This document shows positions 1 to 25,475 of a DNA stretch of 25,475 nt, one piece after another. The number at the start of each line of letters is the position of its first letter. Within the stretch, counting starts at the first letter, position 1. Made by a program: the position numbers and the translations under genes. The stretch lies in UHGV virus genome UHGV-0146066. One strand, written 5' to 3'. The notes under the pieces were generated by a model. That model was not told the DNA's origin. It ran no database searches and saw nothing but the letters and a program-made list of their open reading frames with translations. The DNA is from a virus.

Positions 1-506
<506 letters not shown>

Positions 507-1032
507 CTAGAACTTCCCAGATACTATTAAGCTGAAATTCAGATTCGTTTTTACACTCATCATCTTCATGTTCGATGTTAATCCCGATGGAATCGACTAC
601 CCCACGGAAAACAGGGTAAGTGGTTTCAACCTTGCCCGTGTTAGGGTTCAGGAAAACCATCTCGATTTTCACATCAGATTTATCGAATTGCTTGTTACGA
701 ATCAAGGTAATGTATTCCTCGCGAACGTTAGAAACAGTTACGTTGATCCCGTTGTTGTTGATCTCCTTCTCTTCGGTATTCGATGAGATTTGAAGAAAAT
801 CACCCGTTGCGAGATACGTAAAACCGTTATAGTCCAAATCGAAATACCCATCTGTAAGCCGTAGAACGTCCCCTGACGCGGTGACTGCTTCGATAATGTG
901 AAACATCGATCCAGTGGAGAAAAGTTGCGGTAGCGTCAATCTAGATACATTCTGCCCTGTCTGGTCGTTGTAGACCTCGATGAAGTCCAGATTGGTGCAT
1001 AGTTTGCTGAATGATTCTTGAATAGTTGCCAT
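507..1032 (-). pseudogene. Phage distal tail / tail tip protein gene, N-terminal ~175 codons, interrupted by IS5
   Basis: ATG at 1032-1030 overlaps the upstream stop (TAATG coupling) and has a GGAGA Shine-Dalgarno. Translation MATIQESFSK... runs into IS5 sequence at 506/507; the tail of track ORF 469..1086 is IS5-derived. Confidence 0.7.
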
Positions 1033-1592
1033 TATACATTCTCCACTAATTCGAATTTCATCTTGCCAATCTGGGCGATCTTCCAATCGATGTTTTCAGT
1101 TTTGAGAAGAAATTCGCCCTCTACGTTCTGATACTTGATCACCTCACCCGCTAGGACGTTTTGGCGCAAGTTAGGGAAGAGTTTCATTTCACCACCTGAT
1201 TTCACGTCTTCGGTGATCGTGTAGATTTTCTTGTGGTTCTCAAACTGGATGATAATTCCCGCTTTCAGTGTTCCGGTGAAGTTGGAGAGTCTTACCTTGC
1301 GCCCACCGCGAGCAGTACCAGCAGCAGCCGTAACCATCTGGCGTACATCACCTGTATATTTTGAAAAGTAAGACAGTGGCACACTAAAAGGACGACCAAA
1401 AAGGTGACGTGCTACAAATTCTTTTACTTCGTTAATATCCTGAGCCATGTAATTCGCGGTAAATTCTGCTTCGTAAAAATGGATGCCAGTAAAGCGACGC
1501 TGGAACTTACCGGAGATAGATTGCGCCTTGAAGAAAGGTTGTTTTGATTTAAGAGTAAAATCTGTGATTTTAATATTCTTGGATTTGAACAT
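1032..1592 (-). CDS. Minor tail protein (distal tail protein-like), 186 aa
   Basis: Position immediately downstream of the tape measure gene. Its GGGGG Shine-Dalgarno lies within the preceding terminator stem. Function is inferred from gene order only. Confidence 0.45.
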   Translation of the reverse strand: MFKSKNIKITDFTLKSKQPFFKAQSISGKFQRRFTGIHFYEAEFTANYMAQDINEVKEFVARHLFGRPFSVPLSYFSKYTGDVRQMVTAAAGTARGGRKVRLSNFTGTLKAGIIIQFENHKKIYTITEDVKSGGEMKLFPNLRQNVLAGEVIKYQNVEGEFLLKTENIDWKIAQIGKMKFELVENV

Positions 1593-1597
1593 AGAAA

Positions 1598-1640
1598 AGC
1601 CCCCATAGTTTTATGATTATTTATGACTATGGGGGCTTTT
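1598..1640 (-). terminator. Intrinsic terminator / attenuator hairpin between tape measure and next gene
   Basis: 11-bp stem (1599-1609 pairs with 1626-1636), 16-nt loop. On the minus strand it is followed by UUUUCU and then the ATG at 1592. Confidence 0.55.
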
Positions 1641-1642
1641 AA

Positions 1643-3997
1643 TTACATCTTACGGCGTTGTGCGTCTTCTACCGCCTGAGCAACTAACTTAGCGTGACGT
1701 TTGATAGCATCCATGACCATCTTGTCTGAGCTATTAACGTTGCCGTTAATGTTCAAAGGTGCGTTAACTTCAATCGGCTGAGAGTTGCCACCGCCTGATT
1801 TTTGAGCAGCAAGGAAGTCTTTCAAATCACCGTTAGTACGCTGATCAACTACTCGTTCACCCTTATCAAGCAACCATGTACCCTCACGAGGGATATTATC
1901 GATACCATCATGAGCCATACCGCTAACGTTAGTAGACTTGATGTTTGCGATGTTCCCCATGTTCTGAGAAACAGCCAATGCAGCAGCAGCGATCTTTTGT
2001 CCTGTGGTTACGTTGGTCGGATCGTTCCATGCATCGGTAGCAGCCGTCCACATGTTCACCGTCGCTTGTCCAATGGAGAATGCTTTATGAGCATTGAAAG
2101 CCATCTGCATAGCTTTAGTGTTTTCCTGCCCGAAGAGAGTCATTGCAGCAGCAAAACCGCCATACATATCATCGGCTATTGACTGGCGAGCATCAGCATA
2201 TTTCTTTTCAATTGCAGCCATCCGTTTTTGATGGTTTTCATTGAGTTTTTCTAATGCAGCCATCCGTTTAGCTGGATCATTAATACCATCAATATTGAGT
2301 TTTTCGGTCTTATAATCTTGTTCAGCTTCCGATTTCTCTTGATCGATTGCATTAAATTTAGCAAACGGGTTATTTGAATCCTGATAGTCTAAGCTATTAG
2401 TCAATTGATTGGTTTTAAAACCATCCATTCCCTGTAACTGACTATCAATCTGAGAATAGTTTTGCTCGGTATCATTCACACGACGCATATATTCTTCGTA
2501 GGAGATAGCTTTACCATCAAGTAACCGTTTATGGCTTTCTAGCTCGTTGTCCCTGATTTGTTGCAAAACTGTTAAGGCATTCAGAGCATCAATCGGATCA
2601 GCACCCAACATCATTTTATAGATGTTTTCTGCGTTCTGATCTAACAGTTGCTGACGTTTAGCGGCTGCGTCTTGCTGAGAGATTAAGCCCATATCTAAAG
2701 CAGTGTCTAAATCTTTCAAGCTGGCTTCTAACTGCTTGTTTTGAGAAGCAATAGACGCGGCTGTCTGTCCTTGCAATTTAACATCAAGAGCATTCAGTCG
2801 CTTGATTGCATCCTCGCGTGCTTTCTGTGCTTTTTCTGCGGCTTCCTTAGCCTTTTTAGCTGCCTCTTCCGCTTTCTTCTTGGCTTCTTCTTGTTCTTTT
2901 TTCGATGGTCCGGTGACGCCTCCACCTTGACCCGTTGGGGTAAATCCGGTATCCGATTTATTTCCAGTGATAGTAATTACCGGATCACCGTTTTTATCAC
3001 GGGTAACGCCTTCACTATCCACCCAACGATCAGGATAATTTGGTTTATTGTTGAAGCTGGCTTGTCCACCCGCTAGACCAGTAGAACTATAACCATGCTT
3101 GTTAATAAAACCACCGTTAGCCATAGCCATATTCTGGCGAGCTTTTTCAAACCTTTCATTAAAAGTCTTTAATGCGTTGAATAAAGCGGTCTTTTCCCAA
3201 TCTTTATCAAACCAGTTGTAAAGATTATTCATCCCTTCAACAACTGGATTTAGTGCATTTGCAGCCATACCCTTTAAGTTATCGGTAAGGGTATCCATAT
3301 TTTTAGAGAATTTATTATATTCTTCGGCTGTGTCATTGGTGATTTTAACAGTTTGCTGATTAATGGCGTTTACAGCTTCCTGATAAGATCCGTATTTCTG
3401 CAATTCATCAGCCATATGACTTGAATCACTGGCTAACGATTCCATCATAAACTTAACATCAGCGTTAGACGCACCAGCCTTGCGCATATCATAGAAGACC
3501 TTGATCGCCGCTTTCATCCCGCCTTGTGGATCGTTCATAAACTCGGCATAATCTTTAATCTTCAAACCTACACTTTCTAGGTCGTCTTCAATACCGCCAC
3601 CGTTACGCCATGCATCAGCCAGCTTATCTAAGGTGTCTTTGTTAATATCACCAAATTTCTCAACGGTTAAGCCAGTACCGGAGAATTGCTTCTCTAATTT
3701 CTGGAGTGTTTCGACGGTTAAACCAGTTGCTTTTGAAACTTCGCTGTATTCCTTTACATAATCACCGATGGCATTTGCAGCAGAAATAGCGCCAGCAGCC
3801 AAACCAACAAAACCACCAGCAGCCAAAGCAAGCGATCCACCAGTTCCGCGAAGGGTTCCACTTAAACTAGATAAACCACCAGACAAATCAAGATTCATTG
3901 CCCTTTCTGAAAGGTTATCAAGCATCTCTATCGCCTGATTGGTACTTCTCCTTAGACCGTCATTATCTCCTTCTATTGTTACTATATGTCTTGTCAT
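1643..3997 (-). CDS. Tail tape measure protein, 784 aa
   Basis: Long alpha-helical, Ala/Lys/Glu-rich coiled-coil segments (KKEQEEAKKKAEEAAKKAKEAAEKAQKARE). C-terminal MAHDGIDNIPREGTWLLDKGERVV motif is typical of tape measure proteins. Sits downstream of a G/T-like ORF pair. Confidence 0.8.
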   Translation of the reverse strand: MTRHIVTIEGDNDGLRRSTNQAIEMLDNLSERAMNLDLSGGLSSLSGTLRGTGGSLALAAGGFVGLAAGAISAANAIGDYVKEYSEVSKATGLTVETLQKLEKQFSGTGLTVEKFGDINKDTLDKLADAWRNGGGIEDDLESVGLKIKDYAEFMNDPQGGMKAAIKVFYDMRKAGASNADVKFMMESLASDSSHMADELQKYGSYQEAVNAINQQTVKITNDTAEEYNKFSKNMDTLTDNLKGMAANALNPVVEGMNNLYNWFDKDWEKTALFNALKTFNERFEKARQNMAMANGGFINKHGYSSTGLAGGQASFNNKPNYPDRWVDSEGVTRDKNGDPVITITGNKSDTGFTPTGQGGGVTGPSKKEQEEAKKKAEEAAKKAKEAAEKAQKAREDAIKRLNALDVKLQGQTAASIASQNKQLEASLKDLDTALDMGLISQQDAAAKRQQLLDQNAENIYKMMLGADPIDALNALTVLQQIRDNELESHKRLLDGKAISYEEYMRRVNDTEQNYSQIDSQLQGMDGFKTNQLTNSLDYQDSNNPFAKFNAIDQEKSEAEQDYKTEKLNIDGINDPAKRMAALEKLNENHQKRMAAIEKKYADARQSIADDMYGGFAAAMTLFGQENTKAMQMAFNAHKAFSIGQATVNMWTAATDAWNDPTNVTTGQKIAAAALAVSQNMGNIANIKSTNVSGMAHDGIDNIPREGTWLLDKGERVVDQRTNGDLKDFLAAQKSGGGNSQPIEVNAPLNINGNVNSSDKMVMDAIKRHAKLVAQAVEDAQRRKM

Positions 3998-4000
3998 AAA

Positions 4001-4375
4001 TTACCCCAATTGTCCGCTCTTGAGCTTTTGTAATAATGAAGCGTCGAAAAAACTATCAACCAAAGCAGCGTTACGTTCTTCCTCTTTCTTACGAGCAATT
4101 TCTTTTATTTCTTCTTGCGTTTTAAATTGCTTGTCGTCCTTAATCATTCGGAATTGGTTAACATTGATTTTATTCAACCATTCACGAGTCATGTTAGGAG
4201 ATGTAACGTGCATGTAATACATCGACTGTGCATGTCGCGCATCTTGAAACAGGGGGCTTTGTGGTTCAAGATATGTATCGAATATATGCAACGCCCAAAA
4301 TAGCGTAATTGGCATATTATCCATCTCATCTTTACTCAAGCCCCGACGCATCATTTGCCGAAAATAAAAATTCAA
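4001..4375 (-). CDS. Tail assembly chaperone, T-like downstream ORF (124 aa as listed, TTG start)
   Basis: Second of two small ORFs directly upstream of the tape measure gene. Its frame opens about 13 nt before the stop of the preceding ORF, an arrangement that resembles lambda G/GT. Confidence 0.45.
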   Translation of the reverse strand: MNFYFRQMMRRGLSKDEMDNMPITLFWALHIFDTYLEPQSPLFQDARHAQSMYYMHVTSPNMTREWLNKINVNQFRMIKDDKQFKTQEEIKEIARKKEEERNAALVDSFFDASLLQKLKSGQLG

Positions 4376-4383
4376 GAGCGGGT

Positions 4384-4692
4384 TTACTTTACCTCGTTTT
4401 CAATTACCGCCGCATCTTTCATCAATGATGCTTGAGCAACTAAGCCGATTAATTCGCTGCGGACGCTAGTATACAATGCCTTAACTTGTTCAATAGATTC
4501 AAATACTGGCTTACCGTCTTCATCTTCAATACAACGAAGAATAGAGCGTTCATCACGGTCTTTTTTATCAGTATTGAAAACATGTTCATTAAATTCTTGT
4601 ACCGACATAGGGCGAGCATAGAACGTAAATCCTCCGAGGGTTAAAGATTCACGTTTCGGAGAAAGAGCTTTCAGCATTTCATTCAGATTCAT
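4384..4692 (-). CDS. Tail assembly chaperone, G-like, 102 aa
   Basis: Small acidic ORF with GAGGA Shine-Dalgarno, located directly upstream of the T-like ORF and the tape measure gene. Confidence 0.5.
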   Translation of the reverse strand: MNLNEMLKALSPKRESLTLGGFTFYARPMSVQEFNEHVFNTDKKDRDERSILRCIEDEDGKPVFESIEQVKALYTSVRSELIGLVAQASLMKDAAVIENEVK

Positions 4693-4737
4693 TATTGTTT
4701 CCTCATTAATAGTGATTACGCTGTATTTATTTAGAAT

Positions 4738-5244
4738 TTAAGAGATTTTCAAAGTCTGCTTAGTGCCAGTCTTCTTAATGTTATTGAGGAAAGCAGCCGG
4801 AGGATTGCTTAACCAATAGTAATGAAAACCGCTTTGCATACTGTTATAAGGAACAGTGACAGCAGCACCACCCAAATTAACGGTTATATTCCCCGCTCTA
4901 CCGTTCTGGAGATATACAGCCATAGTAGGAGTACCGCCATTGAATTGACCAACGATAACGCCAATCAGACGCCCTACGCCCACGTTTTCGGGGTTCTCCA
5001 TAGATCCTTTACCGCGCATGTCAGTTACTGGATAGTTTGAAGCAGTTACACCCCAGTTATTACCCAATGAAGTAGACCACGCAGCAGTAGCTACAACCGT
5101 ATCCATACCACGACCACACATCGCACTCATGTTAGCTGGGCGACTAACCTTTAATGCGTTCATTGCTGCGCTCATCCATCGTTGACCAGTTACAGAAACA
5201 GCAGATGACCCGACCCAGCCAGGCTTATTAACGACATTCGCCAT
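4738..5244 (-). CDS. Hypothetical virion structural protein, 168 aa (Gly/Ala/Asn-rich)
   Basis: ORF with GGAG Shine-Dalgarno 9 nt upstream of the ATG, inside the tail module. No recognisable motif. Confidence 0.5.
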   Translation of the reverse strand: MANVVNKPGWVGSSAVSVTGQRWMSAAMNALKVSRPANMSAMCGRGMDTVVATAAWSTSLGNNWGVTASNYPVTDMRGKGSMENPENVGVGRLIGVIVGQFNGGTPTMAVYLQNGRAGNITVNLGGAAVTVPYNSMQSGFHYYWLSNPPAAFLNNIKKTGTKQTLKIS

Positions 5245-5257
5245 TTTGATTACTCCA

Positions 5258-5286
5258 ATAAAAAAGCCCCACCATTAAGGCAGGGC
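5258..5286 (-). terminator. Intrinsic terminator after the tail tube gene and its extension ORF
   Basis: Hairpin 5266-5286 (GCCCTGCC...GGTGGGGC on the minus strand) followed by a U6 tract (plus A-run 5260-5265). Homologous to the terminator at 11094-11120. Confidence 0.65.
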
Positions 5287-5292
5287 TTATAA

Positions 5293-5412
5293 TTAATCTT
5301 TAGCCTTGCGGCTTCGTTTAGCTGTGGCTTTCGCCGTAACTTCTTCTACTTCTGGAATCACCACCGCTTCATGTTCCGGCTGTGGTTCCGGTTCGGGAAG
5401 TTCTTCGTTAGT
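5293..5412 (-). other. In-frame 39-codon extension ORF after the UGA stop of the tail tube gene (candidate readthrough product)
   Basis: Codons directly after TGA (5413-5415) read TNEELPEPEPQPEHEAVVIPEVEEVTAKATAKRSRKAKD, then TAA at 5293-5295. Homologous to the extension after the capsid gene at 11130-11255. Confidence 0.55.
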
Positions 5413-5886
5413 TCATCCGGCAGTGAAGATTTGCTGTTTCAGCGGAGCACCATCCACCGCGAAGGTAAACTCTTTGGTTACAACTTCTTCATCGCCACCG
5501 TTCATAGCAACTTTAGAAATGAAGCCGTTGAAAGCGGTGCGAATACCAGTCTGTTTTGCTGCGTCAACGTAATATTCTACTTTAATCTGAATACGAGTAC
5601 CGTCTTCGGCAGCTTTGATCAGTTTTTCATGTACCGCATCGCCTGGGATGTAGTTAACGGTCAGAGTCAGATCAGGAACGTTCAGCTTCCCTACCAGTTT
5701 ACGGTTATACTGAGAAGAGAAGGATTTAACTTCTACAGTACCGCGCTCGATACCAGTTTCAGGAAAACCAGCACACTCTTTAATTTCTTCGTAGCTTTCG
5801 TGGTCGAGAGCGGTATTAGTGGTGTCCGCGTGATAGAACAGACTTACCAGACCACCAGTAAAAATATCTTTGAATTGCTGAGACAT
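5413..5886 (-). CDS. Tail tube protein, lambda gpV-like N-domain fold, 157 aa
   Basis: AAGGGG Shine-Dalgarno. Motifs TLTVNYIPGD, KAAEDGTRIQIKVEY and AFNGFISKV align with remembered gpV motifs [23 protein letters not shown] and VFRGWVSSIG. Ends in UGA-A. Confidence 0.6.
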   Translation of the reverse strand: MSQQFKDIFTGGLVSLFYHADTTNTALDHESYEEIKECAGFPETGIERGTVEVKSFSSQYNRKLVGKLNVPDLTLTVNYIPGDAVHEKLIKAAEDGTRIQIKVEYYVDAAKQTGIRTAFNGFISKVAMNGGDEEVVTKEFTFAVDGAPLKQQIFTAG

Positions 5887-5911
5887 AGAATTACCCCTTA
5901 ATTAAAATTGT

Positions 5912-5930
5912 TATTACGGGGGAACTAGTC
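5912..5930 (-). other. GC stem-loop downstream of the tail fiber gene (possible weak terminator or stability element)
   Basis: GGGGGA-ACTAGT-TCCCCC perfect inverted repeat. No adjacent U-tract on the minus strand. Confidence 0.4.
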
Positions 5931-5942
5931 CCCCGACTTTTA

Positions 5943-8900
5943 TTATTTAGTTGCTTTCAGTTCGGCAATTTCTTTCTGTAATGCTTCGATCTGGGCTTTA
6001 TATTTGGCGTCCATTTCCTGCATAGCTTTGATGATTAAAGCATTGACAGCAGAGTTAGAAATAGTCTTGATTGCTTCTGGATTTTCTGGATCTTCGGTGG
6101 ATTGAATACCTACTGCTTCCGGCAATACTTCTTCCAGATCCTGAGCAATAATACCTACTTCGCGTTTAATCACACTACGGTCTTTAAGAGATTTAACTTT
6201 ATCGTAGGTGTAGACTTTCAGTGAGTTTACTTTCTCTAATGCGCCGTCCTGTAATTCTTCCTTGTTAATCTTCAAACGGGAGTCAGAGCGAATGTAAACA
6301 TCGTTAAACGAACCGTTACGACCTGCGGTAAAGTCACCAGCAGCGTTAAAGTCAAAGTTAGTATCATGAACATGGAGACGAACAAGAGCGTTACCGATAG
6401 TACCGTCAGGAACGTGCACACCCATTGCTGCAATGTGATATTTACCCCAATGCGTCGCTTTCCATACGTTATGTGCCGAGTTGGTGGAATGAGGACACCC
6501 AACCATAAGACCAGCAGCACGGTCACGCCAGCTAGCCCAACTACCGCCAGCAACTTCACCACGAATCAGGCCATTACCGCCACCGGTTACAGTACCAGAT
6601 TCCAACTGGATCATCTTATCCGCAAGTTTCCACGTCTGGGCTTGTTTCTGACCACGGAAGCGAATAACACCAGCATCATCGGAATACATCAAACCTAGTT
6701 CTAAGCCATTCGGATCTCTAAACCACAAATGCTTATTACCAGTGCGCTTAAATTCAATATCAGCACCGTTAAGCGTGATATTACCGCCAGTGTGAATTGC
6801 TTGAGGCTTAACAGTACCGTTGATGGCAAACTCAATTGCCGTAGTACCCGGACCGCCCGGACGTTGGGTATACCAATGCCAACCGCTTTCATCAGCACAT
6901 TCAAATACTTGTTTACGAGCATCAGCGCCCCATGCACGAATATTGAAACTAGAAGTAGCTGTACCCTTACCCCAGCGAATCAGACCAGCAGATTCCAAAT
7001 CACCGAAGAATTTAGTTTTAATCGCACCAGTTGCTAAAGTACGTTCAGTGGTGAAGTGAGCACCTTTACTATCTTCAAGCTGTATAACGTTATCACGAGC
7101 GTTATTGCTATCGCCCCAATGACTCAAACGGAAATAGTCGCGGGATTGTCCAGCACCAGCATCAAATGTTAAATATTGGCCTTTAATGTATGTGTTTCCA
7201 GCAAAACGAGCAGCACGACTTGCACGTTCTAAGACTAATGCACCTTCGTTACCATCACCACCCAAAGTAACATTACCGCTACCCAGATTGTAAATGAATG
7301 GACGATAGCCGTTCCAACCACCAAATTTATCATTTTCGGCAGTAGACAGAAGATATACGTTTTGACCATCATTACGCCAGAATGCACCATAGTTACCGTA
7401 AATCATACGGAATGCATCACTGTTAGCAGCTACATATTGACCATTGGTGTATACAATTTTGGTAGCACCTGTGCTTAAAGATACTTGACCACTTGCTTCT
7501 AATTTAACAAAGTTTTTACCTTCGTCACTATACCATTGAAAATCGTTAGTATCTGTAGAACCAAAACCAAACCAGCCTTGACGTTTATTAGCCCCGTCTC
7601 GCTGATCCATATATTCAAAATAGTTACTACGACCAGTAGGACGCCACATACGAATCGCGTTATTGCCTTGCAGATGAAGTCTATCGACAAATAAACCATC
7701 ACTACCAACAATTTTTAATACTTCTTTTTGGTCGGTGGAACCAGTAGCCAAACGATACACATCACCTTGAACAGTTTCATGCCATATTGTTTCCGCCGCA
7801 CGACTGCGGAATTTACGCATATATTTTTTATTGTTGTCTGGTACGTTATTAAGGCTCACAATATCATAGGTTGCTTGTGAGTTATTATCAAACATCAACG
7901 TTCCGGCTTTGTTTTCGGTGTTGAACATCGTAATAACACGAGCATCGGTAACACCAACAGAAGGTTTAACGAGAGTTAATTCAGGAACATCATGTACTGT
8001 CAGAGTAACGCCATCAGTTTTACCGTATTCGACAATAACGTTATCGGTGTAACGACCGTAGTTAACGTAGATATCGTAGTTATCACCGGAAGTATTAACC
8101 GCAAATACTTGATGAACGTTCAGAGCATTTCGACGATAAGCAGCAATACTAACGCCTTTCGGGTTATTGTTACCGGAACGGATGACAATTTCTACAAAGT
8201 CAACCTGATCATAAGAGTTAACGTTATAACCATTACCACCGAAGATACGAAGCATTACCATTCGACCATTCTGTGGGATCGTAGCGGTTGCGATCTTGAA
8301 GTATCCACGAGTAGCATCACCAGAAGGAACGGTCATTCTAACGTTCTTGATGAACATCTGATCAACTTCGGCTTTACTATACACACCCAATTCAGTCGGA
8401 GTCGGCTTATCACCTTCGTGATACATGCGGTAGCTGAATCGCTTATTACCATCTTTATCAAAGCCATAGGTTTTAACTTGAGATGAGCTAGACCCATAGT
8501 GGAACTCAAAACCGCGACCGTGTGCTTTACCGCCAGAATGAGGAATGTTAAGGATTAAGTTACCCCAACCTTCGGCATTGTTTGGACGGAATGCACCAAA
8601 ATAATCAAGGTTACGAGCACCAGCATCATCAAAATAGTTAGCTGTTTTGGTTAACAGATAGCCGTGATGGTAAGTGTTGGTATTCTTCTTGATGTAAGCA
8701 GCATCGGCACTACCTTCAATAGAATCAATTCGCTGGTTAGCTGCGGCAATTGCGGCATCAGTAGAAGATTTATTCTGGTCTACCTTGTTGTTAATTGCTG
8801 TATGGTTGCTATTAACTGTCCCCGTAAGATTGGTGATCTTCGTGTCGGCATCGCGTTTATTATTTGCTACGGTCGTTTCTATGGCTGATTTATTTGCTGA

Positions 8901-9443
8901 GACAGTATTCGTTAAGTTAGTAACGTTGGTATTAGTCTGATCAACTCGTGCATTAATATCTGTCTTGTTCTTGTTAATTGTTGCGTTGATAGTATCGCGG
9001 GTTGAAGTAATAGTCTGATTCAGTTCAGTCTTAGCAGCCGCCAGAGCGTTAGCCGCTTCGGTTTTATTGTTACCTACTGTGGTAGTCAAAGCATCAATTC
9101 GTTTGTTGGCTGCGGTGTCGCCAGCAGTGATTGAAGCATTGAGAGCATCACGGGTAGAAGTGATAGTCTGATTCAGTTCAGCTTTAGCACTAGCCAGATT
9201 ATTAGCGGCTTCTTGTTTGTTGGAAGCAATAACACGGTCAGTGCTAGTTTTGTTATTGTCTACTTTCGTATTCAGTTCAGCGTGTTTTTCTGGAGAAACA
9301 CTAATTTGGACTACGTTATTATTTTTGTCTTTGGTGTAAATCACATGATCCGCCAACTGTAAGGCGATTTCACCCTGTGATAATTGTTCCGGCGTTGGTT
9401 TTTTACCCGCCGTCTGTGTGCGTTTAAATTGGATTGATTGCAT
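5943..9443 (-). CDS. Tail fiber protein with C-terminal intramolecular chaperone (peptidase S74-like) domain, 1166 aa
   Basis: N-terminal KRTQTAGKKPTPEQLSQGEIAL fiber motif, repetitive Thr/Asn-rich shaft, and a C-terminal RSDSRLKINKEEL...VGIIAQDLEEVLPEAV...ALIIKAMQE region typical of autoproteolytic fiber chaperone domains. AGGTGA Shine-Dalgarno. Confidence 0.8.
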   Translation of the reverse strand: MQSIQFKRTQTAGKKPTPEQLSQGEIALQLADHVIYTKDKNNNVVQISVSPEKHAELNTKVDNNKTSTDRVIASNKQEAANNLASAKAELNQTITSTRDALNASITAGDTAANKRIDALTTTVGNNKTEAANALAAAKTELNQTITSTRDTINATINKNKTDINARVDQTNTNVTNLTNTVSANKSAIETTVANNKRDADTKITNLTGTVNSNHTAINNKVDQNKSSTDAAIAAANQRIDSIEGSADAAYIKKNTNTYHHGYLLTKTANYFDDAGARNLDYFGAFRPNNAEGWGNLILNIPHSGGKAHGRGFEFHYGSSSSQVKTYGFDKDGNKRFSYRMYHEGDKPTPTELGVYSKAEVDQMFIKNVRMTVPSGDATRGYFKIATATIPQNGRMVMLRIFGGNGYNVNSYDQVDFVEIVIRSGNNNPKGVSIAAYRRNALNVHQVFAVNTSGDNYDIYVNYGRYTDNVIVEYGKTDGVTLTVHDVPELTLVKPSVGVTDARVITMFNTENKAGTLMFDNNSQATYDIVSLNNVPDNNKKYMRKFRSRAAETIWHETVQGDVYRLATGSTDQKEVLKIVGSDGLFVDRLHLQGNNAIRMWRPTGRSNYFEYMDQRDGANKRQGWFGFGSTDTNDFQWYSDEGKNFVKLEASGQVSLSTGATKIVYTNGQYVAANSDAFRMIYGNYGAFWRNDGQNVYLLSTAENDKFGGWNGYRPFIYNLGSGNVTLGGDGNEGALVLERASRAARFAGNTYIKGQYLTFDAGAGQSRDYFRLSHWGDSNNARDNVIQLEDSKGAHFTTERTLATGAIKTKFFGDLESAGLIRWGKGTATSSFNIRAWGADARKQVFECADESGWHWYTQRPGGPGTTAIEFAINGTVKPQAIHTGGNITLNGADIEFKRTGNKHLWFRDPNGLELGLMYSDDAGVIRFRGQKQAQTWKLADKMIQLESGTVTGGGNGLIRGEVAGGSWASWRDRAAGLMVGCPHSTNSAHNVWKATHWGKYHIAAMGVHVPDGTIGNALVRLHVHDTNFDFNAAGDFTAGRNGSFNDVYIRSDSRLKINKEELQDGALEKVNSLKVYTYDKVKSLKDRSVIKREVGIIAQDLEEVLPEAVGIQSTEDPENPEAIKTISNSAVNALIIKAMQEMDAKYKAQIEALQKEIAELKATK

Positions 9444-9459
9444 CTAGAATCACCTCACT

Positions 9460-9492
9460 ATAAAACAGGAATAAGGGAGGCGTTAACCTCCC
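9460..9492 (-). terminator. Intrinsic terminator after the 277-aa gene
   Basis: Hairpin GGGAGG-CGTTAA-CCTCCC at 9475-9492, followed on the minus strand by the U-rich run UUAUUCCUGUUUUAU. Confidence 0.5.
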
Positions 9493-9524
9493 AACGTTCA
9501 TGTTTTATTTAGGTAGGAGAATCC

Positions 9525-10358
9525 TTAGTATTCGCCGAAATCGATCCGGTCAGTCTTAGCCACTGCGCCAATTTCGCTAGGTGTCGGTTTCTCATTGGTG
9601 GAATATACCTTGATCCATTCAGAACGACCGTTTTCCTGAATATTTCGGACACGTAAACGCGGTGCGCCAGAAGTATTACAGGTTAATTGCCATGCGCCAT
9701 GCTCATTAGCTTGAAGGTGAATTAATGCTGTGTCGGTTGAATATGGATTACCGCTAGCAGTTCCCTTGTAAGTTACGAAACGGTTTCCGGCTAATGCCTC
9801 GCTGTCAATCGGACCCGTGAATGGATTTACACCAGCACCCAAACCAAAATCACCCTGACGTAAGATCCGGCCTTCGGTAGCAATACCCCTTGCCAAAATC
9901 CCGCCATCTGGTTCAAGTTTAAATTCCAGTGTTACAGCTTTGTTATCACTACCACGGGTTTTATGTGATGTGACGTAAGCATCGAATATACAAAAGTACC
10001 CTGTGTTAGCAGCACTATAGCCAGAGTTCACAACATAGAACATACGGAAGCGTAAAGGTGTTTTATCCTCTACCGCTTTCATCAACATTGCTTGATGTTC
10101 ATCGTCAAGAACACGGTTTAATGTGAGTGTTGTCGGTTCCAGTCTACGATAACCAGCAAGTTTCCCCGTAGCGTCCTGATCGTACTCTTCCAGAGTTTCT
10201 ATCTCTGTGGATTCGGTTAGCGTAGGGAATGCTGCGATGTTCTCCATAGAACTAAAGCTAGGATCGAAAAAGTCGACCTGATTGTCTATCTGGTTAGAGA
10301 TCGACACTTCAACATGTGATCCAGTGAAAATATCTAAGTTATCTTGTGTAATATTCAT
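9525..10358 (-). CDS. Putative major tail protein paralog (gpV-like N-domain) with fiber-like C-terminal motif, 277 aa
   Basis: EHQAMLMKAVEDKTPLRFRMFY resembles the gpV segment [21 protein letters not shown]. C-terminal NEKPTPSEIGAV resembles the KPTPxE motifs in the tail fiber. Lies after a gpU-like gene. Confidence 0.45.
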   Translation of the reverse strand: MNITQDNLDIFTGSHVEVSISNQIDNQVDFFDPSFSSMENIAAFPTLTESTEIETLEEYDQDATGKLAGYRRLEPTTLTLNRVLDDEHQAMLMKAVEDKTPLRFRMFYVVNSGYSAANTGYFCIFDAYVTSHKTRGSDNKAVTLEFKLEPDGGILARGIATEGRILRQGDFGLGAGVNPFTGPIDSEALAGNRFVTYKGTASGNPYSTDTALIHLQANEHGAWQLTCNTSGAPRLRVRNIQENGRSEWIKVYSTNEKPTPSEIGAVAKTDRIDFGEY

Positions 10359-10367
10359 TATTACCCC

Positions 10368-10790
10368 TTAAAAACGCGCTAGATAAGAAAATTTAAGGCT
10401 AAGTGTCCCAACGATACCCCCATCACTAGAATCATCGTCATAATCGGTATTAGAAGCTACTGGAGTGATATCTGAAATAGAGAAGCCCAAATCTTTAAAT
10501 CGTGGGTTATCCGGCTGAATCTGGATTATCTGGCAAATACCCTCATGGATTTTTGTTTCATGAATCTGAGAATATAATTGCATTTCGATAACGCATTCAG
10601 CTTGCATTGCATTACCACCACGAACACGCGTATAAGTTTCATTCATGCCAGTAATCCAACAAACCACGTCATCACTAAAGCCTTGCTGAGTTTGTTCTAC
10701 GTTTAAAGCCAGACCTAAATCTTGTTCGATAATATCTTGCAAGGCGCGTTTGATTTTCAGTCTCGGCATATTATTAACGGTAGCGAGCAT
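10368..10790 (-). CDS. Head-tail joining / tail terminator-like protein, 140 aa
   Basis: AGGGGG Shine-Dalgarno. Position between head genes and tail tube genes; size similar to gpU-class proteins. Overlaps the upstream ORF by 17 nt. Confidence 0.4.
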   Translation of the reverse strand: MLATVNNMPRLKIKRALQDIIEQDLGLALNVEQTQQGFSDDVVCWITGMNETYTRVRGGNAMQAECVIEMQLYSQIHETKIHEGICQIIQIQPDNPRFKDLGFSISDITPVASNTDYDDDSSDGGIVGTLSLKFSYLARF

Positions 10791-11064
10791 GTGTACCCCC
10801 TGCTAAAGTGATAAAGCAATCACAAGTATTGTCACCATTGCGCTTAACGTATTGAACTTTGAAACGCTGGTTTTCTACTGTGACAATATCACCTTGCTTT
10901 AAGTCTCCCTCACGACAGAATAGAAATTCGGTTTCTGTCATTACACCTGATTCGTCGGTAGTAGTAATTTCATGGTAAGCACGAATTGATTTACCACCTT
11001 CCACCGAAAATACAGGAGCACTTTTAAACATTCGATTTAATTGTGATTCTGATAATTTGAACAT
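10774..11064 (-). CDS. Head-tail connector / head completion protein, 96 aa
   Basis: AAGGGGG Shine-Dalgarno. First gene after the capsid gene terminator. Function inferred from position only. Confidence 0.4.
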   Translation of the reverse strand: MFKLSESQLNRMFKSAPVFSVEGGKSIRAYHEITTTDESGVMTETEFLFCREGDLKQGDIVTVENQRFKVQYVKRNGDNTCDCFITLAGGTHARYR

Positions 11065-11093
11065 AGTTACCCCCTTTATGGAGTATTTACATA

Positions 11094-11120
11094 CAAAAAA
11101 GCCCCACCGTTAGGCAGGGC
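11094..11120 (-). terminator. Intrinsic terminator after the capsid gene and its extension ORF
   Basis: Hairpin 11101-11120 followed by a U-tract on the minus strand (plus A-run 11094-11100). Homologous to the terminator at 5258-5286. Confidence 0.65.
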
Positions 11121-11126
11121 TAATTA

Positions 11127-11255
11127 TTATTCTTTAGTTTTACGTTGTTTTTTAACTGTGGCTTTCGCCGTAACCGTCTGAGATTCTTCTTCCTGAGATG
11201 GAATCAGATTTTCTTCCCCCAAATCGGGGGAAGGTTCAGATGGTTCTACGTTAGT
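11127..11255 (-). other. In-frame 42-codon extension ORF after the UGA stop of the capsid gene (candidate readthrough product)
   Basis: Codons directly after TGA (11256-11258) read TNVEPSEPSPDLGEENLIPSQEEESQTVTAKATVKKQRKTKE, then TAA at 11127-11129. Differs from the 5293-5412 extension by in-frame indels only. Confidence 0.55.
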
Positions 11256-13262
11256 TCATTCAGCGGAGATGTGAAGAACTTTCAGAGCTTCCGGCTGAAC
11301 TACGGTGAAGTCCAGGTCTACCCAGATACGCGGAACGATAGCAGACTGTGCGCGGTAAGTGGTGTCGTCCATATCCAGTTCCAGACCACCCCATTCACCG
11401 ATCATGATACCGGAGAAGTCACCCAGAACGATGTGGTCTGCCGGAATAACGCCAGAAGTAACTACATCGTAACCAGCCAGTTTGCCGTTTTCGATGATAT
11501 AACCGGAAACGCCGTTATCTTTCAGGGTAGATTCCAGTTCAGCAGCAGTTGCACCGCTCATTGCAAACTTGATGGACTGTGCCGGAACGCCAGCGTCGGT
11601 CAGTGCTGCAATTTCTTTCAGGAAGTCTTTGTAGCTAAAAGCGGCTTTCTTAGTAACGCGACCACCGTCTACCAGTTGCTTAACCAGACCTTTCGGACCG
11701 CGCTCGTTGTCTTTGTCAGACAGAATCAGTTGTTCCAGTTTGATCCGAACAGATTTGTTAATGTGATCAGTGATCAGGGTAGCAATATTCGGAACAGTTT
11801 TCAGAGACTGACGGCTGATCGGGTTGCCACCAGCAAAAGTTTTCGGAGCCATTTTCACGTTTTCAAAGCTAGCCTTCGATTCGGGGGCACTTCCATTTTC
11901 ATCAACAAAACCAAAGGCTTCGACGCTGGAAGCAGTCATTTTTGGTACTGCAATCGGGCTATTCAGACCAGACAGAACAGTCACACCCAGACGACCCAGA
12001 ACAGACTGTGGAAGCAGCATTTCTACATAGGATTCGGTCAGCAGTTTTTCGTCGGTTACAGCGGTCAGAGTAGCTTTGGTGTTACCTTCGGAAGCAGCAC
12101 GCAGAGCAGCAGCCGGAACGAATACAGAGCCACCGCGAGCAGCACGACCACGCTGCATTGCAGCACCAGCAGCCATAGCGGAATATTCAGCTTCGTTAGC
12201 GCCGAGCACGTCGCCATCTACCAGGGAGCGGATTACGTTATTAAGATCGAAAGTTTTTTCCATGATTTGTTCCTTATTAATTTGTTCGTTATTACGTTGA
12301 ACATTGGTAATGTTATTTAGTGCCTTAGTGCGGAATGCTTCCGGCGTCATATCTTTAACTGCCAATGCGCGTTCTAATTCTTCGTCGTTAATATTTAACT
12401 CACGAGCGATTGCTCGGATTTCTTCTTCGTCTTCTTCGGAACGTTCAGCCACTTCTTCGATTTTTTCTTCTTCAACCGGAGCGGCTTCACGTTCTTCTTT
12501 TACTTCTTCTGTTTCCCGAACAGTTGAACTATCATCATCAACACTTTCAGGATGTTTAGCGTCTTTTCCGTCTTCGAGATTTTCATCTTCTTTATTCTCT
12601 TCAACTTGGCGCTCTTGAGTTTCTTCTACTTCCGGTTCTTTATTTTCTTCTACCGGAGTTTCTTCAACCTGAGCGGGTTCTTGTTCTTCTTTGATTTCTT
12701 CGATTTGTTCTTTAGTCATATCGCGTTTAGCCTCCAAATTAACTGTGATAGTATTTAGAGAGCGATTCAGACCCACGGTGTCGTCTGCGGGAACAGACAC
12801 CCATGAAACCTCGTGAGGAATCCATTTAGTAACAATCAATTGTCCTTTGGTGTAGTCGATGTGATATTCTTTAATGTCATAACCGACAGAAATTTTTTCC
12901 ATCGTACCTTCAATGACTTTATTACGAATATCATTAGCCAAAGTGCCATGCTTAGAGAATTTAACCAGAGCACGACCTACGTTATCCGCATCGATTCGAG
13001 CGTTACAAACGACACCAATATGATTATCGAAATTATGATTGAACAGCAACGGAGCGTTATTATTCAGACGAGACAGATCAACCGCTTCCGGTGTATGTAC
13101 CAGAATTTCATCTAATACCACCATTTCTTGATTTTGCTCATCCCAGAATTGGCGCTGATAAGGCTGTTCACTGGAGAAAGCAATTTCAAATTCGTATTGA
13201 TCATTCTGCCCTTCGTTAATAACTCCACCGTAACCGTTAAGATCGCGGCGAAATTTAAGCAT
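11256..13262 (-). CDS. Prohead protease - scaffold-like acidic linker - HK97-fold major capsid protein in one 668-aa ORF
   Basis: N-terminal ~180 aa protease-like region, then a very acidic Glu-rich segment, then a C-terminal ~335 aa capsid-like region (GGSVFVPAAALRA...). Internal AAGGA-N7-ATG at 12263 could start a separate capsid product. Confidence 0.7.
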   Translation of the reverse strand: MLKFRRDLNGYGGVINEGQNDQYEFEIAFSSEQPYQRQFWDEQNQEMVVLDEILVHTPEAVDLSRLNNNAPLLFNHNFDNHIGVVCNARIDADNVGRALVKFSKHGTLANDIRNKVIEGTMEKISVGYDIKEYHIDYTKGQLIVTKWIPHEVSWVSVPADDTVGLNRSLNTITVNLEAKRDMTKEQIEEIKEEQEPAQVEETPVEENKEPEVEETQERQVEENKEDENLEDGKDAKHPESVDDDSSTVRETEEVKEEREAAPVEEEKIEEVAERSEEDEEEIRAIARELNINDEELERALAVKDMTPEAFRTKALNNITNVQRNNEQINKEQIMEKTFDLNNVIRSLVDGDVLGANEAEYSAMAAGAAMQRGRAARGGSVFVPAAALRAASEGNTKATLTAVTDEKLLTESYVEMLLPQSVLGRLGVTVLSGLNSPIAVPKMTASSVEAFGFVDENGSAPESKASFENVKMAPKTFAGGNPISRQSLKTVPNIATLITDHINKSVRIKLEQLILSDKDNERGPKGLVKQLVDGGRVTKKAAFSYKDFLKEIAALTDAGVPAQSIKFAMSGATAAELESTLKDNGVSGYIIENGKLAGYDVVTSGVIPADHIVLGDFSGIMIGEWGGLELDMDDTTYRAQSAIVPRIWVDLDFTVVQPEALKVLHISAE

Positions 13263-13283
13263 TTAATCACCTTTAATTAATTG

Positions 13284-13300
13284 GGGGCATTGCGCCCCCG
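13284..13300 (-). other. GC stem-loop between the portal and capsid genes
   Basis: GGGGGC-ATTGC-GCCCCC inverted repeat. No U-tract; on the minus strand it immediately precedes the AAGGTGA Shine-Dalgarno of the capsid ORF. Confidence 0.4.
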
Positions 13301-13307
13301 TTGGTTA

Positions 13308-14819
13308 TTAGGGATCGGTTTGAGAAGGGTTATCCTTGCTCTCACCATCAACGATAATATTTAGTGCGCTCTTTTCGGCTTGAATCTCTGAGAATACTTT
13401 TTCAGGATCATCACCACGTTCTAATATAACGGCAGTACGTGATTTAAGTCCGTTATCAATTAAAGCAATCTCGGCGCTTACGTCTTTAAATGGATCGACG
13501 GATTCAAAACGAGGACGAATAATAGTAGTGTTCTCGATAATATGCGGAATTGCAGTAATACGAATCGGAACAATACCACGCGCAGAATAATGGCGTAGAT
13601 ATGCTTCAAAAATTGGCAATACCACTGTTTCAATCAATTTGTTTTGCAGTGCTTTAACGCGCGTTCTTTGAAGTAATTCGCCGTAGCGTGCGGCGCTGTA
13701 ATTTATTTGGCTAGTATCGCCAGTTAAGCCCTGATTGAACACGCCAAGACCCATCGCTATACTCGTGAACATTCCATCATTGAAGCTGTTAAAGTCATCG
13801 CCGCTTTGCGTGGATTGAATACTCTTGATCGTTGCCCCTTCCGGTAATTCCTGAATAGTACCTGGCGCGAAATCGTGAATAACTTCCGGCGCTTGATATT
13901 GTTCATCATCTTCACCAGTATCAAAATCGTCACCAGAATCTTTCGGACGCTCGATGAACGCCATGCTACAACTTGAAATTCGTTTATGTACCAGTACAGC
14001 TTCGCGGAATGCGTCTTGATGTGCGATATCCTTAATCACTGGCAGGAAGTCAGTCACACCACGCAGAGATTCAGCCGCAAGTGGTTGATAATAATGACAT
14101 ACTTGCGAAGCATCTACGCGATAGTTATCACCTGTGTAAGTCTGAGTCAGTAGGTTGATTTTACGAAACCAAAATGCAACAGGGCGCATTGTTTCTACGT
14201 CATACTCGATCCCCTGATAGATAGCGCGTTCTTTGCTTACTTCACGGTTGAGCGTCCAGTCGCACTTATCAGCAGACAGGATAGAAACATTTAACTCATT
14301 GTTTTCTTTGGTTAAAACTATGAAGCACTCACCACCCATAACGCGCTCACGTTCAGCCATTACCAGCAATTCACGGAAGTTAAAGCGACCGTTACGAGAG
14401 AAGCGTTTAGCATTCTGCGCCCACTTCCAGAAAGCATTCTCGATCTGCTTATTCAGTGCGCTATCAAGTTTTCCATTTGATTTAACAACTGACGGCTTCG
14501 GATCTAGGCCAGTACCTACCACCATATCGGTGATGTATTGCGTGTAGCGACTGCCTACGGAGGTGTTTAAGGCCAGAGTACGACCCTGATCATAAAGGCG
14601 CTTACCATTCGATTTGAGAGCCTTATTGAAGGTTCCTGTGATAGTATCTTGTTGAAGCGATCCATCAATGCGATCACCAACCAGACCTAAACTTCGAGTA
14701 GCCAGAGATTTCTGGAATTTTTCTACTTGTTTGTCGATAAAGATTTTTTGTTGTTGCTGGCGGTGATTAGTTTTAACTGGAGTTTCTACCGCCTTTTTGC
14801 GTCGAAAAAGATTAAACAT
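13308..14819 (-). CDS. Portal protein, 503 aa
   Basis: Size and position between the terminase and protease/capsid genes. AGGGG Shine-Dalgarno. Acidic C-terminus. Confidence 0.7.
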   Translation of the reverse strand: MFNLFRRKKAVETPVKTNHRQQQQKIFIDKQVEKFQKSLATRSLGLVGDRIDGSLQQDTITGTFNKALKSNGKRLYDQGRTLALNTSVGSRYTQYITDMVVGTGLDPKPSVVKSNGKLDSALNKQIENAFWKWAQNAKRFSRNGRFNFRELLVMAERERVMGGECFIVLTKENNELNVSILSADKCDWTLNREVSKERAIYQGIEYDVETMRPVAFWFRKINLLTQTYTGDNYRVDASQVCHYYQPLAAESLRGVTDFLPVIKDIAHQDAFREAVLVHKRISSCSMAFIERPKDSGDDFDTGEDDEQYQAPEVIHDFAPGTIQELPEGATIKSIQSTQSGDDFNSFNDGMFTSIAMGLGVFNQGLTGDTSQINYSAARYGELLQRTRVKALQNKLIETVVLPIFEAYLRHYSARGIVPIRITAIPHIIENTTIIRPRFESVDPFKDVSAEIALIDNGLKSRTAVILERGDDPEKVFSEIQAEKSALNIIVDGESKDNPSQTDP

Positions 14820-14829
14820 GATTTACCCC

Positions 14830-15324
14830 TTATCGCGTAAGACGTAATTTGATATTTTTAATCGGACTAATTCCCTGTTTACGTCGTTCGGCTTGAATTA
14901 ATTTAGATAACTGACGTTCATAATCAGTCTTTAATTGCTGGAGAACAGCCAATGACTCATAGGCGAAAGTATTCCCTTTCACTGTCATTTGAGATAATGC
15001 GGCTTCGTCCCCAGATAAACGGGCGAAAATAACTTGCTCGATTAAGGCGATAGTTTCCCGCAGATATTCTTTTTTGGATTGTTTGGCGAATACTGGCAAA
15101 ACAGTTAATTCCTGCATTGATACCAGTTCTTCTTCCAAAGTTATTACGATGGTATATTTACCTTCGGCAAAATCTAAGGTTTTAATCTCATGATTAGCCG
15201 GAGAATCATCAACCTGATAGATAATATCTTTATTATTTCCTACCTGAATTGTTACACCCTCTTCATTCGCCAGCGTGACTTTTTCGCCTTTACGAATTAC
15301 TAAGGGAATTAGTTCTAAACTCAT
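14830..15324 (-). CDS. Hypothetical head protein, C-terminal half gpW-like (head-tail joining), 164 aa
   Basis: Lies between the large terminase and portal genes, the position of lambda W. C-terminal helical segment loosely resembles gpW. Confidence 0.35.
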   Translation of the reverse strand: MSLELIPLVIRKGEKVTLANEEGVTIQVGNNKDIIYQVDDSPANHEIKTLDFAEGKYTIVITLEEELVSMQELTVLPVFAKQSKKEYLRETIALIEQVIFARLSGDEAALSQMTVKGNTFAYESLAVLQQLKTDYERQLSKLIQAERRKQGISPIKNIKLRLTR

Positions 15325-15396
15325 AATTACCCCTTATTTAATTGTTATTGGATTAACAATATTTAGGAGTAAGCCGCCCCGAAGGACGGCGAGTTA

Positions 15397-17301
15397 TTAG
15401 AACGATGTTACCCAGCTACGGCCTCTATTTGGGCGTCTGGCGATGTTTTTACGTTGTGGTCGTGTGATTGGCTTATTTTCTTCGATTTGCTCGTCAGATT
15501 GCGATTTAGGAGCTTCTACGGGTTCTTCTGGTTCGCGGTTCAAACTATCTTTGATGGCTTCGAGTTTTTCCCATGACATTTTATTGAGTACATGGCGAGA
15601 AGCAGCATAGGAATAAGCCAGGCAGTCGAGAGCCTCGTTTCGTTGCTGACCAACTTTTACCCAACGTGTGGTATTACCCTGCCGTTTCAACTGTTCAGAT
15701 AACAATTGTTCGCAGTAGTCATCAGGAACGTCACCAATCTGGAAGACCGTATGAGGATCGCTGTCTCTCAAGTTCCGGTTAATCATTTCACGGATCATCG
15801 TCTTAAGGTTGTTTACGCCCAGAATTTTAAGAGTAAAACCACCCGTTCTTGTGTCCTTGACCGGAAGGATTGGAGCATCAACATTGCTTGCCCCTTTAAT
15901 GGCGCATAGGTTTTGCCACCTAGTGCAGAAGCGATAGATCACGTTTGTAGCTCGTCCGTTCGATGAGTCCACGAAAGCAGATAGCATCGGGATTCGTTGA
16001 CCTGATCGGGTATAGAATTTAGCTTTCAGGAAGTTGTAAAGCTGGTCATATGCTGGCGATTCGTGGCGTTCGCAGTTCACATCATAGAATGATCGGTGAT
16101 CAACTACGCATATCCCCTTACGAGAGATACCCAGCAAGGTAGATTCCAGACGGTCTTTTTGCTGGTCAACTCCACCTACCAGAGCCAGAACATCATCAGG
16201 AATATTATCTAAGCTAATGTCAGTTTTCAGCGTTTCCAGTTCGTCGGCTGTGCGGTCTTCGTTAAGATCATCGAAGGTTTCACCGAGCACCACATTATAG
16301 AACGTTGCCAGTGACATATTCGCGTAGCTATCAGCAAAGTCCACCACACACGCACGGATAGAACTAAACGGAGACATAAGGCGGTTAGCATGAAAACCGA
16401 TTACTTCCGCATTTGGTTCGGTGGCGACCCATTCTCCCTGAGCAACAGCACGGAGGCGATCTGGTTCTGACCAATCAGTTTCACATGACGGGCAACGGTA
16501 AACGGCTGTGTCTGGATTCGGCAGTGATTTACCATTGATTACATGCCAATCAAAGAATACTCTACTCCATTCCATTACGTGTTTGTGTCCGCAATGCTGG
16601 CAAACGACGTGGTATTTTCTTTTATCCGAGAGTTCCCATTGTTGGTTTATCGCCCCATCCCGCGAAGTTGGAGTAGAAGCAATTACGATCCTTGCATCAT
16701 CACCGAAAGTGGTTGCGCGTTGTTCCGCTAGCTGGATCGGGTTCCCTTCGTCTGACTCATCAGCCGCATCAACTTCATCCAGAATAATCAAAGGCAGTGT
16801 CTTACCGCGCAAGTGTGATGGACTGTTCAGCGACATGAAATACATGAATGATCCGTTACGAAGCTGAATAATCGATGAGTTGTTAACGGCATTGCGATCT
16901 GATTTGTCGGTGATCATCGCCTTTAATTCTGGGGTTGCCTCTAATACTGGCTTCACCTTACCCGCAATCCATGAGTTCAATTCTCGAACGTTCGCTTGCA
17001 AAACACCGATATTAGTAGGGTTACTGGCGATCCTGTGAAAGATAATACCGTTTAGCACAAGAGTTTTACCCAACTGTGCCGAGCACTTTAGCACAATTTT
17101 TCGCCTATCTTCGGTGATCGCGTCCATCATTCCACGTTGGAAGGGATGCAACTTAATTAGAGATCCGGCTTTAACACCATCGGTTGCAACTACATTAGCC
17201 TCTACCCATTCGCTAGGTTTCATCGTTTTAGGTGGGCGAATTGCCGCAGAGATATTTTTAAGAATCTTTTTTAATTTGGCCTTATTAGAAATCAGTTTCA
17301 T
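15397..17301 (-). CDS. Terminase large subunit, lambda gpA family, 634 aa
   Basis: N-terminus IRPPKTMKPSEWVEANVV resembles gpA RPEPQTAVEWADANYY. Also IKGASNVDAPILPV versus gpA IKGASVYGKPV, and RNEALDCLAYSYAA versus RNEALDCFVYALAA. GAGGGT Shine-Dalgarno. Confidence 0.85.
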   Translation of the reverse strand: MKLISNKAKLKKILKNISAAIRPPKTMKPSEWVEANVVATDGVKAGSLIKLHPFQRGMMDAITEDRRKIVLKCSAQLGKTLVLNGIIFHRIASNPTNIGVLQANVRELNSWIAGKVKPVLEATPELKAMITDKSDRNAVNNSSIIQLRNGSFMYFMSLNSPSHLRGKTLPLIILDEVDAADESDEGNPIQLAEQRATTFGDDARIVIASTPTSRDGAINQQWELSDKRKYHVVCQHCGHKHVMEWSRVFFDWHVINGKSLPNPDTAVYRCPSCETDWSEPDRLRAVAQGEWVATEPNAEVIGFHANRLMSPFSSIRACVVDFADSYANMSLATFYNVVLGETFDDLNEDRTADELETLKTDISLDNIPDDVLALVGGVDQQKDRLESTLLGISRKGICVVDHRSFYDVNCERHESPAYDQLYNFLKAKFYTRSGQRIPMLSAFVDSSNGRATNVIYRFCTRWQNLCAIKGASNVDAPILPVKDTRTGGFTLKILGVNNLKTMIREMINRNLRDSDPHTVFQIGDVPDDYCEQLLSEQLKRQGNTTRWVKVGQQRNEALDCLAYSYAASRHVLNKMSWEKLEAIKDSLNREPEEPVEAPKSQSDEQIEENKPITRPQRKNIARRPNRGRSWVTSF

Positions 17302-17388
17302 GTAATTACCCTCATTACGAAATATGAAGGTATTTATTAAATTGTTGATATTTTGATAAATACGGGTATTAAGATTTAAGGGGGGTGT

Positions 17389-17994
17389 ATGCTAATTAAT
17401 CAGCAAGAAAGAGATGAATTAGAATTAGCCTTGTCTTGTTGTACCGATCATGAATATCGTTTGCCAGTTAAGCACCATCACAAGAAGACTGATTACACTA
17501 CATCCGGTTTTAGTCGCGAAGAAGCGAAGCAAATTTTAATCGAGTTGTATCGCGATCATGGGTATACAGATATCCATAACTTCTTTAAGAAGCACCGAAC
17601 ATCACAGACAGAGTTTCAGCGAGTCCGTGAATGGTTTGATTTTGATATCAAGCGTTATTATCGAGTGGATGACGGTCCAATCTATCGGTTGCAGTGGAAG
17701 CCGATCAGGGAAGTGCTTAAACAGAAGAGATTGAATCATGCCATTACACGCTATCGTAACGTGGCTTTCAAGAAAGGCTATGGTGATACAAGGGAATTGT
17801 TTGTAGAACTCGCTAACGTGCGATATAGCCATTATTACAGGAATCCTAAAGAGTTCTTCGAAGTGCTGCGCAAGGTTGATATAAGTCGGGGTACATACTA
17901 TTCACGGTTGAAGAAGTACGGGATTAAGGCAGAGTTTTTTATGTCAGTTGACGATGGAGAACTTTTTCCGATAAAATGTAAGTCCTCTAAATAA
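17389..17994 (+). CDS. Hypothetical DNA-binding protein with C-terminal HTH (ISRGTYYSRLKKYGI), 201 aa
   Basis: AGGGGGG Shine-Dalgarno. Divergent from the large terminase gene. The C-terminal motif resembles recombinase/Fis-type helix-turn-helix. Confidence 0.5.
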   Translation: MLINQQERDELELALSCCTDHEYRLPVKHHHKKTDYTTSGFSREEAKQILIELYRDHGYTDIHNFFKKHRTSQTEFQRVREWFDFDIKRYYRVDDGPIYRLQWKPIREVLKQKRLNHAITRYRNVAFKKGYGDTRELFVELANVRYSHYYRNPKEFFEVLRKVDISRGTYYSRLKKYGIKAEFFMSVDDGELFPIKCKSSK

Positions 17995-18028
17995 AGGTGA
18001 ACATTCACTTTAATTTGGAGAAATGACT

Positions 18029-18253
18029 ATGACTACTAAAGCTACTCGCGGTCGTCCTGCCCGTTTTAATCGTGAACAACTGGCAGAGATTGTAAAAGCG
18101 TACTATCAAGCACCGAAAGGTAAAGAGAACAAAGAACGGGTATTAAATGAGCATGGCTTATCTATAGCCCAGCTATACAAATCCCTACATAAAGTTGATT
18201 TGAAATTCTTTGTTCAGGTTGACGGTGAAATGGTAGAAGCAACAGGAAATTGA
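18029..18253 (+). CDS. Small HTH-like protein (TRGRPARFNREQLAEIVKAYY), 74 aa
   Basis: GGAG Shine-Dalgarno is 8 nt upstream of the second ATG at 18029; the track start at 18023 has too short a spacer. Paralog of the ORF at 21192-21371. Confidence 0.55.
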   Translation: MTTKATRGRPARFNREQLAEIVKAYYQAPKGKENKERVLNEHGLSIAQLYKSLHKVDLKFFVQVDGEMVEATGN

Positions 18254-18261
18254 TTCTCTAG

Positions 18262-18288
18262 GCCAATCCTTCGGGGTTGGCTTTTTTT
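18262..18288 (+). terminator. Intrinsic terminator of the 17389-18253 operon
   Basis: 8-bp stem (18262-18269 pairs with 18274-18281) with UUCG tetraloop, followed by T7 (18282-18288). Confidence 0.8.
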
Positions 18289-18301
18289 ATACCTACAGAT
18301 A

Positions 18302-18327
18302 CAAAAAAGCCCCTGAAATTCAGGGGC
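18302..18327 (-). terminator. Intrinsic terminator downstream of the Rha gene
   Basis: GCCCCTGA-AAT-TCAGGGGC perfect hairpin at 18309-18327, with a U-tract on the minus strand (plus A6 at 18303-18308). Confidence 0.7.
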
Positions 18328-18335
18328 AAAAATTA

Positions 18336-19133
18336 TTACAGTCCGAAGTGTTCTAGCGATCCAACATTCTGACGAATCATGATAGTCGCTTTATTCTGAA
18401 TCATGATCGTGTTATTCGGTTTAGGCAGTGTCAAAGCTGCTTTTTGTTCTTCTTCAAGAACACCCAATTCAACCAGCACCGGAAGCACATCAACAGTGAA
18501 AGAAAGTTGATAGTGAGCGTTCATGCTGCAAAACGGTATCGCGGAATCATTAGCAACATACCCACACGGCTTGTTATTTTCATCATAGACGCGCTCAATG
18601 TATCCGGCAGTACGTAAGGCCGTCAGTGCTTCTTTAACCTTCGTAGCGCCCTTTTTAGCACCTAACAGACGCGTCATTGAATGGCTATCTACGGATTTGC
18701 GATGATGTAGAGTAATCAGTTGCTTGTTCTCGCGAGTTTTCTTTAACGCCAGTTCGATCCAGTCGGTTTCTTCAAAGTCTGCATACGGGTTAACGGCTAA
18801 ACGTTCCTGACGCAGTTTTTCATTTTCTTCTTTCAGTCGTTTCCATTCCTGAATAACAATCATTCGACGTTTAACATCGTAACCAGTAACAAGAGTCAGC
18901 GTCATTTCTTCGTCAAGGTGATATTCGGTTTGTTCGCGTCCATATTGGTCAAAATAGATACGCTGAGATTTCAGCGCATCTAATTCAAGTGCTTTAAACA
19001 TCTTAACAATATCAGCTTTAACGTTTTTGTGTTCTTTTCCGGTAAATTCAGCGATCTGACGAGAAGACATGGTCAGTGGTTTGGTGTTATCAACAACCAG
19101 AGACACGGAAGCAGTTTTAACAGCAGTATTCAT
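18336..19133 (-). CDS. Phage regulatory protein, Rha family (N-terminal Rha domain), 265 aa
   Basis: N-terminal LTMSSRQIAEFTGKEHKNVKADIVKM matches the remembered Rha-domain signature. AGGGGG Shine-Dalgarno. Confidence 0.7.
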   Translation of the reverse strand: MNTAVKTASVSLVVDNTKPLTMSSRQIAEFTGKEHKNVKADIVKMFKALELDALKSQRIYFDQYGREQTEYHLDEEMTLTLVTGYDVKRRMIVIQEWKRLKEENEKLRQERLAVNPYADFEETDWIELALKKTRENKQLITLHHRKSVDSHSMTRLLGAKKGATKVKEALTALRTAGYIERVYDENNKPCGYVANDSAIPFCSMNAHYQLSFTVDVLPVLVELGVLEEEQKAALTLPKPNNTIMIQNKATIMIRQNVGSLEHFGL

Positions 19134-19174
19134 AGTAAAAATCCCCCTTAACGGTTTAGTGATTTAATCCTCCC

Positions 19175-19198
19175 TGTTCCGGCATCACCACCGGAACA
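19175..19198. promoter_or_regulatory. Perfect 8-bp inverted repeat TGTTCCGG-N8-CCGGAACA between the 50-aa ORF and Rha (operator or RNA hairpin)
   Basis: Read directly from the sequence. No adjacent U-tract, so probably not a terminator. Confidence 0.35.
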
Positions 19199-19217
19199 AT
19201 TTTATTTATAAGAAGTT

Positions 19218-19370
19218 TTATCTCGTTTTGTATTCAGCCAGGCAGCGATCAATTTCTTCTTGAATCTGGCGCTGGCGTTCGTGGTAATCAACCATCGAGA
19301 AATTCAGGTTTGGTGTCCACGGCTTGCGGTTCGGGTTTTTACGTCCATCAATTTTCTTAGTAGTATTCAT
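19218..19370 (-). CDS. Small ORF not in the ORF track, 50 aa (MNTTKKIDGRKNPNRKPWTPNLNFSMVDYHERQRQIQEEIDRCLAEYKTR)
   Basis: Strong AAGAGGA Shine-Dalgarno 7 nt upstream of ATG at 19370, with a sigma70-like promoter upstream. Hand-translated. Confidence 0.5.
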   Translation of the reverse strand: MNTTKKIDGRKNPNRKPWTPNLNFSMVDYHERQRQIQEEIDRCLAEYKTR

Positions 19371-19428
19371 AGTTCACATCCTCTTTACAAATCTAGGTCA
19401 AATCAGTTCAAAGTTGTCAAGTGCGATA

Positions 19429-19457
19429 ATCATAAAAAAGTCTGAAAATTTTGCCAA
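19429..19457 (-). promoter_or_regulatory. Sigma70-like promoter for the 50-aa ORF / Rha unit (-35 TTGGCA, 17-bp spacer, -10 TATGAT)
   Basis: Hexamers read on the minus strand (plus 19452-19457 and 19429-19434). Additional TTGACA-like hexamers occur on both strands nearby. Confidence 0.5.
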
Positions 19458-19492
19458 CACCCCTTGACAAGATGCCAAAGGGTTGACCTAAC

Positions 19493-19960
19493 TTACAGCA
19501 TATCTAAGCCTTCATCGTAACCGTAGAAGCCACCGTGAGAAGAAAAAGCGATTGGTGCGTAGTCATCATCATCTTCGTCTTCTTCATCGCGTTCTGGTGC
19601 TTTCTGAGCGGTTTCTTTGCCGTAGTTAAACATTGCTTCATCCAGTTCTTGAAGAGTAAAGAAGCTACCCAGATCAACATCACCGGAACGGACTTCGAAA
19701 GGAAGGTATTCGCTAACGATGATCGCTGGAATATTCTGGTACTTTAAGCGGCCTTCATCGGTGAAGACGTTAACAACAATGGTCGGCTTCTTATTACGGC
19801 AAAACGCATACCATGCACTAGAGAAATGAGATTCATCAGAGTTGAAAAGAATGTTGTAACCACGTTCAACAAAGATCTTCATTAACTTGTCATTGTGGAA
19901 GCTATCAGCATCAAAACCTAACAGGATGAAAGGAGTAGTGGTAGTCATTTTATGGTTCAT
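19493..19960 (-). CDS. Hypothetical early protein with acidic C-terminus (EEDEDDDDY), 155 aa
   Basis: AGAGGA Shine-Dalgarno 8 nt upstream of ATG at 19960. No recognisable domain. Confidence 0.5.
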   Translation of the reverse strand: MNHKMTTTTPFILLGFDADSFHNDKLMKIFVERGYNILFNSDESHFSSAWYAFCRNKKPTIVVNVFTDEGRLKYQNIPAIIVSEYLPFEVRSGDVDLGSFFTLQELDEAMFNYGKETAQKAPERDEEDEDDDDYAPIAFSSHGGFYGYDEGLDML

Positions 19961-20503
19961 AGTGGAAATCCTCTAAAAGAAAGTGAATCAATCTAATATT
20001 ATTTATAAAGAGAAAATTCTTGTTATTATGAAAAGAGTGATCTGGTAGAGTCCAAAACTGGTCTGTACTTGAAAGATGATTGGATTCAGTCGGGCTAAAG
20101 CCCCCCTTCATAGATTTGATTAAATCATCATCAAAACGAAGAAGTATCTTTAGAATATAAGAATCTTTCTTTTGAAGAAATAATAATCAGGAAGCAATTT
20201 AGCAACCGAAGGTTGCAATCCCGAAGGGATACCAATACCTTTCTAGAAATTGATTGTTACTCACTTCGTTCGTTTACTAGAATCAGTTAGTAACTAGTAT
20301 TAAATCCCTTTCGAATCCTGCTTGCAGGTCTTAGAAGGTGTTGGTGGGCGCTACGCGCACGGCTACGCCGTATTCTTTTTGCGAGATCTTTCTTGAACGT
20401 AGTGAGAGAAAGCGAGCAAAAAGGAGAACGTTAGTTCGAATTTTATATTCTATGGTCTGTGGGGTATAATACCTTTCAAGGTCATACACTTACGTGATTG
20501 AAG

Positions 20504-20622
20504 TGTAGGGTTAGTGTAGGTGTGTAGGTTTCATAGTGTAGGTTTGAGGGTGTTATAGTGTAGGTTTACTGGCTAGTGTAGTGTAGGCCAATCCCTTTAA
20601 AGGGTAGGTGTGTAGTGTAGGT
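20504..20622 (+). repeat. Array of at least 7 direct GTGTAGG(TTT) repeats (iteron-like)
   Basis: GTGTAGG at 20504, 20515, 20523, 20537, 20559, 20582 and 20616, plus GTGTAGT variants, with irregular spacing. No ORF on either strand. Confidence 0.75.
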
Positions 20623-20818
20623 TTTCAATCAAAAATTTTGACAAAAAATTCTTGTATATTATTCAACCAAAAAACCACCAAAAATAGATGTAAATTCATG
20701 ATTTAAAAGAAATTTTCAAAAGATCTCCGTGCCATATAAGGTTTAAAAGGTTGATAATCATTATTTGCCATTTTCAAACAAAAATTTTGATACACCTTTC
20801 TCGCTTAGATCATGAATG

Positions 20819-20847
20819 TTGACATGTGTCAAGAACTATTTTATACT
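20819..20847 (+). promoter_or_regulatory. Strong sigma70 consensus-like promoter (TTGACA, 17-bp spacer, TATACT)
   Basis: -35 at 20819-20824 and -10 at 20842-20847, in an AT-rich context. Predicted start near 20854. Confidence 0.65.
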
Positions 20848-20853
20848 TTTTAT

Positions 20854-21013
20854 CCTTGGTAGGGGTTGAAATTTTCCAAACAATCCCCATATAGATGATA
20901 AGCATGATTTTTCGTGTATAAATACAATGCATGAAAAATGATTGTTCACTTCTGAAAATCCCTTGACTAACTGTTAATTCATACAGCACTGGTTAGATAT
21001 GCAGTGCTTTTTC
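20854..21013 (+). ncRNA. Candidate ~160-nt small RNA or leader transcript between the strong promoter and the first terminator
   Basis: Bounded by the promoter at 20819-20847 and the terminator at 20986-21013. Only an 8-codon ORF without a Shine-Dalgarno lies inside. Confidence 0.3.
20986..21013 (+). terminator. Intrinsic terminator (7-bp stem AGCACUG/CAGUGCU, then U5)
   Basis: Stem 20986-20992 pairs with 21003-21009; T-run 21009-21013. Confidence 0.6.
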
Positions 21014-21136
21014 GGTCGAATATTGTACGAATTGATTAATTATCAATCTTCTCTTTAGCAATTCGTGCTCCCACTGATCGGATATACAGTTGTTTTACAG
21101 AGTTTTTGAAAATCATTTTTATAAATAGAATTGTTC

Positions 21137-21156
21137 AGAGCGAAAAGCTCTTTTTT
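21137..21156 (+). terminator. Short hairpin with GAAAA pentaloop and U6 (terminator/attenuator; boxB-like architecture)
   Basis: AGAGC-GAAAA-GCUCU followed by TTTTTT, 35 nt upstream of the ATG at 21192. No promoter lies between it and the operon. Confidence 0.5.
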
Positions 21157-21191
21157 AAGGAATTATTAATCCACATGTGAGGAATCGATTT

Positions 21192-21371
21192 ATGGCTAGA
21201 CCTGTTAAATTTACTCGTGAAATGATTGTTGATATTGCTAAACGGTTTTACAGCGACACTGAGCGAGGCGGGGAAAACTTCTTTAAGAAGGAAGGGATTG
21301 ATAGAAGCGGATTCTATAAGCTAATGAAGAAATACGAAATTCAGGTAAAGATTAACGTTCAAGTTTGTTAA
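21192..21371 (+). CDS. Small HTH-like protein (ARPVKFTREMIVDIAKRFY), 59 aa; paralog of 18029-18253
   Basis: GAGGAA Shine-Dalgarno upstream of ATG at 21192; the track GTG start at 21177 is less likely. Shares the RP-x-(K/R)F-x-RE...I/V...Y motif with the 18029 ORF. Confidence 0.55.
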   Translation: MARPVKFTREMIVDIAKRFYSDTERGGENFFKKEGIDRSGFYKLMKKYEIQVKINVQVC

Positions 21372-21487
21372 TCCACTTTCACTGAGAATTATATGATGGC
21401 TTTAAAAATAAAAAGCCTCCCTTGTTGCAGCAAAGGAGACTTGAAATGAACAATTAAAACTAACACAGCATTCAGGAGTATTTATAA

Positions 21488-22501
21488 ATGAAAAATTCTA
21501 AGCGCATCACCTTCAACCTATTCATCAAATCCAACGGCAAACTGAACATTACCGTTATGGAAGGTAAAGCAAGCAAACAAGACAAATCCTTTGAAGTAGT
21601 ATCCGGTAAGACTCTGACCGAAATGCGTCAGAATGCTGGCATCAAAGACGGTGCTGAATGGCAGATCACTAACCGTTTCGACAAACGTCACGTTAAACCT
21701 ACACTGGTAGAAGGTGAATCCGTTTATTGCTTCGCTCGTGCTGTTAAAGCCGATGAAACTTACTATCTCGCTGTTATTAAAACTGCTTCCGGCTTCCGTG
21801 CTGTAATGCATCACAAGAGCAAGCGTAACGAATACGGCGTAGAGACCCAGGAAGTTGCAAAACGCTTCCGTACTGTTGCTACTGAATCCACTGTAAAGGA
21901 TGTTTCTGGTACTGTTAACACCGCTAAAGGCGGTTCCTTCTACAACCACGCATTACAGGTTACTTCCTCCTTCTTCTGCAAAAAAGAAGCACAGAAAGAA
22001 GTTGCTCCGGTAGTAGTTGAAGAAGTTAAAGAAGAAGTTGCAGTGGTTGAATCTTCCGAAGTTGAAGCACTGAAAGCACGCATTGCTGAACTGGAAGCTG
22101 AAAACGCATCTCTGAAAGCTGAACTGGCAGCGCAGGAAACCACTTTCGAAGTAGCAGCGGTTGAAGTTGAAGCAGTTGAAGAAAAATCCATTGATGAAGA
22201 ACTGGAAGAACTCCTTAACTATCGCTGGGGTAACGGTGAAAAAGTAGGACAGGAAGAACAGAAAGAAGCTGATCCGGTAGTAGTTCCGGTTGAAGAAAAA
22301 TCCGCACCTGTTACTAACTTTGAATCCCTGCGCAATAACTTTATGGCTAAATTCAAAACCACTTGGGAAGATACCGAAGAAGAACAAGAAGAGATTGAAG
22401 TAAACGAAGACGAGATCCGCGAAGCACAGATGGCACTGCATGACGCTATCTATGACACCAACTACAGCGCCTACGCCTACGCCTACGCCTACGCAGCTTA
22501 A
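21488..22501 (+). CDS. Abundant-looking acidic coiled-coil protein ending in SAYAYAYAYAA, 337 aa
   Basis: AGGAG Shine-Dalgarno 8 nt upstream. Codon choice looks biased toward common E. coli codons. Acidic, coiled-coil C-terminal half. No domain recognised. Confidence 0.65.
   Translation: MKNSKRITFNLFIKSNGKLNITVMEGKASKQDKSFEVVSGKTLTEMRQNAGIKDGAEWQITNRFDKRHVKPTLVEGESVYCFARAVKADETYYLAVIKTASGFRAVMHHKSKRNEYGVETQEVAKRFRTVATESTVKDVSGTVNTAKGGSFYNHALQVTSSFFCKKEAQKEVAPVVVEEVKEEVAVVESSEVEALKARIAELEAENASLKAELAAQETTFEVAAVEVEAVEEKSIDEELEELLNYRWGNGEKVGQEEQKEADPVVVPVEEKSAPVTNFESLRNNFMAKFKTTWEDTEEEQEEIEVNEDEIREAQMALHDAIYDTNYSAYAYAYAYAA
22469..22492 (+). repeat. Hexanucleotide microsatellite (GCCTAC)x4 encoding the C-terminal (AY)4
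   Basis: Four perfect tandem GCCTAC units immediately before GCAGCTTAA at the end of the 337-aa ORF. Confidence 0.9.
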
Positions 22502-22516
22502 TAGAGAGGTAATTCT

Positions 22517-22759
22517 ATGATTAATCAAAACAAAGAATTTCTTGGTAATCTGATGTTAGAAATTACCAAAATGAAAGAAAGAATGGTAGCGATGGAATCA
22601 GAGATTAAAACTCTTAAAGCTGATAATAAGGCGTTGAGAAAGTCCTTAAAACTGATTGATGAGACTAATGCGGTTATGATGGATCAGGTGTTTCCTGAGT
22701 GGCGAAATGAAACTAAACCTACACAACATAAGAAACCTACACTTCGAATTGTTGCATAA
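22517..22759 (+). CDS. Small coiled-coil protein, 80 aa
   Basis: AGAGAGG Shine-Dalgarno. Heptad-like pattern (KERMVAMESEIKTLKADNKALRKSLKLI). Last gene of the plus-strand operon. Confidence 0.5.
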   Translation: MINQNKEFLGNLMLEITKMKERMVAMESEIKTLKADNKALRKSLKLIDETNAVMMDQVFPEWRNETKPTQHKKPTLRIVA

Positions 22760-22763
22760 AAAA

Positions 22764-22781
22764 GGGACTCCGAAGAGTCCC
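22764..22781 (+). terminator. Hairpin GGGACUC-CGAA-GAGUCCC after the plus-strand operon (weak U-tract)
   Basis: Perfect 7-bp stem directly after the stop codon of the 22517-22759 ORF. The following sequence TAGTAAGTTT is only moderately U-rich. Confidence 0.45.
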
Positions 22782-22852
22782 TAGTAAGTTTAGGTTAGGT
22801 TTGCACAACAAAGATGAGGTTATAATGAACATAATGCTACATTATTCTTTAA

Positions 22853-22882
22853 AGCCAGAAAAATAACCGCCCCGAAGGGCGG
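22853..22882 (-). terminator. Intrinsic terminator of the minus-strand small-terminase / small-peptide unit
   Basis: CCGCCC-CGAA-GGGCGG hairpin at 22867-22882, followed on the minus strand by UUAUUUUUCU. Confidence 0.6.
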
Positions 22883-23040
22883 GAGGATTAATACTCAATC
22901 TATACTTGTTATGTTTTTGTGTTGTATAGATCACTGACTATGAAAACACTGTACTGGAGTGTGTTTTATGGCTTTTAATCGGGAATCCTCAAAGAAGATC
23001 CCCTGTTAATAACCATAAGGAGAAAAGGCAGATTACACTA

Positions 23041-23214
23041 TTATTTAGTATCCTTTTTACAGCAACTAAAAAGAATAAACAGGATTAAGCATACCCAGCC
23101 GTAAGGCGTACCGATTAGAAATTTGAAAAACACCACCAGCGATATAAAAATCAATTTAATGCCAGCGACGATAGTCAAAAACAGCAGAGTAGCAAAGTAG
23201 ACAAAAAGATCCAT
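23041..23214 (-). CDS. Small hydrophobic membrane protein not in the ORF track, 57 aa (holin-like or toxin-like)
   Basis: Strong AGAGGA Shine-Dalgarno 8 nt upstream of ATG. Hand translation MDLFVYFATLLFLTIVAGIKLIFISLVVFFKFLIGTPYGWVCLILFILFSCCKKDTK has two hydrophobic segments and a charged C-terminus. Confidence 0.5.
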   Translation of the reverse strand: MDLFVYFATLLFLTIVAGIKLIFISLVVFFKFLIGTPYGWVCLILFILFSCCKKDTK

Positions 23215-23267
23215 AGATAATCCTCTTTGAAAACGACCATCATCTATAGTTCAATTCATCGATTTAA

Positions 23268-23369
23268 TTAATGATACTTGAAAGCGTTACACACAGTAGA
23301 AATGCCAATGTGAGCAAGTGAATATACGATAGTTAATCCTACAGCCAGATAAATCAAAAATTCAACCAT
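23268..23369 (-). CDS. Small hydrophobic peptide not in the ORF track, 33 aa
   Basis: GAGGA Shine-Dalgarno 7 nt upstream of ATG. Hand translation MVEFLIYLAVGLTIVYSLAHIGISTVCNAFKYH has one hydrophobic segment. Confidence 0.4.
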   Translation of the reverse strand: MVEFLIYLAVGLTIVYSLAHIGISTVCNAFKYH

Positions 23370-23399
23370 AGGTAAATCCTCAAATAAGAAAAAGGTTAG

Positions 23400-23418
23400 C
23401 GGGGGATGTTCTCCCCCG
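23400..23418 (-). other. Stem-loop CGGGGGA-N5-TCCCCCG downstream of the small terminase gene
   Basis: Perfect 7-bp inverted repeat. A U-rich tract begins 6 nt after it on the minus strand. Confidence 0.4.
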
Positions 23419-23469
23419 TAGACGTTGACCAGCTCAACATCCTTCACGTATATGTTTAGTATCTAATTT

Positions 23470-24024
23470 TTAAGACACATCAAATTCATCGTCTTCTTCT
23501 GGTTCTTGTTCCGGTTCATCCATTAATGCTAATTCTTCTTCCTCGTCTTCTCCCAAATCTGCATTTTCGAACAAGTCCCCTACTTCATTTAAACGACGTT
23601 CGATGATCTCCCTTAGCTTATTCTTCAATGTTTTCTGATCAGTGGCGGATTCTAAAATTTCTAGGGCATCGATCGTACAAATCTGCAAAATAGTCTGTTT
23701 CACTTTCCCGCAGTATTCCGCTAGTTCCTGTTCTACATAACCGACAGGAATCAGGAGATTCATTTTTTCCTGGTTCTCTCGTTCGGCTGCATCTGCCAAA
23801 GCACGTTCACGGCGTAATTTCTCTACGTCGATTTGTTCTTTGATAGAAGTTTGTTTAAGCGGGTTGATAATATTTTTCAAGACCCATTCTGTTCCTTCTT
23901 TGGCTGGCACGCGGCGGGTATTGGTGTTAAATGGCAATCCCCTTTCTAACCATCGCTTACCGCCACCATTCAATGTATAGCCATATAAACGGGAAATTTC
24001 TGTAAGGGTTAATTCTTCTTTCAT
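23470..24024 (-). CDS. Terminase small subunit, lambda Nu1-like, 184 aa
   Basis: N-terminal LTLTEISRLYGYTLNGGGKRWLERGLPF and EKLRRE resemble remembered Nu1 segments LADIFGASIRTIQNWQEQGMPV, GGGK and EKLRRE. Acidic C-terminus. Strong GGAGGA Shine-Dalgarno. Confidence 0.5.
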   Translation of the reverse strand: MKEELTLTEISRLYGYTLNGGGKRWLERGLPFNTNTRRVPAKEGTEWVLKNIINPLKQTSIKEQIDVEKLRRERALADAAERENQEKMNLLIPVGYVEQELAEYCGKVKQTILQICTIDALEILESATDQKTLKNKLREIIERRLNEVGDLFENADLGEDEEEELALMDEPEQEPEEDDEFDVS

Positions 24025-24148
24025 TGGTTATCCTCCATTAAATTTGCGTAATTTTATTTATTGGTTTTACGCACAATCTAAGCGCCTAAATCGCATTCTA
24101 ACGAAGGGAAAGATCCAGTAATGGTAAGGGTTAGGAAGTGGGTTAATA

Positions 24149-24167
24149 GTCGCGTAGCGACCGCGCC
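24149..24167. other. GC-rich partially palindromic element GTCGCGTAGCGACCGCGCC upstream of the small terminase gene (possible cos/pac-related site)
   Basis: GTCGC-GTA-GCGAC inverted repeat plus CGCGCC, in an otherwise AT-rich intergenic region about 125 bp upstream of the gene. Only loosely resembles lambda cosN. Confidence 0.2.
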
Positions 24168-24382
24168 ATAAGTGAAGTGATCACGTTTTAGAATCTCACA
24201 CGCACATCAAATACCGGGGTGCCGAAAACTCCCTTTATTTCATCCATGGAACAGTACCTTTTTAATTTGTCAAGTATTAATTTCTTAATTTAATTACTAA
24301 ATCTCACCCCAATAATTGAAAAAATATCAAAAATCAATAAAGTAAGCATCTAAAAGTCAGTCCATACCAAAAGAGGTATAAA

Positions 24383-25150
24383 ATGAAAAACATTATCGCT
24401 GCTATCATGCTTTCTGCTACTGCTTTCGGTGCTGATGCTGCGTCCTTTGATTGCACTAAGGCTACTACCAAATCAGAGAAGTTTATTTGTGCTAATGAGT
24501 CAATCTCCGCACTGGATTCTAAACTTCATGAAGTATATGTTAAGGCTGTTAAGATTAATCCGTCTCTTAAACAAGAGCAACGTAACTGGAATAAAACTGT
24601 TCGTGACACAATGATCAATATCGGGCAGATTCAGCCACTGGAGGCTGTATACAACGCTCAAATCCAAAACTTGATGAATGTATTATCTAAAGAAGAAACC
24701 GCGTCAGGGAGCGTTTCAGAGACTTCTGCGAAGGTTGAAGAAGAACAACCGAAACAGGAAGAAAAAGTGGTGGAAGAACCGAAGGTTGAAGATAAACCAA
24801 AAGGATTTACCGGAGACATGACATTGCAATGCGATGTTCACTATAGCTGGGAAATCCAAGACGGGGTAGAAACAAAAGCAGTTAAAGACATTGGCTATCC
24901 TCGTTATAACTCTGGTGAACTTAAACTTAAAGTAAAAGACGGGGAAATTATTGAATTTGTGTATCGTGATAATTATGACGCGCATAAAGCAAAGACAAAA
25001 ACAGTGACGCATCAGAATGGCGCAATGCAATATGAAGGCCAAGTGGATAACAAAAAATATTATGTGTGGCGTGATAATCAAGATATGATTCGCTTAGAAG
25101 TACATAAAAAATATTCAAGAACATACATTGACCAGTACGGGTGCAAATAA
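24383..25150 (+). CDS. Secreted protein with N-terminal DUF1311 / LprI-like domain, 255 aa
   Basis: Sec-type signal peptide MKNIIAAIMLSATAFGADA. FDCTKATTKSEKFICANESISALDSKLHEVYVKAV fits the remembered DUF1311 pattern. AAGAGG Shine-Dalgarno. Confidence 0.55.
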   Translation: MKNIIAAIMLSATAFGADAASFDCTKATTKSEKFICANESISALDSKLHEVYVKAVKINPSLKQEQRNWNKTVRDTMINIGQIQPLEAVYNAQIQNLMNVLSKEETASGSVSETSAKVEEEQPKQEEKVVEEPKVEDKPKGFTGDMTLQCDVHYSWEIQDGVETKAVKDIGYPRYNSGELKLKVKDGEIIEFVYRDNYDAHKAKTKTVTHQNGAMQYEGQVDNKKYYVWRDNQDMIRLEVHKKYSRTYIDQYGCK

Positions 25151-25475
25151 TTATGAAATTCAATAACATGAAGATCACAAAAGATTGGTGGGATGCGATG
25201 AAAGCTAACCACCAGAACGATATTAATTAAGTAACATTTTAGATATACAGCACCCAGCTAACAGATCACCTTTTATGGATTTCATTATAACCCTTTTGAT
25301 CTGGAAACTATGTTAATTAGTTGATTTCTAAGCCTTGTCCTTGTGATGGGGCTTTTTATTGCAAAATTTTTAGTTATTTGGGGTTGACTACATTCGGGTG
25401 CCAATTCGCCTGGCTAACTCTTGCTGAGTGATTTCTGACTGTAAAAAAGCATTTAACAGCAATACCTTAGAGGCG

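Follow-up and report, generated by a model that had tools for sequence, protein, structure and literature searches.

The question raised by this locus is why the capsid and tail tube genes, presumably the most highly expressed genes of the phage, end in a single UGA followed by A, yet have no backup stop for the next 39 to 42 codons. Both genes lie on the minus strand of the window, by which we mean the whole stretch of 25,475 nucleotides of UHGV virus genome UHGV-0146066 that was analysed; the features discussed below are collected in Table 1.

Table 1. Features of the capsid and tail tube cassettes; positions are those of the window.
Feature	Position	Strand	Remarks
Tail tube gene	5416..5886	-	157 aa; lambda-like tube domain only
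Tube stop UGA, followed by A	5413..5415	-	Read from the sequence
Tube extension ORF, 39 codons	5296..5412	-	Paralogous to the capsid extension; TNEELPEPEPQPEHEAVVIPEVEEVTAKATAKRSRKAKD
UAA-UUA-UAA (two in-frame stops) and paralogous intrinsic terminator	5258..5295	-	Terminator of 10 pairs
Capsid gene	11259..13262	-	668 aa; N-terminal prohead protease, acidic scaffold-like linker, HK97-family major capsid domain
Capsid stop UGA, proposed leaky stop	11258..11256	-	+4 base A at 11255; read from the sequence
Capsid extension ORF, 42 codons	11255..11130	-	Translation TNVEPSEPSPDLGEENLIPSQEEESQTVTAKATVKKQRKTKE
Spacer of 10 nt between UGA and RNA structure	11246..11255	-	ACUAACGUAG; family consensus A[C/A]U NNN G[U/A]A G
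Structured RNA domain	11172..11245	-	Closing helix AACC/GGUU; predicted fold
8-bp hairpin within the RNA domain	11213..11233	-	CCUUCCCC-GAUUU-GGGGGAAG; predicted fold
Mini-hairpin GGC-GAAA-GCC, GNRA loop	11160..11169	-	Within the invariant tag core GTTACGGCGAAAGCCACAG, coding VTAKAT
Tandem in-frame stops UAA UAA	11129..11124	-	Close the capsid extension, 2 nt ahead of the terminator stem
Capsid intrinsic terminator	11121..11094	-	AGCCCUGCC-UAAC-GGUGGGGCU, then U6; stem 11121..11100

The capsid ORF, stop included, occupies 11256..13262 (-), and its product contains the Pfam domains Peptidase_S78 (residues 40-162) and Phage_capsid (residues 410-664). Its best PHROG match is PHROG 617, major head protein (E 8e-95), and the closest solved structure is the major capsid protein 8gta (E 4e-28). 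The protein ends in ...VLHISAE, after which come TGA and the extension, an acidic Pro-rich linker (TNVEPSEPSPDLGEENLIPSQEEESQTV) followed by a basic tip (TAKATVKKQRKTKE). The tube ORF, at 5413..5886 (-) including the stop, reads ...FTAG-TGA-ACT-AAC; its product matches PHROG 158, major tail protein (E 3e-21), scores borderline against Pfam Phage_TTP_11/12, and goes under the RefSeq product name 'phage tail tube protein' in relatives. RefSeq annotation of the extension region is absent at every locus examined. In both extensions the two closing in-frame stops lie 2-3 nt from a terminator, and these terminators are the two best terminator-like sites in the part of the window from 4000 to 18000, the tube one ranking first and the capsid one (9 pairs, 6 of them GC) second.

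A sequence-only reading of this DNA had claimed that the capsid frame stays open for 42 codons past the UGA and closes with TAA-TAA at the terminator, and that within the late operon only the capsid and tube genes end in UGA-A. The sequence with its translation and the table of ORF stops agree with these two claims. TAA ends 19 of the 23 ORFs tabulated in the window, and five late genes carry a tandem TAA TAA. Two other ways of reaching a product beyond the capsid stop were rejected. Frameshifting into a +1 or -1 extension is ruled out, as the shifted frames close within 2-4 codons of the capsid UGA and the extension lies in frame 0. Re-initiation at an ATG overlapping the stop (ATGA) would yield only Met-Asn-stop, and this ATG is missing in variants that read GAC-TGA.

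The explanation we favour, and regard as probable on the sequence data, is that the host tRNA-Trp reads through the UGA, so that some capsid and tube subunits, a minority, gain an acidic Pro-rich spacer with a basic tip. Most ribosomes would stop at the UGA-A and release a capsid protein of normal length; a small fraction, probably not above a few per cent, would insert Trp at the UGA, translate the 42 further codons and halt at the UAA-UAA just ahead of the transcription terminator. The product would be a capsid subunit bearing a disordered C-terminal whisker, an acidic Pro-rich spacer with a Lys/Arg-rich tip, presumably exposed on the virion surface, and the RNA structure described below may boost its synthesis. 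Since a homologous tube cassette is found in many members of the family, head and tail would carry the same tag in low copy. UGA termination is better with the RF2 of wild E. coli than with the K-12 variant of this factor, and the rate of readthrough may therefore be low.

The anatomy of the cassette, its predicted RNA structure, and the conservation of the frame, the stop type and the stop context are all shown by the sequences. For the comparison with relatives we used 48 capsid loci of two capsid types, which are 41% identical to each other, and 29 cassette-bearing tube loci; the first 43 capsid loci represent 21 haplotypes and the first 28 tube loci 16, giving 37 altogether. The family consists of E. 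coli prophages, 86-100% identical inside each capsid type, and because it is shallowly sampled many of the loci are not independent. TGA-A is invariant at the capsid loci (48/48) and the cassette-bearing tube loci (29/29), and the codons ahead of it in the capsid gene vary (AE, AD, SE, GE, EE, VD or SD). The tube genes that lack the cassette all end in UAA (5/5), with their own terminator directly after it. In E. coli, tRNA-Trp misreads UGA when an A comes next, according to the work of Engelberg-Kulka (1981) as cited in PMC5289835.

Loss of the frame in relatives is the outcome that the sequence-only reading had named as contrary to its claim; the frame and the end stops are kept, along with UGA-A, at all 48 capsid and 29 tube loci. 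None of the 37 haplotypes has an in-frame stop in the extension, while frames +1 and +2 are closed in every one of them, and the loci added later (capsid L121-L125, tube L125) likewise have an uninterrupted extension frame. The capsid extensions fall into length classes of 28, 33, 42, 43, 44 and 45 codons and the tube extensions into classes of 36, 39 and 41 codons, all in register. This implies at least seven length changes, all of them multiples of 3, with the terminal tandem stops staying in register, for which the chance is about (1/3)^7. The end stops of the relatives' capsid extensions are TAATAA, TGATAA or TAATAATAA, each in frame. After mononucleotide shuffling, the extension frame is open by chance in 7% (capsid) and 18% (tube) of cases, so the single window is weak evidence and it is the relatives that make the case strong.

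The length variants also bear on the idea that the extension contains a separate small gene, one possible start being the in-frame TTG within ...PDLGEEN... A 33-aa ORF of this kind (P0004, MGEENLIPPQEEESQTVKAKATAKKVGRPPKAK) was once predicted by a gene caller and is held in a public collection. Against such a start, which to us is scarcely credible, no Shine-Dalgarno sequence lies upstream of the TTG, which is itself buried in the 8-bp hairpin; the start is absent in the 28-codon variant, the PDSGEE variant and all tube variants; and a separate gene would leave unexplained the UGA-A and the match in frame with the capsid gene.

According to the sequence-only reading, the tube extension is homologous to that of the capsid gene, and this homology extends to the DNA, the two cassettes having TGAACTAACG, GTTACGGCGAAAGCCACAG and the terminator in common. 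The core GTTACGGCGAAAGCCACAG occurs exactly twice in the window, once in each cassette, versus 0 occurrences expected by chance. Between the tails KKQRKTKE (capsid) and KRSRKAKD (tube) 9 of 24 nucleotides differ, and the amino acid changes are all conservative or silent. Both cassettes occur together in the window and at L003, L004, L005 and L125; certain relatives have the capsid cassette only. The end of the capsid gene is a mosaic boundary, placed at the stop (matches H110-H114), from which it follows that the cassette moves together with the downstream module.

The ratio pN/pS is 0.81 in the commonest, long capsid variant, 0.20 in the short capsid variant and 0.33-0.56 in the tube extensions, at low diversity throughout. 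The long variant is mostly invariant at the nucleotide level as well, and the synonymous sites of the extension are probably constrained by RNA structure. The substitution pattern is weak evidence of amino acid constraint. The interpretation put forward in the sequence-only reading is supported in part: its claims about the sequence all hold, with the value of 0.81 in the common long variant as a reservation. Another reading is that the extension is a decaying remnant: the capsid and tube proteins would once have ended in this tail as a regular part, until a nonsense mutation cut it off, and the sequence would not yet have degraded. The tail does resemble coding sequence, yet has a pN/pS of about 0.8 in the long variant. 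We consider such decay very improbable: two genes would have had to acquire an identical TGA-A and to keep it across capsid types that are only 41% identical, no extra stop or frameshift has appeared in 77 loci despite several indels, and no fused version was found.

A conserved and stable RNA structure inside the extension was overlooked in the sequence-only reading. The RNA of the extension folds with z = -4.6 to -5.1, a stronger fold than in any of the 166 background windows of the late operon. In MFE folds of the capsid classes (28, 33 and 42-45 codons) the first paired base lies 10 nt past the UGA; in the tube cassette the distance is 10 nt for the class of 41 codons and 12 nt for that of 39. 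The second hairpin of the domain holds the hypervariable SQ/EP/KP codons in its loop, and the mini-hairpin GGC-GAAA-GCC is predicted to be paired in each variant. In the long class 24 of 26 pairs are invariant, with no double changes, and 22 of 24 variable columns are unpaired; covariation is uninformative in this class because the stems do not vary. Compensatory changes are seen elsewhere, though in few independent events: U-A to C-G in the hairpin of the short variant, U-A to C-G in the GRPP hairpin, and two U-A to A-U pairs in the closing helix of the tube cassette. In the 33-codon variant exactly one hairpin is deleted.

Structure beginning about 8 nt past the stop is a common stimulator of readthrough in eukaryotic viruses (PMC3542737). 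The 10-nt start found here is slightly beyond these usual 8 nt. On the simplest reading the RNA structure belongs to the recoding signal, or else the sequence has a further function at the RNA level; the structure could by itself account for the nucleotide conservation of the extension. We know of no structure-stimulated readthrough in bacteria apart from selenocysteine insertion. The UGA might itself be read as selenocysteine under the direction of a SECIS-like hairpin, the hairpin-rich region beginning about 10 nt past the UGA, a spacing similar to that of the minimal E. coli SECIS. This reading deserves practically no credence: the hairpins of the variants share neither sequence nor loop (GAUUU, GAAA or a 10-nt loop), none of them has the GGUC-type apical loop with a bulged U that SelB requires, and selenocysteine would have no obvious use in a structural protein.

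A more serious alternative, although in our judgement an unlikely one, is that these approximately 130 nt form an untranslated cassette of structured 3'UTR plus terminator in two paralogous copies, of which the open frame is a by-product. Its job would be to stabilise the capsid and tube messages, to tune the terminator, or to yield a small RNA derived from the 3'UTR. Much of what has been described suits such a cassette. The fold with z = -5.1 is the strongest of 167 late-operon windows, the RNA architecture is the same in all variants, and variation shuns the stems, where compensatory changes are present; the missing hairpin of the 33-codon variant, the pN/pS of the long variant, the ending of the conserved structure in an intrinsic terminator that is one of the two best sites, and the mosaic boundary at the capsid stop, with the cassette moving along with the downstream module, point the same way. 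What it leaves unexplained is that one frame is open in 37 haplotypes while the other two are always closed, that the length changes, at least seven in number, are all multiples of 3, that UGA-A is constant in an otherwise UAA-using genome, that in-frame tandem stops always stand at the end, and that non-identical variants all code for an acidic Pro-rich linker and a basic tail. No Rfam family matched at the gathering score, and relaxing the search to E up to 10 brought up nothing but noise; the cassette-less tube genes do with a terminator right after their UAA.

The closeness of the end stops to the terminator stem in both cassettes (2-3 nt) allows a further reading, in which ribosomes that have read through would sit at the UAA-UAA and block the terminator hairpin, so that the leakiness of the stop is coupled to downstream transcription and the peptide is irrelevant. 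The near-neutral pN/pS of the long variant and the preservation of the frame, UGA-A and the position of the stops are consistent with this. A readthrough of a few per cent would shift termination only marginally, however, and the leading ribosome alone could act; moreover, the character of the peptide is kept across variants, with pN/pS of 0.2-0.56 in the other classes. Coupling of this kind through a leaky stop is speculation for which we know of no precedent, and we regard it as distinctly improbable.

Searches for relatives outside the family and for fused forms were also made. When the region of the capsid and its extension was compared with 50,697 phage records by megablast and blastn, no match appeared. 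By tblastn the capsid finds relatives in these records at no more than 40% identity, and the best of them, found at 40% identity in the record of phage DCP80, has a UAA stop with in-frame stops downstream, which makes it uninformative as a comparison. A profile scan of GTDB species genomes found only four relatives, which are 25-28% identical and differ in gene order. No relative has the UGA replaced by a sense codon, and this counts against readthrough as the best explanation. A word-indexed protein search for a fused homologue (capsid C-terminus, W and extension) returned only truncated fragments covering the capsid part, and an exhaustive HMMER search of the extension peptide against 1.84 billion representative proteins returned the 33-aa ORF inside the extension as sole match and no fusion. 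The degenerate pattern VTAKATAK has 32 family matches in IMG/VR and 16 others, nearly all due to chance. No suppressor tRNA of phage origin was detected in the window or in a complete 36-kb prophage.

The nearest counterpart to the readthrough we propose is found in the RNA phage Qbeta, in which UGA readthrough yields about 5% of the coat protein in an extended form, A1 (PMC7026636). The likeness consists in the E. coli host, a coat gene ending in UGA followed by A, and, in our proposal, occasional reading by tRNA-Trp. In Qbeta the extended subunits are incorporated in the capsid. What Qbeta, a small RNA phage, adds is a domain that folds, has about 195 aa and is required for infectivity; here it would be a peptide of 28-45 aa and low complexity in a tailed dsDNA prophage with an HK97-fold capsid. 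Unlike Qbeta, this family also has the tag on its tail tube gene and a conserved RNA structure after the stop.

Among tailed phages, recoding yields longer forms of the capsid and tail proteins in the Listeria phages PSA, A118 and A500, and the coat protein of Lactobacillus phage A2 is extended in the same way (PMC5009743). The three Listeria phages resemble the present family in that the capsid and major tail genes both have a 3' recoding extension, which in those phages gives a minor, C-terminally extended product. There and in A2, however, the ribosome shifts to the +1 or -1 frame, at slippery sites or at CCC_UGA, and in several cases Ig-like domains are added; here the extension is in frame, no domain is added, and the tag of the capsid is homologous to that of the tube. 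Phages T7 and T3 make a minor extended capsid form, 10B (PMC5009743). As proposed for the present case, the C-terminally extended minor form comes from the same mRNA; these are podoviruses, though, which use a -1 frameshift and have no tail-protein counterpart. The major transcription terminator of T7 lies just downstream of gene 10, and T7 display relies on the exposure of the capsid extension at the surface.

The signal proposed here resembles in layout the type II readthrough signals of alphaviruses, coltiviruses and furoviruses, which have a UGA, a short spacer and an extended stable stem-loop; these often extend a fraction of the coat proteins, and the stem-loop lies about 8 nt downstream (PMC3542737). 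They differ in working with eukaryotic ribosomes and release factors and in having a CGG or CUA triplet after the UGA. As for the tail, C-terminal fusions to lambda gpV are displayed on it (PMC6260602), and SPP1 gp17.1* has an accessory domain on a fraction of its subunits via recoding (PMC5009743). The Ig-like domain of gpV and gp17.1* are comparable to the tube tag in that they are accessory modules which follow a lambda-like tube domain C-terminally and project outwards from the tail. They are folded Ig or FN3 domains, while the tag would be a short charged peptide made by readthrough. An Ig-like or FN3 accessory domain (approximately 80-100 aa, folded) was rejected for the extension, which has just 28-45 aa of low complexity.

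We found no report in the literature of UGA readthrough in tailed-phage structural genes. To our knowledge, recoding that extends minor capsid or tail subunits in tailed phages is known by frameshifting only, and in-frame readthrough in E. coli is known from Qbeta and a few sporadic cases only. If our explanation is true, a UGA-A readthrough cassette common to head and tail genes would extend the recoding repertoire of tailed-phage assembly by a new mode. Annotation pipelines would then systematically overlook such products, as the RefSeq blank at every examined locus suggests. The cassette, at about 130 nt, is a compact natural system in which to ask whether downstream RNA structure tunes RF2 termination in bacteria. 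Should the RNA function be the real one, the two most abundant virion genes would each be followed by a phage 3'UTR element of a new kind.

What the tag might do is suggested by its composition, each variant having a Glu/Pro-rich linker and then a basic tail despite sequence change. The basic tip may bind polyanions such as LPS, capsule or DNA. A fuller proposal, which we advance tentatively and hold to be possible rather than probable, is that UGA-A, the 10-nt spacer and the multi-hairpin RNA together set a fixed level of readthrough above background in E. coli, as a bacterial equivalent of the viral signals in which structure follows a leaky stop, and that the resulting low-copy whiskers on head and tail, with their shared rod-like acidic spacers and basic, partly AT-hook-like tips, adhere to polyanionic surfaces. 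Programmed readthrough in the structural genes of a tailed phage would then have its first example, as would readthrough assisted by RNA structure in bacteria, selenocysteine insertion aside. The tag could also offer a natural site for display in low copy on both head and tail. The GRP core is absent from the capsid copy in the window (KKQRKTKE) and from the tube copies (KRSRKAKD, KRGRKAKN); certain variants end in ...AKKVGRPPKAK or ...AKKAGRPPKAK, which with the GRP core and its basic flanks resemble an AT-hook.

The late genes of the window all lie on the minus strand, and the capsid gene among them ends in a UGA behind which the frame stays open as far as a terminator-like site. The sequence-only reading had described 42 open codons past this UGA, then UAA UAA before the terminator, and every detail of that description is accurate. 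If the UGA is read, the predicted junction peptide would be VLHISAE-X-TNVEPSEPSPDLGEENLIPSQEEESQTVTAK.

The capsid and tail tube genes and the elements following the capsid stop (window coordinates)
Feature	Position	Strand	Evidence or remark
Capsid fusion ORF, 668 aa	11256..13262	-	Prohead protease (Pfam Peptidase_S78), acidic scaffold-like stretch and HK97-family capsid domain (Pfam Phage_capsid; PHROG 617, E 8e-95)
Capsid stop UGA, after ...VLHISAE	11258..11256	-	Sequence
Capsid extension, 42 codons in the same frame, TNVEPSEPSPDLGEENLIPSQEEESQTVTAKATVKKQRKTKE	11255..11130	-	Translation
UAA UAA closing the capsid extension	11129..11124	-	In frame
Intrinsic-terminator-like site with T-run	11121..11100	-	2 bases past UAA UAA; among the two best in window 4000..18000
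Lambda-like tail tube gene, ending ...FTAG-UGA-ACU-AAC	5413..5886	-	Sequence

After the UGA of the tube gene, 39 open codons lead to UAA-UUA-UAA and the other top terminator of window 4000..18000. The two cassettes (UGA-A stop, open frame, in-frame terminal stops and terminator) are homologous at the DNA level, having in common TGAACTAACG, GATTCC, GAAGAAGAA, the 19-mer GTTACGGCGAAAGCCACAG and the terminator; the 19-mer occurs exactly twice in the window, where no copy is expected. The homology of the two extensions proposed earlier is thereby borne out, and the tabulated stops of 23 ORFs agree with the claim that only the capsid and tube genes end in UGA-A in the late operon. UAA ends 19 of these ORFs, with tandem UAA UAA in five late genes; behind both UGA-A ends a backup stop is absent for 39-42 codons. 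Shuffled sequences leave the frame open by chance in 7% (capsid) and 18% (tube) of cases, and on the window sequence alone the open frame is barely beyond chance; it is the comparison with relatives that decides the question.

The window belongs to a family of uncharacterised E. coli prophages, present in 55 of 5,426 complete E. coli genomes and absent from the 50,697 phage records searched. One complete member, at locus L120 (NZ_CP168998.1 3153548..3190340; ~36 kb), is integrated in ycdX, which it splits into two partial CDSs, and carries a large serine recombinase and a Rha-family regulator; its capsid gene has the extension and its tube gene is of the cassette-less UAA type, and the two tags are therefore independent.

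Relatives were compared at 48 capsid loci and 29 cassette-bearing tube loci, which are not independent, since the family is shallow and recombining. TGA-A closes the capsid gene in all 48, although the final capsid codons differ (AE, AD, SE, GE, EE, VD, SD); it is present even in a second capsid type, which shares just 41% identity with the window's. The five tube genes lacking the cassette, which are of a second tube type, end in UAA and have a terminator of their own directly behind it. No in-frame stop occurs in the 21 capsid extension haplotypes (from the first 43 loci) or the 16 tube haplotypes (from the first 28), and both other frames are closed in every haplotype; later loci (L121-L125) follow the same pattern. 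Capsid extensions have 28, 33, 42, 43, 44 or 45 codons and those of the tube 36, 39 or 41; all are closed by the same tandem stops adjoining the terminator, and each of the at least seven length changes is a multiple of three. Loss of the frame in relatives, named in the sequence-only reading as evidence against an extension, was looked for at the capsid and tube loci; the frame is kept and the hypothesis stands. Against this background a decaying remnant appears quite improbable. Initiation at an internal TTG, to which the 33-aa ORF P0004 points, is less probable still. Nothing is annotated by RefSeq in the ~190-nt gap at any locus examined, and protein searches found no natural fused form. 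Opposite the capsid gene and its extension lies a 391-aa antisense ORF with a TTG start (11145..12320, plus strand), its frame open in 19 of the 21 haplotypes; codon usage on the coding strand is its most likely cause.

The capsid gene in the DCP80 record, its product 40% identical to that of the window, lacks the feature. This record (L115, PQ671644.1, Escherichia phage DCP80; 141 kb, classified as T4-like, Straboviridae) has its protease-capsid fusion gene near the left end (5789..7789), followed by a 7-bp hairpin (GGAGAGA-GCAA-UCUCUCC) and, some 100 nt further on, a terminator; three stops interrupt the capsid frame past the gene, although it has a basic stretch at its end (LKKARARRVKSTD).

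Every variant of the peptide has a linker rich in Glu, Asp and Pro (VEPSEPSPDLGEENLIPSQEEES, EELPEEIPV, EELPEPEPQPEHEAVVIPEVEE or FEEQPQPIQDEPTVIPELEV), which resembles the Glu-Pro rod of TonB. There follow an invariant VTAKATAK and a Lys/Arg tail (KKQRKTKE, KKERKTKAK, KKVGRPPKAK, KRSRKAKD, KRGRKAKN or KRGRKPKE), the GRPPK variants of which resemble an AT-hook. In the window itself, the tail of the capsid extension and that of the tube extension show 9 differences in 24 nucleotides, all of them silent or conservative at the amino-acid level. The pN/pS ratio, 0.20 for short capsid variants and 0.33-0.56 for tube variants, rises to 0.81 in the common long variant of the capsid extension, values probably inflated because the synonymous sites are kept quiet by constraint on the RNA; the substitution pattern is weak evidence of amino-acid constraint, and the reading given here does not depend on it. 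Were the frame held open so that readthrough ribosomes get to the terminator, the frame would be explained and the peptide would not, and readthrough of a few per cent would have little effect; we consider this improbable.

Two other proteins carry similar motifs. In an unrelated capsid-like protein at L097 (IMGVR_UViG_2630968595_000002, minus strand near 1795..1818), which ends ...MAIYAHAKAEVTAKATAKK-stop, the core motif of the tag is fused in frame at the extreme C-terminus with no stop between; this may be chance, as the search pattern itself encoded VTAKATAK. L108 (IMGVR_UViG_3300032330_001930) encodes repeated GKRGRP AT-hook-like units with VTAKATAKAATRARSGGRRGRPKSTR at the C-terminus, and TAKATAK and GRP are therefore also combined in an AT-hook-type tail elsewhere.

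The sequence-only reading, correct in its description of the sequence, missed an RNA structure within the extension. The predicted fold of the capsid extension has a z score of -4.6 to -5.1 against shuffled controls, and none of the 166 windows taken from the late operon as background is as extreme; the score of the tube extension is -1.6 to -2.3. Two background windows around the point where the terminase gene meets the 164-aa gene (15075..15400, minus strand) come close to the capsid extension, with z scores of -4.5 and -4.7. The predicted structure starts 10 nt past the UGA in all variant classes except the 39-codon tube class (12 nt), and in all classes a closing AAC...GUU stands just ahead of a GGC-GAAA-GCC mini-hairpin within the tag core. 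In the capsid extension the predicted elements include an AACC/GGUU helix and a hairpin with arms CCUUCCCC/GGGGGAAG, and the hypervariable SQ/EP/KP codons lie in the loop of a second hairpin; in the 33-codon variant one hairpin has been cleanly deleted. Among the 17 distinct sequences of the long variant 24 of the 26 base pairs are invariant, and all but two of the 24 columns that vary are unpaired. Compensatory changes are found in the short-variant hairpin and in the hairpin encoding VGRPP (U-A to C-G in each) and in the tube closing helix (two U-A pairs to A-U); being few independent events, they lend modest covariation support. The modelled structure is probably under selection.

These observations bear on the strongest rival, that the region is an untranslated, structured 3'UTR with its terminator. 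It accounts for the fold, the stem-avoiding variation and the movement of the cassette with the downstream module (search matches H110-H114), but leaves unexplained the never-broken frame, the indels in multiples of three, the exclusive UGA-A, the in-frame tandem stops and the kept character of the peptide, and we regard it as unlikely. Selenocysteine insertion is scarcely credible, as the hairpin loops are not alike among variants.

From the sequence, we judge readthrough of the UGA by host tRNA-Trp to be the most likely mechanism, with somewhat better than even confidence. Neither the window nor one complete prophage contains a tRNA gene, so a host tRNA would have to read the UGA. The capsid and tube UGA-A would be read occasionally, giving extended minority subunits; at a few per cent, and if the head is T=7 and the tail has ~30 rings, we infer that roughly ten subunits in each head and several in each tail would be tagged. 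The C-termini of HK97-fold proteins such as T7 10B and the encapsulins face outward. Those of lambda-like tube domains do so as well, as seen in gpV display (PMC6260602), and the tag would therefore form an external whisker on head and tail. Its basic tip may bind polyanions. The context misread by E. coli tRNA-Trp is UGA followed by A (Engelberg-Kulka 1981, cited in PMC5289835), and ~5% of the Qbeta coat protein is extended through UGA readthrough (PMC7026636).

Qbeta A1 thus offers the same decoding event, although in an RNA phage and with a large, folded extension. In outcome the match is with Listeria phages PSA, A118 and A500, which have minor extended capsid and tail proteins, and a partial one with Lactobacillus phage A2, T7/T3 10B and SPP1 gp17.1* (PMC5009743); unlike the in-frame extension here, all of these arise by frameshifting, often with added folded domains. 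UGA, spacer and extended structure are arranged as in the type II readthrough signals of viruses of eukaryotes, whose structures begin ~8 nt past the stop (PMC3542737); the predicted structure might act likewise on bacterial ribosomes. The literature searched contains no account of tailed phages with structural proteins extended by readthrough.

A gp38-like tail fibre adhesin gene (168 aa; 4738..5244, minus strand; Pfam Gp38_N, PHROG 1121) separates the tube gene from the tail assembly chaperone and comes directly past the tube extension and its terminator. Among annotation-checked E. coli genome loci a 507-nt gene takes this position only where the neighbouring tube gene has the cassette (L003, L004, L125); at L005 the tube cassette is present and the gene absent. 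The chaperone pair (4384..4692 and 4001..4375, minus strand) has its downstream ORF in the -1 frame, with an overlap open for only 16 nt (AAACGAGGTAAAGTAA; 4375..4399, minus strand) that contains no classical slippery heptamer; the usual G/GT frameshift would need G_GUA_AAG beside UAA. The 277-aa gene (9525..10358, minus strand), which has the head-completion genes on one side and the tail fibre on the other, encodes a product whose N-terminal half (aa 10-154) matches PHROG 158 (E 1e-8), the major-tail-protein family to which the tube gene also belongs; this product may be a further tube-like protein bearing an additional C-terminal domain. At the left end of the window (31..360), ORF 82..360 (plus strand) presumably encodes the C-terminus of a transposase like those of the IS5 family; the adjacent 205-aa tail ORF (469..1086) ends TGA-C, and the tail region of the prophage may be cut here by an insertion sequence. 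IS elements interrupt several relatives as well.

Follow-up and report, generated by a model that had tools for sequence, protein, structure and literature searches.

A protease-scaffold-capsid polyprotein gene of an Escherichia coli prophage with two candidate internal translation starts

Introduction

A procapsid needs few proteases and many shell subunits. In lambda C/Nu3, HSV-1 UL26/UL26.5 and HFTV1, an in-frame start downstream of the protease yields an abundant protease-free form alongside a rarer full-length one, and Mu I/Z is another such nested protease/scaffold gene pair. Internal initiation has been demonstrated experimentally for lambda, HSV-1 and HFTV1, by Ribo-seq in the case of the HFTV1 protease-scaffold gene, and Shine-Dalgarno (SD) sequences precede both starts in lambda C/Nu3 (bioRxiv 10.64898/2026.09.13.751334). 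The capsid protein of these three nested systems is encoded by a gene of its own, and their nested products consist of scaffold alone.

A covalent protease-capsid fusion seems to break the few-proteases rule, and such fused genes are among the commonest head-gene layouts in prophages and metagenomes. The triple protease-scaffold-capsid fusion has been stated explicitly for phage MD8 (PMC8508860), whose protease was modelled on ClpP rather than S78, and for small actinobacteriophages (PMC7302621), with further fusions described in PMC8601537. Fusions of the phrog_617 type, found in the phiHAP-1/VP882, R4C/RcCronus, Foxunavirus and Mano groups, share one end-to-end architecture and immediately follow the portal gene. 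Similar in concept are MD8 gp5 and, in actinobacteriophages, the "major capsid and protease fusion protein". The literature searched, these fusion papers included, yielded no report of internal translation starts in triple fusions, and papers on BPP-1, D3, XM1, Avs-1, Corndog, Serratia eta and V. campbellii did not touch on how fused precursors are processed.

Here we analyse a gene of this kind in UHGV virus genome UHGV-0146066, the window being the whole stretch of 25,475 nucleotides. The gene encodes the head-assembly polyprotein of a lambda-like E. coli prophage of siphovirus type, and the reading that we favour, at a probability of roughly 0.6, is that of a known polyprotein with nested internal initiation at Met182 and Met334, as suggested by comparison across its relatives.

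Results

Domain architecture of the polyprotein

The gene stands in a module running terminase, head-tail joining protein, portal, 668-aa polyprotein and tail genes, and consists of an ATG-initiated, uninterrupted ORF encoding 73.8 kDa. It lies on the minus strand, the strand having been left unstated in the preliminary description. The gene and its domains map as follows.

11256..13262, minus strand: 668-aa polyprotein ORF (prohead protease, acidic tether, delta-like scaffold and HK97 major capsid protein); stop codon at 11256-11258
13266..13274, minus strand: AAAGGTGAT, the annotated start's SD, separated by 3 nt from the ATG at 13262; pairs with the full 16S 3' tail at -10.1 kcal/mol
12753..13202, minus strand: S78 prohead serine protease domain, ~aa 21-170 (Pfam PF04586; ordered over 21-156 in the AF2 model)
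12444..12752, minus strand: acidic tether, aa 171-273, predicted disordered
12084..12443, minus strand: helical delta-like (scaffold) domain, aa 274-393, from the AF2 model
12066..12068, minus strand: approximate predicted maturation cleavage point, ~residue 399, placed by homology through alignment to the first residue of the R4C virion chain, Gly362
11259..12065, minus strand: HK97-fold major capsid domain, ~aa 400-668 (Pfam PF05065; sequence match to PDB 8gta; Foldseek)
11100..11121, minus strand: intrinsic terminator-like hairpin, 9-bp stem with 6 GC pairs followed by TTTTTG, lying 135 nt beyond the stop codon of the capsid gene

The Peptidase_S78 match (PF04586, aa 40-162) passes the family threshold with 39.2 bits against a cut-off of 21, and His76 (13035-13037) and Ser125 (12888-12890), which we take to be the equivalents of the HK97 gp4 catalytic residues, are invariant among diverse homologs in alignments of 26 and of 8 sequences, the broader of which is too divergent for locus retrieval. 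The domain is predicted to act on its own capsid precursor. At the other end, Phage_capsid (PF05065) matches aa 410-664 with 92.5 bits (cut-off 24.2), and the best counterpart of the capsid domain in both sequence and fold is gp006 of roseophage vB_DshS-R4C (PDB 8gta; ~30% identity, phmmer E = 1e-27), with Foldseek returning fold matches at probability 1.00 to the R4C, D3, GTA and HK97 capsids. Its place in the module and its homology to the R4C capsid protein suggest that this domain forms the major shell protein of the virion. Between the two, the tether carries 41 Asp and Glu among its 103 residues (pI 4.1), is disordered in the AF2 model, and shows very low synonymous diversity in its DNA among close relatives. 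The preliminary description, which had recognised a protease-like region, an acidic linker and an HK97-type capsid region in a single 668-aa ORF, is thus borne out by the two Pfam matches and by the linker composition.

The delta-like domain is predicted to comprise helices at 276-288, 293-301, 307-337, 340-349, 355-370 and 384-391, and encompasses the family-conserved FDLxxxIRS helix. In the AF2 model, for which the alignment depth is just 8 sequences, the helices spanning 274-391 (pLDDT 66-88) directly precede a low-confidence hinge at 394-409. The arrangement recalls HK97 gp4/gp5, with its S78 protease and an N-terminal helical domain of ~100-120 residues before the HK97 fold that is removed on maturation, a removal predicted for the prophage protein via R4C. 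The two differ in that HK97 has separate genes and recruits its protease noncovalently, whereas the prophage ORF joins protease and capsid protein by a 100-residue acidic tether. The R4C capsid chain in 8gta corresponds exactly to the C-terminal 268 residues of a 629-aa fused precursor, starting at Gly362, with the N-terminal 361 residues absent. Neither precursor processing nor internal starts are taken up in the R4C structure paper, and the R4C boundary is derived from the sequences instead. Transferred to the prophage protein, it predicts a mature capsid protein of ~270 aa and 28.8 kDa.

The fusion is a standard layout of a very large family

Full-length translation into a protease-capsid fusion had been considered unusual, a view that the comparisons do not sustain: the protease-scaffold-capsid fusion is an already known, standard layout of a very large family, and the literature describes it. 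Positions 23-621 of the 626 in the phrog_617 profile match ORF residues 20-663, i.e. end to end; the family spans at least 512 clusters (50% identity, E ≤ 1e-30), and nearly all of its top 150 representatives measure 560-700 aa. The identical 668-aa protein is found on 106 contigs, E. coli and Shigella also carry many variants that are almost identical to it, and in 44 complete E. coli genomes a match spans 80% or more of the query. Of 33 related viral contigs, 32 keep an open frame, the exception (L033) ending at 393 aa, and relatives from many phyla keep it open as well. The E. coli prophage copy has no close isolated relative: a megablast search of 50,697 phage records with the gene gave no match, and relatives emerge at the protein level only, the best phage protein being 43% identical and full-length alignments to phage fusion proteins ranging from 27 to 43%.

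Two apparent natural split forms were also considered, as a guide to the truncated products able to function alone, and rejected. P0156 (297 aa, protease plus linker) owes its truncation to an IS3-family insertion. In L063, portal and protease are fused in an ORF that ends exactly at the protease/tether boundary and overlaps the next gene by ATGA; the 332 residues available of that gene show no recognisable capsid domain.

A candidate start at the protease/tether boundary (site A)

12731..12735, minus strand: site A SD, GGAGG, a word that occurs nowhere else in the ORF, is spelled by the rare codons TTG-GAG and lies 11 nt upstream of the Met182 ATG
12717..12719, minus strand: site A in-frame ATG, Met182, at the protease/tether boundary

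Initiation at Met182 would give a protease-free product of 487 aa and 53.1 kDa comprising tether, scaffold and capsid, the formal equivalent of HK97 gp5 plus an acidic leader. The SD scores -9.3 kcal/mol against -10.1 for that of the annotated start, and its spacing of 11 nt exceeds the 5-7 nt usual in this module. The five closest non-E. coli enterobacterial relatives lack a strong site A.

The pattern of an SD word followed by ATG at the protease/tether boundary nevertheless recurs across the fusion family in the sequences compared. Unrelated lineages carry textbook versions (AAGGAGGT-N7, AAGGAG-N6 and GAGGAGG-N5), as do the isolated phages R4C, DCP80, VP882, phiHAP-1, RcCronus, Persinger and HeidiAbel; in R4C gp006 a GGAGG-N6-ATG falls at Met189, right after the protease domain, and a site-B-type AAGGA plus ATG is absent. 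The corresponding Met is Met185 in VP882 and Met217 in HeidiAbel (Bas97). Across 34 clusters at less than 60% identity, an SD of -6 or lower precedes 12 of the 27 boundary Met codons, compared with 7% of the non-Met codons of these windows, with a combined permutation p of 8e-4 (short anti-SD) or 7e-3 (long anti-SD), values to be read with windows set, like the AAG test below, after the data had been seen, with clusters that are not fully independent, and with the E. coli anti-SD applied to all hosts.

A candidate start within the delta-like domain (site B)

12271..12275, minus strand: site B SD, AAGGA, formed by a rare AAG (Lys330) and GAA, 7 nt upstream of the Met334 ATG
12261..12263, minus strand: site B in-frame ATG, Met334, inside the delta-like domain

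The coding strand before Met334 reads AAT AAG GAA CAA ATC ATG, i.e. AAGGA, 7 nt and ATG, encoding NKEQIM, precisely as the preliminary description had it, and the SD is kept in relatives. The proposal there of a separately made capsid protein of ~335 aa holds as to length, since the product would comprise 335 aa (35.4 kDa), and fails as to where the capsid begins, the HK97 fold starting only at ~399-410. Met334 sits at the end of the predicted helix 307-337, so that a start here would cut through a structured domain of the AF2 model and leave part of the delta-like domain ahead of the capsid domain, a point that counts against nested initiation. Because Met334 lies ~65 residues upstream of the predicted mature N-terminus, its product would probably be another precursor, still in need of proteolysis.

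Judged from this ORF alone, site B rises above chance only weakly, with AAGGA occurring twice in 2 kb and AAG making up 7 of 41 Lys codons; comparative evidence raises its standing. In all nine clusters examined (29-70% pairwise identity), AAGGA precedes a conserved ATG by 7-13 nt, and its Lys is each time encoded by the rare AAG; elsewhere in the ORFs of these clusters, Lys-Asp/Glu pairs use AAA over AAG by 26 to 6, and by 12 to 0 in the prophage ORF itself. In a wider census the motif Lys is AAG in 26 of 27 instances, representing 14 distinct DNA variants, against 19% AAG in Lys-Asp/Glu pairs elsewhere; where Met follows, the codon is AAG in 15 of 15 cases, and in the clade with no Met at that distance it is AAA in 5 of 5. 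These data support the view that the site B SD is maintained by selection at a synonymous site in the enterobacterial relatives, which in turn makes internal initiation at Met334 plausible. The predicted ribosome-binding site of Met334 is further the most open among the 14 in-frame ATGs, and at -6.2 its SD is as strong as those found for the terminase and tape-measure genes.

Relation to nested protease/scaffold genes

Downstream of the protease, the ORF thus contains candidate in-frame starts with putative ribosome-binding sites at both Met182 (GGAGG-N11-ATG) and Met334 (AAGGA-N7-ATG), as lambda C/Nu3 does for Nu3. The earlier analogy with lambda C/Nu3 is sound in pointing to an in-frame start with an SD and misplaced in resting it on Met334: the closer match is the overlooked Met182, because a start just after the protease domain gives scaffold without protease. 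In lambda, HSV-1 and HFTV1 the nested product is scaffold alone, whereas in the prophage ORF nested products would be scaffold plus capsid (Met182) or part-scaffold plus capsid (Met334), perhaps from two internal sites, with initiation here proposed on comparative grounds and not, as in those systems, shown by experiment. Since the capsid domain is in the same frame, the gene is not a strict member of the lambda C/Nu3 type and would work like one.

Competing readings of the internal sites

The most serious competitor, which we consider on the whole unlikely, is that only the full-length 668-aa polyprotein is made, assembling 1:1 and processing itself, with neither the internal ATGs nor the SD-like words taking part in initiation. 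A precedent exists in P2 gpO, a protease-scaffold fusion produced as one full-length protein (bioRxiv 10.64898/2026.09.13.751334). Databases annotate every relative as a single major capsid protein CDS, and four relatives from hosts with low SD use (L043, L044, L054 and L055) keep the fusion with no SD at their boundary Mets. Synonymous recoding likewise gave no significant sign of selection on the SDs (Fisher p = 0.36 for site A and 0.55 for site B; for this ORF alone 0.07 and 0.10, an equal or better site B SD arising in 10%), and most of the SD-likeness therefore follows from the amino-acid sequence. Local synonymous diversity upstream of both sites is unexceptional among 32 close relatives (20th-24th percentile), and fixed-column conservation of Met is absent across 147 family representatives, position 334 being mostly Glu or Asp and 182 variable.

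When offsets are instead taken from conserved anchors, the same 147 representatives show an excess of Met downstream of the protease domain and ahead of the conserved helix. Within the linker, an SD accompanies Met codons two to three times more often than non-Met codons, an enrichment that varies with scoring (a 9-nt anti-SD at -5 gives OR 3.1 and p = 4e-6; a 13-nt anti-SD gives OR ~2, with p = 0.003 at -6 and 0.12 at -8), and no comparable Met/SD excess was seen in the protease or capsid domains. Production of the full-length chain alone leaves unexplained both the AAG at one Lys in 26 of 27 diverged sequences, against AAA elsewhere and in the ATG-less clade, and the recurrence of a strong SD plus ATG exactly at the protease boundary. 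It would also pack 415 copies of a 45-kDa internal part (~19 MDa) into a T=7 procapsid, filling ~50-80% of the interior by a rough estimate that uses HK97 and P22 procapsid sizes, against ~25% in characterised procapsids.

Considerably less probable is that the SD-like words pause elongating ribosomes between domains for co-translational folding, or are decaying relics of start sites from once-separate scaffold-capsid genes. Both sites do fall at or near predicted domain or helix boundaries, site A is where an HK97 gp5-like gene would be expected to start after a gp4-gp5 fusion, and in the natural variant L063 the protease ORF stops exactly at site A, with the next gene reached through the overlap. 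Pausing, however, needs no in-frame ATG 5-13 nt away, yet AAG persists only in sequences that have the ATG; relics would not be expected to survive at synonymous sites between proteins 29-70% identical, or across phyla in at least 512 clusters. That a sequencing or assembly error, or a pseudogene, fused separate protease and capsid genes, or that an error hides a stop codon between the domains as once entertained, found no support in the data and can practically be dismissed given the identical protein on 106 contigs, the open frame in 32 of 33 viral contigs and in many phyla, and the same fused gene in R4C, a viable phage with a solved capsid.

Discussion

We propose that nested initiation at Met182 and Met334 operates alongside synthesis of the full-length chain, which by homology with roseophage R4C would co-assemble into the procapsid with its protease tethered inside; the protease would then cut away everything upstream of ~residue 399 to leave a ~29-kDa shell protein. 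The comparative sequence evidence suggests that the internal ribosome-binding sites may also be read in frame, at Met182 (12719) and Met334 (12263), yielding protease-free precursors of 53 and 35 kDa. These would form most of the shell, with the protease carried by a minority of subunits, and the protease:scaffold ratio problem would be solved as in lambda C/Nu3, HSV-1 UL26/UL26.5 and HFTV1 gp17/gp17.5, with the capsid in frame as well.

A bolder extension, tentative and in our judgement less likely to hold than to fail, is that throughout the family a single frame routinely gives rise to two or three nested primary products, and that internal initiation, not proteolysis alone, sets the protease:scaffold:shell ratio. 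The products would then be protease-tether-scaffold-capsid, tether-scaffold-capsid and, in the enterobacterial branch, part-scaffold-capsid, and the short site B form may have an assembly role of its own, e.g. in pentons or size determination.

If nested initiation is borne out, annotation pipelines that call a single "major capsid protein" overlook nested products, and proteomics searches as well as recombinant capsid or nanocage designs built on such genes must allow for them. The nested protease/scaffold strategy of lambda, herpesviruses and HFTV1 would extend to the capsid protein itself, and protease-free subunits from internal initiation would solve the ratio puzzle of the fused genes as lambda, Mu, herpesviruses and an archaeal virus do for their scaffolds, lending more weight to an ancient shared expression strategy in the HK97 lineage.

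A Protease-Scaffold-Capsid Polyprotein in a Late Operon

On the minus strand, an ORF opening with ATG (window 11256..13262) encodes 668 residues, in which Pfam recognizes an N-terminal Peptidase_S78 domain, the caudovirus prohead serine protease (aa 40-162; 39.2 bits, cut-off 21), and a C-terminal HK97-type Phage_capsid domain (aa 410-664; 92.5 bits, cut-off 24.2), with an acidic stretch between the two (aa 171-273; Asp+Glu 41/103, pI 4.1). Domain matches and composition thus confirm the preliminary description, which left the strand unstated, in its joining of protease, acidic linker and capsid in one ORF. The predicted catalytic residues His76 and Ser125 show no variation among diverse homologs, and an AlphaFold2 model built from eight homologs (mean pLDDT 69.6) divides the chain as listed below, its aa 410-668 matching the capsids of roseophage vB_DshS-R4C (R4C), D3, RcGTA and HK97 at a Foldseek probability of 1.00. 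The ORF is almost certainly a protease-scaffold-capsid polyprotein.

Segments of the polyprotein in the AlphaFold2 model
aa 21-156: protease domain, ordered
aa 157-273: disordered segment
aa 274-391: helical domain, confident (pLDDT 66-88); helices 276-288, 293-301, 307-337, 340-349, 355-370 and 384-391
aa 394-409: hinge, low confidence
aa 410-668: HK97 fold

Upstream genes on the same strand specify the large terminase (GpA type), head-tail joining protein and portal (lambda type); after the polyprotein gene come two small ORFs with no match in PHROG and genes for the major tail protein, a tail fibre of 1166 aa, an adhesin and the tape-measure protein. Together these genes make up a prophage late operon of siphovirus type. 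A sequencing error as the cause of the long ORF is excluded, the identical protein being recorded on 106 E. coli contigs and matches, chromosomal in every case, occurring in 55 of 5,426 complete E. coli genomes, where PGAP annotates a single 'phage major capsid protein'. Some related E. coli capsid genes are broken by insertion sequences: an IS3-family element cuts one (L151; 3001-5064, AP028561.1) to 297 aa, and IS903B interrupts another (H46; NZ_OW848980.1). These copies are decaying prophages.

Other features around the polyprotein gene
5943-9443 (-): 1166-aa tail-fibre protein; N-terminal tandem repeats, e.g. NNKT...AAAKxELNQTITSTRDxxNAxI (at least 2 copies), and matches to long-tail-fibre distal-subunit families in the C-terminal half
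10368-10790: 140-aa ORF next after the 96-aa ORF, without match
10774-11064 (-): 96-aa ORF after the capsid gene; sub-threshold Phage_attach match (PF05354, 24.4 bits, cut-off 26); perhaps a protein of head-tail attachment or head completion
11100-11121 (-): strong terminator-like hairpin (9-bp stem, 6 GC pairs, then TTTTTG), 135 nt past the capsid gene stop and ahead of the head gene that follows; in phages Mano and Mica a terminator is annotated at the same place behind the fused capsid gene
11145-12320 (+): 391-aa TTG-initiated ORF antisense to the capsid domain, of low-complexity composition and with no match in Pfam; most likely spurious
about 11213-11233: GC-rich hairpin CTTCCCCCGATTTGGGGGAAG (coding strand), just past the capsid gene stop
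13282-13300: GC-rich hairpin GGGGGCGCAATGCCCCC (coding strand), within the 45 nt that separate the portal stop from the ribosome-binding site of the polyprotein gene

The 1:1 stoichiometry of full-length translation had been called unusual; the fusion of protease and capsid itself is already known. The gene belongs to the S78, PF05065 and fused phrog_617 families, the last of which ('major head protein') matches over aa 20-663, and an exhaustive search of 1.84 billion representatives returned 6,693 relatives, of which 512 reach E<=1e-30, the best 150 being nearly all 560-700 aa long and matching at both ends. Isolated phages with a single fused gene include phiHAP-1, VP882, R4C, RcCronus, the Xanthomonas FoX phages, Mano, Mica, Persinger, Alexa and HeidiAbel. 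As an architecture, therefore, it is ordinary.

Two Candidate Internal Starts

Two in-frame ATGs stand out by their Shine-Dalgarno (SD) sequences:
12719 (-): site A, ATG of Met182 at the protease/tether boundary, preceded by TTG GAG GCT AAA CGC GAT (GGAGG-N11-ATG)
12263-12261 (-): site B, ATG of Met334, within AAT AAG GAA CAA ATC ATG (AAGGA-N7-ATG, coding NKEQIM); predicted product 335 aa

Site B is present just as first described, and site A pairs better with the 16S 3' end in a scan of all in-frame starts. Scores with the full anti-SD are -10.1 kcal/mol for the annotated start, -9.3 for Met182 and -6.2 for Met334, the bona fide genes of the module ranging from -6.1 (terminase, tape measure) to -14.0 kcal/mol. 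SD-like words are otherwise avoided in the ORF (GAA 72 vs. GAG 7; AAA 34 vs. AAG 7): GGAGG occurs once, at Met182, and AAGGA twice, one of them at Met334. Met334 has the highest predicted mRNA accessibility among 14 in-frame ATGs (90th percentile), and Met182, whose SD spacing is long, equals the annotated start. Synonymous recoding of the six upstream codons gave equally good SDs fairly often (window p = 0.07 for site A and 0.10 for site B; Fisher over all loci 0.36 and 0.55), and synonymous diversity around both sites is unremarkable among close relatives.

Across 32 close relatives, synonymous diversity in the acidic tether (12444-12752, aa 171-273) is 0.022, about five times below that of the other parts (protease 0.114, helical 0.116, capsid 0.197). 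Together with the rare use of GAG and AAG in the ORF, this would fit selection that keeps stray SD-like words out of a purine-rich stretch; mosaic recombination is another possible cause.

The preliminary description took the 335-aa product for a capsid protein made separately. The sole solved relative by sequence is the R4C capsid (8gta, E = 1e-27), whose 268-residue chain is exactly the C-terminal 268 residues of the fused, 629-aa R4C gene 006, with Gly362 rather than a Met as its first residue. Gly362 aligns with about residue 399 of the polyprotein, and by homology the virion protein here would arise by cleavage, with a length of about 270 aa (28.8 kDa). Met334 lies about 65 residues upstream of that predicted mature start, at the end of predicted helix 307-337 within the helical scaffold-like domain, and the 335-aa product would therefore be a second precursor. 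Met182 lies 15 residues past Arg167, the last conserved protease residue, and so is the true positional counterpart of lambda Nu3; the likeness to C/Nu3 proposed for 12263 holds for its SD and in-frame ATG but not for its position.

Conservation at Both Sites

At site B, AAGGA-N7-ATG is kept in 34/34 close relatives, though the residues between vary (KDSKM or KEQIM). Ahead of a conserved helix, the motif [IV]-K-[DE]-x(2-5)-M recurs in Leclercia, Rouxiella, Mangrovibacter, Escherichia sp. and viral contigs, in clusters 29-70% identical to one another, and its Lys is AAG in 9/9 clusters, placing AAGGA 7-13 nt ahead of the ATG. Other Lys codons before Asp/Glu in those ORFs are AAA in 26 cases and AAG in 6 (AAA 12/12 in the window ORF), a bias of P about 3e-7 with independence assumed. 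A wider census found AAG in 26/27, over 14 distinct DNA variants in which adjacent synonymous positions vary freely. Sequences with Met at site B use AAG in 15/15, and a sister clade (L080-L085) lacking a Met in the 10 residues nearest the helix uses AAA in 5/5 at the corresponding Lys-Asp. The pattern suggests that a synonymous position is under selection, keeping the SD only where an ATG follows, and is the strongest single evidence for the putative internal initiation.

For site A, Met frequency among 147 representatives is doubled at +9 to +22 from the protease anchor, and the first Met falls within 29 residues of it in ~69%, vs. ~46% expected from background Met frequency. In genome loci fetched by a protease-domain pattern, neutral as to the linker, an RBS-like motif and in-frame ATG occur directly past the protease domain in Prochlorococcus (AAGGAGGT-N7), Methylophilus (AAGGAG-N6), Desulfovibrio (GAGGAGG-N5), Aliarcobacter and Sulfuricurvum. 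Isolated phages with such a pair are R4C (GGAGG-N6, -9.5), DCP80, VP882, phiHAP-1, RcCronus, Persinger and HeidiAbel; signals are weaker in Mano, Alexa, Mica and phiRSP, whose Met begins a conserved MxxKILRD motif. In 34 clusters below 60% identity, a boundary Met lies at +5 to +45 in 27. An SD of -6 or better stands before 12/27 and one of -9 or better before 5/27, against 7.1% and 0.9% of the non-Met codons in those windows; per-cluster permutation gave a combined p = 8e-4 with a short anti-SD and 7e-3 with a long one. Over whole ORFs at -5 kcal/mol, 24% of linker Mets have an SD vs. 9% of linker non-Met codons (OR 3.1, p = 4e-6), falling with the longer anti-SD to an OR of about 2 (p = 0.003 at -6, 0.12 at -8); on the same -5 kcal/mol scoring, Met SDs are neutral in the capsid domain and depleted in the protease domain, a depletion that loses significance with the longer anti-SD. 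Neither Met182 nor Met334 occupies a fixed column across the family, and among enterobacteria the closest relatives outside E. coli carry site B but no strong site A. The comparisons at both sites are to be read with the shared ancestry of the clusters, the post hoc framing of several tests and the single anti-SD applied to all hosts.

The closest isolated-phage relative, Escherichia phage DCP80 (PQ671644.1; 43% identity), carries signals at both sites; its record is 141 kb long and assigned to Straboviridae/Gaprivervirus, yet opens with a module of lambda-type terminase, portal and fused capsid genes, and may have been assembled as a chimera. In a Steroidobacteraceae MAG (L063), the frame is naturally broken at the site-A boundary: a portal-protease fusion ORF (1001-1465) stops exactly at the protease domain end, its TGA overlapping the next gene's ATG (ATGA) with GGGAG upstream; the product of this next gene is helical and lacks a Pfam match.

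Implications for Capsid Assembly

Full-length translation alone, with its 1:1 protease-to-capsid stoichiometry, had been raised as a concern, and a rough estimate makes the concern a fair one: 415 copies of a 45-kDa internal part amount to ~19 MDa and would fill 50-80% of the interior of a T=7 procapsid, vs. about 25% filling in HK97 or P22 procapsids, so strict 1:1 assembly looks crowded. The preliminary interpretation is partly supported: the SD/ATG pair at 12263 is there and conserved, and an unusual architecture and a capsid-domain start at Met334 do not hold (predicted mature start ~399).

From sequence comparison, we give a probability of about 0.6 to the use of one internal start or both, rating Met334 somewhat higher than Met182 in this prophage and Met182-type sites higher across the whole family. 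In the accessible literature searched, we found no report of internal starts within a protease-capsid fusion. The polyprotein gene would work like lambda C/Nu3, HSV-1 UL26/UL26.5 and HFTV1 gp17/gp17.5, the last a nested protease/scaffold pair demonstrated with harringtonine Ribo-seq and mass spectrometry (bioRxiv 10.64898/2026.09.13.751334); it misses one defining feature of these systems because its capsid protein is in the same frame. Ribosomes would also initiate at Met182 and/or Met334, yielding protease-free precursors of 53 and 35 kDa as the bulk of the shell; full-length chains, in the minority, would carry the protease inside on a flexible acidic tether, with cleavage, judging by homology, near residue 399.

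Follow-up and report, generated by a model that had tools for sequence, protein, structure and literature searches.

Why are the two genes of a lambda-type terminase, both on one strand, separated by 6,168 bp, when in lambda nu1 (191-736) and A (711-2636) overlap by 26 nt and belong to a single late operon that immediately follows cos? The separation, put at ~6 kb, and the contrast with lambda were pointed out by an earlier note on the window, the whole 25,475-nucleotide stretch of UHGV virus genome UHGV-0146066. All the features it listed were found where it placed them, and the layout is indeed unusual relative to lambda.

TerL matched GpA_ATPase (E 1.4e-59) and GpA_nuclease (E 4.8e-46) in Pfam and phrog_15 in PHROG (E 1.8e-141), and aligned over its full length with lambda gpA (BLASTP 5e-27, 23% identity). 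The assignment of the 23470-24024 reading frame as a Nu1-family small subunit also held. TerS matched phrog_57 'terminase small subunit' over residues 24-172 (E 6.1e-11), and its family profile aligned with lambda Nu1 over 101 columns in hhalign (probability 95.1%, E 3.3e-8). The window protein itself remained below every Pfam threshold; PF07471 Phage_Nu1 was matched by 7 of 13 family members, with a best E of 8.6e-5. TerS has a winged HTH at its N-terminus, followed by long helices and a tail that is acidic and disordered. Its most conserved part across all types was the C-terminal half before the tail, reaching 81% mean pairwise identity in one 20-column window, and this conservation pattern fits a possible shared TerL interface. 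The packaging enzyme is a lambda-type pair of Nu1-like TerS and gpA-like TerL, and its genes do not form a cassette. The features from the portal gene to the end of the block and beyond were as follows.

13308-14819, lambda-type portal gene downstream of terL (PF05136 matched in relatives)
14830-15324, head-tail joining gene downstream of terL
15397-17301, minus strand, terL, gpA-type large terminase, 634 aa
17302-17388, AT-rich divergent intergenic region between terL and the p201 operon, 87 bp
17389-17994, plus strand, p201, conserved 201 aa protein
18023-18253, plus strand, hth75, small HTH protein
18336-19133, minus strand, Rha-family regulator or antirepressor-like protein, variable slot
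19218-19370, minus strand, 50 aa ORF between p155 and Rha, annotated in RefSeq relatives, variable slot
19493-19960, minus strand, p155, with an acidic C-terminus, first in the leftward unit, conserved core
19961-21191, non-coding control region between two divergent operons, GC 0.34
21192-21371, plus strand, hth60, small HTH protein
21488-22501, plus strand, p330, orphan protein of ~330 aa with a hypervariable N-terminal domain, a coiled coil and an acidic region
22517-22759, plus strand, p80, 80 aa coiled-coil ORF after p330, variable slot
23041-23214 and 23268-23447, minus strand, two small hydrophobic ORFs downstream of terS in its unit, variable slot
23470-24024, minus strand, terS, Nu1-type small terminase, 184 aa
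24025-24382, minus strand, terS upstream region, conserved in alignments of relatives
24383-25150, plus strand, LprI-family lysozyme-inhibitor-like gene (moron), between terS and the attachment site

Transcription units between the terminase genes

The view that terS and terL belong to different transcription units was supported. Between them lie opposite-strand operons at 17389-18253 (plus) and 21192-22759 (plus) and a unit on the terminase strand at 19960-18336 (minus). A scan for terminator-like hairpins found 14, against 5.4 +/- 2.0 in shuffled sequences, and each transcription unit was flanked by them. In the gap they were located downstream of hth75 (18260-18283, plus), downstream of Rha (18327-18309, minus), and, as a convergent group downstream of p80, at 22782-22763 and 22882-22867 (minus). 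The promoter scan showed no enrichment (16 found, 18.6 expected from shuffles). The separation into units was drawn from the hairpins together with the conserved elements upstream of terS.

On either side of the 1.2 kb non-coding region are the divergent operons hth60-p330-p80 and p155-x-Rha; p201 and hth75 make up a third, small operon, divergent from terL. The terS gene forms a short unit of its own that also encodes two small membrane peptides; conserved sequence precedes this unit, and a separate terminator belongs to it. The terL gene heads the head/tail operon, which starts at the 87 bp intergenic region; this region, whose layout was kept in all related loci, is presumed to carry both putative promoters, for terL and for the p201 operon. 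Almost every non-structural gene of the phage is found in this gap.

Rha was confirmed by PF09669 (44.3 bits, cut-off 29.9) and by phrog_63 Ant (E 1.9e-18), and hth75 and hth60 proved to be paralogs as proposed (BLASTP 1e-7, 32% identity). The p201 protein had no match in Pfam, PHROG, NCBIfam or PADLOC; it showed weak similarity to hth75 (E 0.46), and the small-HTH motif may be present in it twice, in degenerate form. No family match was obtained for p155 in the same four collections, nor for the two small hydrophobic ORFs. LprI matched PF07007 with 25.0 bits (cut-off 22).

Conservation of the split among related prophages

The window is the right-hand ~25 kb, or two-thirds, of a ~35 kb temperate siphovirus-type prophage in hicB, inserted by a large serine recombinase encoded at the far end. 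In strain H2 the order is attL-hicB', three small ORFs, the serine recombinase (559 aa; Resolvase + Recombinase + Zn_ribbon_recom), lysis, tail, head, terL, the block, terS, LprI and 'hicB-attR. The hicB' fragment starts at about 25394 in the window. Except for the recombinase, no recognisable regulatory or replication genes were found elsewhere in the prophage. The closest match to the window, in strain C325, was a prophage copy truncated by IS3. IS elements and an mcr-1/ISApl1 unit were inserted in or beside the prophage in some strains. No close relative was found among sequenced phages: across 50,697 phage records, TerL had no match above 43.7%, and the record that gave this value looks mis-joined.

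The split was present in all 31 related loci examined, from Escherichia, Salmonella and Proteus, with gaps of 4,851-8,478 bp. The skeleton was also retained, running from terS through p330 and hth60 on the other strand, a non-coding region of 1.2-1.8 kb and p155, to hth75 (30 of 31 loci) and p201 (31 of 31) on the other strand and then terL. The p155 homolog occupied the same place in every locus, with 18-91% identity, and p201 DNA could be aligned in all 26 E. coli loci compared. Block-related sequence occurred in 64 of 5,426 complete E. coli genomes, and whole-block spans in E. coli records covered about 6.6-8 kb. The split is an inherited layout of the whole lineage, a little-studied group of E. 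coli, Salmonella and Proteus prophages. The earlier note had named the conserved gene order of a known phage genus as an outcome that would speak against its own reading; synteny revealed such an order in substance, but in a lineage that is not a named phage genus.

Within this frame, the slots that varied among relatives were Rha, the small genes after terS, the gene after p330, and LprI. A Rha-domain gene was called neither in the Proteus locus (L004) nor in L010. The slot after terS held genes of other sizes or was empty, and the slot of the 50 aa ORF held 57-110 aa genes in other loci. Among the 26 E. coli loci, the 3' half of LprI was alignable in 4-7% and its 5' part in 29-35%.

p330 and the direct-repeat array

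The 1.2 kb region was non-coding, as the earlier note had described it, and had no match in Rfam. It begins at 19961 and ends at 21176 with the listed GTG start of hth60 (21177), or at 21191 with the ATG used by relatives, which gives MARPVKF. Its position was kept in the relatives, where the only gene called within it was T5orf172-like and belonged to the Proteus locus. The following elements were located inside it.

20202-20230, minus strand, two adjacent short GC-rich hairpins, with UUCG loops on this strand
20503-20621, plus strand, direct-repeat array with seven exact copies of GTGTAGG (10-12 copies at one mismatch)
20819-20847, plus strand, putative sigma-70-like promoter directed toward hth60 and p330, the best match in the block (TTGACA-17-TATACT, 11/12)

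The UUCG-loop hairpins were kept in relatives by compensatory stem changes. Other short GC-rich hairpins were embedded in the AT-rich background, such as GCGCTACGCGC and ACGGCTACGCCGT at 20348-20371. The -35 element of the putative promoter sits within the palindrome TTGACATGTGTCAA; the promoter was conserved in the alignment of relatives, and terminator-like hairpins follow it at 20984-21008 and 21137-21151. GTGTAGG occurred 11 times in the whole window against 1.5 expected, and none of 100 shuffles contained as many copies. In several loci the repeats were spaced by 11 or 21-22 bp in a single orientation.

The motif of the array tracked the type of p330 over the 31 loci, with at least six clear types. 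The motifs were CCTACAC in 13 loci, TTGCCCCTGA in 11, ATCCCTAG in 2 and GATTCCA in 2, while TTTCTAGTA and GATGTACAAG were each confined to a single locus; a seventh motif, TTTCCCCGCG, was weakly defined in 2 loci. Each locus carried 4-13 copies of its own motif and 0-3 of foreign ones. The p330 proteins of same-motif pairs were 44-94% identical, those of different-motif pairs about 20%. The Proteus and Salmonella loci with the motif ATCCCTAG had p330 proteins that were 57% identical. Although hth60 lies between the array and p330, its type reassorted independently of both, and type A loci carried either of two hth60 types. Linkage alone is thus insufficient to account for the pairing of motif and p330. 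From these sequence patterns, we infer that p330 would bind the array through its hypervariable N-terminal domain and would act as the specificity determinant of the phage.

The p330 protein gave only coiled-coil noise in Pfam and showed no homology to initiator, repressor or ParB families. Its homologs were limited to 11 cluster representatives among 1.84 billion, and its structure model was unusable (pLDDT 42). Most likely, p330 is an iteron-type replication initiator acting at an origin, with a repressor, immunity or incompatibility role equally compatible. The replication role was reached largely by elimination, because no helicase, helicase loader or primase gene was recognisable in the prophage. 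Iteron-type modules with matched initiators include lambda O/ori, P4 alpha/ori-crr and SaPI Rep/ori. Like these, the array consists of same-orientation direct repeats, often in helical phase, and its sequence changes with the DNA-binding domain of a nearby protein. A 100 bp stretch of 81% AT adjoins the array in the window, a further likeness, but not in most relatives. In contrast to the known modules, p330 has no similarity to known initiators and no helicase or primase domain, and the array lies ~0.9 kb upstream of the p330 gene, between divergent operons, and neither within that gene nor behind it. Two prophages of this kind are present in strain UTME-9. Their TerL, p201, hth75 and Rha are identical, but they differ in p155, hth60, p330 and TerS. 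From length alone (313 and 331 aa), their p330 pair looks like types B and A, and the double prophage gives a hint of immunity or incompatibility.

Explanations for the split layout

The best explanation as a whole is probably an inherited split layout with a control region between the terminase genes, in which the packaging genes are apart because the regulatory and probable replication region lies between them. As its second option, the earlier note had suggested a cargo hotspot; on that view, terS and terL were once adjacent and the gap was filled with genes for accessory functions, defence or anti-defence, varying between phages. The Proteus locus and L010 lack Rha, the genes after terS and after p330 differ between loci and LprI is rare, so a small part of the cargo idea survives for four variable slots. 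Mobile elements (IS elements, mcr-1/ISApl1) also occur in or beside some copies of the prophage. However, the core of p330, hth60, the array region, p155, hth75 and p201 was found in 30-31 of 31 loci from three genera, and no ORF of the block matched a PADLOC defence family. Moreover, with no recognisable regulatory or replication genes in the rest of the prophage, recombinase aside, the block cannot be dispensable. Synteny largely refutes the hotspot, which we regard as highly improbable. It is distinctly unlikely, too, that the 184 aa product, rather than being the working small terminase, serves as a recombination directionality factor or as a winged-HTH regulator of Nu1/MerR type, TerL having another, unrecognised partner or none. 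Such a role would suit the missing Pfam match of the window protein, the weak matches of two relatives to HTH_17, an excisionase-type HTH (E 0.0056), and the MerR-like character of the best Foldseek hits in the PDB (BmrR and BldC), none of them significant, to an AF2 model with a pLDDT of 71.6. The gene and the attachment site are also ~1.4 kb apart, in the circular form the gene would be close to that of the serine recombinase, and TerS and TerL types reassort freely among relatives. Yet the homology exceeds the HTH, since phrog_57 covers residues 24-172 and the Nu1 alignment includes the helix after the winged HTH. Phage_Nu1 is the commonest Pfam match in the family, the conserved C-terminal half would fit a common TerL interface, and the 35 kb element contains no further candidate for TerS. 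In general, gpA-type large terminases work with Nu1-type partners.

The split might also be an artefact of the map, if cos lay inside the 1.2 kb non-coding region and placed terS and terL at opposite ends of the virion chromosome. That region is large, conserved in position and rich in short GC-rich hairpins, and a distant relative embedded in PQ671644 has a similar hairpin-rich stretch of 1.3 kb opening the record, upstream of terL, with a terS homolog at the other end of the 26 kb segment. PQ671644 looks chimeric, however, so its ends carry no weight. The array follows the type of p330 and not that of TerS, and so is not a TerS-binding cosB. Even with cos there, ~3 kb of opposite-strand genes would separate it from each terminase gene, and the packaging genes would still form no cassette. 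We consider this placement of cos unlikely.

The inherited split shares with lambda Nu1-A a winged-HTH small subunit, a gpA-type large subunit of the same domain order, and a head-tail joining gene and lambda-type portal following the large subunit. It differs in the 6.2 kb distance, the separate units with three other transcription units between them, and the divergence of the sequences, as seen in the 23% identity of TerL to gpA. In P2/186, the small (M) and large (P) terminase genes are likewise non-adjacent, in divergently transcribed late operons; in P2 both remain in the late morphogenetic cluster, a few kb from each other and separated by nothing but head genes. Here, what intervenes is the whole early/control region, and the terminase families differ. 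T7-like phages, with lysis genes between gp18 and gp19, and mycobacteriophage clusters, where several genes separate terS from terL, also indicate that adjacency is usual but not obligatory. Those insertions are short, on the same strand and within one transcription unit, and none is known in which the subunit genes are separated by divergent regulatory operons together with a non-coding control region.

In the inherited split layout, TerS and TerL would each have a transcript of its own, with no coupling of their translation, and would come together in trans. The example of lambda would place cos directly upstream of terS, and the virion chromosome would read cos-terS-control region-terL-head-tail-lysis-recombinase-attP-LprI-cos. 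A cos site was not located; the 24025-24382 region is a candidate cos region as well as a candidate terS promoter/operator. It contains a -35-like CTTGACAAA at 24266-24274 (reverse complement), an inverted repeat TGCGTAA-N15-TTACGCA at 24045-24073 and a GC-rich dyad GTCGCGTAGCGAC at 24149-24161. The dyad tracked the HTH type of the adjacent TerS and not the TerL type, a match that simple linkage could explain.

Terminase genes in separate transcription units

The gene at 15397-17301 on the minus strand encodes a gpA-type large terminase (TerL) with both the ATPase and the nuclease domain, and matched PF05876 at 202.2 bits (cut-off 25.6) and PF20454 at 157.7 bits (cut-off 22.5). The 184 aa product of 23470-24024, on the same strand, matched phrog_57 ("terminase small subunit") over residues 24-172 (E 6.1e-11); the window protein gave no Pfam match at E <= 0.1 and no NCBIfam terminase match. 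Seven of 13 representative members of its family matched PF07471 (Phage_Nu1), with a best E of 8.6e-5. Alignment of the family profile with lambda Nu1 by hhalign scored 95.1% (E 3.3e-8), pairing query 5-105 with Nu1 3-123 in 101 columns that span the winged helix-turn-helix (HTH) and the next helix. The N-terminal winged HTH is thus homologous to that of Nu1. Taken together, these matches support the earlier note's assignment of this gene as a Nu1-type small terminase (TerS).

The AF2 model of TerS (pLDDT 71.6) contained the HTH, long helices and a disordered acidic tail, with a strand-helix-helix-strand-helix order in residues 4-58. The packing between helices is probably poor in this model (pTM 0.32), and a Foldseek search of it against the PDB returned nothing significant (best E 1.5). 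Sequence matches to PDB entries were weak (6hn7_B, 1j9i and 7lw0, E 0.19-0.8). Among all TerS types, the best-conserved part was the stretch directly before the acidic tail, which would fit a common TerL-binding surface. The family was confined to Escherichia, Salmonella and Proteus (73 clusters), and most copies are labeled "hypothetical protein" in RefSeq. No second TerS candidate was found elsewhere in the 35 kb element.

Genes of this region include:

15397-17301, minus strand: terL, large terminase
17389-17994, plus strand: p201
18023-18253, plus strand: hth75
18336-19133, minus strand: Rha-domain gene
19493-19960, minus strand: p155, acidic protein
19961-21191: non-coding control region
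21192-21371, plus strand: hth60
21488-22501, plus strand: p330
22517-22759, plus strand: p80
23470-24024, minus strand: terS, small terminase
24383-25150, plus strand: LprI-family gene

The two terminase genes lie on the same strand at a distance of 6,168 bp. The interval between them, here called the block, holds two opposite-strand operons and one same-strand unit, with terminator-like hairpins at each unit boundary. The terS gene has its own terminator at 22,867-22,882, and terL heads an operon of its own that begins at an 87 bp divergent region. The proposal that terS and terL belong to different transcription units therefore stands, and the subunits would probably be made separately and assemble in trans. 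The contrast drawn with lambda, where nu1 overlaps A, also holds: in neither the window nor any of 31 related loci was terS directly upstream of terL and coupled to it. Both proteins are members of the lambda Nu1/gpA families, yet their genes lack the cassette arrangement that defines them. In addition, TerS types and TerL alleles reassort independently of each other.

Split terminase genes are known from P2, whose M and P genes belong to divergent late operons, and T7-like phages and some mycobacteriophages have short insertions between the terminase genes. We know of no described case in which the subunit genes flank an entire early control region, and our literature search found none. The arrangement implies that a full control region can separate the units from which the two terminase subunits are expressed, and the free reassortment of TerS and TerL offers a natural test of how closely the subunits must match in the holoenzyme. 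Where pipelines for annotation or phage typing assume a terS-terL cassette, this small terminase will go undetected, so that packaging type or prophage completeness may be misjudged.

Alignment of the relatives showed that the region upstream of terS is conserved and has elements of its own. These include a -35-like CTTGACAAA in all aligned loci but the two most divergent, an inverted repeat TGCGTAA-N15-TTACGCA adjoining the terS ribosome-binding site, and a GC-rich dyad, GTCGCGTAGCGAC. The dyad tracks the HTH type of TerS rather than the allele of TerL, a pattern that linkage alone would give likewise; among the loci compared, no terS-upstream element followed the TerL type. The cos site was not located, and would be placed upstream of terS purely by analogy with lambda. 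The IMG/VR contigs carrying the element all start at the hicB start codon, and are thus trimmed prophage calls rather than virion ends.

Conserved and variable parts of the block

The 31 related loci included Salmonella and Proteus genomes with TerS 52-70% identical to that of the window, one divergent E. coli copy and 25 IMG/VR prophage contigs. In all 31, terS was followed by genes for a ~330 aa protein and a ~60 aa HTH protein on the opposite strand, then by a non-coding region of 1.2-1.8 kb and a gene for a ~155 aa acidic protein. Next came a ~75 aa HTH gene (30 of 31 loci) and a ~200 aa gene on the opposite strand, and then terL. The distance between terS and terL ranged from 4,851 to 8,478 bp. 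Whole-block matches in E. coli genomes covered ~6.6-8 kb even when only one-third of the sequence aligned. Because all 31 loci share this layout, the split dates back to the ancestor of the lineage, and the greater part of the block is core.

Comparison of the window bin by bin with 26 E. coli loci revealed a mosaic pattern. The p201/hth75 genes and the terminator region at 22,800-23,000 aligned in all or nearly all of these loci, terS in 92-95%, p155 in ~77-80%, and the repeat array of the control region together with p330 in 46%. The terL gene occurred as two alleles, with the window's in 46%, and the LprI gene was rare. Variable slots were limited to the Rha gene, the small genes after terS, the gene after p330 and the LprI gene. 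The Rha-domain assignment rests on PF09669 (44.3 bits against a cut-off of 29.9), with TIGR02681 at 30.9 below its cut-off of 45.95; the gene was absent from the Proteus locus and from one other related locus (L010). No block ORF matched a defense family in PADLOC. These observations do not agree with the suggestion that the block is a hotspot for accessory cargo, since its core is kept in 30-31 of 31 loci and only four slots vary. Nor is the split a peculiarity of one genome, given its presence in every Escherichia, Salmonella and Proteus locus of the synteny comparison. It is a real and conserved architectural oddity of an undescribed prophage lineage.

The remainder of the prophage contains only a recombinase, three small ORFs without known function, and the lysis and structural genes. 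Regulatory functions, and replication functions if the phage encodes any, must therefore reside in the block.

The 5' part of the LprI gene (24377-24790, ~414 bp) showed 94-96% DNA identity to a gene annotated as "hypothetical protein" in 59 records of T4-like phages, most of them RB49/JSE/Phi1-like members of Krischvirus. On sequence identity, this implies a recent exchange of the segment between a temperate siphovirus prophage and virulent myoviruses.

The p330 protein and the repeat array

Within the 1.2 kb non-coding region, what stands out most is the set of GTGTAGG direct repeats that form an array at 20503-20621. The motif occurs 11 times in the whole window against 1.5 expected, a count reached by no shuffle. 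In the relatives, an array lies at the same relative position, with its repeats in one orientation and often spaced at 11 or 21-22 bp. The motif itself differs among the 31 loci, and tracks the type of the ~330 aa protein.

Array motifs of the related loci, read on the terS-sense strand
CCTACAC: 13 loci
TTGCCCCTGA: 11 loci
ATCCCTAG: 2 loci
GATTCCA: 2 loci
TTTCTAGTA: 1 locus
GATGTACAAG: 1 locus
TTTCCCCGCG (poorly defined): 2 loci

The motif proper to a locus was present there in 4-13 copies (1-2 in the case of the poorly defined seventh), against 0-3 copies of any foreign motif, so that the direct repeats co-vary near-exclusively with at least six clear p330 types. Proteins with different motifs were only ~20% identical, whereas the Salmonella and Proteus proteins that share ATCCCTAG were 57% identical. 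The hth60 gene, which lies between the array and p330, did not follow this pattern, and loci of type A, the p330/array type of the window, carried either of two hth60 types. Since hth60 reassorts, as do the TerS and TerL types, physical linkage alone cannot explain the pairing of p330 with its array. From this co-variation we infer that the N-terminal domain of p330 (about residues 1-170) recognizes the array. TerS was also considered as the array binder and was rejected, because its type does not follow the array motif. A type-independent motif seen in relatives, AAAGGNATTGG, was not enriched in the window (4 matches against 2.1 expected).

The p330 protein is an orphan. A first homolog search returned only near-identical E. 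coli sequences; 14 diverse members were recovered when non-E. coli types served as queries. An exhaustive profile search yielded only 11 cluster representatives among 1.84 billion and no bridge to any known family, and no Pfam, PHROG, NCBIfam or PADLOC match exceeded coiled-coil noise. AF2 run on a 17-sequence alignment gave no usable structure model (pLDDT 42.2). The C-terminus ends in a (YA)n run, SAYAYAYAYAA, and near-identical homologs of 322-343 aa vary in length by this run and by repeats in an acidic region; the copy in strain C325 has 351 aa. Three further copies of the array motif, in inverted orientation, occur at 22718-22742 (a pair separated by 18 bp, at the 3' end of this operon) and at 21698-21704 (inside p330). 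They were found in type A loci only, and may be secondary binding sites.

The p330 protein and its array may form an iteron-type origin with its cognate initiator. The helical phasing and uniform orientation of the repeats would suit such a role, and no other replication gene was found anywhere in the element. The origin reading also draws on the 81% AT stretch that abuts the array in the window. A 100 bp stretch of 75-81% AT adjoins the array in the window and in one related locus (L007), while in the remaining five loci inspected the stretch richest in AT is 200-700 bp distant. However, p330 showed no homology to the known Rep, O or alpha initiator families. The same pair may instead serve as an immunity or incompatibility determinant, which would be consistent with the many specificities found inside one host species and with the placement of the array between two divergent operons. 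The two copies in E. coli strain UTME-9, one in hicB and one in ycdX, point the same way, as they differ in p155, hth60, p330 and TerS; their TerL, p201, hth75 and Rha are identical. Judged by protein length alone, the two p330 proteins of UTME-9 resemble types B and A.

The two roles are not mutually exclusive. A broader proposal, which we put forward as a rather unlikely one, combines them: in an undescribed temperate siphovirus lineage without recognizable CI/Cro, O/P or helicase genes, the p330 family, with at least six interchangeable DNA specificities and a helically phased array for each, would be both the replication initiator and the immunity or incompatibility determinant. The terS gene would then be wired into the early control region instead of the late operon, making packaging and replication/immunity specificity one exchangeable module apart from terL. 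We consider this module of orphan protein and repeat array, rather than the terminase split, the most useful lead, as the p330/array pairs would provide ready-made orthogonal protein-DNA specificities from an orphan family.

Other elements of the control region are:

20202-20230, minus strand: two adjacent short UUCG-loop hairpins, ~245 nt upstream of p155
20819-20847, towards hth60 and p330: conserved promoter-like site, 11/12 matches, -35 in a palindrome
20984-21008 and 21137-21151: two conserved terminator-like hairpins, in the leader expected from the 20819-20847 site

The stems of the UUCG hairpins are kept in relatives by compensatory changes (for example GCAACC/GGTTGC, GCCCC/GGGGC, GGATGC/GCATCC and GGACAC/GTGTCC), which points to a structured element in RNA or single-stranded DNA. 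Rfam gave no match at E <= 1 anywhere in the window, including the non-coding 19961-21191. The 9-mer TTATAAATA or its reverse complement was noted at 19203-19211, 20000-20008, 21119-21127 and 21479-21487, upstream of the genes for Rha, p155, hth60 and p330 at a distance of 0-70 bp. At Rha and hth60, the copy lies inside a common 21 nt element, the two occurrences of which are 90% complementary. These sites may represent a common class of promoter or operator.

The prophage and its lineage

By megablast, the window matched E. coli chromosomes. The match in strain C325 reached 99.9%, with its prophage copy cut by IS3, and strain H2 (NZ_CP028733) carried an intact copy of ~35 kb. The H2 copy begins with a 120 bp hicB 3' fragment, three small ORFs and a 559 aa large serine recombinase (Resolvase, Recombinase and Zn_ribbon_recom domains), followed by the endolysin and lysis-region ORFs, the tail, head and portal genes, terL and the block. 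It ends with the 184 aa terS ORF, the LprI-family gene and a 312 bp hicB 5' fragment adjoining intact hicA. From this order, the window corresponds to ~25 kb at the right-hand end of a hicB-integrated prophage. Its structural module resembles that of siphoviruses, with a tape measure, a tail tube, a fused protease-major capsid gene, a lambda-type portal and a head-tail joining gene.

None of 50,697 phage records was a close relative; the best TerL match was 43.7% identical and all others <= ~31%. The best match for TerL, and the only one for TerS, was PQ671644 (Escherichia phage DCP80), a 141 kb record classified as T4-like Gaprivervirus. In PQ671644.1, the first ~26 kb (positions 1-26300 of locus L003) hold a siphovirus-type terL-portal-capsid-tail-lysis-terS set, 32-43% identical to this prophage and without any of the block proteins, and T4-like genes (motA, rIIA) come after. 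The record looks like a chimeric assembly, in which a T4-like genome is fused with 26 kb from a distant relative, and was set aside as evidence for genome ends. We found no description of the prophage family or of its gene order in the literature, and these prophages are an undescribed lineage. Block-related sequence was present in 64 of 5,426 complete E. coli genomes, a frequency of ~1%.

The element splits the hicB antitoxin gene (window ~25394-25475; 12566-12685 and 47850-48161 in the related locus L002). A 5' fragment of 309-312 bp is left beside hicA, the toxin gene, which is intact, and the 3' fragment, of 120 bp, is at the opposite prophage end. A second integration site in the lineage is the PHP-domain phosphatase gene ycdX, adjoining ghrA, which is used by loci L005, L006, L008 (Salmonella) and L009 and by one UTME-9 copy (L038, 3.41 Mb). 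Some strains have also received mcr-1: in E. coli PE15 (NZ_CP041628) and HeN100 (NZ_CP044443), mcr-1.1 flanked by ISApl1 lies inside the stretch that matches window 15000-25475. Within the siphovirus module, the gene at 5943-9443 on the minus strand encodes a 1,166 aa product matching the T4 gp37-type long tail fiber distal subunit (phrog_1699, E 1.6e-136). It is flanked by tail-tube-like genes at 9525-10358 and 5413-5886, and a Gp38-type receptor-recognizing protein is annotated in some relatives.

Follow-up and report, generated by a model that had tools for sequence, protein, structure and literature searches.

A conserved promoter and an untranslated leader with terminator-like hairpins ahead of an initiator-like operon in an Escherichia coli prophage

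Background

Replicons that depend on iterons, such as those of lambda (O/ori), P1 (repA/incC) and the iteron plasmids, have phased direct repeats beside an AT-rich stretch, and the lambda O protein is modular. Transcription can activate an origin as well, which is established for lambda (pR) and oriC (gidA), and coliphages 186 and P2 are established examples of switches built from promoters that face each other. Leaders offer further arrangements: at lambda pR'-tR' the short non-coding 6S RNA is the default product of a strong promoter and the genes downstream need readthrough; in the lambda nut sites (nutR and nutL) boxA (CGCTCTTA) lies 8-9 nt 5' of a boxB hairpin that has no U-run; and in put sites stem-loops stand directly after the promoter.

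At class II promoters of the host regulators MarA, SoxS and Rob the marbox is in forward orientation, overlaps the -35 position and is centred at about -40, and at class I promoters it is in reverse orientation at about -50 to -85. The marbox consensus is asymmetric and given as gcannwwntgnnaaa (PMC12052159) or, alternatively, as GCAHWWWWTGYYAAA (PMC6900184). In micF, a bona fide class II promoter, the arrangement is GCACTGAATGTCAAA-20 nt-TAGAAT, with the marbox centre at -41. In the literature searched, no use of marboxes by phages is described. The boxA of rrn, suhB and CRISPR leaders (a NusB/NusE site) has the gamma-proteobacterial consensus GYTCTTTAANA (PMC5725501).

The prophage and its control region

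The DNA analysed here (the window, 25,475 nt of the virus genome UHGV-0146066) is part of a ~35-kb E. coli prophage with hicB as its integration site. This prophage lineage, which is found in ~1% of complete E. coli genomes, is unstudied. The control region considered here is 1.1 kb long and lies centrally in the prophage. It was compared among 28 related loci, which have several leader types, three to four of them not otherwise alignable; the types that are set apart from the window type are L009/L022, L029 and L030. Neither plasmids nor cultured phages, the latter searched in near, distant and protein modes, gave a match to the DNA of the region, a literature search on this prophage and on the 17-mer described below returned nothing relevant, and tRNA and tmRNA genes were not found.

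The original prediction, which had described a promoter followed by hairpins ahead of an operon, is confirmed as an observation and partly supported in its interpretation. In our preferred reading, to which we give a probability of about 50%, the region would be a promoter with the ~340-nt leader of a three-gene operon, in which an operator-controlled promoter and tandem leaky terminators throttle an initiator-like operon beside a putative origin, with host input via a marbox. What the sequences show are the elements, their conservation and the joint variation of iterons and protein, whereas termination, repression, a role in replication and binding of MarA/SoxS/Rob are inferred. The main use of such a reading is the annotation of this lineage, a promoter and two weak terminators before an operon being ordinary leader attenuation. 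The dyad over the -35 hexamer, the iteron array with its co-varying protein, the duplicated hairpin and the marbox, all described below, had been missed before.

Promoter P and the dyad over its -35 hexamer

The following elements were found at the start of the region and just ahead of the operon:

20819-20824 (-35) and 20842-20847 (-10), plus strand: promoter P, TTGACA-17-TATACT, score 11/12
20819-20832, no strand: dyad TTGAC-N4-GTCAA (TTGACnnnnGTCAA), a candidate operator that overlaps the -35 hexamer
21094-21127, plus strand: candidate weak rightward promoter P2, TTTACA-N20-TATAAA, with a poor 20-bp spacer

P, with a predicted start near 20853, is the best-scoring site in 19000-23500, and no other site on either strand of the window reaches 11/12. 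A match of 11/12 is not rare by itself, simulated windows having on average 0.88 such sites and at least one in 57% of cases, and it is therefore conservation, rather than the score, that makes P credible. In fact, its hexamers and 17-bp spacer are kept in 28/28 related loci, also where the flanks do not align, with single-base variants in the -10 (TATCCT in L019, TATGCT in L025 and TATAAT in L030) and in the -35 (TTGACT in L030). The near-consensus promoter predicted at 20819-20847 is thus confirmed, and P is very probably a real promoter.

The dyad is present in 26 loci with four varying central bases and is absent only from L009/L022, and a repressor bound to it could shut P. In the prophage no protein repressor gene was recognised.

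According to the original prediction, no promoter lies between the second hairpin and the operon. In 20848-21191 there is no plus-strand site of at least 9/12; a weak candidate (TTTACA-20-TATAAA at 21094-21125, i.e. P2) is present, and a TATAAATA motif is conserved 5' of hairpin 2 (see below) in every leader type. A candidate promoter on the minus strand, TTTATA-16-TATCAT (20922-20895), was set aside for its lack of conservation in L009.

Iteron array, operon proteins and putative origin

P stands at the edge of an array of repeats and an AT-rich region (a putative origin or control array), and the operon follows its leader:

20498-20625, plus strand: iteron array, ~10 copies of (A)GTGTAGG(T) by repeat count, with 11/22-bp phasing
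20626-20818, no strand: AT-rich spacer (~30% GC) between two dyads, a candidate DNA-unwinding or UP region
21192-21371, plus strand: 59-aa gene, no family match
21488-22501, plus strand: 337-aa protein, a candidate iteron-binding, initiator-like protein by co-variation with the iterons
22517-22759, plus strand: gene for an 80-aa coiled-coil protein, which ends the operon and has other genes in its place in some relatives

The exact heptamer GTGTAGG occurs 7 times in the array, compared to 1.5 expected in the whole window. At the equivalent position relatives carry TTTCAGGGGCAAAA, TGGAATCTTGGGG or TAGTGCAGGG arrays, so that there are four array types in all, and GGGGCAAAA is an alternative to GTGTAGG both as array type and as N-terminal-domain type. 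The AT-rich spacer is bounded by TCAAAAATTTTGA-type dyads (20629-20641 and 20778-20790) that lie 149 bp apart, a pair that is also found in L018-L020; in L009 and L029 the spacer is cut to ~30-80 nt. The locus therefore has what defines an iteron origin on the DNA side (i.e. at least four direct repeats, in helical phase and beside an AT-rich region), as in the replicons of lambda and P1 and the iteron plasmids.

A cognate protein is suggested by the four iteron types, which pair with four N-terminal-domain types of the 337-aa protein, a correspondence of co-variation only. No co-variation with iteron type was found in the 59-aa protein (whose alleles do not follow it), the 155-aa protein or the 184-aa protein. 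Since its N-terminal domain tracks the repeat type, the 337-aa protein appears to be modular like lambda O, and in the preferred reading it would be the main product of the operon and would read the adjacent array. Recognition of the iterons by TerS was rejected on the ground that they show no co-variation with the Nu1-like 184-aa protein.

The 337-aa protein consists of a variable N-terminal domain of ~170 aa, a coiled coil and an acidic tail, and its family is tiny, with 6 representatives among 1.84 billion proteins in an exhaustive HMMER search. Pfam, PHROGs and NCBIfam gave no match for the three operon proteins or their variants, a GTDB scan with the 337-aa protein found nothing, and its AlphaFold model is confident only at residues ~5-112, and Foldseek returned nothing below E 0.06 in the PDB and BFVD (no fold match at E up to 0.001, faint PUR-alpha-like matches only). 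The 59-aa protein starts with MARPVKFTRE, which resembles the beginning of a helix-turn-helix. The locus differs from the described iteron replicons in that the 337-aa protein has no detectable sequence or fold similarity to known initiators (it belongs to no known Rep, O or RepA family or fold), in that a helicase loader is lacking, and in that 200 bp separate the array from the promoter, upstream of which it stands, instead of its lying over the promoter or inside the gene, the origin being putative. No other replication gene is annotated across the complete 35-kb prophage. The swapping of arrays together with domains is a clean natural experiment and suggests a new orphan family of initiator-like proteins that bind DNA in a sequence-specific way. 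The label of an 'early' operon that had been given to these genes is unproven and finds no support here.

The untranslated leader and its hairpins

Between P and the operon, five hairpins were distinguished:

20862-20888, plus strand: hairpin A, GGGGTTG-N12-CAATCCC(C), with 98% of cells paired and changes to G-U only
20907-20939, plus strand: hairpin B, with a variable stem and a conserved loop (TATAAATAC), from comparison of loci
20985-21012, plus strand: hairpin 1 (T1), a weak terminator-like element with 7-bp stem, 10-nt loop and U5
21071-21096, plus strand: hairpin 1b, CCACTG-N10-CAGTKG followed by T4, a paralogue of hairpin 1, 85 nt downstream of it
21137-21156 (stem-loop to 21151), plus strand: hairpin 2 (T2), AGAGC-GAAAA-GCTCT with 5-bp stem and U6, called terminator-like by the scanner

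The leader of ~340 nt is untranslated. It holds only mechanical GTG/TTG ORFs of 22-59 aa, the longest of which is disrupted in relatives by indels of 1, 1 and 2 nt, in agreement with the earlier claim of a transcript without a credible ORF. The leader is more conserved than the 35 nt 3' of hairpin 2 (91% mean column identity). In L009, hairpin A is relocated beside hairpin 2 and the order of A and B is swapped, and in L029 hairpin A is absent. The stem of hairpin B is CGUG/CAUG in most loci, CCAC/GUG in L020/L021, CUC/GAG in L026-28 and CCUACAC/GUGUAGG in L030, where the first 110 nt of the leader are replaced; two of its pairs have changes on both sides. In the close set covariation is slight (3 pairs changed on both sides), with the relatedness of the loci as a caveat on the shuffle control.

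An intrinsic terminator is taken here to be a hairpin with a G+C-rich stem, 3-8 nt in its loop and a U-run directly after it. Hairpin 1 has such a stem (AGCACTG at 20985-20991 and CAGTGCT at 21002-21008) and such a U-run (T5, 21008-21012), and it was not called by the consensus terminator scanner because its 10-nt loop exceeds 8 nt. Its energy is -9.8 kcal/mol in the window (z -1.5) and ranges from -3.4 to -12.6 kcal/mol across variants, and while its loop drifts the stem persists, one of its pairs having changed in a compensatory way (A-U to G-C) in 3 sequences. The U-run is interrupted in L013/L025, and the hairpin as a whole is absent from L009/L022 and L029. Of the terminator that had been placed at 20986-21013, the hairpin with its U-run is thus present, but its coordinates were off by one, and it is weak and absent from two leader types.

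Hairpin 1b, a third hairpin, had been overlooked. It is degenerate and mismatched in the window (-1.6 kcal/mol), compared to -7.4 kcal/mol in 12 relatives, and is intact in most. Hairpins 1 and 1b have the loop sequence GATAT in common, which would fit a site for a protein on DNA as well as an RNA hairpin.

Hairpin 2 (-6.7 kcal/mol) ends 35 nt 5' of the ATG at 21192, as had been predicted together with its 5-bp stem, GAAAA loop and U6. The hairpin and U5-6 are kept in all related loci through paired insertions, as GAGCG-GUUAA-CGCUC in L009/L022 and AGAGCG-GAAA-CGCUCU in L029. With the scanner call and the conserved U-run it has the sequence of an intrinsic terminator, and it would behave like a conserved terminator or attenuator just before the operon, so that transcripts from P must pass terminator-like signals. 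To this extent the original claim of readthrough is supported.

The three hairpins are all weak, at -1.6 to -12.6 kcal/mol and with unremarkable z-scores, and the 10-nt loops of hairpins 1 and 1b are atypical, which counts against the preferred reading, as do the slight covariation and the absence of hairpin 1 from two leader types. With terminators this weak, simple leakage would be enough for expression. In the preferred reading, transcripts from the strong sigma-70 promoter P would meet two or three weak intrinsic terminators (1, 1b and the universally conserved 2), where most of them would probably end as short non-coding RNAs and a fraction would reach the initiator-like gene; the mode would be constitutive attenuation rather than factor-dependent antitermination. 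This formally resembles lambda pR'-tR', i.e. a strong promoter with terminator-like hairpins within 160-300 nt and, as proposed here, short RNAs as the default product and downstream genes that need readthrough. It differs in that neither an antiterminator (Q, N or other) nor any feature of a qut or nut site could be found, in that the terminator-like hairpins are weak, and in that the genes downstream are a three-gene operon beside an iteron array, not a late region.

Alternatively, the RNA of ~160 nt from P to hairpin 1 could itself be a regulatory small RNA, acting in trans or in cis, for example as an immunity or copy-control RNA like those of P4, P1, N15 or plasmids. A strong conserved promoter, the lack of an ORF, a terminator-like 3' end, two hairpins with some covariation and a fold that is modestly better than that of shuffles (z -1.96) are all consistent with this, as is a prophage in which no protein repressor gene is recognised. 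The unit as such, however, is not conserved, given that the leaders of L009/L022 and L029 do without hairpin 1 and that the 5' half differs in L030. Rfam 15 gave only two chance-level matches (E > 0.6) in 19000-23500, with nothing at E up to 1 for the C4 antisense RNA of the P1/P4/N15 type, and complementary targets of the 160-nt RNA within the window amount to five 11-mers, about the number expected by chance. A conserved independent small RNA, as originally suggested, is therefore not supported, and we consider this explanation quite improbable.

The shared stem and loop of hairpins 1 and 1b, in two copies 85 bp apart, and the position of P, which abuts the AT-rich region beside the iterons, also allow a role in which P mainly opens the iteron/AT-rich region by transcribing away from it, the CACTG-N10-CAGTG elements being DNA sites for a protein and operon expression being secondary. 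The origin function it would serve is itself putative, however, L009 and L029 keep P and hairpin 2 without the CACTG elements or most of the AT-rich spacer, and the compensatory change in hairpin 1 favours a folded strand. Such a role has a comparably small chance of being correct.

The invariant 17-mer

Between hairpins 1 and 2 lies an invariant element of the leader, with a possible promoter beyond it:

21053-21069, minus strand: invariant 17-mer AGCACGAATTGCTAAAG, holding the marbox GCACGAATTGCTAAA (21068 to 21054), from conservation and consensus match
21022-21027, minus strand: TACAAT, candidate -10 for leftward transcription, following the forward marbox at a distance of 26 nt

The 17-mer is exact in 28/28 related loci and is duplicated in L009/L022 and L029. 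The same 17-mer occurs ~10 times per genome in T1-like phages (10 copies in phage Sd1, versus 0.11 expected), where 9 of 10 copies are antisense to genes, which implies that the element acts as DNA there. A GTDB scan gave 66 matches in unrelated taxa, which were discarded, since ~69 are expected by chance (2 x 596 Gb / 4^17).

On the plus strand the same region reads TCTCTTTAGCAATT, of which 10/12 positions are identical to the boxA of rrnH (GCTCTTTAACAA), and TCTCTTTAGCAA resembles that boxA within a long untranslated leader, as in rrn, suhB and CRISPR. However, TCTCTTTAGCA agrees with GYTCTTTAANA at 8/10 specified positions and fails at positions 1 and 9 (the L009 copies also at position 3), and the bases at positions 1-3, just ahead of CTTTA, vary freely when the wider set of 17-mer copies is compared. 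This wider set shows an element that is read on the opposite strand in other phages, for which reason the boxA reading was demoted.

The boxB analogy of the original prediction fared no better. In the window alone, hairpin 2 has the 5-bp stem and GAAAA pentaloop of lambda nutR boxB. Among the relatives, the loop is GAAAU in L017/L020/L021/L030, GUUAA in L009/L022 and GAAA in L029, so that the GNRA-like pentaloop of boxB (GAAAA or GAAGA) is not conserved; the hairpin runs straight into a U-run, and on its 5' side 75 nt separate it from the nearest sequence that resembles boxA, compared to 8-9 nt in lambda. None of the non-structural ORFs of the window matched an antiterminator family (N, Q or other), a search that small orphan ORFs could escape. 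Processive antitermination, in which the leader loads a termination-resistant complex (of the lambda N/nut, Nus-factor boxA or HK022 put-like kind) and hairpins 1 and 2 are passed only when it is engaged, could also draw on the two conserved stem-loops directly 3' of P and on the long untranslated leader, which would be open to Rho (PMC7665894). Given the variable boxB-like loop with its U-run, the incomplete boxA, the mostly antisense copies in T1-like phages, the absence of hairpin A from L029 and the swapped order of A and B in L009, and with no N, Q or other antiterminator gene recognised, we regard this as very improbable.

A putative marbox and its possible outputs

As a marbox, GCACGAATTGCTAAA agrees with gcannwwntgnnaaa at 10/10 specified positions and with GCAHWWWWTGYYAAA at 14/15. 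As a caveat, matches to the former consensus number 2 in the window, versus 0.41 expected. A spacing of 20 nt between marbox and -10 hexamer is found in 57 contexts; in T1-like phages the marbox always precedes the hexamer in forward orientation, at this spacing and without a -35 hexamer, as at micF. In the prophage, unlike at micF, 26 nt separate the putative marbox from the closest -10-like hexamer on the minus strand, and the site is embedded in the leader that a convergent promoter transcribes. A phage-encoded reader common to T1-like phages and the prophage was sought and rejected: only a Rha-family protein is shared (34% identity), which makes a host factor more likely. The 17-mer may be a MarA/SoxS/Rob site, through which these regulators would enter the control region between hairpins 1 and 2.

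From an element that is invariant here and recurs in virulent T1-like phages, where it forms the upstream half of promoters with micF-type class II geometry, we tentatively propose, at somewhat less than even odds, that E. coli phages wire the host regulators MarA, SoxS and Rob into their own control circuits. If so, much of the transcription of T1-like phages would require Rob, which is abundant, or MarA/SoxS induced by stress, and in the prophage the control region for replication and lysis-lysogeny would be tied to antibiotic or oxidative stress signals of the host. That T1-like phages share the invariant marbox, in an arrangement known from a promoter activated by MarA/SoxS/Rob, suggests a hitherto undescribed reading or exploiting of host stress regulators by phages, which would also bear on phage-antibiotic interactions.

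The marbox could act through a leftward promoter firing against P, through a weak rightward one whose transcripts would avoid hairpin 1, or through both. A more far-reaching version of the former is a switch of convergent promoters. Here the marbox would drive a leftward MarA/SoxS/Rob-dependent promoter with TACAAT (21027 to 21022) as its -10 and a start near 21015; its antisense transcript through hairpin 1 would collide with P ~160 bp away, so that the stretch between P and hairpin 1 would serve as a module for interference or antisense control; and the outcome would be a choice between the initiator operon (to the right) and the Rha-containing operon (to the left). The marbox is indeed forward on the minus strand, its centre being at about -46, and a -10-like hexamer (TACAAT, TACATT, TACAGT or TATACT) is constant at 26 nt in the window-type loci, L029 (TATACT) and L030. 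In L009, marbox copy 1 has TATGAA at exactly 20 nt, the class II distance, and the order of forward marbox and -10 hexamer is that of T1-like phages. Against this, the spacing of 26 nt differs from the 20 nt of micF and T1-like phages, the hexamer of L027/L028 (TGCAGT) is without the critical A at -11, the leftward genes begin 900 nt away, past the iteron array, and a minus-strand terminator or target is not evident. This switch as a whole is in our view unlikely.

For the rightward route, the start implied by the candidate P2 would put the marbox centre at -70 to -72 in loci of the window type (about -71 in the window) and in L029 and L030, and at -81 in the case of L009.

The prophage and its control region

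The window is no known cultured phage. The region under study gave no match in phage and plasmid collections; of 5,426 complete E. coli genomes, 63 carry a chromosomal match to it (80-99.9% identity). Strain DEC5A carries the element as a ~35-kb prophage within hicB, with a serine recombinase gene at one end of the prophage. The minus strand of the window encodes lysis, tail, head, portal and gpA-type terminase genes (nearest cultured relative of the terminase 44% identical), and nothing in the prophage could be recognised as a replication or CI-type gene. The promoter and hairpins of the original prediction fall within the right-hand half of 1.08 kb of non-coding DNA:

Features of the control region and its flanks
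Left of 20112-21191, leftward gene set: 53-aa, 155-aa and 50-aa genes and a Rha-family gene
20112-21191, non-coding region
20498-20625, GTGTAGG repeat array
20819-20847, plus strand, promoter P (TTGACA-17-TATACT)
20985-21012, hairpin 1
21053-21069, invariant 17-mer
21137-21156, hairpin 2
Right of 20112-21191, rightward operon: 59-aa, 337-aa and 80-aa genes (337-aa gene 21488-22501, plus strand)

For comparison, 28 related loci were drawn from IMG/VR, E. coli genomes and Logan assemblies. The window-type leader is represented by 21 distinct sequences with a mean column identity of 91%, besides three divergent types, i.e. L009/L022 (not alignable over 20622-21143), L029 and L030, the 337-aa homologues of the latter two being 44% and 66% identical, respectively.

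Promoter P and the leader hairpins

The features named in the original prediction, a strong promoter followed by two terminators, were all found in the sequence to within one base. P is the sole site in the window scoring at least 11/12 (chance expectation 0.88 per 25 kb), but the main argument for its being functional is conservation rather than score, since the hexamers and the 17-bp spacer are kept in 28 of 28 related loci, L019, L025 and L030 showing single-base variants. A dyad, TTGAC-N4-GTCAA, of variable centre, takes in the -35 hexamer as one half in every leader type but L009/L022, and is likely an operator.

Terminator-like signals do lie in the path of transcripts from P. Hairpin 2 (5-bp stem, GAAAA loop, U6; -6.7 kcal/mol, a weak z of -0.9) is the only one to pass the terminator scan and is found with its U-run in all leader types; its forms in L009 (GAGCG-GUUAA-CGCUC) and L029 (AGAGCG-GAAA-CGCUCU) imply that matching bases were gained on both arms. 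Hairpin 1 (7-bp stem, 10-nt loop, U5; -9.8 kcal/mol, likewise a weak z of -1.5) has a drifting loop and a kept stem, with one A-U to G-C exchange; it is disrupted in some relatives (-3.4 kcal/mol in L010 and L025), has an interrupted U-run in L013 and L025, and is absent from L009/L022 and L029. A paralogue of hairpin 1 (CCACTG-N10-CAGTGG-TTTT) lies 85 nt downstream; most relatives keep it intact, and the window copy is mismatched. Two more hairpins follow P, in one of which the loop TATAAATAC is conserved and the stem changes from variant to variant. In a formal count over the close set 97% of cells were paired, but covariation support is modest because only 3 pairs were altered on both sides.

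The leader holds no credible reading frame, and frame-breaking indels occur in relatives. The interpretation placed on this arrangement is right in part, namely as to P itself and the terminator-like signals that its transcripts meet. An independent small RNA is unsupported and, in conserved free-standing form, unlikely: leader types do not keep the P-to-hairpin-1 unit in common, an Rfam search of the control region returned no match, and no complementary target for the ~160-nt RNA is evident in the window. The analogy of hairpin 2 with lambda boxB and its N system proved wrong. The boxB shape occurs in the window alone, the loop being GAAAU, GUUAA or GAAA elsewhere, and U5-6 always trails hairpin 2, whereas lambda nutR and nutL, compared here, read boxA-8/9 nt-boxB and lack a U-run. 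Family searches of the window's non-structural ORFs recognised no antiterminator.

The invariant 17-mer, a predicted marbox

Among leader elements, only the promoter and hairpin 2 are better conserved than CTTTAGCAATTCGTGCT, of which every locus has an exact copy and L009/L022 and L029 have two. It resembles a boxA, being identical to rrnH boxA at 10 of 12 positions, but it misses the published consensus (GYTCTTTAANA) at two positions, and its copies in IMG/VR point another way. There, 84 exact copies were found, far beyond chance. Most are outside this prophage family, on contigs of T1-like phages (Sd1, Rtp and ACG-M12 among them). Shigella phage Sd1 (NC_047847.1) has 10 copies against 0.11 expected, all intergenic (1194, 3948, 6954, 7993, 11758, 14191, 36969, 40938, 41856 and 44616), and nine of these place the reverse complement, AGCACGAATTGCTAAAG, ahead of a gene. 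In 57 contexts, pooled from IMG/VR and Sd1, a good -10 hexamer (TATAGT, TATATT, TATTAT, TATAAT) stands exactly 20 nt past the AAA, the usual distance, with no -35 hexamer.

As two papers define the marbox, the site of MarA, SoxS and Rob, GCACGAATTGCTAAA matches it in full, agreeing at 10/10 specified positions with gcannwwntgnnaaa (PMC12052159) and at 14/15 with GCAHWWWWTGYYAAA (PMC6900184). The consensus alone is not significant at window scale (2 matches versus 0.41 expected); the case rests on the invariance of the element and on the T1-like phages. The micF promoter is a standard class II MarA/SoxS/Rob target in E. coli. Read as a control, it has the same geometry as the phage copies (GCACTGAATGTCAAA-20 nt-TAGAAT, centre -41). 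The sole non-structural protein common to Sd1 and the prophage is of the Rha family (34% identity), which makes a host reader of the 17-mer more plausible than a common phage factor. The geometry shared with micF suggests that T1-like phages use the host activators MarA/SoxS/Rob; no paper describing marboxes in phage promoters was found in the literature.

In the prophage the marbox reads forward on the minus strand. A -10-like hexamer on that strand (TACAAT, TACATT, TACAGT, TATACT) lies 26 nt downstream of it in window-type loci, L029 and L030, and would be a candidate start of a leftward transcript near 21015, opposing P. On the plus strand a conserved TATAAATA motif is found just upstream of hairpin 2, at constant distance from the marbox; for a rightward candidate the marbox centre would be at -70 to -72, which resembles class I placement, and the best -35 hexamer gives a 20-bp spacer. 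Neither candidate is canonical.

A putative iteron origin and its candidate reader

Upstream of P lie some ten GTGTAGG repeats in 11/22-bp phasing, and next to them a 30%-GC stretch. In relatives, wholly different arrays occupy this position (TTTCAGGGGCAAAA, TGGAATCTTGGGG, TAGTGCAGGG and at least one more). The N-terminal domain (~170 aa) of the 337-aa protein varies in step with array type, and the 59-aa, 155-aa and Nu1-like 184-aa proteins do not; because this domain alone tracks the array, the 337-aa protein is the best candidate for the repeat reader. It belongs to a tiny, orphan family, and neither family nor fold searches recognised its sequence or fold. Given the layout of repeats and AT-rich DNA and the lack of another replication gene, the most economical reading is a putative initiator-and-origin pair.

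In the best-supported model, put at roughly even odds (0.5), a strong, operator-controlled promoter would adjoin a putative iteron origin. Its leader would throttle the initiator-like operon by leaky terminators in tandem, of which hairpin 2 would be the one universal to leader types, and host input would enter through the marbox.

Nearly all 337-aa variants (window, L018-L030 and the further homologues P0121-P0126) end in AA after variable sequence (SAYAYAYAYAA, RKAA, RRAA, LKAA, FAA), which recalls a C-terminal degron of the ssrA/ClpX type; the protein would then be unstable. Further, inverted GTGTAGG copies, confined to loci whose array is of the GTGTAGG type, occur within the 80-aa gene (22718-22742, minus strand) and the 337-aa gene (21698-21704); they may be coincidental or may serve the same protein as secondary sites (looping or handcuffing). 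Two TCAAAAATTTTGA-type dyads (20629-20641 and 20778-20790), exactly 149 bp apart, flank the AT-rich spacer, and the pair with this spacing recurs in relatives with other iteron types.

Further observations on the prophage

The gene of the 184-aa Nu1/small-terminase-like protein (PHROG 57, E 6e-11; 23470-24024, minus strand) lies 6 kb away from that of the gpA-type large terminase (15397-17301), with the control region and the plus-strand operon in between, an unusual split of packaging genes. The tail-fibre gene (5943-9443) and an LprI-like gene at the prophage end (24383-24790) are 80-89% identical in DNA to RB49-like T-even phages (Krischvirus), implying that a temperate siphovirus-like prophage and virulent myoviruses have recently exchanged DNA. 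Three leftward terminator-like hairpins on the minus strand, one inside the operon between the 59-aa and 337-aa genes (21413-21442, with compensatory stem changes in relatives) and two immediately past its end (22763-22782 and 22867-22882), would shield the operon and P against leftward transcription. The left half of the non-coding region (20112-20497) is crowded with small GC-rich tetraloop hairpins (e.g. GCAACC-GAAG-GGTTGC, ATCCC-GAAG-GGAT) and holds one copy of the TCTAGAATCAGTTAGTAACTAG repeat, of which L018 has four. At 20302/20303 the window lacks ~70 bp (68-74 alignment columns) found in 13 of 13 relatives aligned there, even those 99.9% identical to it.

Follow-up and report, generated by a model that had tools for sequence, protein, structure and literature searches.

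A candidate array-binding protein with a length-variable Ala-Tyr tail in an enterobacterial prophage lineage

Gene organization at the locus and properties of the 337-aa product

Analysis of the window (the whole stretch of DNA examined, 25,475 nucleotides of the virus genome UHGV-0146066) revealed an open reading frame for a protein of 337 aa, located downstream of an array of short direct repeats. The following features were identified in and around this gene.

20503..20625, plus strand: iteron-like array of approximately 8 to 10 direct GTGTAGG(T) copies, spaced by multiples of 11 bp
20626..20810, no strand assigned: A+T-rich stretch (GC 26 to 28%) directly after the array, the lowest-GC part of the intergenic gap
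20819..20847, plus strand: promoter-like TTGACA-17-TATACT (11/12 matches)
21137..21157, plus strand: terminator-like hairpin with a T-run at the end of an untranslated leader of approximately 300 nt, just before the 59-aa ORF
21192..21371, plus strand: HTH-like ORF of 59 aa that opens the unit
21413..21442, no strand assigned: hairpin with a 12-bp stem between the 59-aa and 337-aa ORFs, terminator-like on the minus strand only
21474..21478, plus strand: Shine-Dalgarno sequence AGGAG, read from the sequence, with the ATG of the 337-aa ORF 9 nt further on
21488..22501, plus strand: 337-aa ORF, with the highest codon optimization of the genes in the window
21488..21991, plus strand: N-terminal domain (aa 1 to 168), predicted topology b-b-b-a-a-b-b-b
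22052..22138, plus strand: predicted coiled-coil or leucine-zipper-like helix (aa ~189 to 217, EALKARIAELEAENASLKAELAAQE) within the acidic half
22430..22468, plus strand: conserved C-terminal motif MALHDAIYDTNYS, HD..Y.TN[YF]S
22469..22492, plus strand: (GCCTAC)4 microsatellite, a perfect repeat coding for (AY)4
22493..22501, plus strand: GCA GCT TAA, terminal Ala-Ala and stop, directly after the microsatellite
22517..22759, plus strand: 80-aa coiled-coil ORF directly 3' of the 337-aa ORF
23470-24024: TerS-like gene (phrog_57, E 6e-11)

The prophage lineage that carries this gene is uncharacterized. Among 5,426 complete E. coli genomes, 63 (1.2%) carry it, and it also occurs in Shigella, E. 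albertii, Salmonella, and Proteus; the phage collection searched contained no isolated relative. The gene for the 337-aa protein is a core gene that occupies the same syntenic position in the E. coli, Salmonella, and Proteus prophages, and the possibility of a moron or anti-defence island gene was rejected on this strict synteny in three genera. It is not part of the structural operon, which is on the other strand; the capsid gene encodes a protease-capsid fusion with an internal linker of approximately 250 aa. The complete prophage of approximately 35 kb contains no annotated replication gene, none that could be recognized besides the candidate described here, and no annotated CI/LexA-type repressor. 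The Rfam search yielded no RNA family anywhere in the window. The stem of the hairpin at 21413..21442 is preserved in the related locus L005 although its sequence differs.

The first-pass annotation had described a strong ribosome-binding site and a codon choice suggestive of high expression, and both descriptions held. With AGGAG upstream, the gene had a frequency of optimal codons (Fop) of 0.84 and a CAI of 0.68, the highest among the 25 ORFs of the window, followed by the capsid gene (Fop 0.72, CAI 0.51); the weights behind the CAI are approximate. The Fop was still 0.82 when Glu and Lys codons were left out, and the bias was present in each half of the gene and in the orthologues, in every one of which codon adaptation was the highest of the element.

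The product had been described as acidic, which applies to its C-terminal half only. The part past aa 168 has a charge of -31 and a pI of 4.1 and includes the predicted long helix, whereas the N-terminal 168 aa are basic (charge +12, pI 9.8). In the full-length structure model, the helix from residue ~189 was the sole long segment with a pLDDT of >70; the N-terminal domain model is reliable for residues ~30 to 110 only.

The N-terminal ~170 aa had been noted to lack a recognizable motif, and searches agreed with this. Comparison of the protein with Pfam, PHROGs, NCBIfam, PADLOC, and PDB sequences revealed no credible match, only sub-threshold coiled-coil noise, and the fold search revealed no similarity to any known fold. 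No likeness in sequence or fold to Rep, lambda O, winged-helix, or other DNA-binding families was found. The ORF had no match in phage and plasmid collections at either the DNA or the protein level, a profile search with alignment A1 returned close relatives and no new members, and none was found in the species-representative genomes scanned. The only matches in scans of viral and metagenome contigs were relatives at 93% identity or above. In an exhaustive phmmer search of 1.84 billion representatives, the family comprised 6 matches in all, and a literature search by the WP accession of the protein gave no match; a paper on an LF82 prophage had no bearing on it. The family may represent a new DNA-binding fold.

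The (GCCTAC)n microsatellite and the C-terminal end

The 337-aa product ends in HDAIYDTNYSAYAYAYAYAA, i.e., NYS(AY)4AA, as read in the first-pass annotation. Tandem repeat analysis (TRF) delimited the repeat to 22468-22494 (period 6, 4.5 copies, 100% matches), the only perfect array of the window with more than 4 copies. The same annotation had proposed in-frame expansion and contraction by slippage, and comparison of isolates bore this out: 2, 3, 4, 6, and 11 units were found among alleles whose gene bodies are identical to that of the window (969/969). The GCCTAC repeat is a hypermutable coding microsatellite, and because its unit is 6 bp long, the reading frame never shifts. In a second haplotype, GCATAC rather than GCCTAC was expanded. 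The (AY)4 on which the annotation had focused is present in the window; however, it is a recent expansion from an ancestral (AY)2, and (AY)2AA is the commonest tail state. The repeat resembles simple-sequence contingency loci in that a perfect short coding repeat differs in copy number among otherwise identical strains, but differs from them in altering the length of the tail instead of switching a gene on and off.

The terminal residues are conserved. The tails of eight proteins with a homologous N-terminal domain were YAYAA (twice), VRRAA, ILKAA, LNIAA, YLNVA, and LKNVA (twice); all eight end in [A/V]-Ala, and their C-terminal regions are otherwise unalignable. In a 66%-identical orthologue (P0121), AYAYAA is preserved through different codons. 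The 313-aa protein that occupies the analogous position in sister prophages has YCQ at its C terminus, not [A/V]-Ala; it shares the HD..Y.TN[YF]S motif with the 337-aa protein and with the 66%-identical orthologue.

Of the 100 strongest C-terminal degrons of E. coli, 91% have a terminal Ala-Ala; these degrons are ClpXP dependent, and the best C-terminal degron tag ends in LVA (PMC10862746). The favourable consensus is [L/F/Y/W]-[L/A/R]-L-A-A; a terminal Ala-Ala does not by itself suffice to cause degradation, and neutral or basic tags perform best (PMC10862746). The tail of the 337-aa protein follows a very acidic region, unlike these tags. Natural ClpX degrons have LAA and VAA ends (PMC8138137). 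The terminal Ala-Ala of the 337-aa protein and the Val-Ala of some homologues resemble the ends of the ssrA tag (AANDENYALAA), of RseA 1-108 (VAA), and of LVA tags, and, as in ssrA-like degrons, aromatic or aliphatic residues precede the terminal dipeptide. In YAYAA, Tyr at position -5 and Ala at position -4 fit the consensus; position -3 is Tyr, where ssrA has Leu; instead of the preferred Leu, R, K, I, or N is found there in the homologues. When their ends are aligned, the common allele (DTNYSAYAYAA) and ssrA agree at 5 of 11 positions (N3, Y7, A8, A10, and A11). The tail lacks the SspB-binding part of ssrA (AAND): the (AY)2 allele aligns with the AAND..Y determinants at N and Y alone, and in expanded alleles NY is shifted away from the end, so that the ssrA register is lost. 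The tail is also encoded in the genome, whereas ssrA is added by tmRNA. The conserved [A/V]-Ala end of the family lends comparative support to the degradation tag suggested in the first-pass annotation and plausibly corresponds to an ssrA-like ClpX degron.

A tail that plays no part in degradation, in which [A/V]-Ala and AY would form a helix end or a peptide that binds a partner, and the repeat variation would be neutral slippage, is doubtful but carries some weight. The analogue ending in YCQ has the HD..Y.TN[YF]S motif just upstream of its end, and genes that are otherwise identical persist with 2 to 11 AY units, which indicates that tail length is apparently weakly constrained. The two expansions are independent and started from different units, as mutation pressure would give. 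Against this stand the retention of the terminal dipeptide over C-terminal regions that cannot otherwise be aligned and the survival of AYAYAA through synonymous changes at 66% overall identity. Moreover, none of approximately 120 tail-bearing cluster representatives has an allele with fewer than 2 AY units or without the terminal Ala.

Covariation of the repeat array with the N-terminal domain

The copies of the array, which lies approximately 0.9 kb upstream of the gene for the 337-aa protein, are all on one strand. The window contains 9 exact copies of GTGTAGGT, including 5 within the array, compared to 0.41 expected. Two inverted repeat copies (22717-22742) are located in the 3' end of the 80-aa ORF. 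The A+T-rich stretch at 20626..20810 is conserved in a sister prophage (89%) and contains the near-palindrome TCAAAAATTTTGA twice, 149 bp apart. The intergenic gap contains no conserved DnaA boxes and no GATC clusters. The -35 element of the promoter at 20819..20847 lies within the palindrome TTGACAnnTGTCAA, which is conserved in four loci of three repeat types; since it is constant over these types, the array repeats are not the operator of this promoter.

Comparison of seven loci revealed four repeat types: GTGTAGGT in the window and L007, GTGCAGGG in L005, TCAGGGGCAA in L002 and L003, and CTAGGGAT in L027 and L029. The similarity groups of the N-terminal domains match the repeat-type groups exactly in these seven loci. 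Identity of the N-terminal domain was 78%, 46%, 99%, and 71% within or next to a repeat group and 3 to 27% between groups. The neighbouring products, namely, the 59-aa HTH, the 155-aa protein, Rha, the 201-aa and 76-aa proteins, and TerS, do not track repeat type.

The pair formed by the window and L002 localizes this exchange. The two sequences are unalignable only at 20315-20627, which holds the array, and at 21488-22755, which holds the gene for the 337-aa protein and the 80-aa ORF; the latter is replaced jointly with it in sister prophages. The break in the alignment coincides exactly with the ATG of the 337-aa ORF. The 860 bp separating the two replaced patches are 89% identical, and TerS is 91% identical. 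The 59-aa HTH was considered as the reader of the repeats and rejected: it is 100% identical in L002, beside a different repeat type, and is therefore not the specificity determinant.

On the basis of the covariation and the two-patch replacement, the 337-aa protein is read as probably binding the array 0.9 kb upstream. A basic N-terminal domain that tracks the upstream repeats suggests that the protein binds DNA in a sequence-specific manner. Array and gene are close together, within 2.4 kb, and part of their co-inheritance could be mere linkage.

Candidate role of the 337-aa protein

The arrangement was compared with that of lambda O and ori-lambda. Covariation of O proteins with their iterons is established among lambdoid phages. 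In both systems, the type of the N-terminal domain follows type-specific repeated sites, and phages that are otherwise similar have swapped the protein along with its sites; among the proteins neighbouring the array, such covariation was found for the 337-aa protein alone. Also shared are an acidic or flexible middle part and a C-terminal partner-binding part. Unlike the sites of lambda, which lie within the gene, the repeats here are 8 to 10 bp long, direct, phased by 11 bp, and located 0.9 kb upstream. The prophage has no P-like helicase loader, and the protein matches neither Pfam Phage_rep_O nor any replication-initiation family in PHROGs or NCBIfam. Lambda O is a ClpXP substrate (PMC8138137). 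Its ClpX signal is N-terminal, whereas the candidate signal in the 337-aa protein is C-terminal.

The iteron-dependent initiators RepA, pi, TrfA, and RepE provide a second comparison. Several iteron plasmid initiators are remodelled or degraded by Clp chaperones. Their origins likewise combine tandem direct repeats with an A+T-rich stretch and a nearby gene for the binding protein. In contrast to these initiators, the 337-aa protein lacks a Rep_3 or winged-helix signature, and the array repeats are half as long as usual. A 26 to 28% GC stretch adjoins the repeats; a conserved DnaA box or GATC cluster is missing from the gap.

From these patterns, we infer DNA binding, a replication role, and recognition by ClpX, with an origin-binding initiator as the most likely role of the protein. 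The basic N-terminal domain would read the repeats, the coiled coil would mediate the formation of a dimer or oligomer, and the flexible acidic half would present the short conserved C-terminal motif to a partner. The protein would thereby recognize the origin and initiate replication of the ~35-kb prophage in a manner comparable to that of lambda O and plasmid Rep proteins. The hydrophobic stretch followed by [A/V]-Ala-COOH would act as an ssrA-like signal for ClpX, such that the abundantly made protein would then be turned over or remodelled by ClpXP. In this scheme, (AY)n would be a slippage-prone spacer ahead of the terminal Ala-Ala, varying in length while Ala-Ala stays. The joint reading, an array-binding protein that is most likely an origin initiator and has an ssrA-like end read by ClpX, is given a probability of approximately 0.45. 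For an initiator, it is unusual to surpass the capsid gene in codon adaptation.

It is unlikely that the protein binds the array in another capacity, either as a master regulator or immunity repressor resembling that of Mu or as a ParR/omega-like protein that coats the repeats. The Mu repressor (c/Rep) binds many repeated sites through an N-terminal DNA-binding domain and oligomerizes through a central leucine zipper; its sensitivity to ClpXP is governed by the C-terminal tail. The layout proposed here, with a DNA-binding domain, a zipper, and a C-terminal ClpX determinant, is the same; however, no sequence similarity was found, the 337-aa protein is larger and has a long acidic region, and its repeats are clear of predicted promoters. 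The covariation of array and N-terminal domain is evidence for a regulator as well, and heteroimmunity likewise shows a joint swap of a binding protein and its sites between otherwise near-identical prophages. The lack of an annotated CI/LexA-type repressor and the presence in L005 of one repeat copy ~14 bp upstream of the -35 element point in the same direction. On the other hand, the array of the window is ~190 to 320 bp from the strong promoter and ~450 bp from leftward promoter-like sites, the palindrome of the strong promoter itself is constant whatever the repeat type, no NTPase partition partner was found, and the most codon-optimized gene of a phage is rarely a repressor.

The first-pass annotation had raised the possibility of an abundant acidic early protein serving as a protease decoy, a DNA-mimic anti-restriction protein, or a host-takeover factor. 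Very high codon adaptation, the charge of -31 in the C-terminal half, and the conserved ssrA-like end would suit such a ClpXP decoy or inhibitor or a mimic. This explanation is nevertheless very improbable, and the proposal of DNA mimicry, anti-restriction, or host takeover was not sustained: the gene belongs to the syntenic prophage core in three genera rather than to the accessory genes of a variable island, no PADLOC, Pfam, or PHROG match to Ocr, ArdA, or any anti-defence family was obtained, and a basic N-terminal domain (pI 9.8) that tracks a DNA repeat is needless for a decoy or mimic. Membership in the DNA-mimic group (Ocr, ArdA) was rejected, as there is no family match and acidity is confined to the C-terminal half.

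A scaffolding, TerS-like packaging-specificity, or other structural protein is scarcely credible: the order of N-terminal domain, coiled coil, and C-terminal partner motif does recall a small terminase or scaffold, and the expression signals are at least those of the capsid gene, but the capsid is already a protease-capsid fusion with its own linker, the separate TerS-like gene does not track the repeats, and the 337-aa gene is off the structural operon. A scaffold or TerS identity was also rejected because the phrog_57 match belongs to 23470-24024 and the 337-aa protein has none.

As the likely array-binding protein and a candidate initiator, the 337-aa protein, together with its DNA site, offers a candidate entry point to the replication and control of these prophages. 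A further-reaching and improbable version holds that it represents an unrecognized phage class of origin- or array-binding proteins with a new fold and with stability set through an ssrA-like tail, in which (AY)n would be a heritable length dial tuning ClpXP turnover. If true, this dial would tune prophage replication or induction between sister lineages. The natural series of 2 to 11 Ala-Tyr units before a conserved ClpX-like end bears on the effect of spacer length on recognition by AAA+ proteases and on a possible tuning of protein stability by coding microsatellites in enterobacteria.

Genomic setting and properties of the 337-aa gene

The window covers most of one prophage and carries the following genes:

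1643-3997, minus strand, tape measure
5943-9443, minus strand, tail fibre
11256-13262, minus strand, protease-capsid fusion
13308-14819, minus strand, portal
15397-17301, minus strand, lambda-type large terminase
18336-19133, minus strand, Rha-family gene
21488-22501, plus strand, gene under study
23470-24024, minus strand, TerS-like gene
24383-25150, plus strand, LprI-family gene

The element measures ~35 kb in complete E. coli genomes and has no annotated replication or CI-type repressor gene. In NZ_CP065607.1 and NZ_CP124819.1 it interrupts hicB, the antitoxin gene of the hicAB toxin-antitoxin pair, using a large serine recombinase encoded at its far end; the insertion site of sister prophages is ycdX. 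A 1.5-kb query matched in 63 of 5,426 complete E. coli genomes, and the full gene type was present in 18. Searches of 50,697 phage records and 72,556 plasmids gave no match to the ORF, and no isolated phage has a capsid protein more than 43% identical to the one encoded here, which indicates an uncharacterised prophage lineage. The copy in strain C325 is decayed, and an IS3-family transposase gene adjoins the truncated protease-capsid gene. The tail fibre gene and a segment of the LprI-family gene region close to the end of the prophage (~24400-24790) show ~80-88% nucleotide identity to the distal long-tail-fibre (gp37) and holin region of the virulent T4-like RB49/Krischvirus phages. This similarity suggests gene exchange between temperate prophages and lytic myoviruses.

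Analysis of 21488-22501 confirmed a real ORF of 337 aa ending in ...HDAIYDTNYSAYAYAYAYAA, with AGGAG 9 nt upstream of the ATG as the strong ribosome-binding site. The codon choice described in the first-pass annotation was also found: Fop (0.84, standard optimal-codon set) and CAI (0.68, computed with approximate weights) were the highest among 25 ORFs and exceeded those of the major capsid gene (0.72 and 0.51). The bias persisted without Glu and Lys codons and was seen in each half of the gene. Orthologues in other prophages were likewise biased, always at or above the capsid gene.

When 1.84 billion representatives were searched exhaustively with phmmer, 6 matches were returned; together with a search seeded with the most distant match, these gave the diverse family members. 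No Pfam, PHROG, NCBIfam or PADLOC family and no related PDB sequence was found, in agreement with the reported lack of a recognisable N-terminal motif. The full-length AlphaFold model was poor (pLDDT 48). It predicted a long helix from residue ~189 (pLDDT 76-83), which supports the helical part of the proposed coiled-coil half, and, with lower confidence, another helix at 307-336. A model of the N-terminal domain (~170 aa) from eight diverse sequences reached pLDDT ~80 for residues 30-110, with the predicted topology b-b-b-a-a-b-b-b.

Wherever contigs were long enough, the gene order was constant: large terminase (-); 201-aa and ~75-aa genes (+); Rha, ~60-aa and ~155-aa genes (-); a 1.2- to 1.6-kb non-coding gap; a ~60-aa HTH-like gene (+); the 337-aa gene (+); and the TerS-like gene (-). 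Because its position is the same every time, the 337-aa gene is, as judged by synteny, a core gene and not cargo. The 155-aa core protein (19493-19960, minus strand), divergent from the target unit, contains an extremely acidic stretch, has no family match and keeps the C-terminal end ...DDDDYAPIAFSS..GYDEGLDML in 7 of 7 loci.

Covariation of the N-terminal domain with an upstream repeat array

Short direct repeats, all on the same strand and phased in multiples of 11 bp, form an array in the gap. The window's array consists of GTGTAGG(T) at 20503-20625; exact GTGTAGGT occurs nine times in the window (0.41 expected), five of them in the array. Every related prophage carries an array ~0.85-1.3 kb 5' of the gene, with a varying repeat sequence.

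Repeat types in the related prophage loci
GTGTAGGT: window, L007
GTGCAGGG: L005
TCAGGGGCAA: L002, L003
CTAGGGAT: L027, L029 (Salmonella, Proteus)

Comparison of pairwise identities, including neighbouring proteins, revealed that only the N-terminal domain sorts into these groups. Identities were 78% (window-L007), 99% (L002-L003) and 71% (L027-L029), compared with 3-27% between groups; the value for L005, which also has the closest repeat sequence, was 46%. The 59-aa HTH protein is 100% identical in the window and L002 despite different repeats, and merely 59% identical in L002 and L003 despite the same repeats. The 155-aa, Rha, 201-aa, 76-aa and TerS proteins did not track the repeats either. 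Blastn alignment of the window to L002 left two separate patches unaligned, namely 20315-20627 (the array) and 21488-22755 (the 337-aa gene and the 80-aa ORF), and the 860 bp separating them were 89% identical. The alignment breaks exactly at the ATG of the 337-aa gene. The N-terminal domain is basic (+12, pI 9.8) and the rest acidic (-31, pI 4.1), so the earlier description as an acidic protein holds for the latter part only. From the covariation we infer that the N-terminal domain would be the specificity reader of the array.

Isolated type-specific repeat copies are also present beyond the array, possibly as secondary binding sites. The 80-aa ORF contains two of them, inverted, in its 3' end (22717-22742, minus strand), and the 9-mer CAGGGGCAA occurs once between the ~75-aa gene and Rha (L002 2637, L003 2636; 0.1 expected).

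The gene downstream is not conserved: it encodes 80 aa in the window (22517-22759), at least 137 unrelated aa in L005 and 93 aa in L027, and is absent in L002/L003 and L029. It swaps in step with the C-terminal region of the 337-aa protein, and its product could be a partner of that protein.

Elements of the gap and the possible role of the array

The most A+T-rich part of the gap (26-28% GC) directly follows the array and precedes a strong promoter-like site, TTGACA-17-TATACT (20819-20847), the -35 of which sits within the palindrome TTGACAtgTGTCAA. Since the palindrome (TTGACAnnTGTCAA) is conserved in four loci with three repeat types (window, L002, L005 and L007), it probably serves as operator for a regulator that does not depend on repeat type; the 59-aa HTH protein and Rha are possible candidates. 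With a probable operator of its own and a distance of ~190-320 bp to the repeats, this promoter is less likely to use the repeats as its operator, and the comparison tilts toward an origin-like function of the array. In lambdoid phages, the N-terminal domain of the O protein and the ori repeats change together, and the arrangement here appears similar. Against an origin count the absence of conserved DnaA boxes or GATC clusters in the gap, the lack of similarity of the 337-aa protein to Rep or O proteins, and a codon adaptation higher than one would expect of an initiator. The protein could also be a regulator with the architecture of the Mu repressor, or one that coats the repeats. A scaffold or small-terminase role is unlikely given the separate TerS-like gene at 23470-24024, whose product does not track the repeats. 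The proposed DNA-mimic or anti-restriction function, like a defence-island gene, found no support, given the constant synteny and the absence of matching families in Pfam, PHROG and PADLOC. The 337-aa protein is likely the specificity protein for the repeat array.

Between the promoter and the 59-aa ORF lies a ~300-nt untranslated leader (window 20850-21191) with a conserved box, CTCTTTAGCAATTCGTGCT, at 21052-21070 (two copies in L005) and a terminator-like hairpin at its end (21137-21157). The leader has no Rfam match; it might act in attenuation or antitermination, or be a small RNA. A hairpin with a 12-bp stem at 21413-21442, between the 59-aa ORF and the 337-aa gene, has the form of an intrinsic terminator on the minus strand only, antisense to the gene. 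Its stem is kept in L005 despite base changes; a function in mRNA stabilisation or processing is possible.

The variable Ala-Tyr tail and its terminal Ala-Ala

The (GCCTAC)4 microsatellite was verified in frame at 22469-22492, followed by GCA GCT TAA. Tandem Repeats Finder reported 22468-22494 (period 6, 4.5 copies, 100% matches) as the only perfect array with more than four copies in the window. The repeat number differs among isolates: cluster representatives of close homologues comprised 100 with (AY)2AA, 5 with (AY)3, 6 with (AY)4 and 8 with (AY)5, and differing numbers occurred on identical protein cores. The common DNA allele is imperfect (GCC TAC GCA TAC GCA GCT TAA). Perfect GCCTAC runs of 2, 3, 4 (window), 6 and 11 units were found on one haplotype with a body identical to the window (969/969), and a second haplotype (954/969) carried GCCTAC (GCATAC)4. 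Because the two haplotypes grew different units, at least two recent expansions took place. Every expansion left the reading frame and the final Ala-Ala intact; all alleles had two or more AY units, and one close variant ends in AYAYVA. In-frame copy-number change, as proposed for slippage, is therefore real and the microsatellite is hypermutable, but the window's (AY)4 is derived and not the family norm.

Apart from their very ends, the family's C-terminal regions could not be aligned.

Family members and their C-terminal ends
337-aa protein: YAYAA
P0121 (66% identical): YAYAA
P0124 (44% identical): VRRAA
P0126 (29% identical): ILKAA
P0138 (Salmonella): LNIAA
P0139 (Salmonella): YLNVA
P0140 (Proteus mirabilis, Proteus group): LKNVA
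P0141 (Proteus group): LKNVA

P0121 encodes AYAYAA by synonymous codons (GCT TAC GCT TAC GCT GCT), so the peptide itself is kept. In an E. coli screen of C-terminal pentapeptides, 91% of the 100 strongest degrons ended in Ala-Ala, and these degrons were ClpXP dependent; the tag that performed best had LVA at its end. The screen gave the consensus [L/F/Y/W]-[L/A/R]-L-A-A, Ala-Ala by itself was insufficient, and tags of high strength had a neutral or basic character (PMC10862746). Among the natural ClpX signals are ssrA (...YALAA) and cleaved RseA (...GVAA), and lambda O is a ClpXP substrate via its N-terminus (PMC8138137). Compared with the consensus, Y at -5 and A at -4 of the tail fit, whereas -3 is Tyr instead of Leu; the tail would thus fit the ClpX degron class loosely. 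As counterevidence, the tail follows a very acidic region, and sister prophages encode at this position a 313-aa protein that has the upstream motif HD..Y.TN[YF]S in common with the 337-aa protein but ends in YCQ. On comparative grounds, the conserved ends make the degron reading plausible.

The original observation was thus confirmed, and its interpretation was borne out in part. The family is tiny, with a fold without assignment and a ClpX-like end preceded by a variable spacer of 2-11 Ala-Tyr units. It is not a categorically new system but joins already-known themes, Clp-controlled phage initiators or regulators and microsatellites within coding sequence. The protein's likely role as specificity factor of a repeat array, in a prophage lineage that has not been studied, raises its interest beyond the first, sequence-only view.

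Follow-up and report, generated by a model that had tools for sequence, protein, structure and literature searches.

What do two very short hydrophobic ORFs contribute to a phage when they lie directly behind the gene for a small terminase subunit? The question is raised by UHGV virus genome UHGV-0146066, a stretch of 25,475 nucleotides that we call the window. The original prediction for this locus described an ORF of 57 codons with two transmembrane segments and one of 33 codons with a single hydrophobic segment. It placed both in one transcription unit with the small terminase gene, and it proposed that their products may be holins or antiholins, type I toxin-like peptides, or membrane-acting superinfection exclusion or defence factors.

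Two short ORFs downstream of a terS-like gene

Both ORFs, named ORF33 and ORF57 after the lengths of their products, are present in the ORF list and in the sequence, and so are the well-spaced Shine-Dalgarno (SD) sites ascribed to them (Table 1). Their GRAVY values are 1.22 for ORF33 and 1.61 for ORF57. Hydropathy analysis of ORF33 showed one hydrophobic segment, flanked by the acidic N-terminal MVE and the basic C-terminal KYH, and we predict a single-pass membrane protein with an N-out/C-in topology. By the same analysis, ORF57 is composed of a long hydrophobic segment (about residues 2-32), a GTPYGW turn, a short second segment (residues 40-52) and a basic tail, KKDTK. The AlphaFold2 model of the single ORF57 chain shows one long helix at residues 2-32, with pLDDT values of at least 89. 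This model was set aside as a guide to topology, since it is confident for the first helix only (residues 1-30). Two transmembrane segments, as originally predicted, agree with the presence of a long and a short hydrophobic segment, but they are plausible rather than settled because AlphaFold2 is confident for the first helix alone.

The upstream gene codes for a 184-residue protein that matches phrog_57, 'terminase small subunit', over nearly its full length (residues 24-172, E 6e-11). No match to this protein was found in Pfam. In a profile search, its residues 4-82 weakly matched the DNA-binding domains of the TerS structures 6hn7, 1j9i and 7lw0 (E 0.1-0.7). The phrog_57 match and the weak Nu1-type PDB matches in the N-terminal part uphold the assignment to the small terminase subunit, in the sense of a terS-like gene. 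It is the only terS candidate, and it is not adjacent to the gpA-type terL gene, which is located 6 kb away. Homologues of the terS-like gene were found in E. coli, Salmonella and Proteus, and a genome-contig scan with the terS profile returned no match.

Table 1. Positions of the features of the locus, in coordinates of the window
Feature	Position	Strand	Description
terL, gpA-type	15397-17301		
Intrinsic terminator	22857-22882	-	CCGCCC-UUCG-GGGCGG then UUAUUUUUCU; stem 22882-22867 then TTATTTTTCT
Structured 3'UTR	22883-23040	-	common to all E. coli cassette types; long interrupted hairpin at ~23013-22961
ORF57	23041-23214	-	57 aa, ATG start; MDLFVYFATLLFLTIVAGIKLIFISLVVFFKFLIGTPYGWVCLILFILFSCCKKDTK
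ORF33-ORF57 spacer	23215-23267	-	holds the ORF57 SD; most conserved stretch of the locus
ORF57 SD, AGAGGA	23221-23226	-	6 nt before the ATG
ORF33	23268-23369	-	33 aa, ATG start; MVEFLIYLAVGLTIVYSLAHIGISTVCNAFKYH; inner part of a longer GTG ORF reaching 23447
ORF33 SD, GAGGA	23377-23381	-	7 nt before the ATG
Hairpin 2	23400-23418	-	CGGGGGA-GAACA-UCCCCCG; 7-bp G+C-rich stem
Hairpin 1	23421-23441	-	GAUGUUGA-loop-UCAACGUC; 8-bp stem, conserved U.G pair
terS candidate (Nu1-like)	23470-24024	-	184 aa; N-terminal HTH, acidic C-terminal tail

Both ORFs evolve as protein-coding genes

We compared 32 loci that harbour the 33 + 57 arrangement, which represent 22 distinct E. coli sequences. Among these 22 sequences, neither ORF contains an indel or an internal stop codon, and the indels are confined to the terS-ORF33 spacer, the 3'UTR and the terminator. 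Variable sites are distributed over codon positions 1, 2 and 3 as 4/1/8 in ORF33 and 6/4/13 in ORF57. In-frame pN/pS ratios are 0.19 and 0.25 for ORF33 and ORF57, respectively, against 0.47 to 10.7 in the shifted frames.

The translation signals are equally constrained. The SD sites and ATG codons of both ORFs are invariant or nearly so in the 22 variants. The 24 nt that end with the ATG of ORF33 are identical in 22/22, the SD of ORF57 is invariant, and only 2 of the 53 columns of the spacer between the two ORFs vary. Upstream of ORF33, the extended reading frame varies among strains in both phase and length, giving ORFs of 59, 56/57 or 83 aa. Since this extension is not conserved, the SD-preceded ATG appears to be the real start.

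The relatives in Salmonella, whose terS products are 54-70% identical, extend these observations to a second genus. Two SD-preceded ORFs are found there downstream of terS, in the order opposite to that of E. coli. The first codes for 59 or 60 residues, of the form MFEFIF...GW...KKKDTK or ending with GKGNKGKRNK, and the second codes for 33 residues and begins with MFDFLIYLAGALTVSYL. In composition-preserving shuffles, the similarity between the E. coli and Salmonella proteins reached z values of 8-10 for the 33-residue proteins and 3.3-4.2 for the 57- and 59/60-residue proteins. The 33-aa genes share only 58% nucleotide identity between the two genera. Both proteins thus appear to have been kept across genera while the order of their genes was reversed, which we regard as the strongest evidence that the genes are real. 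A lack of conservation in related genomes would have spoken against the original prediction, but purifying selection and Salmonella homologues were found instead. Judging from these comparisons, ORF33 and ORF57 are almost certainly both translated genes.

A slot that is always filled

The position between terS and the terminator was found to hold one or more small hydrophobic ORFs with a strong SD in all of the ~50 close relatives, which belong to three genera. The fillings of this slot are largely unrelated in sequence. In E. coli, cassette A codes for the 33- and 57-aa proteins and cassette B for a single 94-aa protein with three hydrophobic segments. A relative of cassette B codes for a 92-aa protein that is 42% identical to that of B and likewise has three hydrophobic segments. 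The Salmonella cassette codes for the 59/60- and 33-aa proteins, and that of Proteus for a 74-aa protein with two hydrophobic segments. The charge distribution of the 92-94-aa sister alleles suggests an N-out/C-in topology.

We considered whether the 33 + 57 pair might have arisen by fission of the 94-aa protein, or the latter by fusion, and rejected both (shuffle-controlled z -0.3 to 1.5, hhalign probability <2%). On these sequence comparisons, cassettes A and B resemble each other in architecture only and are not detectably homologous. The sole piece of sequence common to them is a C-terminal K-x-T-K, which is explained by the conserved 3' DNA flank that starts within the last codons. In cassette A, this flank begins in the last codons of ORF57, GAT ACT AAA TAA TAGTGTAAT, and across alleles the junction reads GAT/CAG ACT AAA TAA TAnTGTAAT. 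In Salmonella, the junction motif is found after each of the two ORFs, and the 33-aa gene may accordingly move as a mini-cassette.

The surrounding backbone is ~90-100% identical even though the cassette alleles are unrelated. In a more distant relative, L052, whose terS product is 44% identical, the terminator directly follows terS, with no cassette between them. New relative to the original prediction, which had missed them, are the always-filled slot with its allelic replacement, the inverted order of the genes in Salmonella, and the covarying RNA hairpins described below. The reversed order and the always-filled slot provide a tidy example of small membrane-protein genes evolving as cassettes.

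RNA structures and transcription of the locus

Two hairpins are predicted between terS and ORF33, both of which are present in the minimum-free-energy fold and conserved in E. coli and Salmonella. In an alignment of 21 distinct sequences (A4), hairpin 1 is paired in 98% of the cells, with compensatory double changes at two pairs, and its U.G pair is kept in 20/21 sequences. Conservation of this U.G pair fits a transcript read in the same sense as the genes. Hairpin 2 is paired in 100% of the cells of the same alignment, with compensatory changes at three pairs. Taken together, the hairpins show 99% of cells paired and five compensatory pairs, and the observed covariation was reached in 0/500 shuffles. 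In slid controls, at most 61% of the cells were paired. The Proteus relatives have different sequences at this position, which still form hairpins. In other relatives, we observed an inverted loop of hairpin 2 (L038) and IS elements inserted within this hairpin (L015 and L037).

The region downstream of ORF57 is also structured. The 3'UTR has a minimum free energy of -57.4 kcal/mol (z -5.3), and 0/200 shuffles fold equally well. Covariation of its long hairpin is moderate, with 82% of cells paired and five double-change pairs, in an alignment in which the register of the Salmonella sequences is uncertain. Structured RNAs that covary on both sides of the ORFs, together with a 3'UTR that folds far better than its shuffled versions, could mean that the RNA is what selection conserves, and that the ORFs are untranslated and their reading frames incidental. 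Nevertheless, frame-specific purifying selection with its excess of third-position changes, the many indels in the flanks and their absence from the ORFs, and SD and ATG sequences that are invariant or nearly so all argue against this interpretation. Moreover, the conservation in Salmonella is at the level of the proteins rather than the DNA, in genes that have been rearranged. We thus consider it highly improbable that the locus acts as RNA only.

The terminator after ORF57 was correctly placed by the original prediction. It lies on the minus strand, with its stem followed by a U-run, and it is conserved, with stem variants, in the E. coli and Salmonella relatives. As for hairpin 2, its U-rich run begins 6 nt past the stem and is absent in Salmonella, and for these reasons it does not qualify as a canonical terminator. 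The transcription unit shared with terS, as originally proposed, is correct with respect to the strand and the terminator, but two covarying hairpins intervene and co-transcription is only inferred. The gap between terS and ORF33, both on the same strand, amounts to 100 nt. A consensus scan of three variants predicted no sigma-70 promoter between terS and the cassette, a negative result that carries little weight because the scan misses the terS promoter too. We also searched for a shared late-promoter motif. A TGCG-N-TACGCA palindrome and a TTGACA...AGGTACT box in the terS leader are each unique in the window and therefore give no information on co-regulation with terL. Many relatives have a conserved TTATAAATA box after the terS stop codon, which is absent from this window.

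These analyses also bear on the proposal that one or both proteins are toxins of a type I toxin-antitoxin system, silenced by an antisense RNA. Their size and hydrophobicity resemble those of Hok, TisB, Ldr, Fst and GhoT-type peptides, and some type I systems are prophage-borne. Nevertheless, no Rfam family was detected over the locus at gathering thresholds, with chance-level matches only. No plus-strand terminator was found over the locus, and a single plus-strand promoter-like site, a weak one, was detected; in the region as a whole there are two promoter-like sites for 5.9 expected. The organization is not that of a free-standing type I locus either, as tandem ORFs with strong SD sites follow a same-strand gene at a distance of 100 nt. 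Furthermore, Pfam and NCBIfam searches yielded no match to the toxin families Hok, Ldr, TisB, Ibs, ShoB, Zor, DinQ or Fst. Given that no antisense RNA signal is present, type I toxins are the weakest of the originally proposed readings, and we regard them as very unlikely.

An enterobacterial prophage lineage

A segment of 581 bases of the window (22900-23480) is 100% identical to the chromosome of E. coli C325. Among 5426 complete E. coli genomes, the cassette region was matched in 49, always on the chromosome and as a single copy. The locus belongs to an E. coli prophage of ~35 kb with a serine recombinase, integrated into hicB, and further copies of this prophage adjoin ghrA-ycdX. In the complete copy of strain H2, a large serine recombinase gene is followed by a short lysis region that codes for an M15 peptidase with no signal sequence, then by the tail, head, portal and gpA-type terL genes. 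After terL comes a 6-kb region coding for Rha and small HTH proteins. At the att end, the two small ORFs follow the 184-aa gene, and a divergent gene codes for a secreted LprI-family protein. In the various copies, the att-proximal surroundings of the slot contain variable cargo, including genes for the secreted LprI-family protein and for a CapR-like protein as well as further unrelated ORFs. The original observation that no endolysin is visible in the window is accurate; in the relatives, the M15 peptidase gene sits beyond the tail genes.

When the locus, terS and ORF57 were compared with 50,697 phage genomes (megablast, blastn and tblastn), no isolated relatives emerged, in a setting in which the low-complexity filter of BLAST may mask ORF57. 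The nearest terL product is 44% identical. Literature searches turned up no publication about this prophage family or about hicB as an integration site. The lineage is unexplored and without an isolated relative. Both exact protein sequences are nonetheless present in several hundred contig-index blocks from draft assemblies and metagenomes. The two ORFs had been described as unannotated. This is true of RefSeq/PGAP in the two complete genomes that we checked, C325 and H2, in which two genuine genes have thus been missed, but other pipelines and databases list both proteins as 'hypothetical' or 'putative membrane protein'.

Searches for protein families

Neither the two proteins nor the other alleles gave significant matches in Pfam, PHROGs, NCBIfam or PADLOC (the last searched with ORF33, ORF57 and the 94-aa allele). 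The comparison with holin families that the original prediction had envisaged gave no match for ORF33, ORF57 or the sister alleles in Pfam, PHROGs and NCBIfam, even at E<=1. Similarly, no known superinfection exclusion (Sie) or defence model was matched in PADLOC, nor significantly in PHROGs. A phmmer search of 1.84 billion representatives with ORF57 retrieved its own cluster only, and a word-indexed search yielded no proteins other than E. coli ones with 93% identity or more. The profile built on the 94- and 92-aa alleles detected E. coli hypothetical proteins only. As far as these searches reach, ORF33 and ORF57 are orphan families of small proteins, each limited to one lineage of enterobacterial prophages. 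In the absence of family matches, their function must be argued from context. Nothing in these results points to a new kind of system, small phage membrane proteins being a known kind already.

Possible functions of the cassette

We tentatively favour a holin-like pair that controls the timing of lysis, with superinfection exclusion or a different role in conflict ranked only slightly lower. If the holin-like reading is correct, transcription from the terS promoter would run on across both hairpins into ORF33 and ORF57, so that their products would be made during lytic growth. ORF33 would insert with its N-terminus out and its C-terminus in, and ORF57 would fold into a helical hairpin and keep its basic tail on the cytoplasmic side. 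In the inner membrane, the two proteins might combine their three hydrophobic segments into one unit, which would gate or tune the release of the signal-less M15 endolysin, much like the mycobacteriophage lysis regulators with two and one transmembrane domains (TMDs).

Several features are consistent with such a pair. The proteins are small, with one and two hydrophobic segments, and a sister allele has three segments in a single protein at the same place. The slot is never empty in the close relatives, which suggests a core function that can be fulfilled by freely varying sequences, as in holins, and sequence diversity at this fixed genomic position is extreme. Lytic expression is suggested by the location on the terS strand after a gap of 100 nt, with no promoter predicted in between and hairpins lacking an adjacent U-tract. 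Furthermore, the M15 endolysin has neither a signal nor a SAR sequence, and no recognised holin or lipoprotein spanin was found beside it. In the one complete prophage whose unannotated gaps were surveyed, ORF33 and ORF57 are the only pair of SD-preceded, strongly hydrophobic ORFs.

Other features argue against a holin-like role. In the prophage map, the endolysin gene comes after the tail genes, at the opposite end, and the slot is not part of a lysis cassette beside it. Two membrane proteins are encoded near the endolysin in the same late operon, one of 92 aa with a transmembrane segment and a coiled coil, the other of 56 aa, and these could themselves be the holin pair. The basic C-terminal tail comprises only 5-10 residues (KKDTK, RDMFKKKDTK or GKGNKGKRNK). 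Its last codons form part of the conserved 3' flank that unrelated alleles share, and the tail is thus unlikely to be an independently selected feature. No dual-start motif is present. Lastly, the distant relative L052 does without a cassette, and in the close relatives the cassette is replaced by unrelated alleles, with variable cargo nearby, while the lysis proteins stay constant. Such replacement amid cargo is seen more typically at loci for conflict or accessory functions. An association between cassette type and lysis-gene alleles was also looked for, but this comparison was uninformative, as the lysis-region proteins are 90-100% identical regardless of the cassette type.

The pattern of replacement leads to the second reading, in which the cassette is a moron-like accessory element with a role in conflict. 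It might mediate superinfection exclusion or another membrane-level immunity, for instance against a pore-forming toxin, and its alleles would then represent specificities. T4 Imm, P22 SieA and HK97 gp15 exclude superinfecting phages by blocking DNA entry. Known exclusion proteins are small and located in the inner membrane; two reviews bear on the subject (PMC11436027, PMC10883804). Unrelated alleles that swap within a backbone of ~90-100% identity, and an att-proximal slot among LprI-family, CapR-like and other cargo genes, are in keeping with this role. The cassette also carries its own strong terminator, and it looks like added DNA because in L052 the terminator directly follows terS. Nevertheless, with no promoter predicted between terS and the cassette in the three variants, expression in the lysogen is unsupported. 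Optional morons usually show presence/absence variation, whereas this slot is never empty in the close relatives. There is no PADLOC or PHROG match, and proteins of 33 and 57 aa are smaller than the characterised Sie proteins. We consider a role in conflict possible, if slightly less so than the holin-like pair.

A third reading, to which we give about as much credence as to the first, is another role at the membrane during the lytic cycle or in modulating the host, through a host membrane protein, a transporter or a sensor, or by dissipation of the membrane potential. Many characterised bacterial proteins of <60 aa work by binding larger membrane proteins, and ORF33 and ORF57 are real, constrained genes with no family match in a prophage whose lysis region already supplies candidate membrane proteins. 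Nevertheless, no positive evidence points to a specific target, and the replacement of alleles by non-homologous ones argues against a conserved, specific binding partner.

Returning to the holin-like pair, a more specific and rather unlikely version is that the slot houses the missing holin of this lineage in interchangeable forms, either one protein with three segments or a split pair with one and two segments whose gene order is free, and that the flanking hairpins set its dosage relative to terS. If so, such a 'split holin' would define a new holin family and place a lysis gene within the packaging operon of an enterobacterial temperate phage. More generally, a role in timing lysis would make the pair a new and very small two-component type of holin in a Gram-negative phage. 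Should it serve to exclude other phages instead, the cassettes would form a compact set of specificity alleles.

Comparison with known systems

Like Hok, TisB and LdrD of type I and GhoT of type V systems, ORF33 and ORF57 are in the range of 30-60-aa peptides with one or two hydrophobic helices, and GhoT itself has 57 aa and two TMDs. They differ from these toxins by their operon context behind terS, with no antisense RNA or antitoxin detected and no sequence similarity.

With T4 Imm, P22 SieA and HK97 gp15, the cassette proteins share the properties of small, phage-encoded inner-membrane proteins with allelic diversity, located in variable parts of the genome. The former are larger (83-160 aa) single proteins with their own lysogen promoters or early expression, whereas no promoter was found for ORF33 and ORF57, nor any homology to those proteins. 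The likeness to morons lies in the extra DNA between terS and the terminator, as judged from L052, as well as in the cassette's own terminator, the swappable alleles and the nearby cargo. Unlike morons, the cassette has no detected promoter of its own, and its slot is never empty in the close relatives.

Among classical holins, lambda S105 is a class I holin with three TMDs and phage 21 S68 a class II holin with two, and in T7 the gene for the holin gp17.5 adjoins the terS gene 18. The cassette proteins depart from this group by the lack of HMM matches, a very short charged tail, the absence of a dual start, an endolysin gene that is not adjacent, and the use of two polypeptides whose order differs between genera. 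In common with classical holins, they are predicted to be small membrane proteins with a basic C-terminus, and related phages have unrelated sequences at the same position. The 92-94-aa sister alleles, with three hydrophobic segments and a suggested N-out/C-in topology, add to this resemblance.

The last comparison is with the two-protein lysis regulators of mycobacteriophages, LysF1a/LysF1b of cluster F1 and LysA2a/LysA2b of D29. In these systems, a 2-TMD protein (N-in/C-in) cooperates with a 1-TMD protein (N-out/C-in), and the 1-TMD partner of D29 is encoded far from the endolysin. LysF1a is a protein of 88 aa, and a single TMD, at the N-terminus, is described for LysF1b (PMC13056207; bioRxiv 10.64898/2026.08.27.747656). 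Those phages infect hosts of another phylum, and the likeness is architectural. The proteins described here are only 57 and 33 aa long, and a lysis function would be assigned to them by analogy. Their genes follow terS, whereas the mycobacteriophage genes are located either within the lysis cassette or after the tape measure gene. Nevertheless, the predicted features of ORF57 and ORF33, a small protein with two TMDs and a 1-TMD partner of N-out/C-in topology, correspond to those of the LysF1 and LysA2 pairs.

RNA elements flanking the small-ORF cassette

Two tandem RNA hairpins lie in the spacer between terS, which codes for the Nu1-like small terminase candidate, and the first of the two small hydrophobic-protein ORFs that form the cassette. 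Sequences from E. coli and Salmonella carry compensatory changes in both hairpins; in Proteus, hairpins also form at this position, from different sequences. No Rfam family matched them, and they were rejected as a canonical terminator. The tandem hairpins may stabilise the mRNA, mark a site for its processing or act in attenuation. Separately, IS elements are found at the same place, within the second hairpin, in two independent loci, which suggests that this hairpin is an insertion hotspot.

On the other side of the cassette, the 3'UTR is also unusually structured: it contains a long, interrupted hairpin and, ahead of the terminator, a second hairpin of 9 bp. This 3'UTR is common to unrelated alleles of the cassette and could give rise to a 3'UTR-derived RNA or serve as a stabiliser. 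A short junction motif, AAATAAT(A/T)nTGT(A/C)AT, is present in E. coli 3' of the stop codon that ends the last small ORF, and in Salmonella 3' of the stop codons of both small ORFs. This motif may be a recombination joint for the shuffling of small-ORF mini-genes.

Positions of the features described (window coordinates unless a related locus is named)
Feature	Position	Strand	Remarks
Non-canonical lysis region	L054 9247-11338		Outside the window
terL, gpA-type	15397-17301
Iteron-like array	20498-20621		In ORF-poor stretch 19961-21176
337-aa acidic coiled-coil protein	21488-22501	+
Structured cassette 3'UTR	22883-23040	-	Folding z -5.3
Junction motif	23030-23050; L024 3855-3895 and 3985-4005		L024, Salmonella
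Tandem RNA hairpins	23400-23441	-	terS to first small ORF
IS elements in second hairpin	L015 2400-3760; L037 1694-1790
terS candidate	23470-24024	-
terS leader	24025-24382		Spacer common to terS and the divergent LprI gene
Palindrome of leader	24045-24073
Hairpin of leader	24216-24232
TTGACA, then AGGTACT	24273-24253
Secreted LprI-family (lysozyme-inhibitor-like) protein	24383-25150	+	Divergent from terS, prophage end

Prophage family, lysis region and variable genes

The prophages of this family, represented by the whole window and by locus L054 (NZ_CP028733.1 2523685-2558849), are ~35 kb long and carry a large serine recombinase. They are inserted in hicB or adjoining ycdX; the copy in E. 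coli C325 is truncated by a deletion and an IS3 element. No isolated relative of the family was found, the top TerL identity being 44%, and no repressor, replication, holin or spanin genes were recognisable in it. The lysis region of L054 codes for a 117-aa, signal-less M15 peptidase. Encoded 5' of the peptidase are a 92-aa protein with one transmembrane segment and a coiled coil, predicted to be N-out/C-in, and a 56-aa membrane protein. A search of this region for a candidate lipoprotein o-spanin found none.

At the position of the LprI gene, related prophages harbour other cargo, including a CapR-like protein and further unrelated ORFs. The acidic coiled-coil protein ranges from 309 to 351 residues in the relatives, and its C-terminal end is a Tyr-Ala repeat of strain-dependent copy number (SAYAYAYAYAA in the window vs SAYAYAA in strain H2).

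Candidate regulatory regions and terminase layout

A 1.2-kb AT-rich non-coding region, flanked by a 155-aa gene and a gene for a small HTH protein, contains at least eight (A/G)GTGTAGG units with 11- or 22-nt phasing. This iteron-like array may be an origin of replication, or may be bound by TerS or by a regulator.

The terS leader combines a conserved, perfect TTGACA followed by AGGTACT, a conserved, covarying hairpin and, immediately 5' of the terS Shine-Dalgarno sequence, the conserved palindrome TGCGTAA-N15-TTACGCA, each single-copy in the window. These features point to regulated expression, possibly of the antitermination type. The only terS candidate is found 6 kb from terL, in a short unit of its own at the att-proximal end of the prophage, and the two genes are separated by a regulatory region encoding Rha and several small HTH proteins. 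Terminases of the Nu1/gpA type are not usually laid out in this way.
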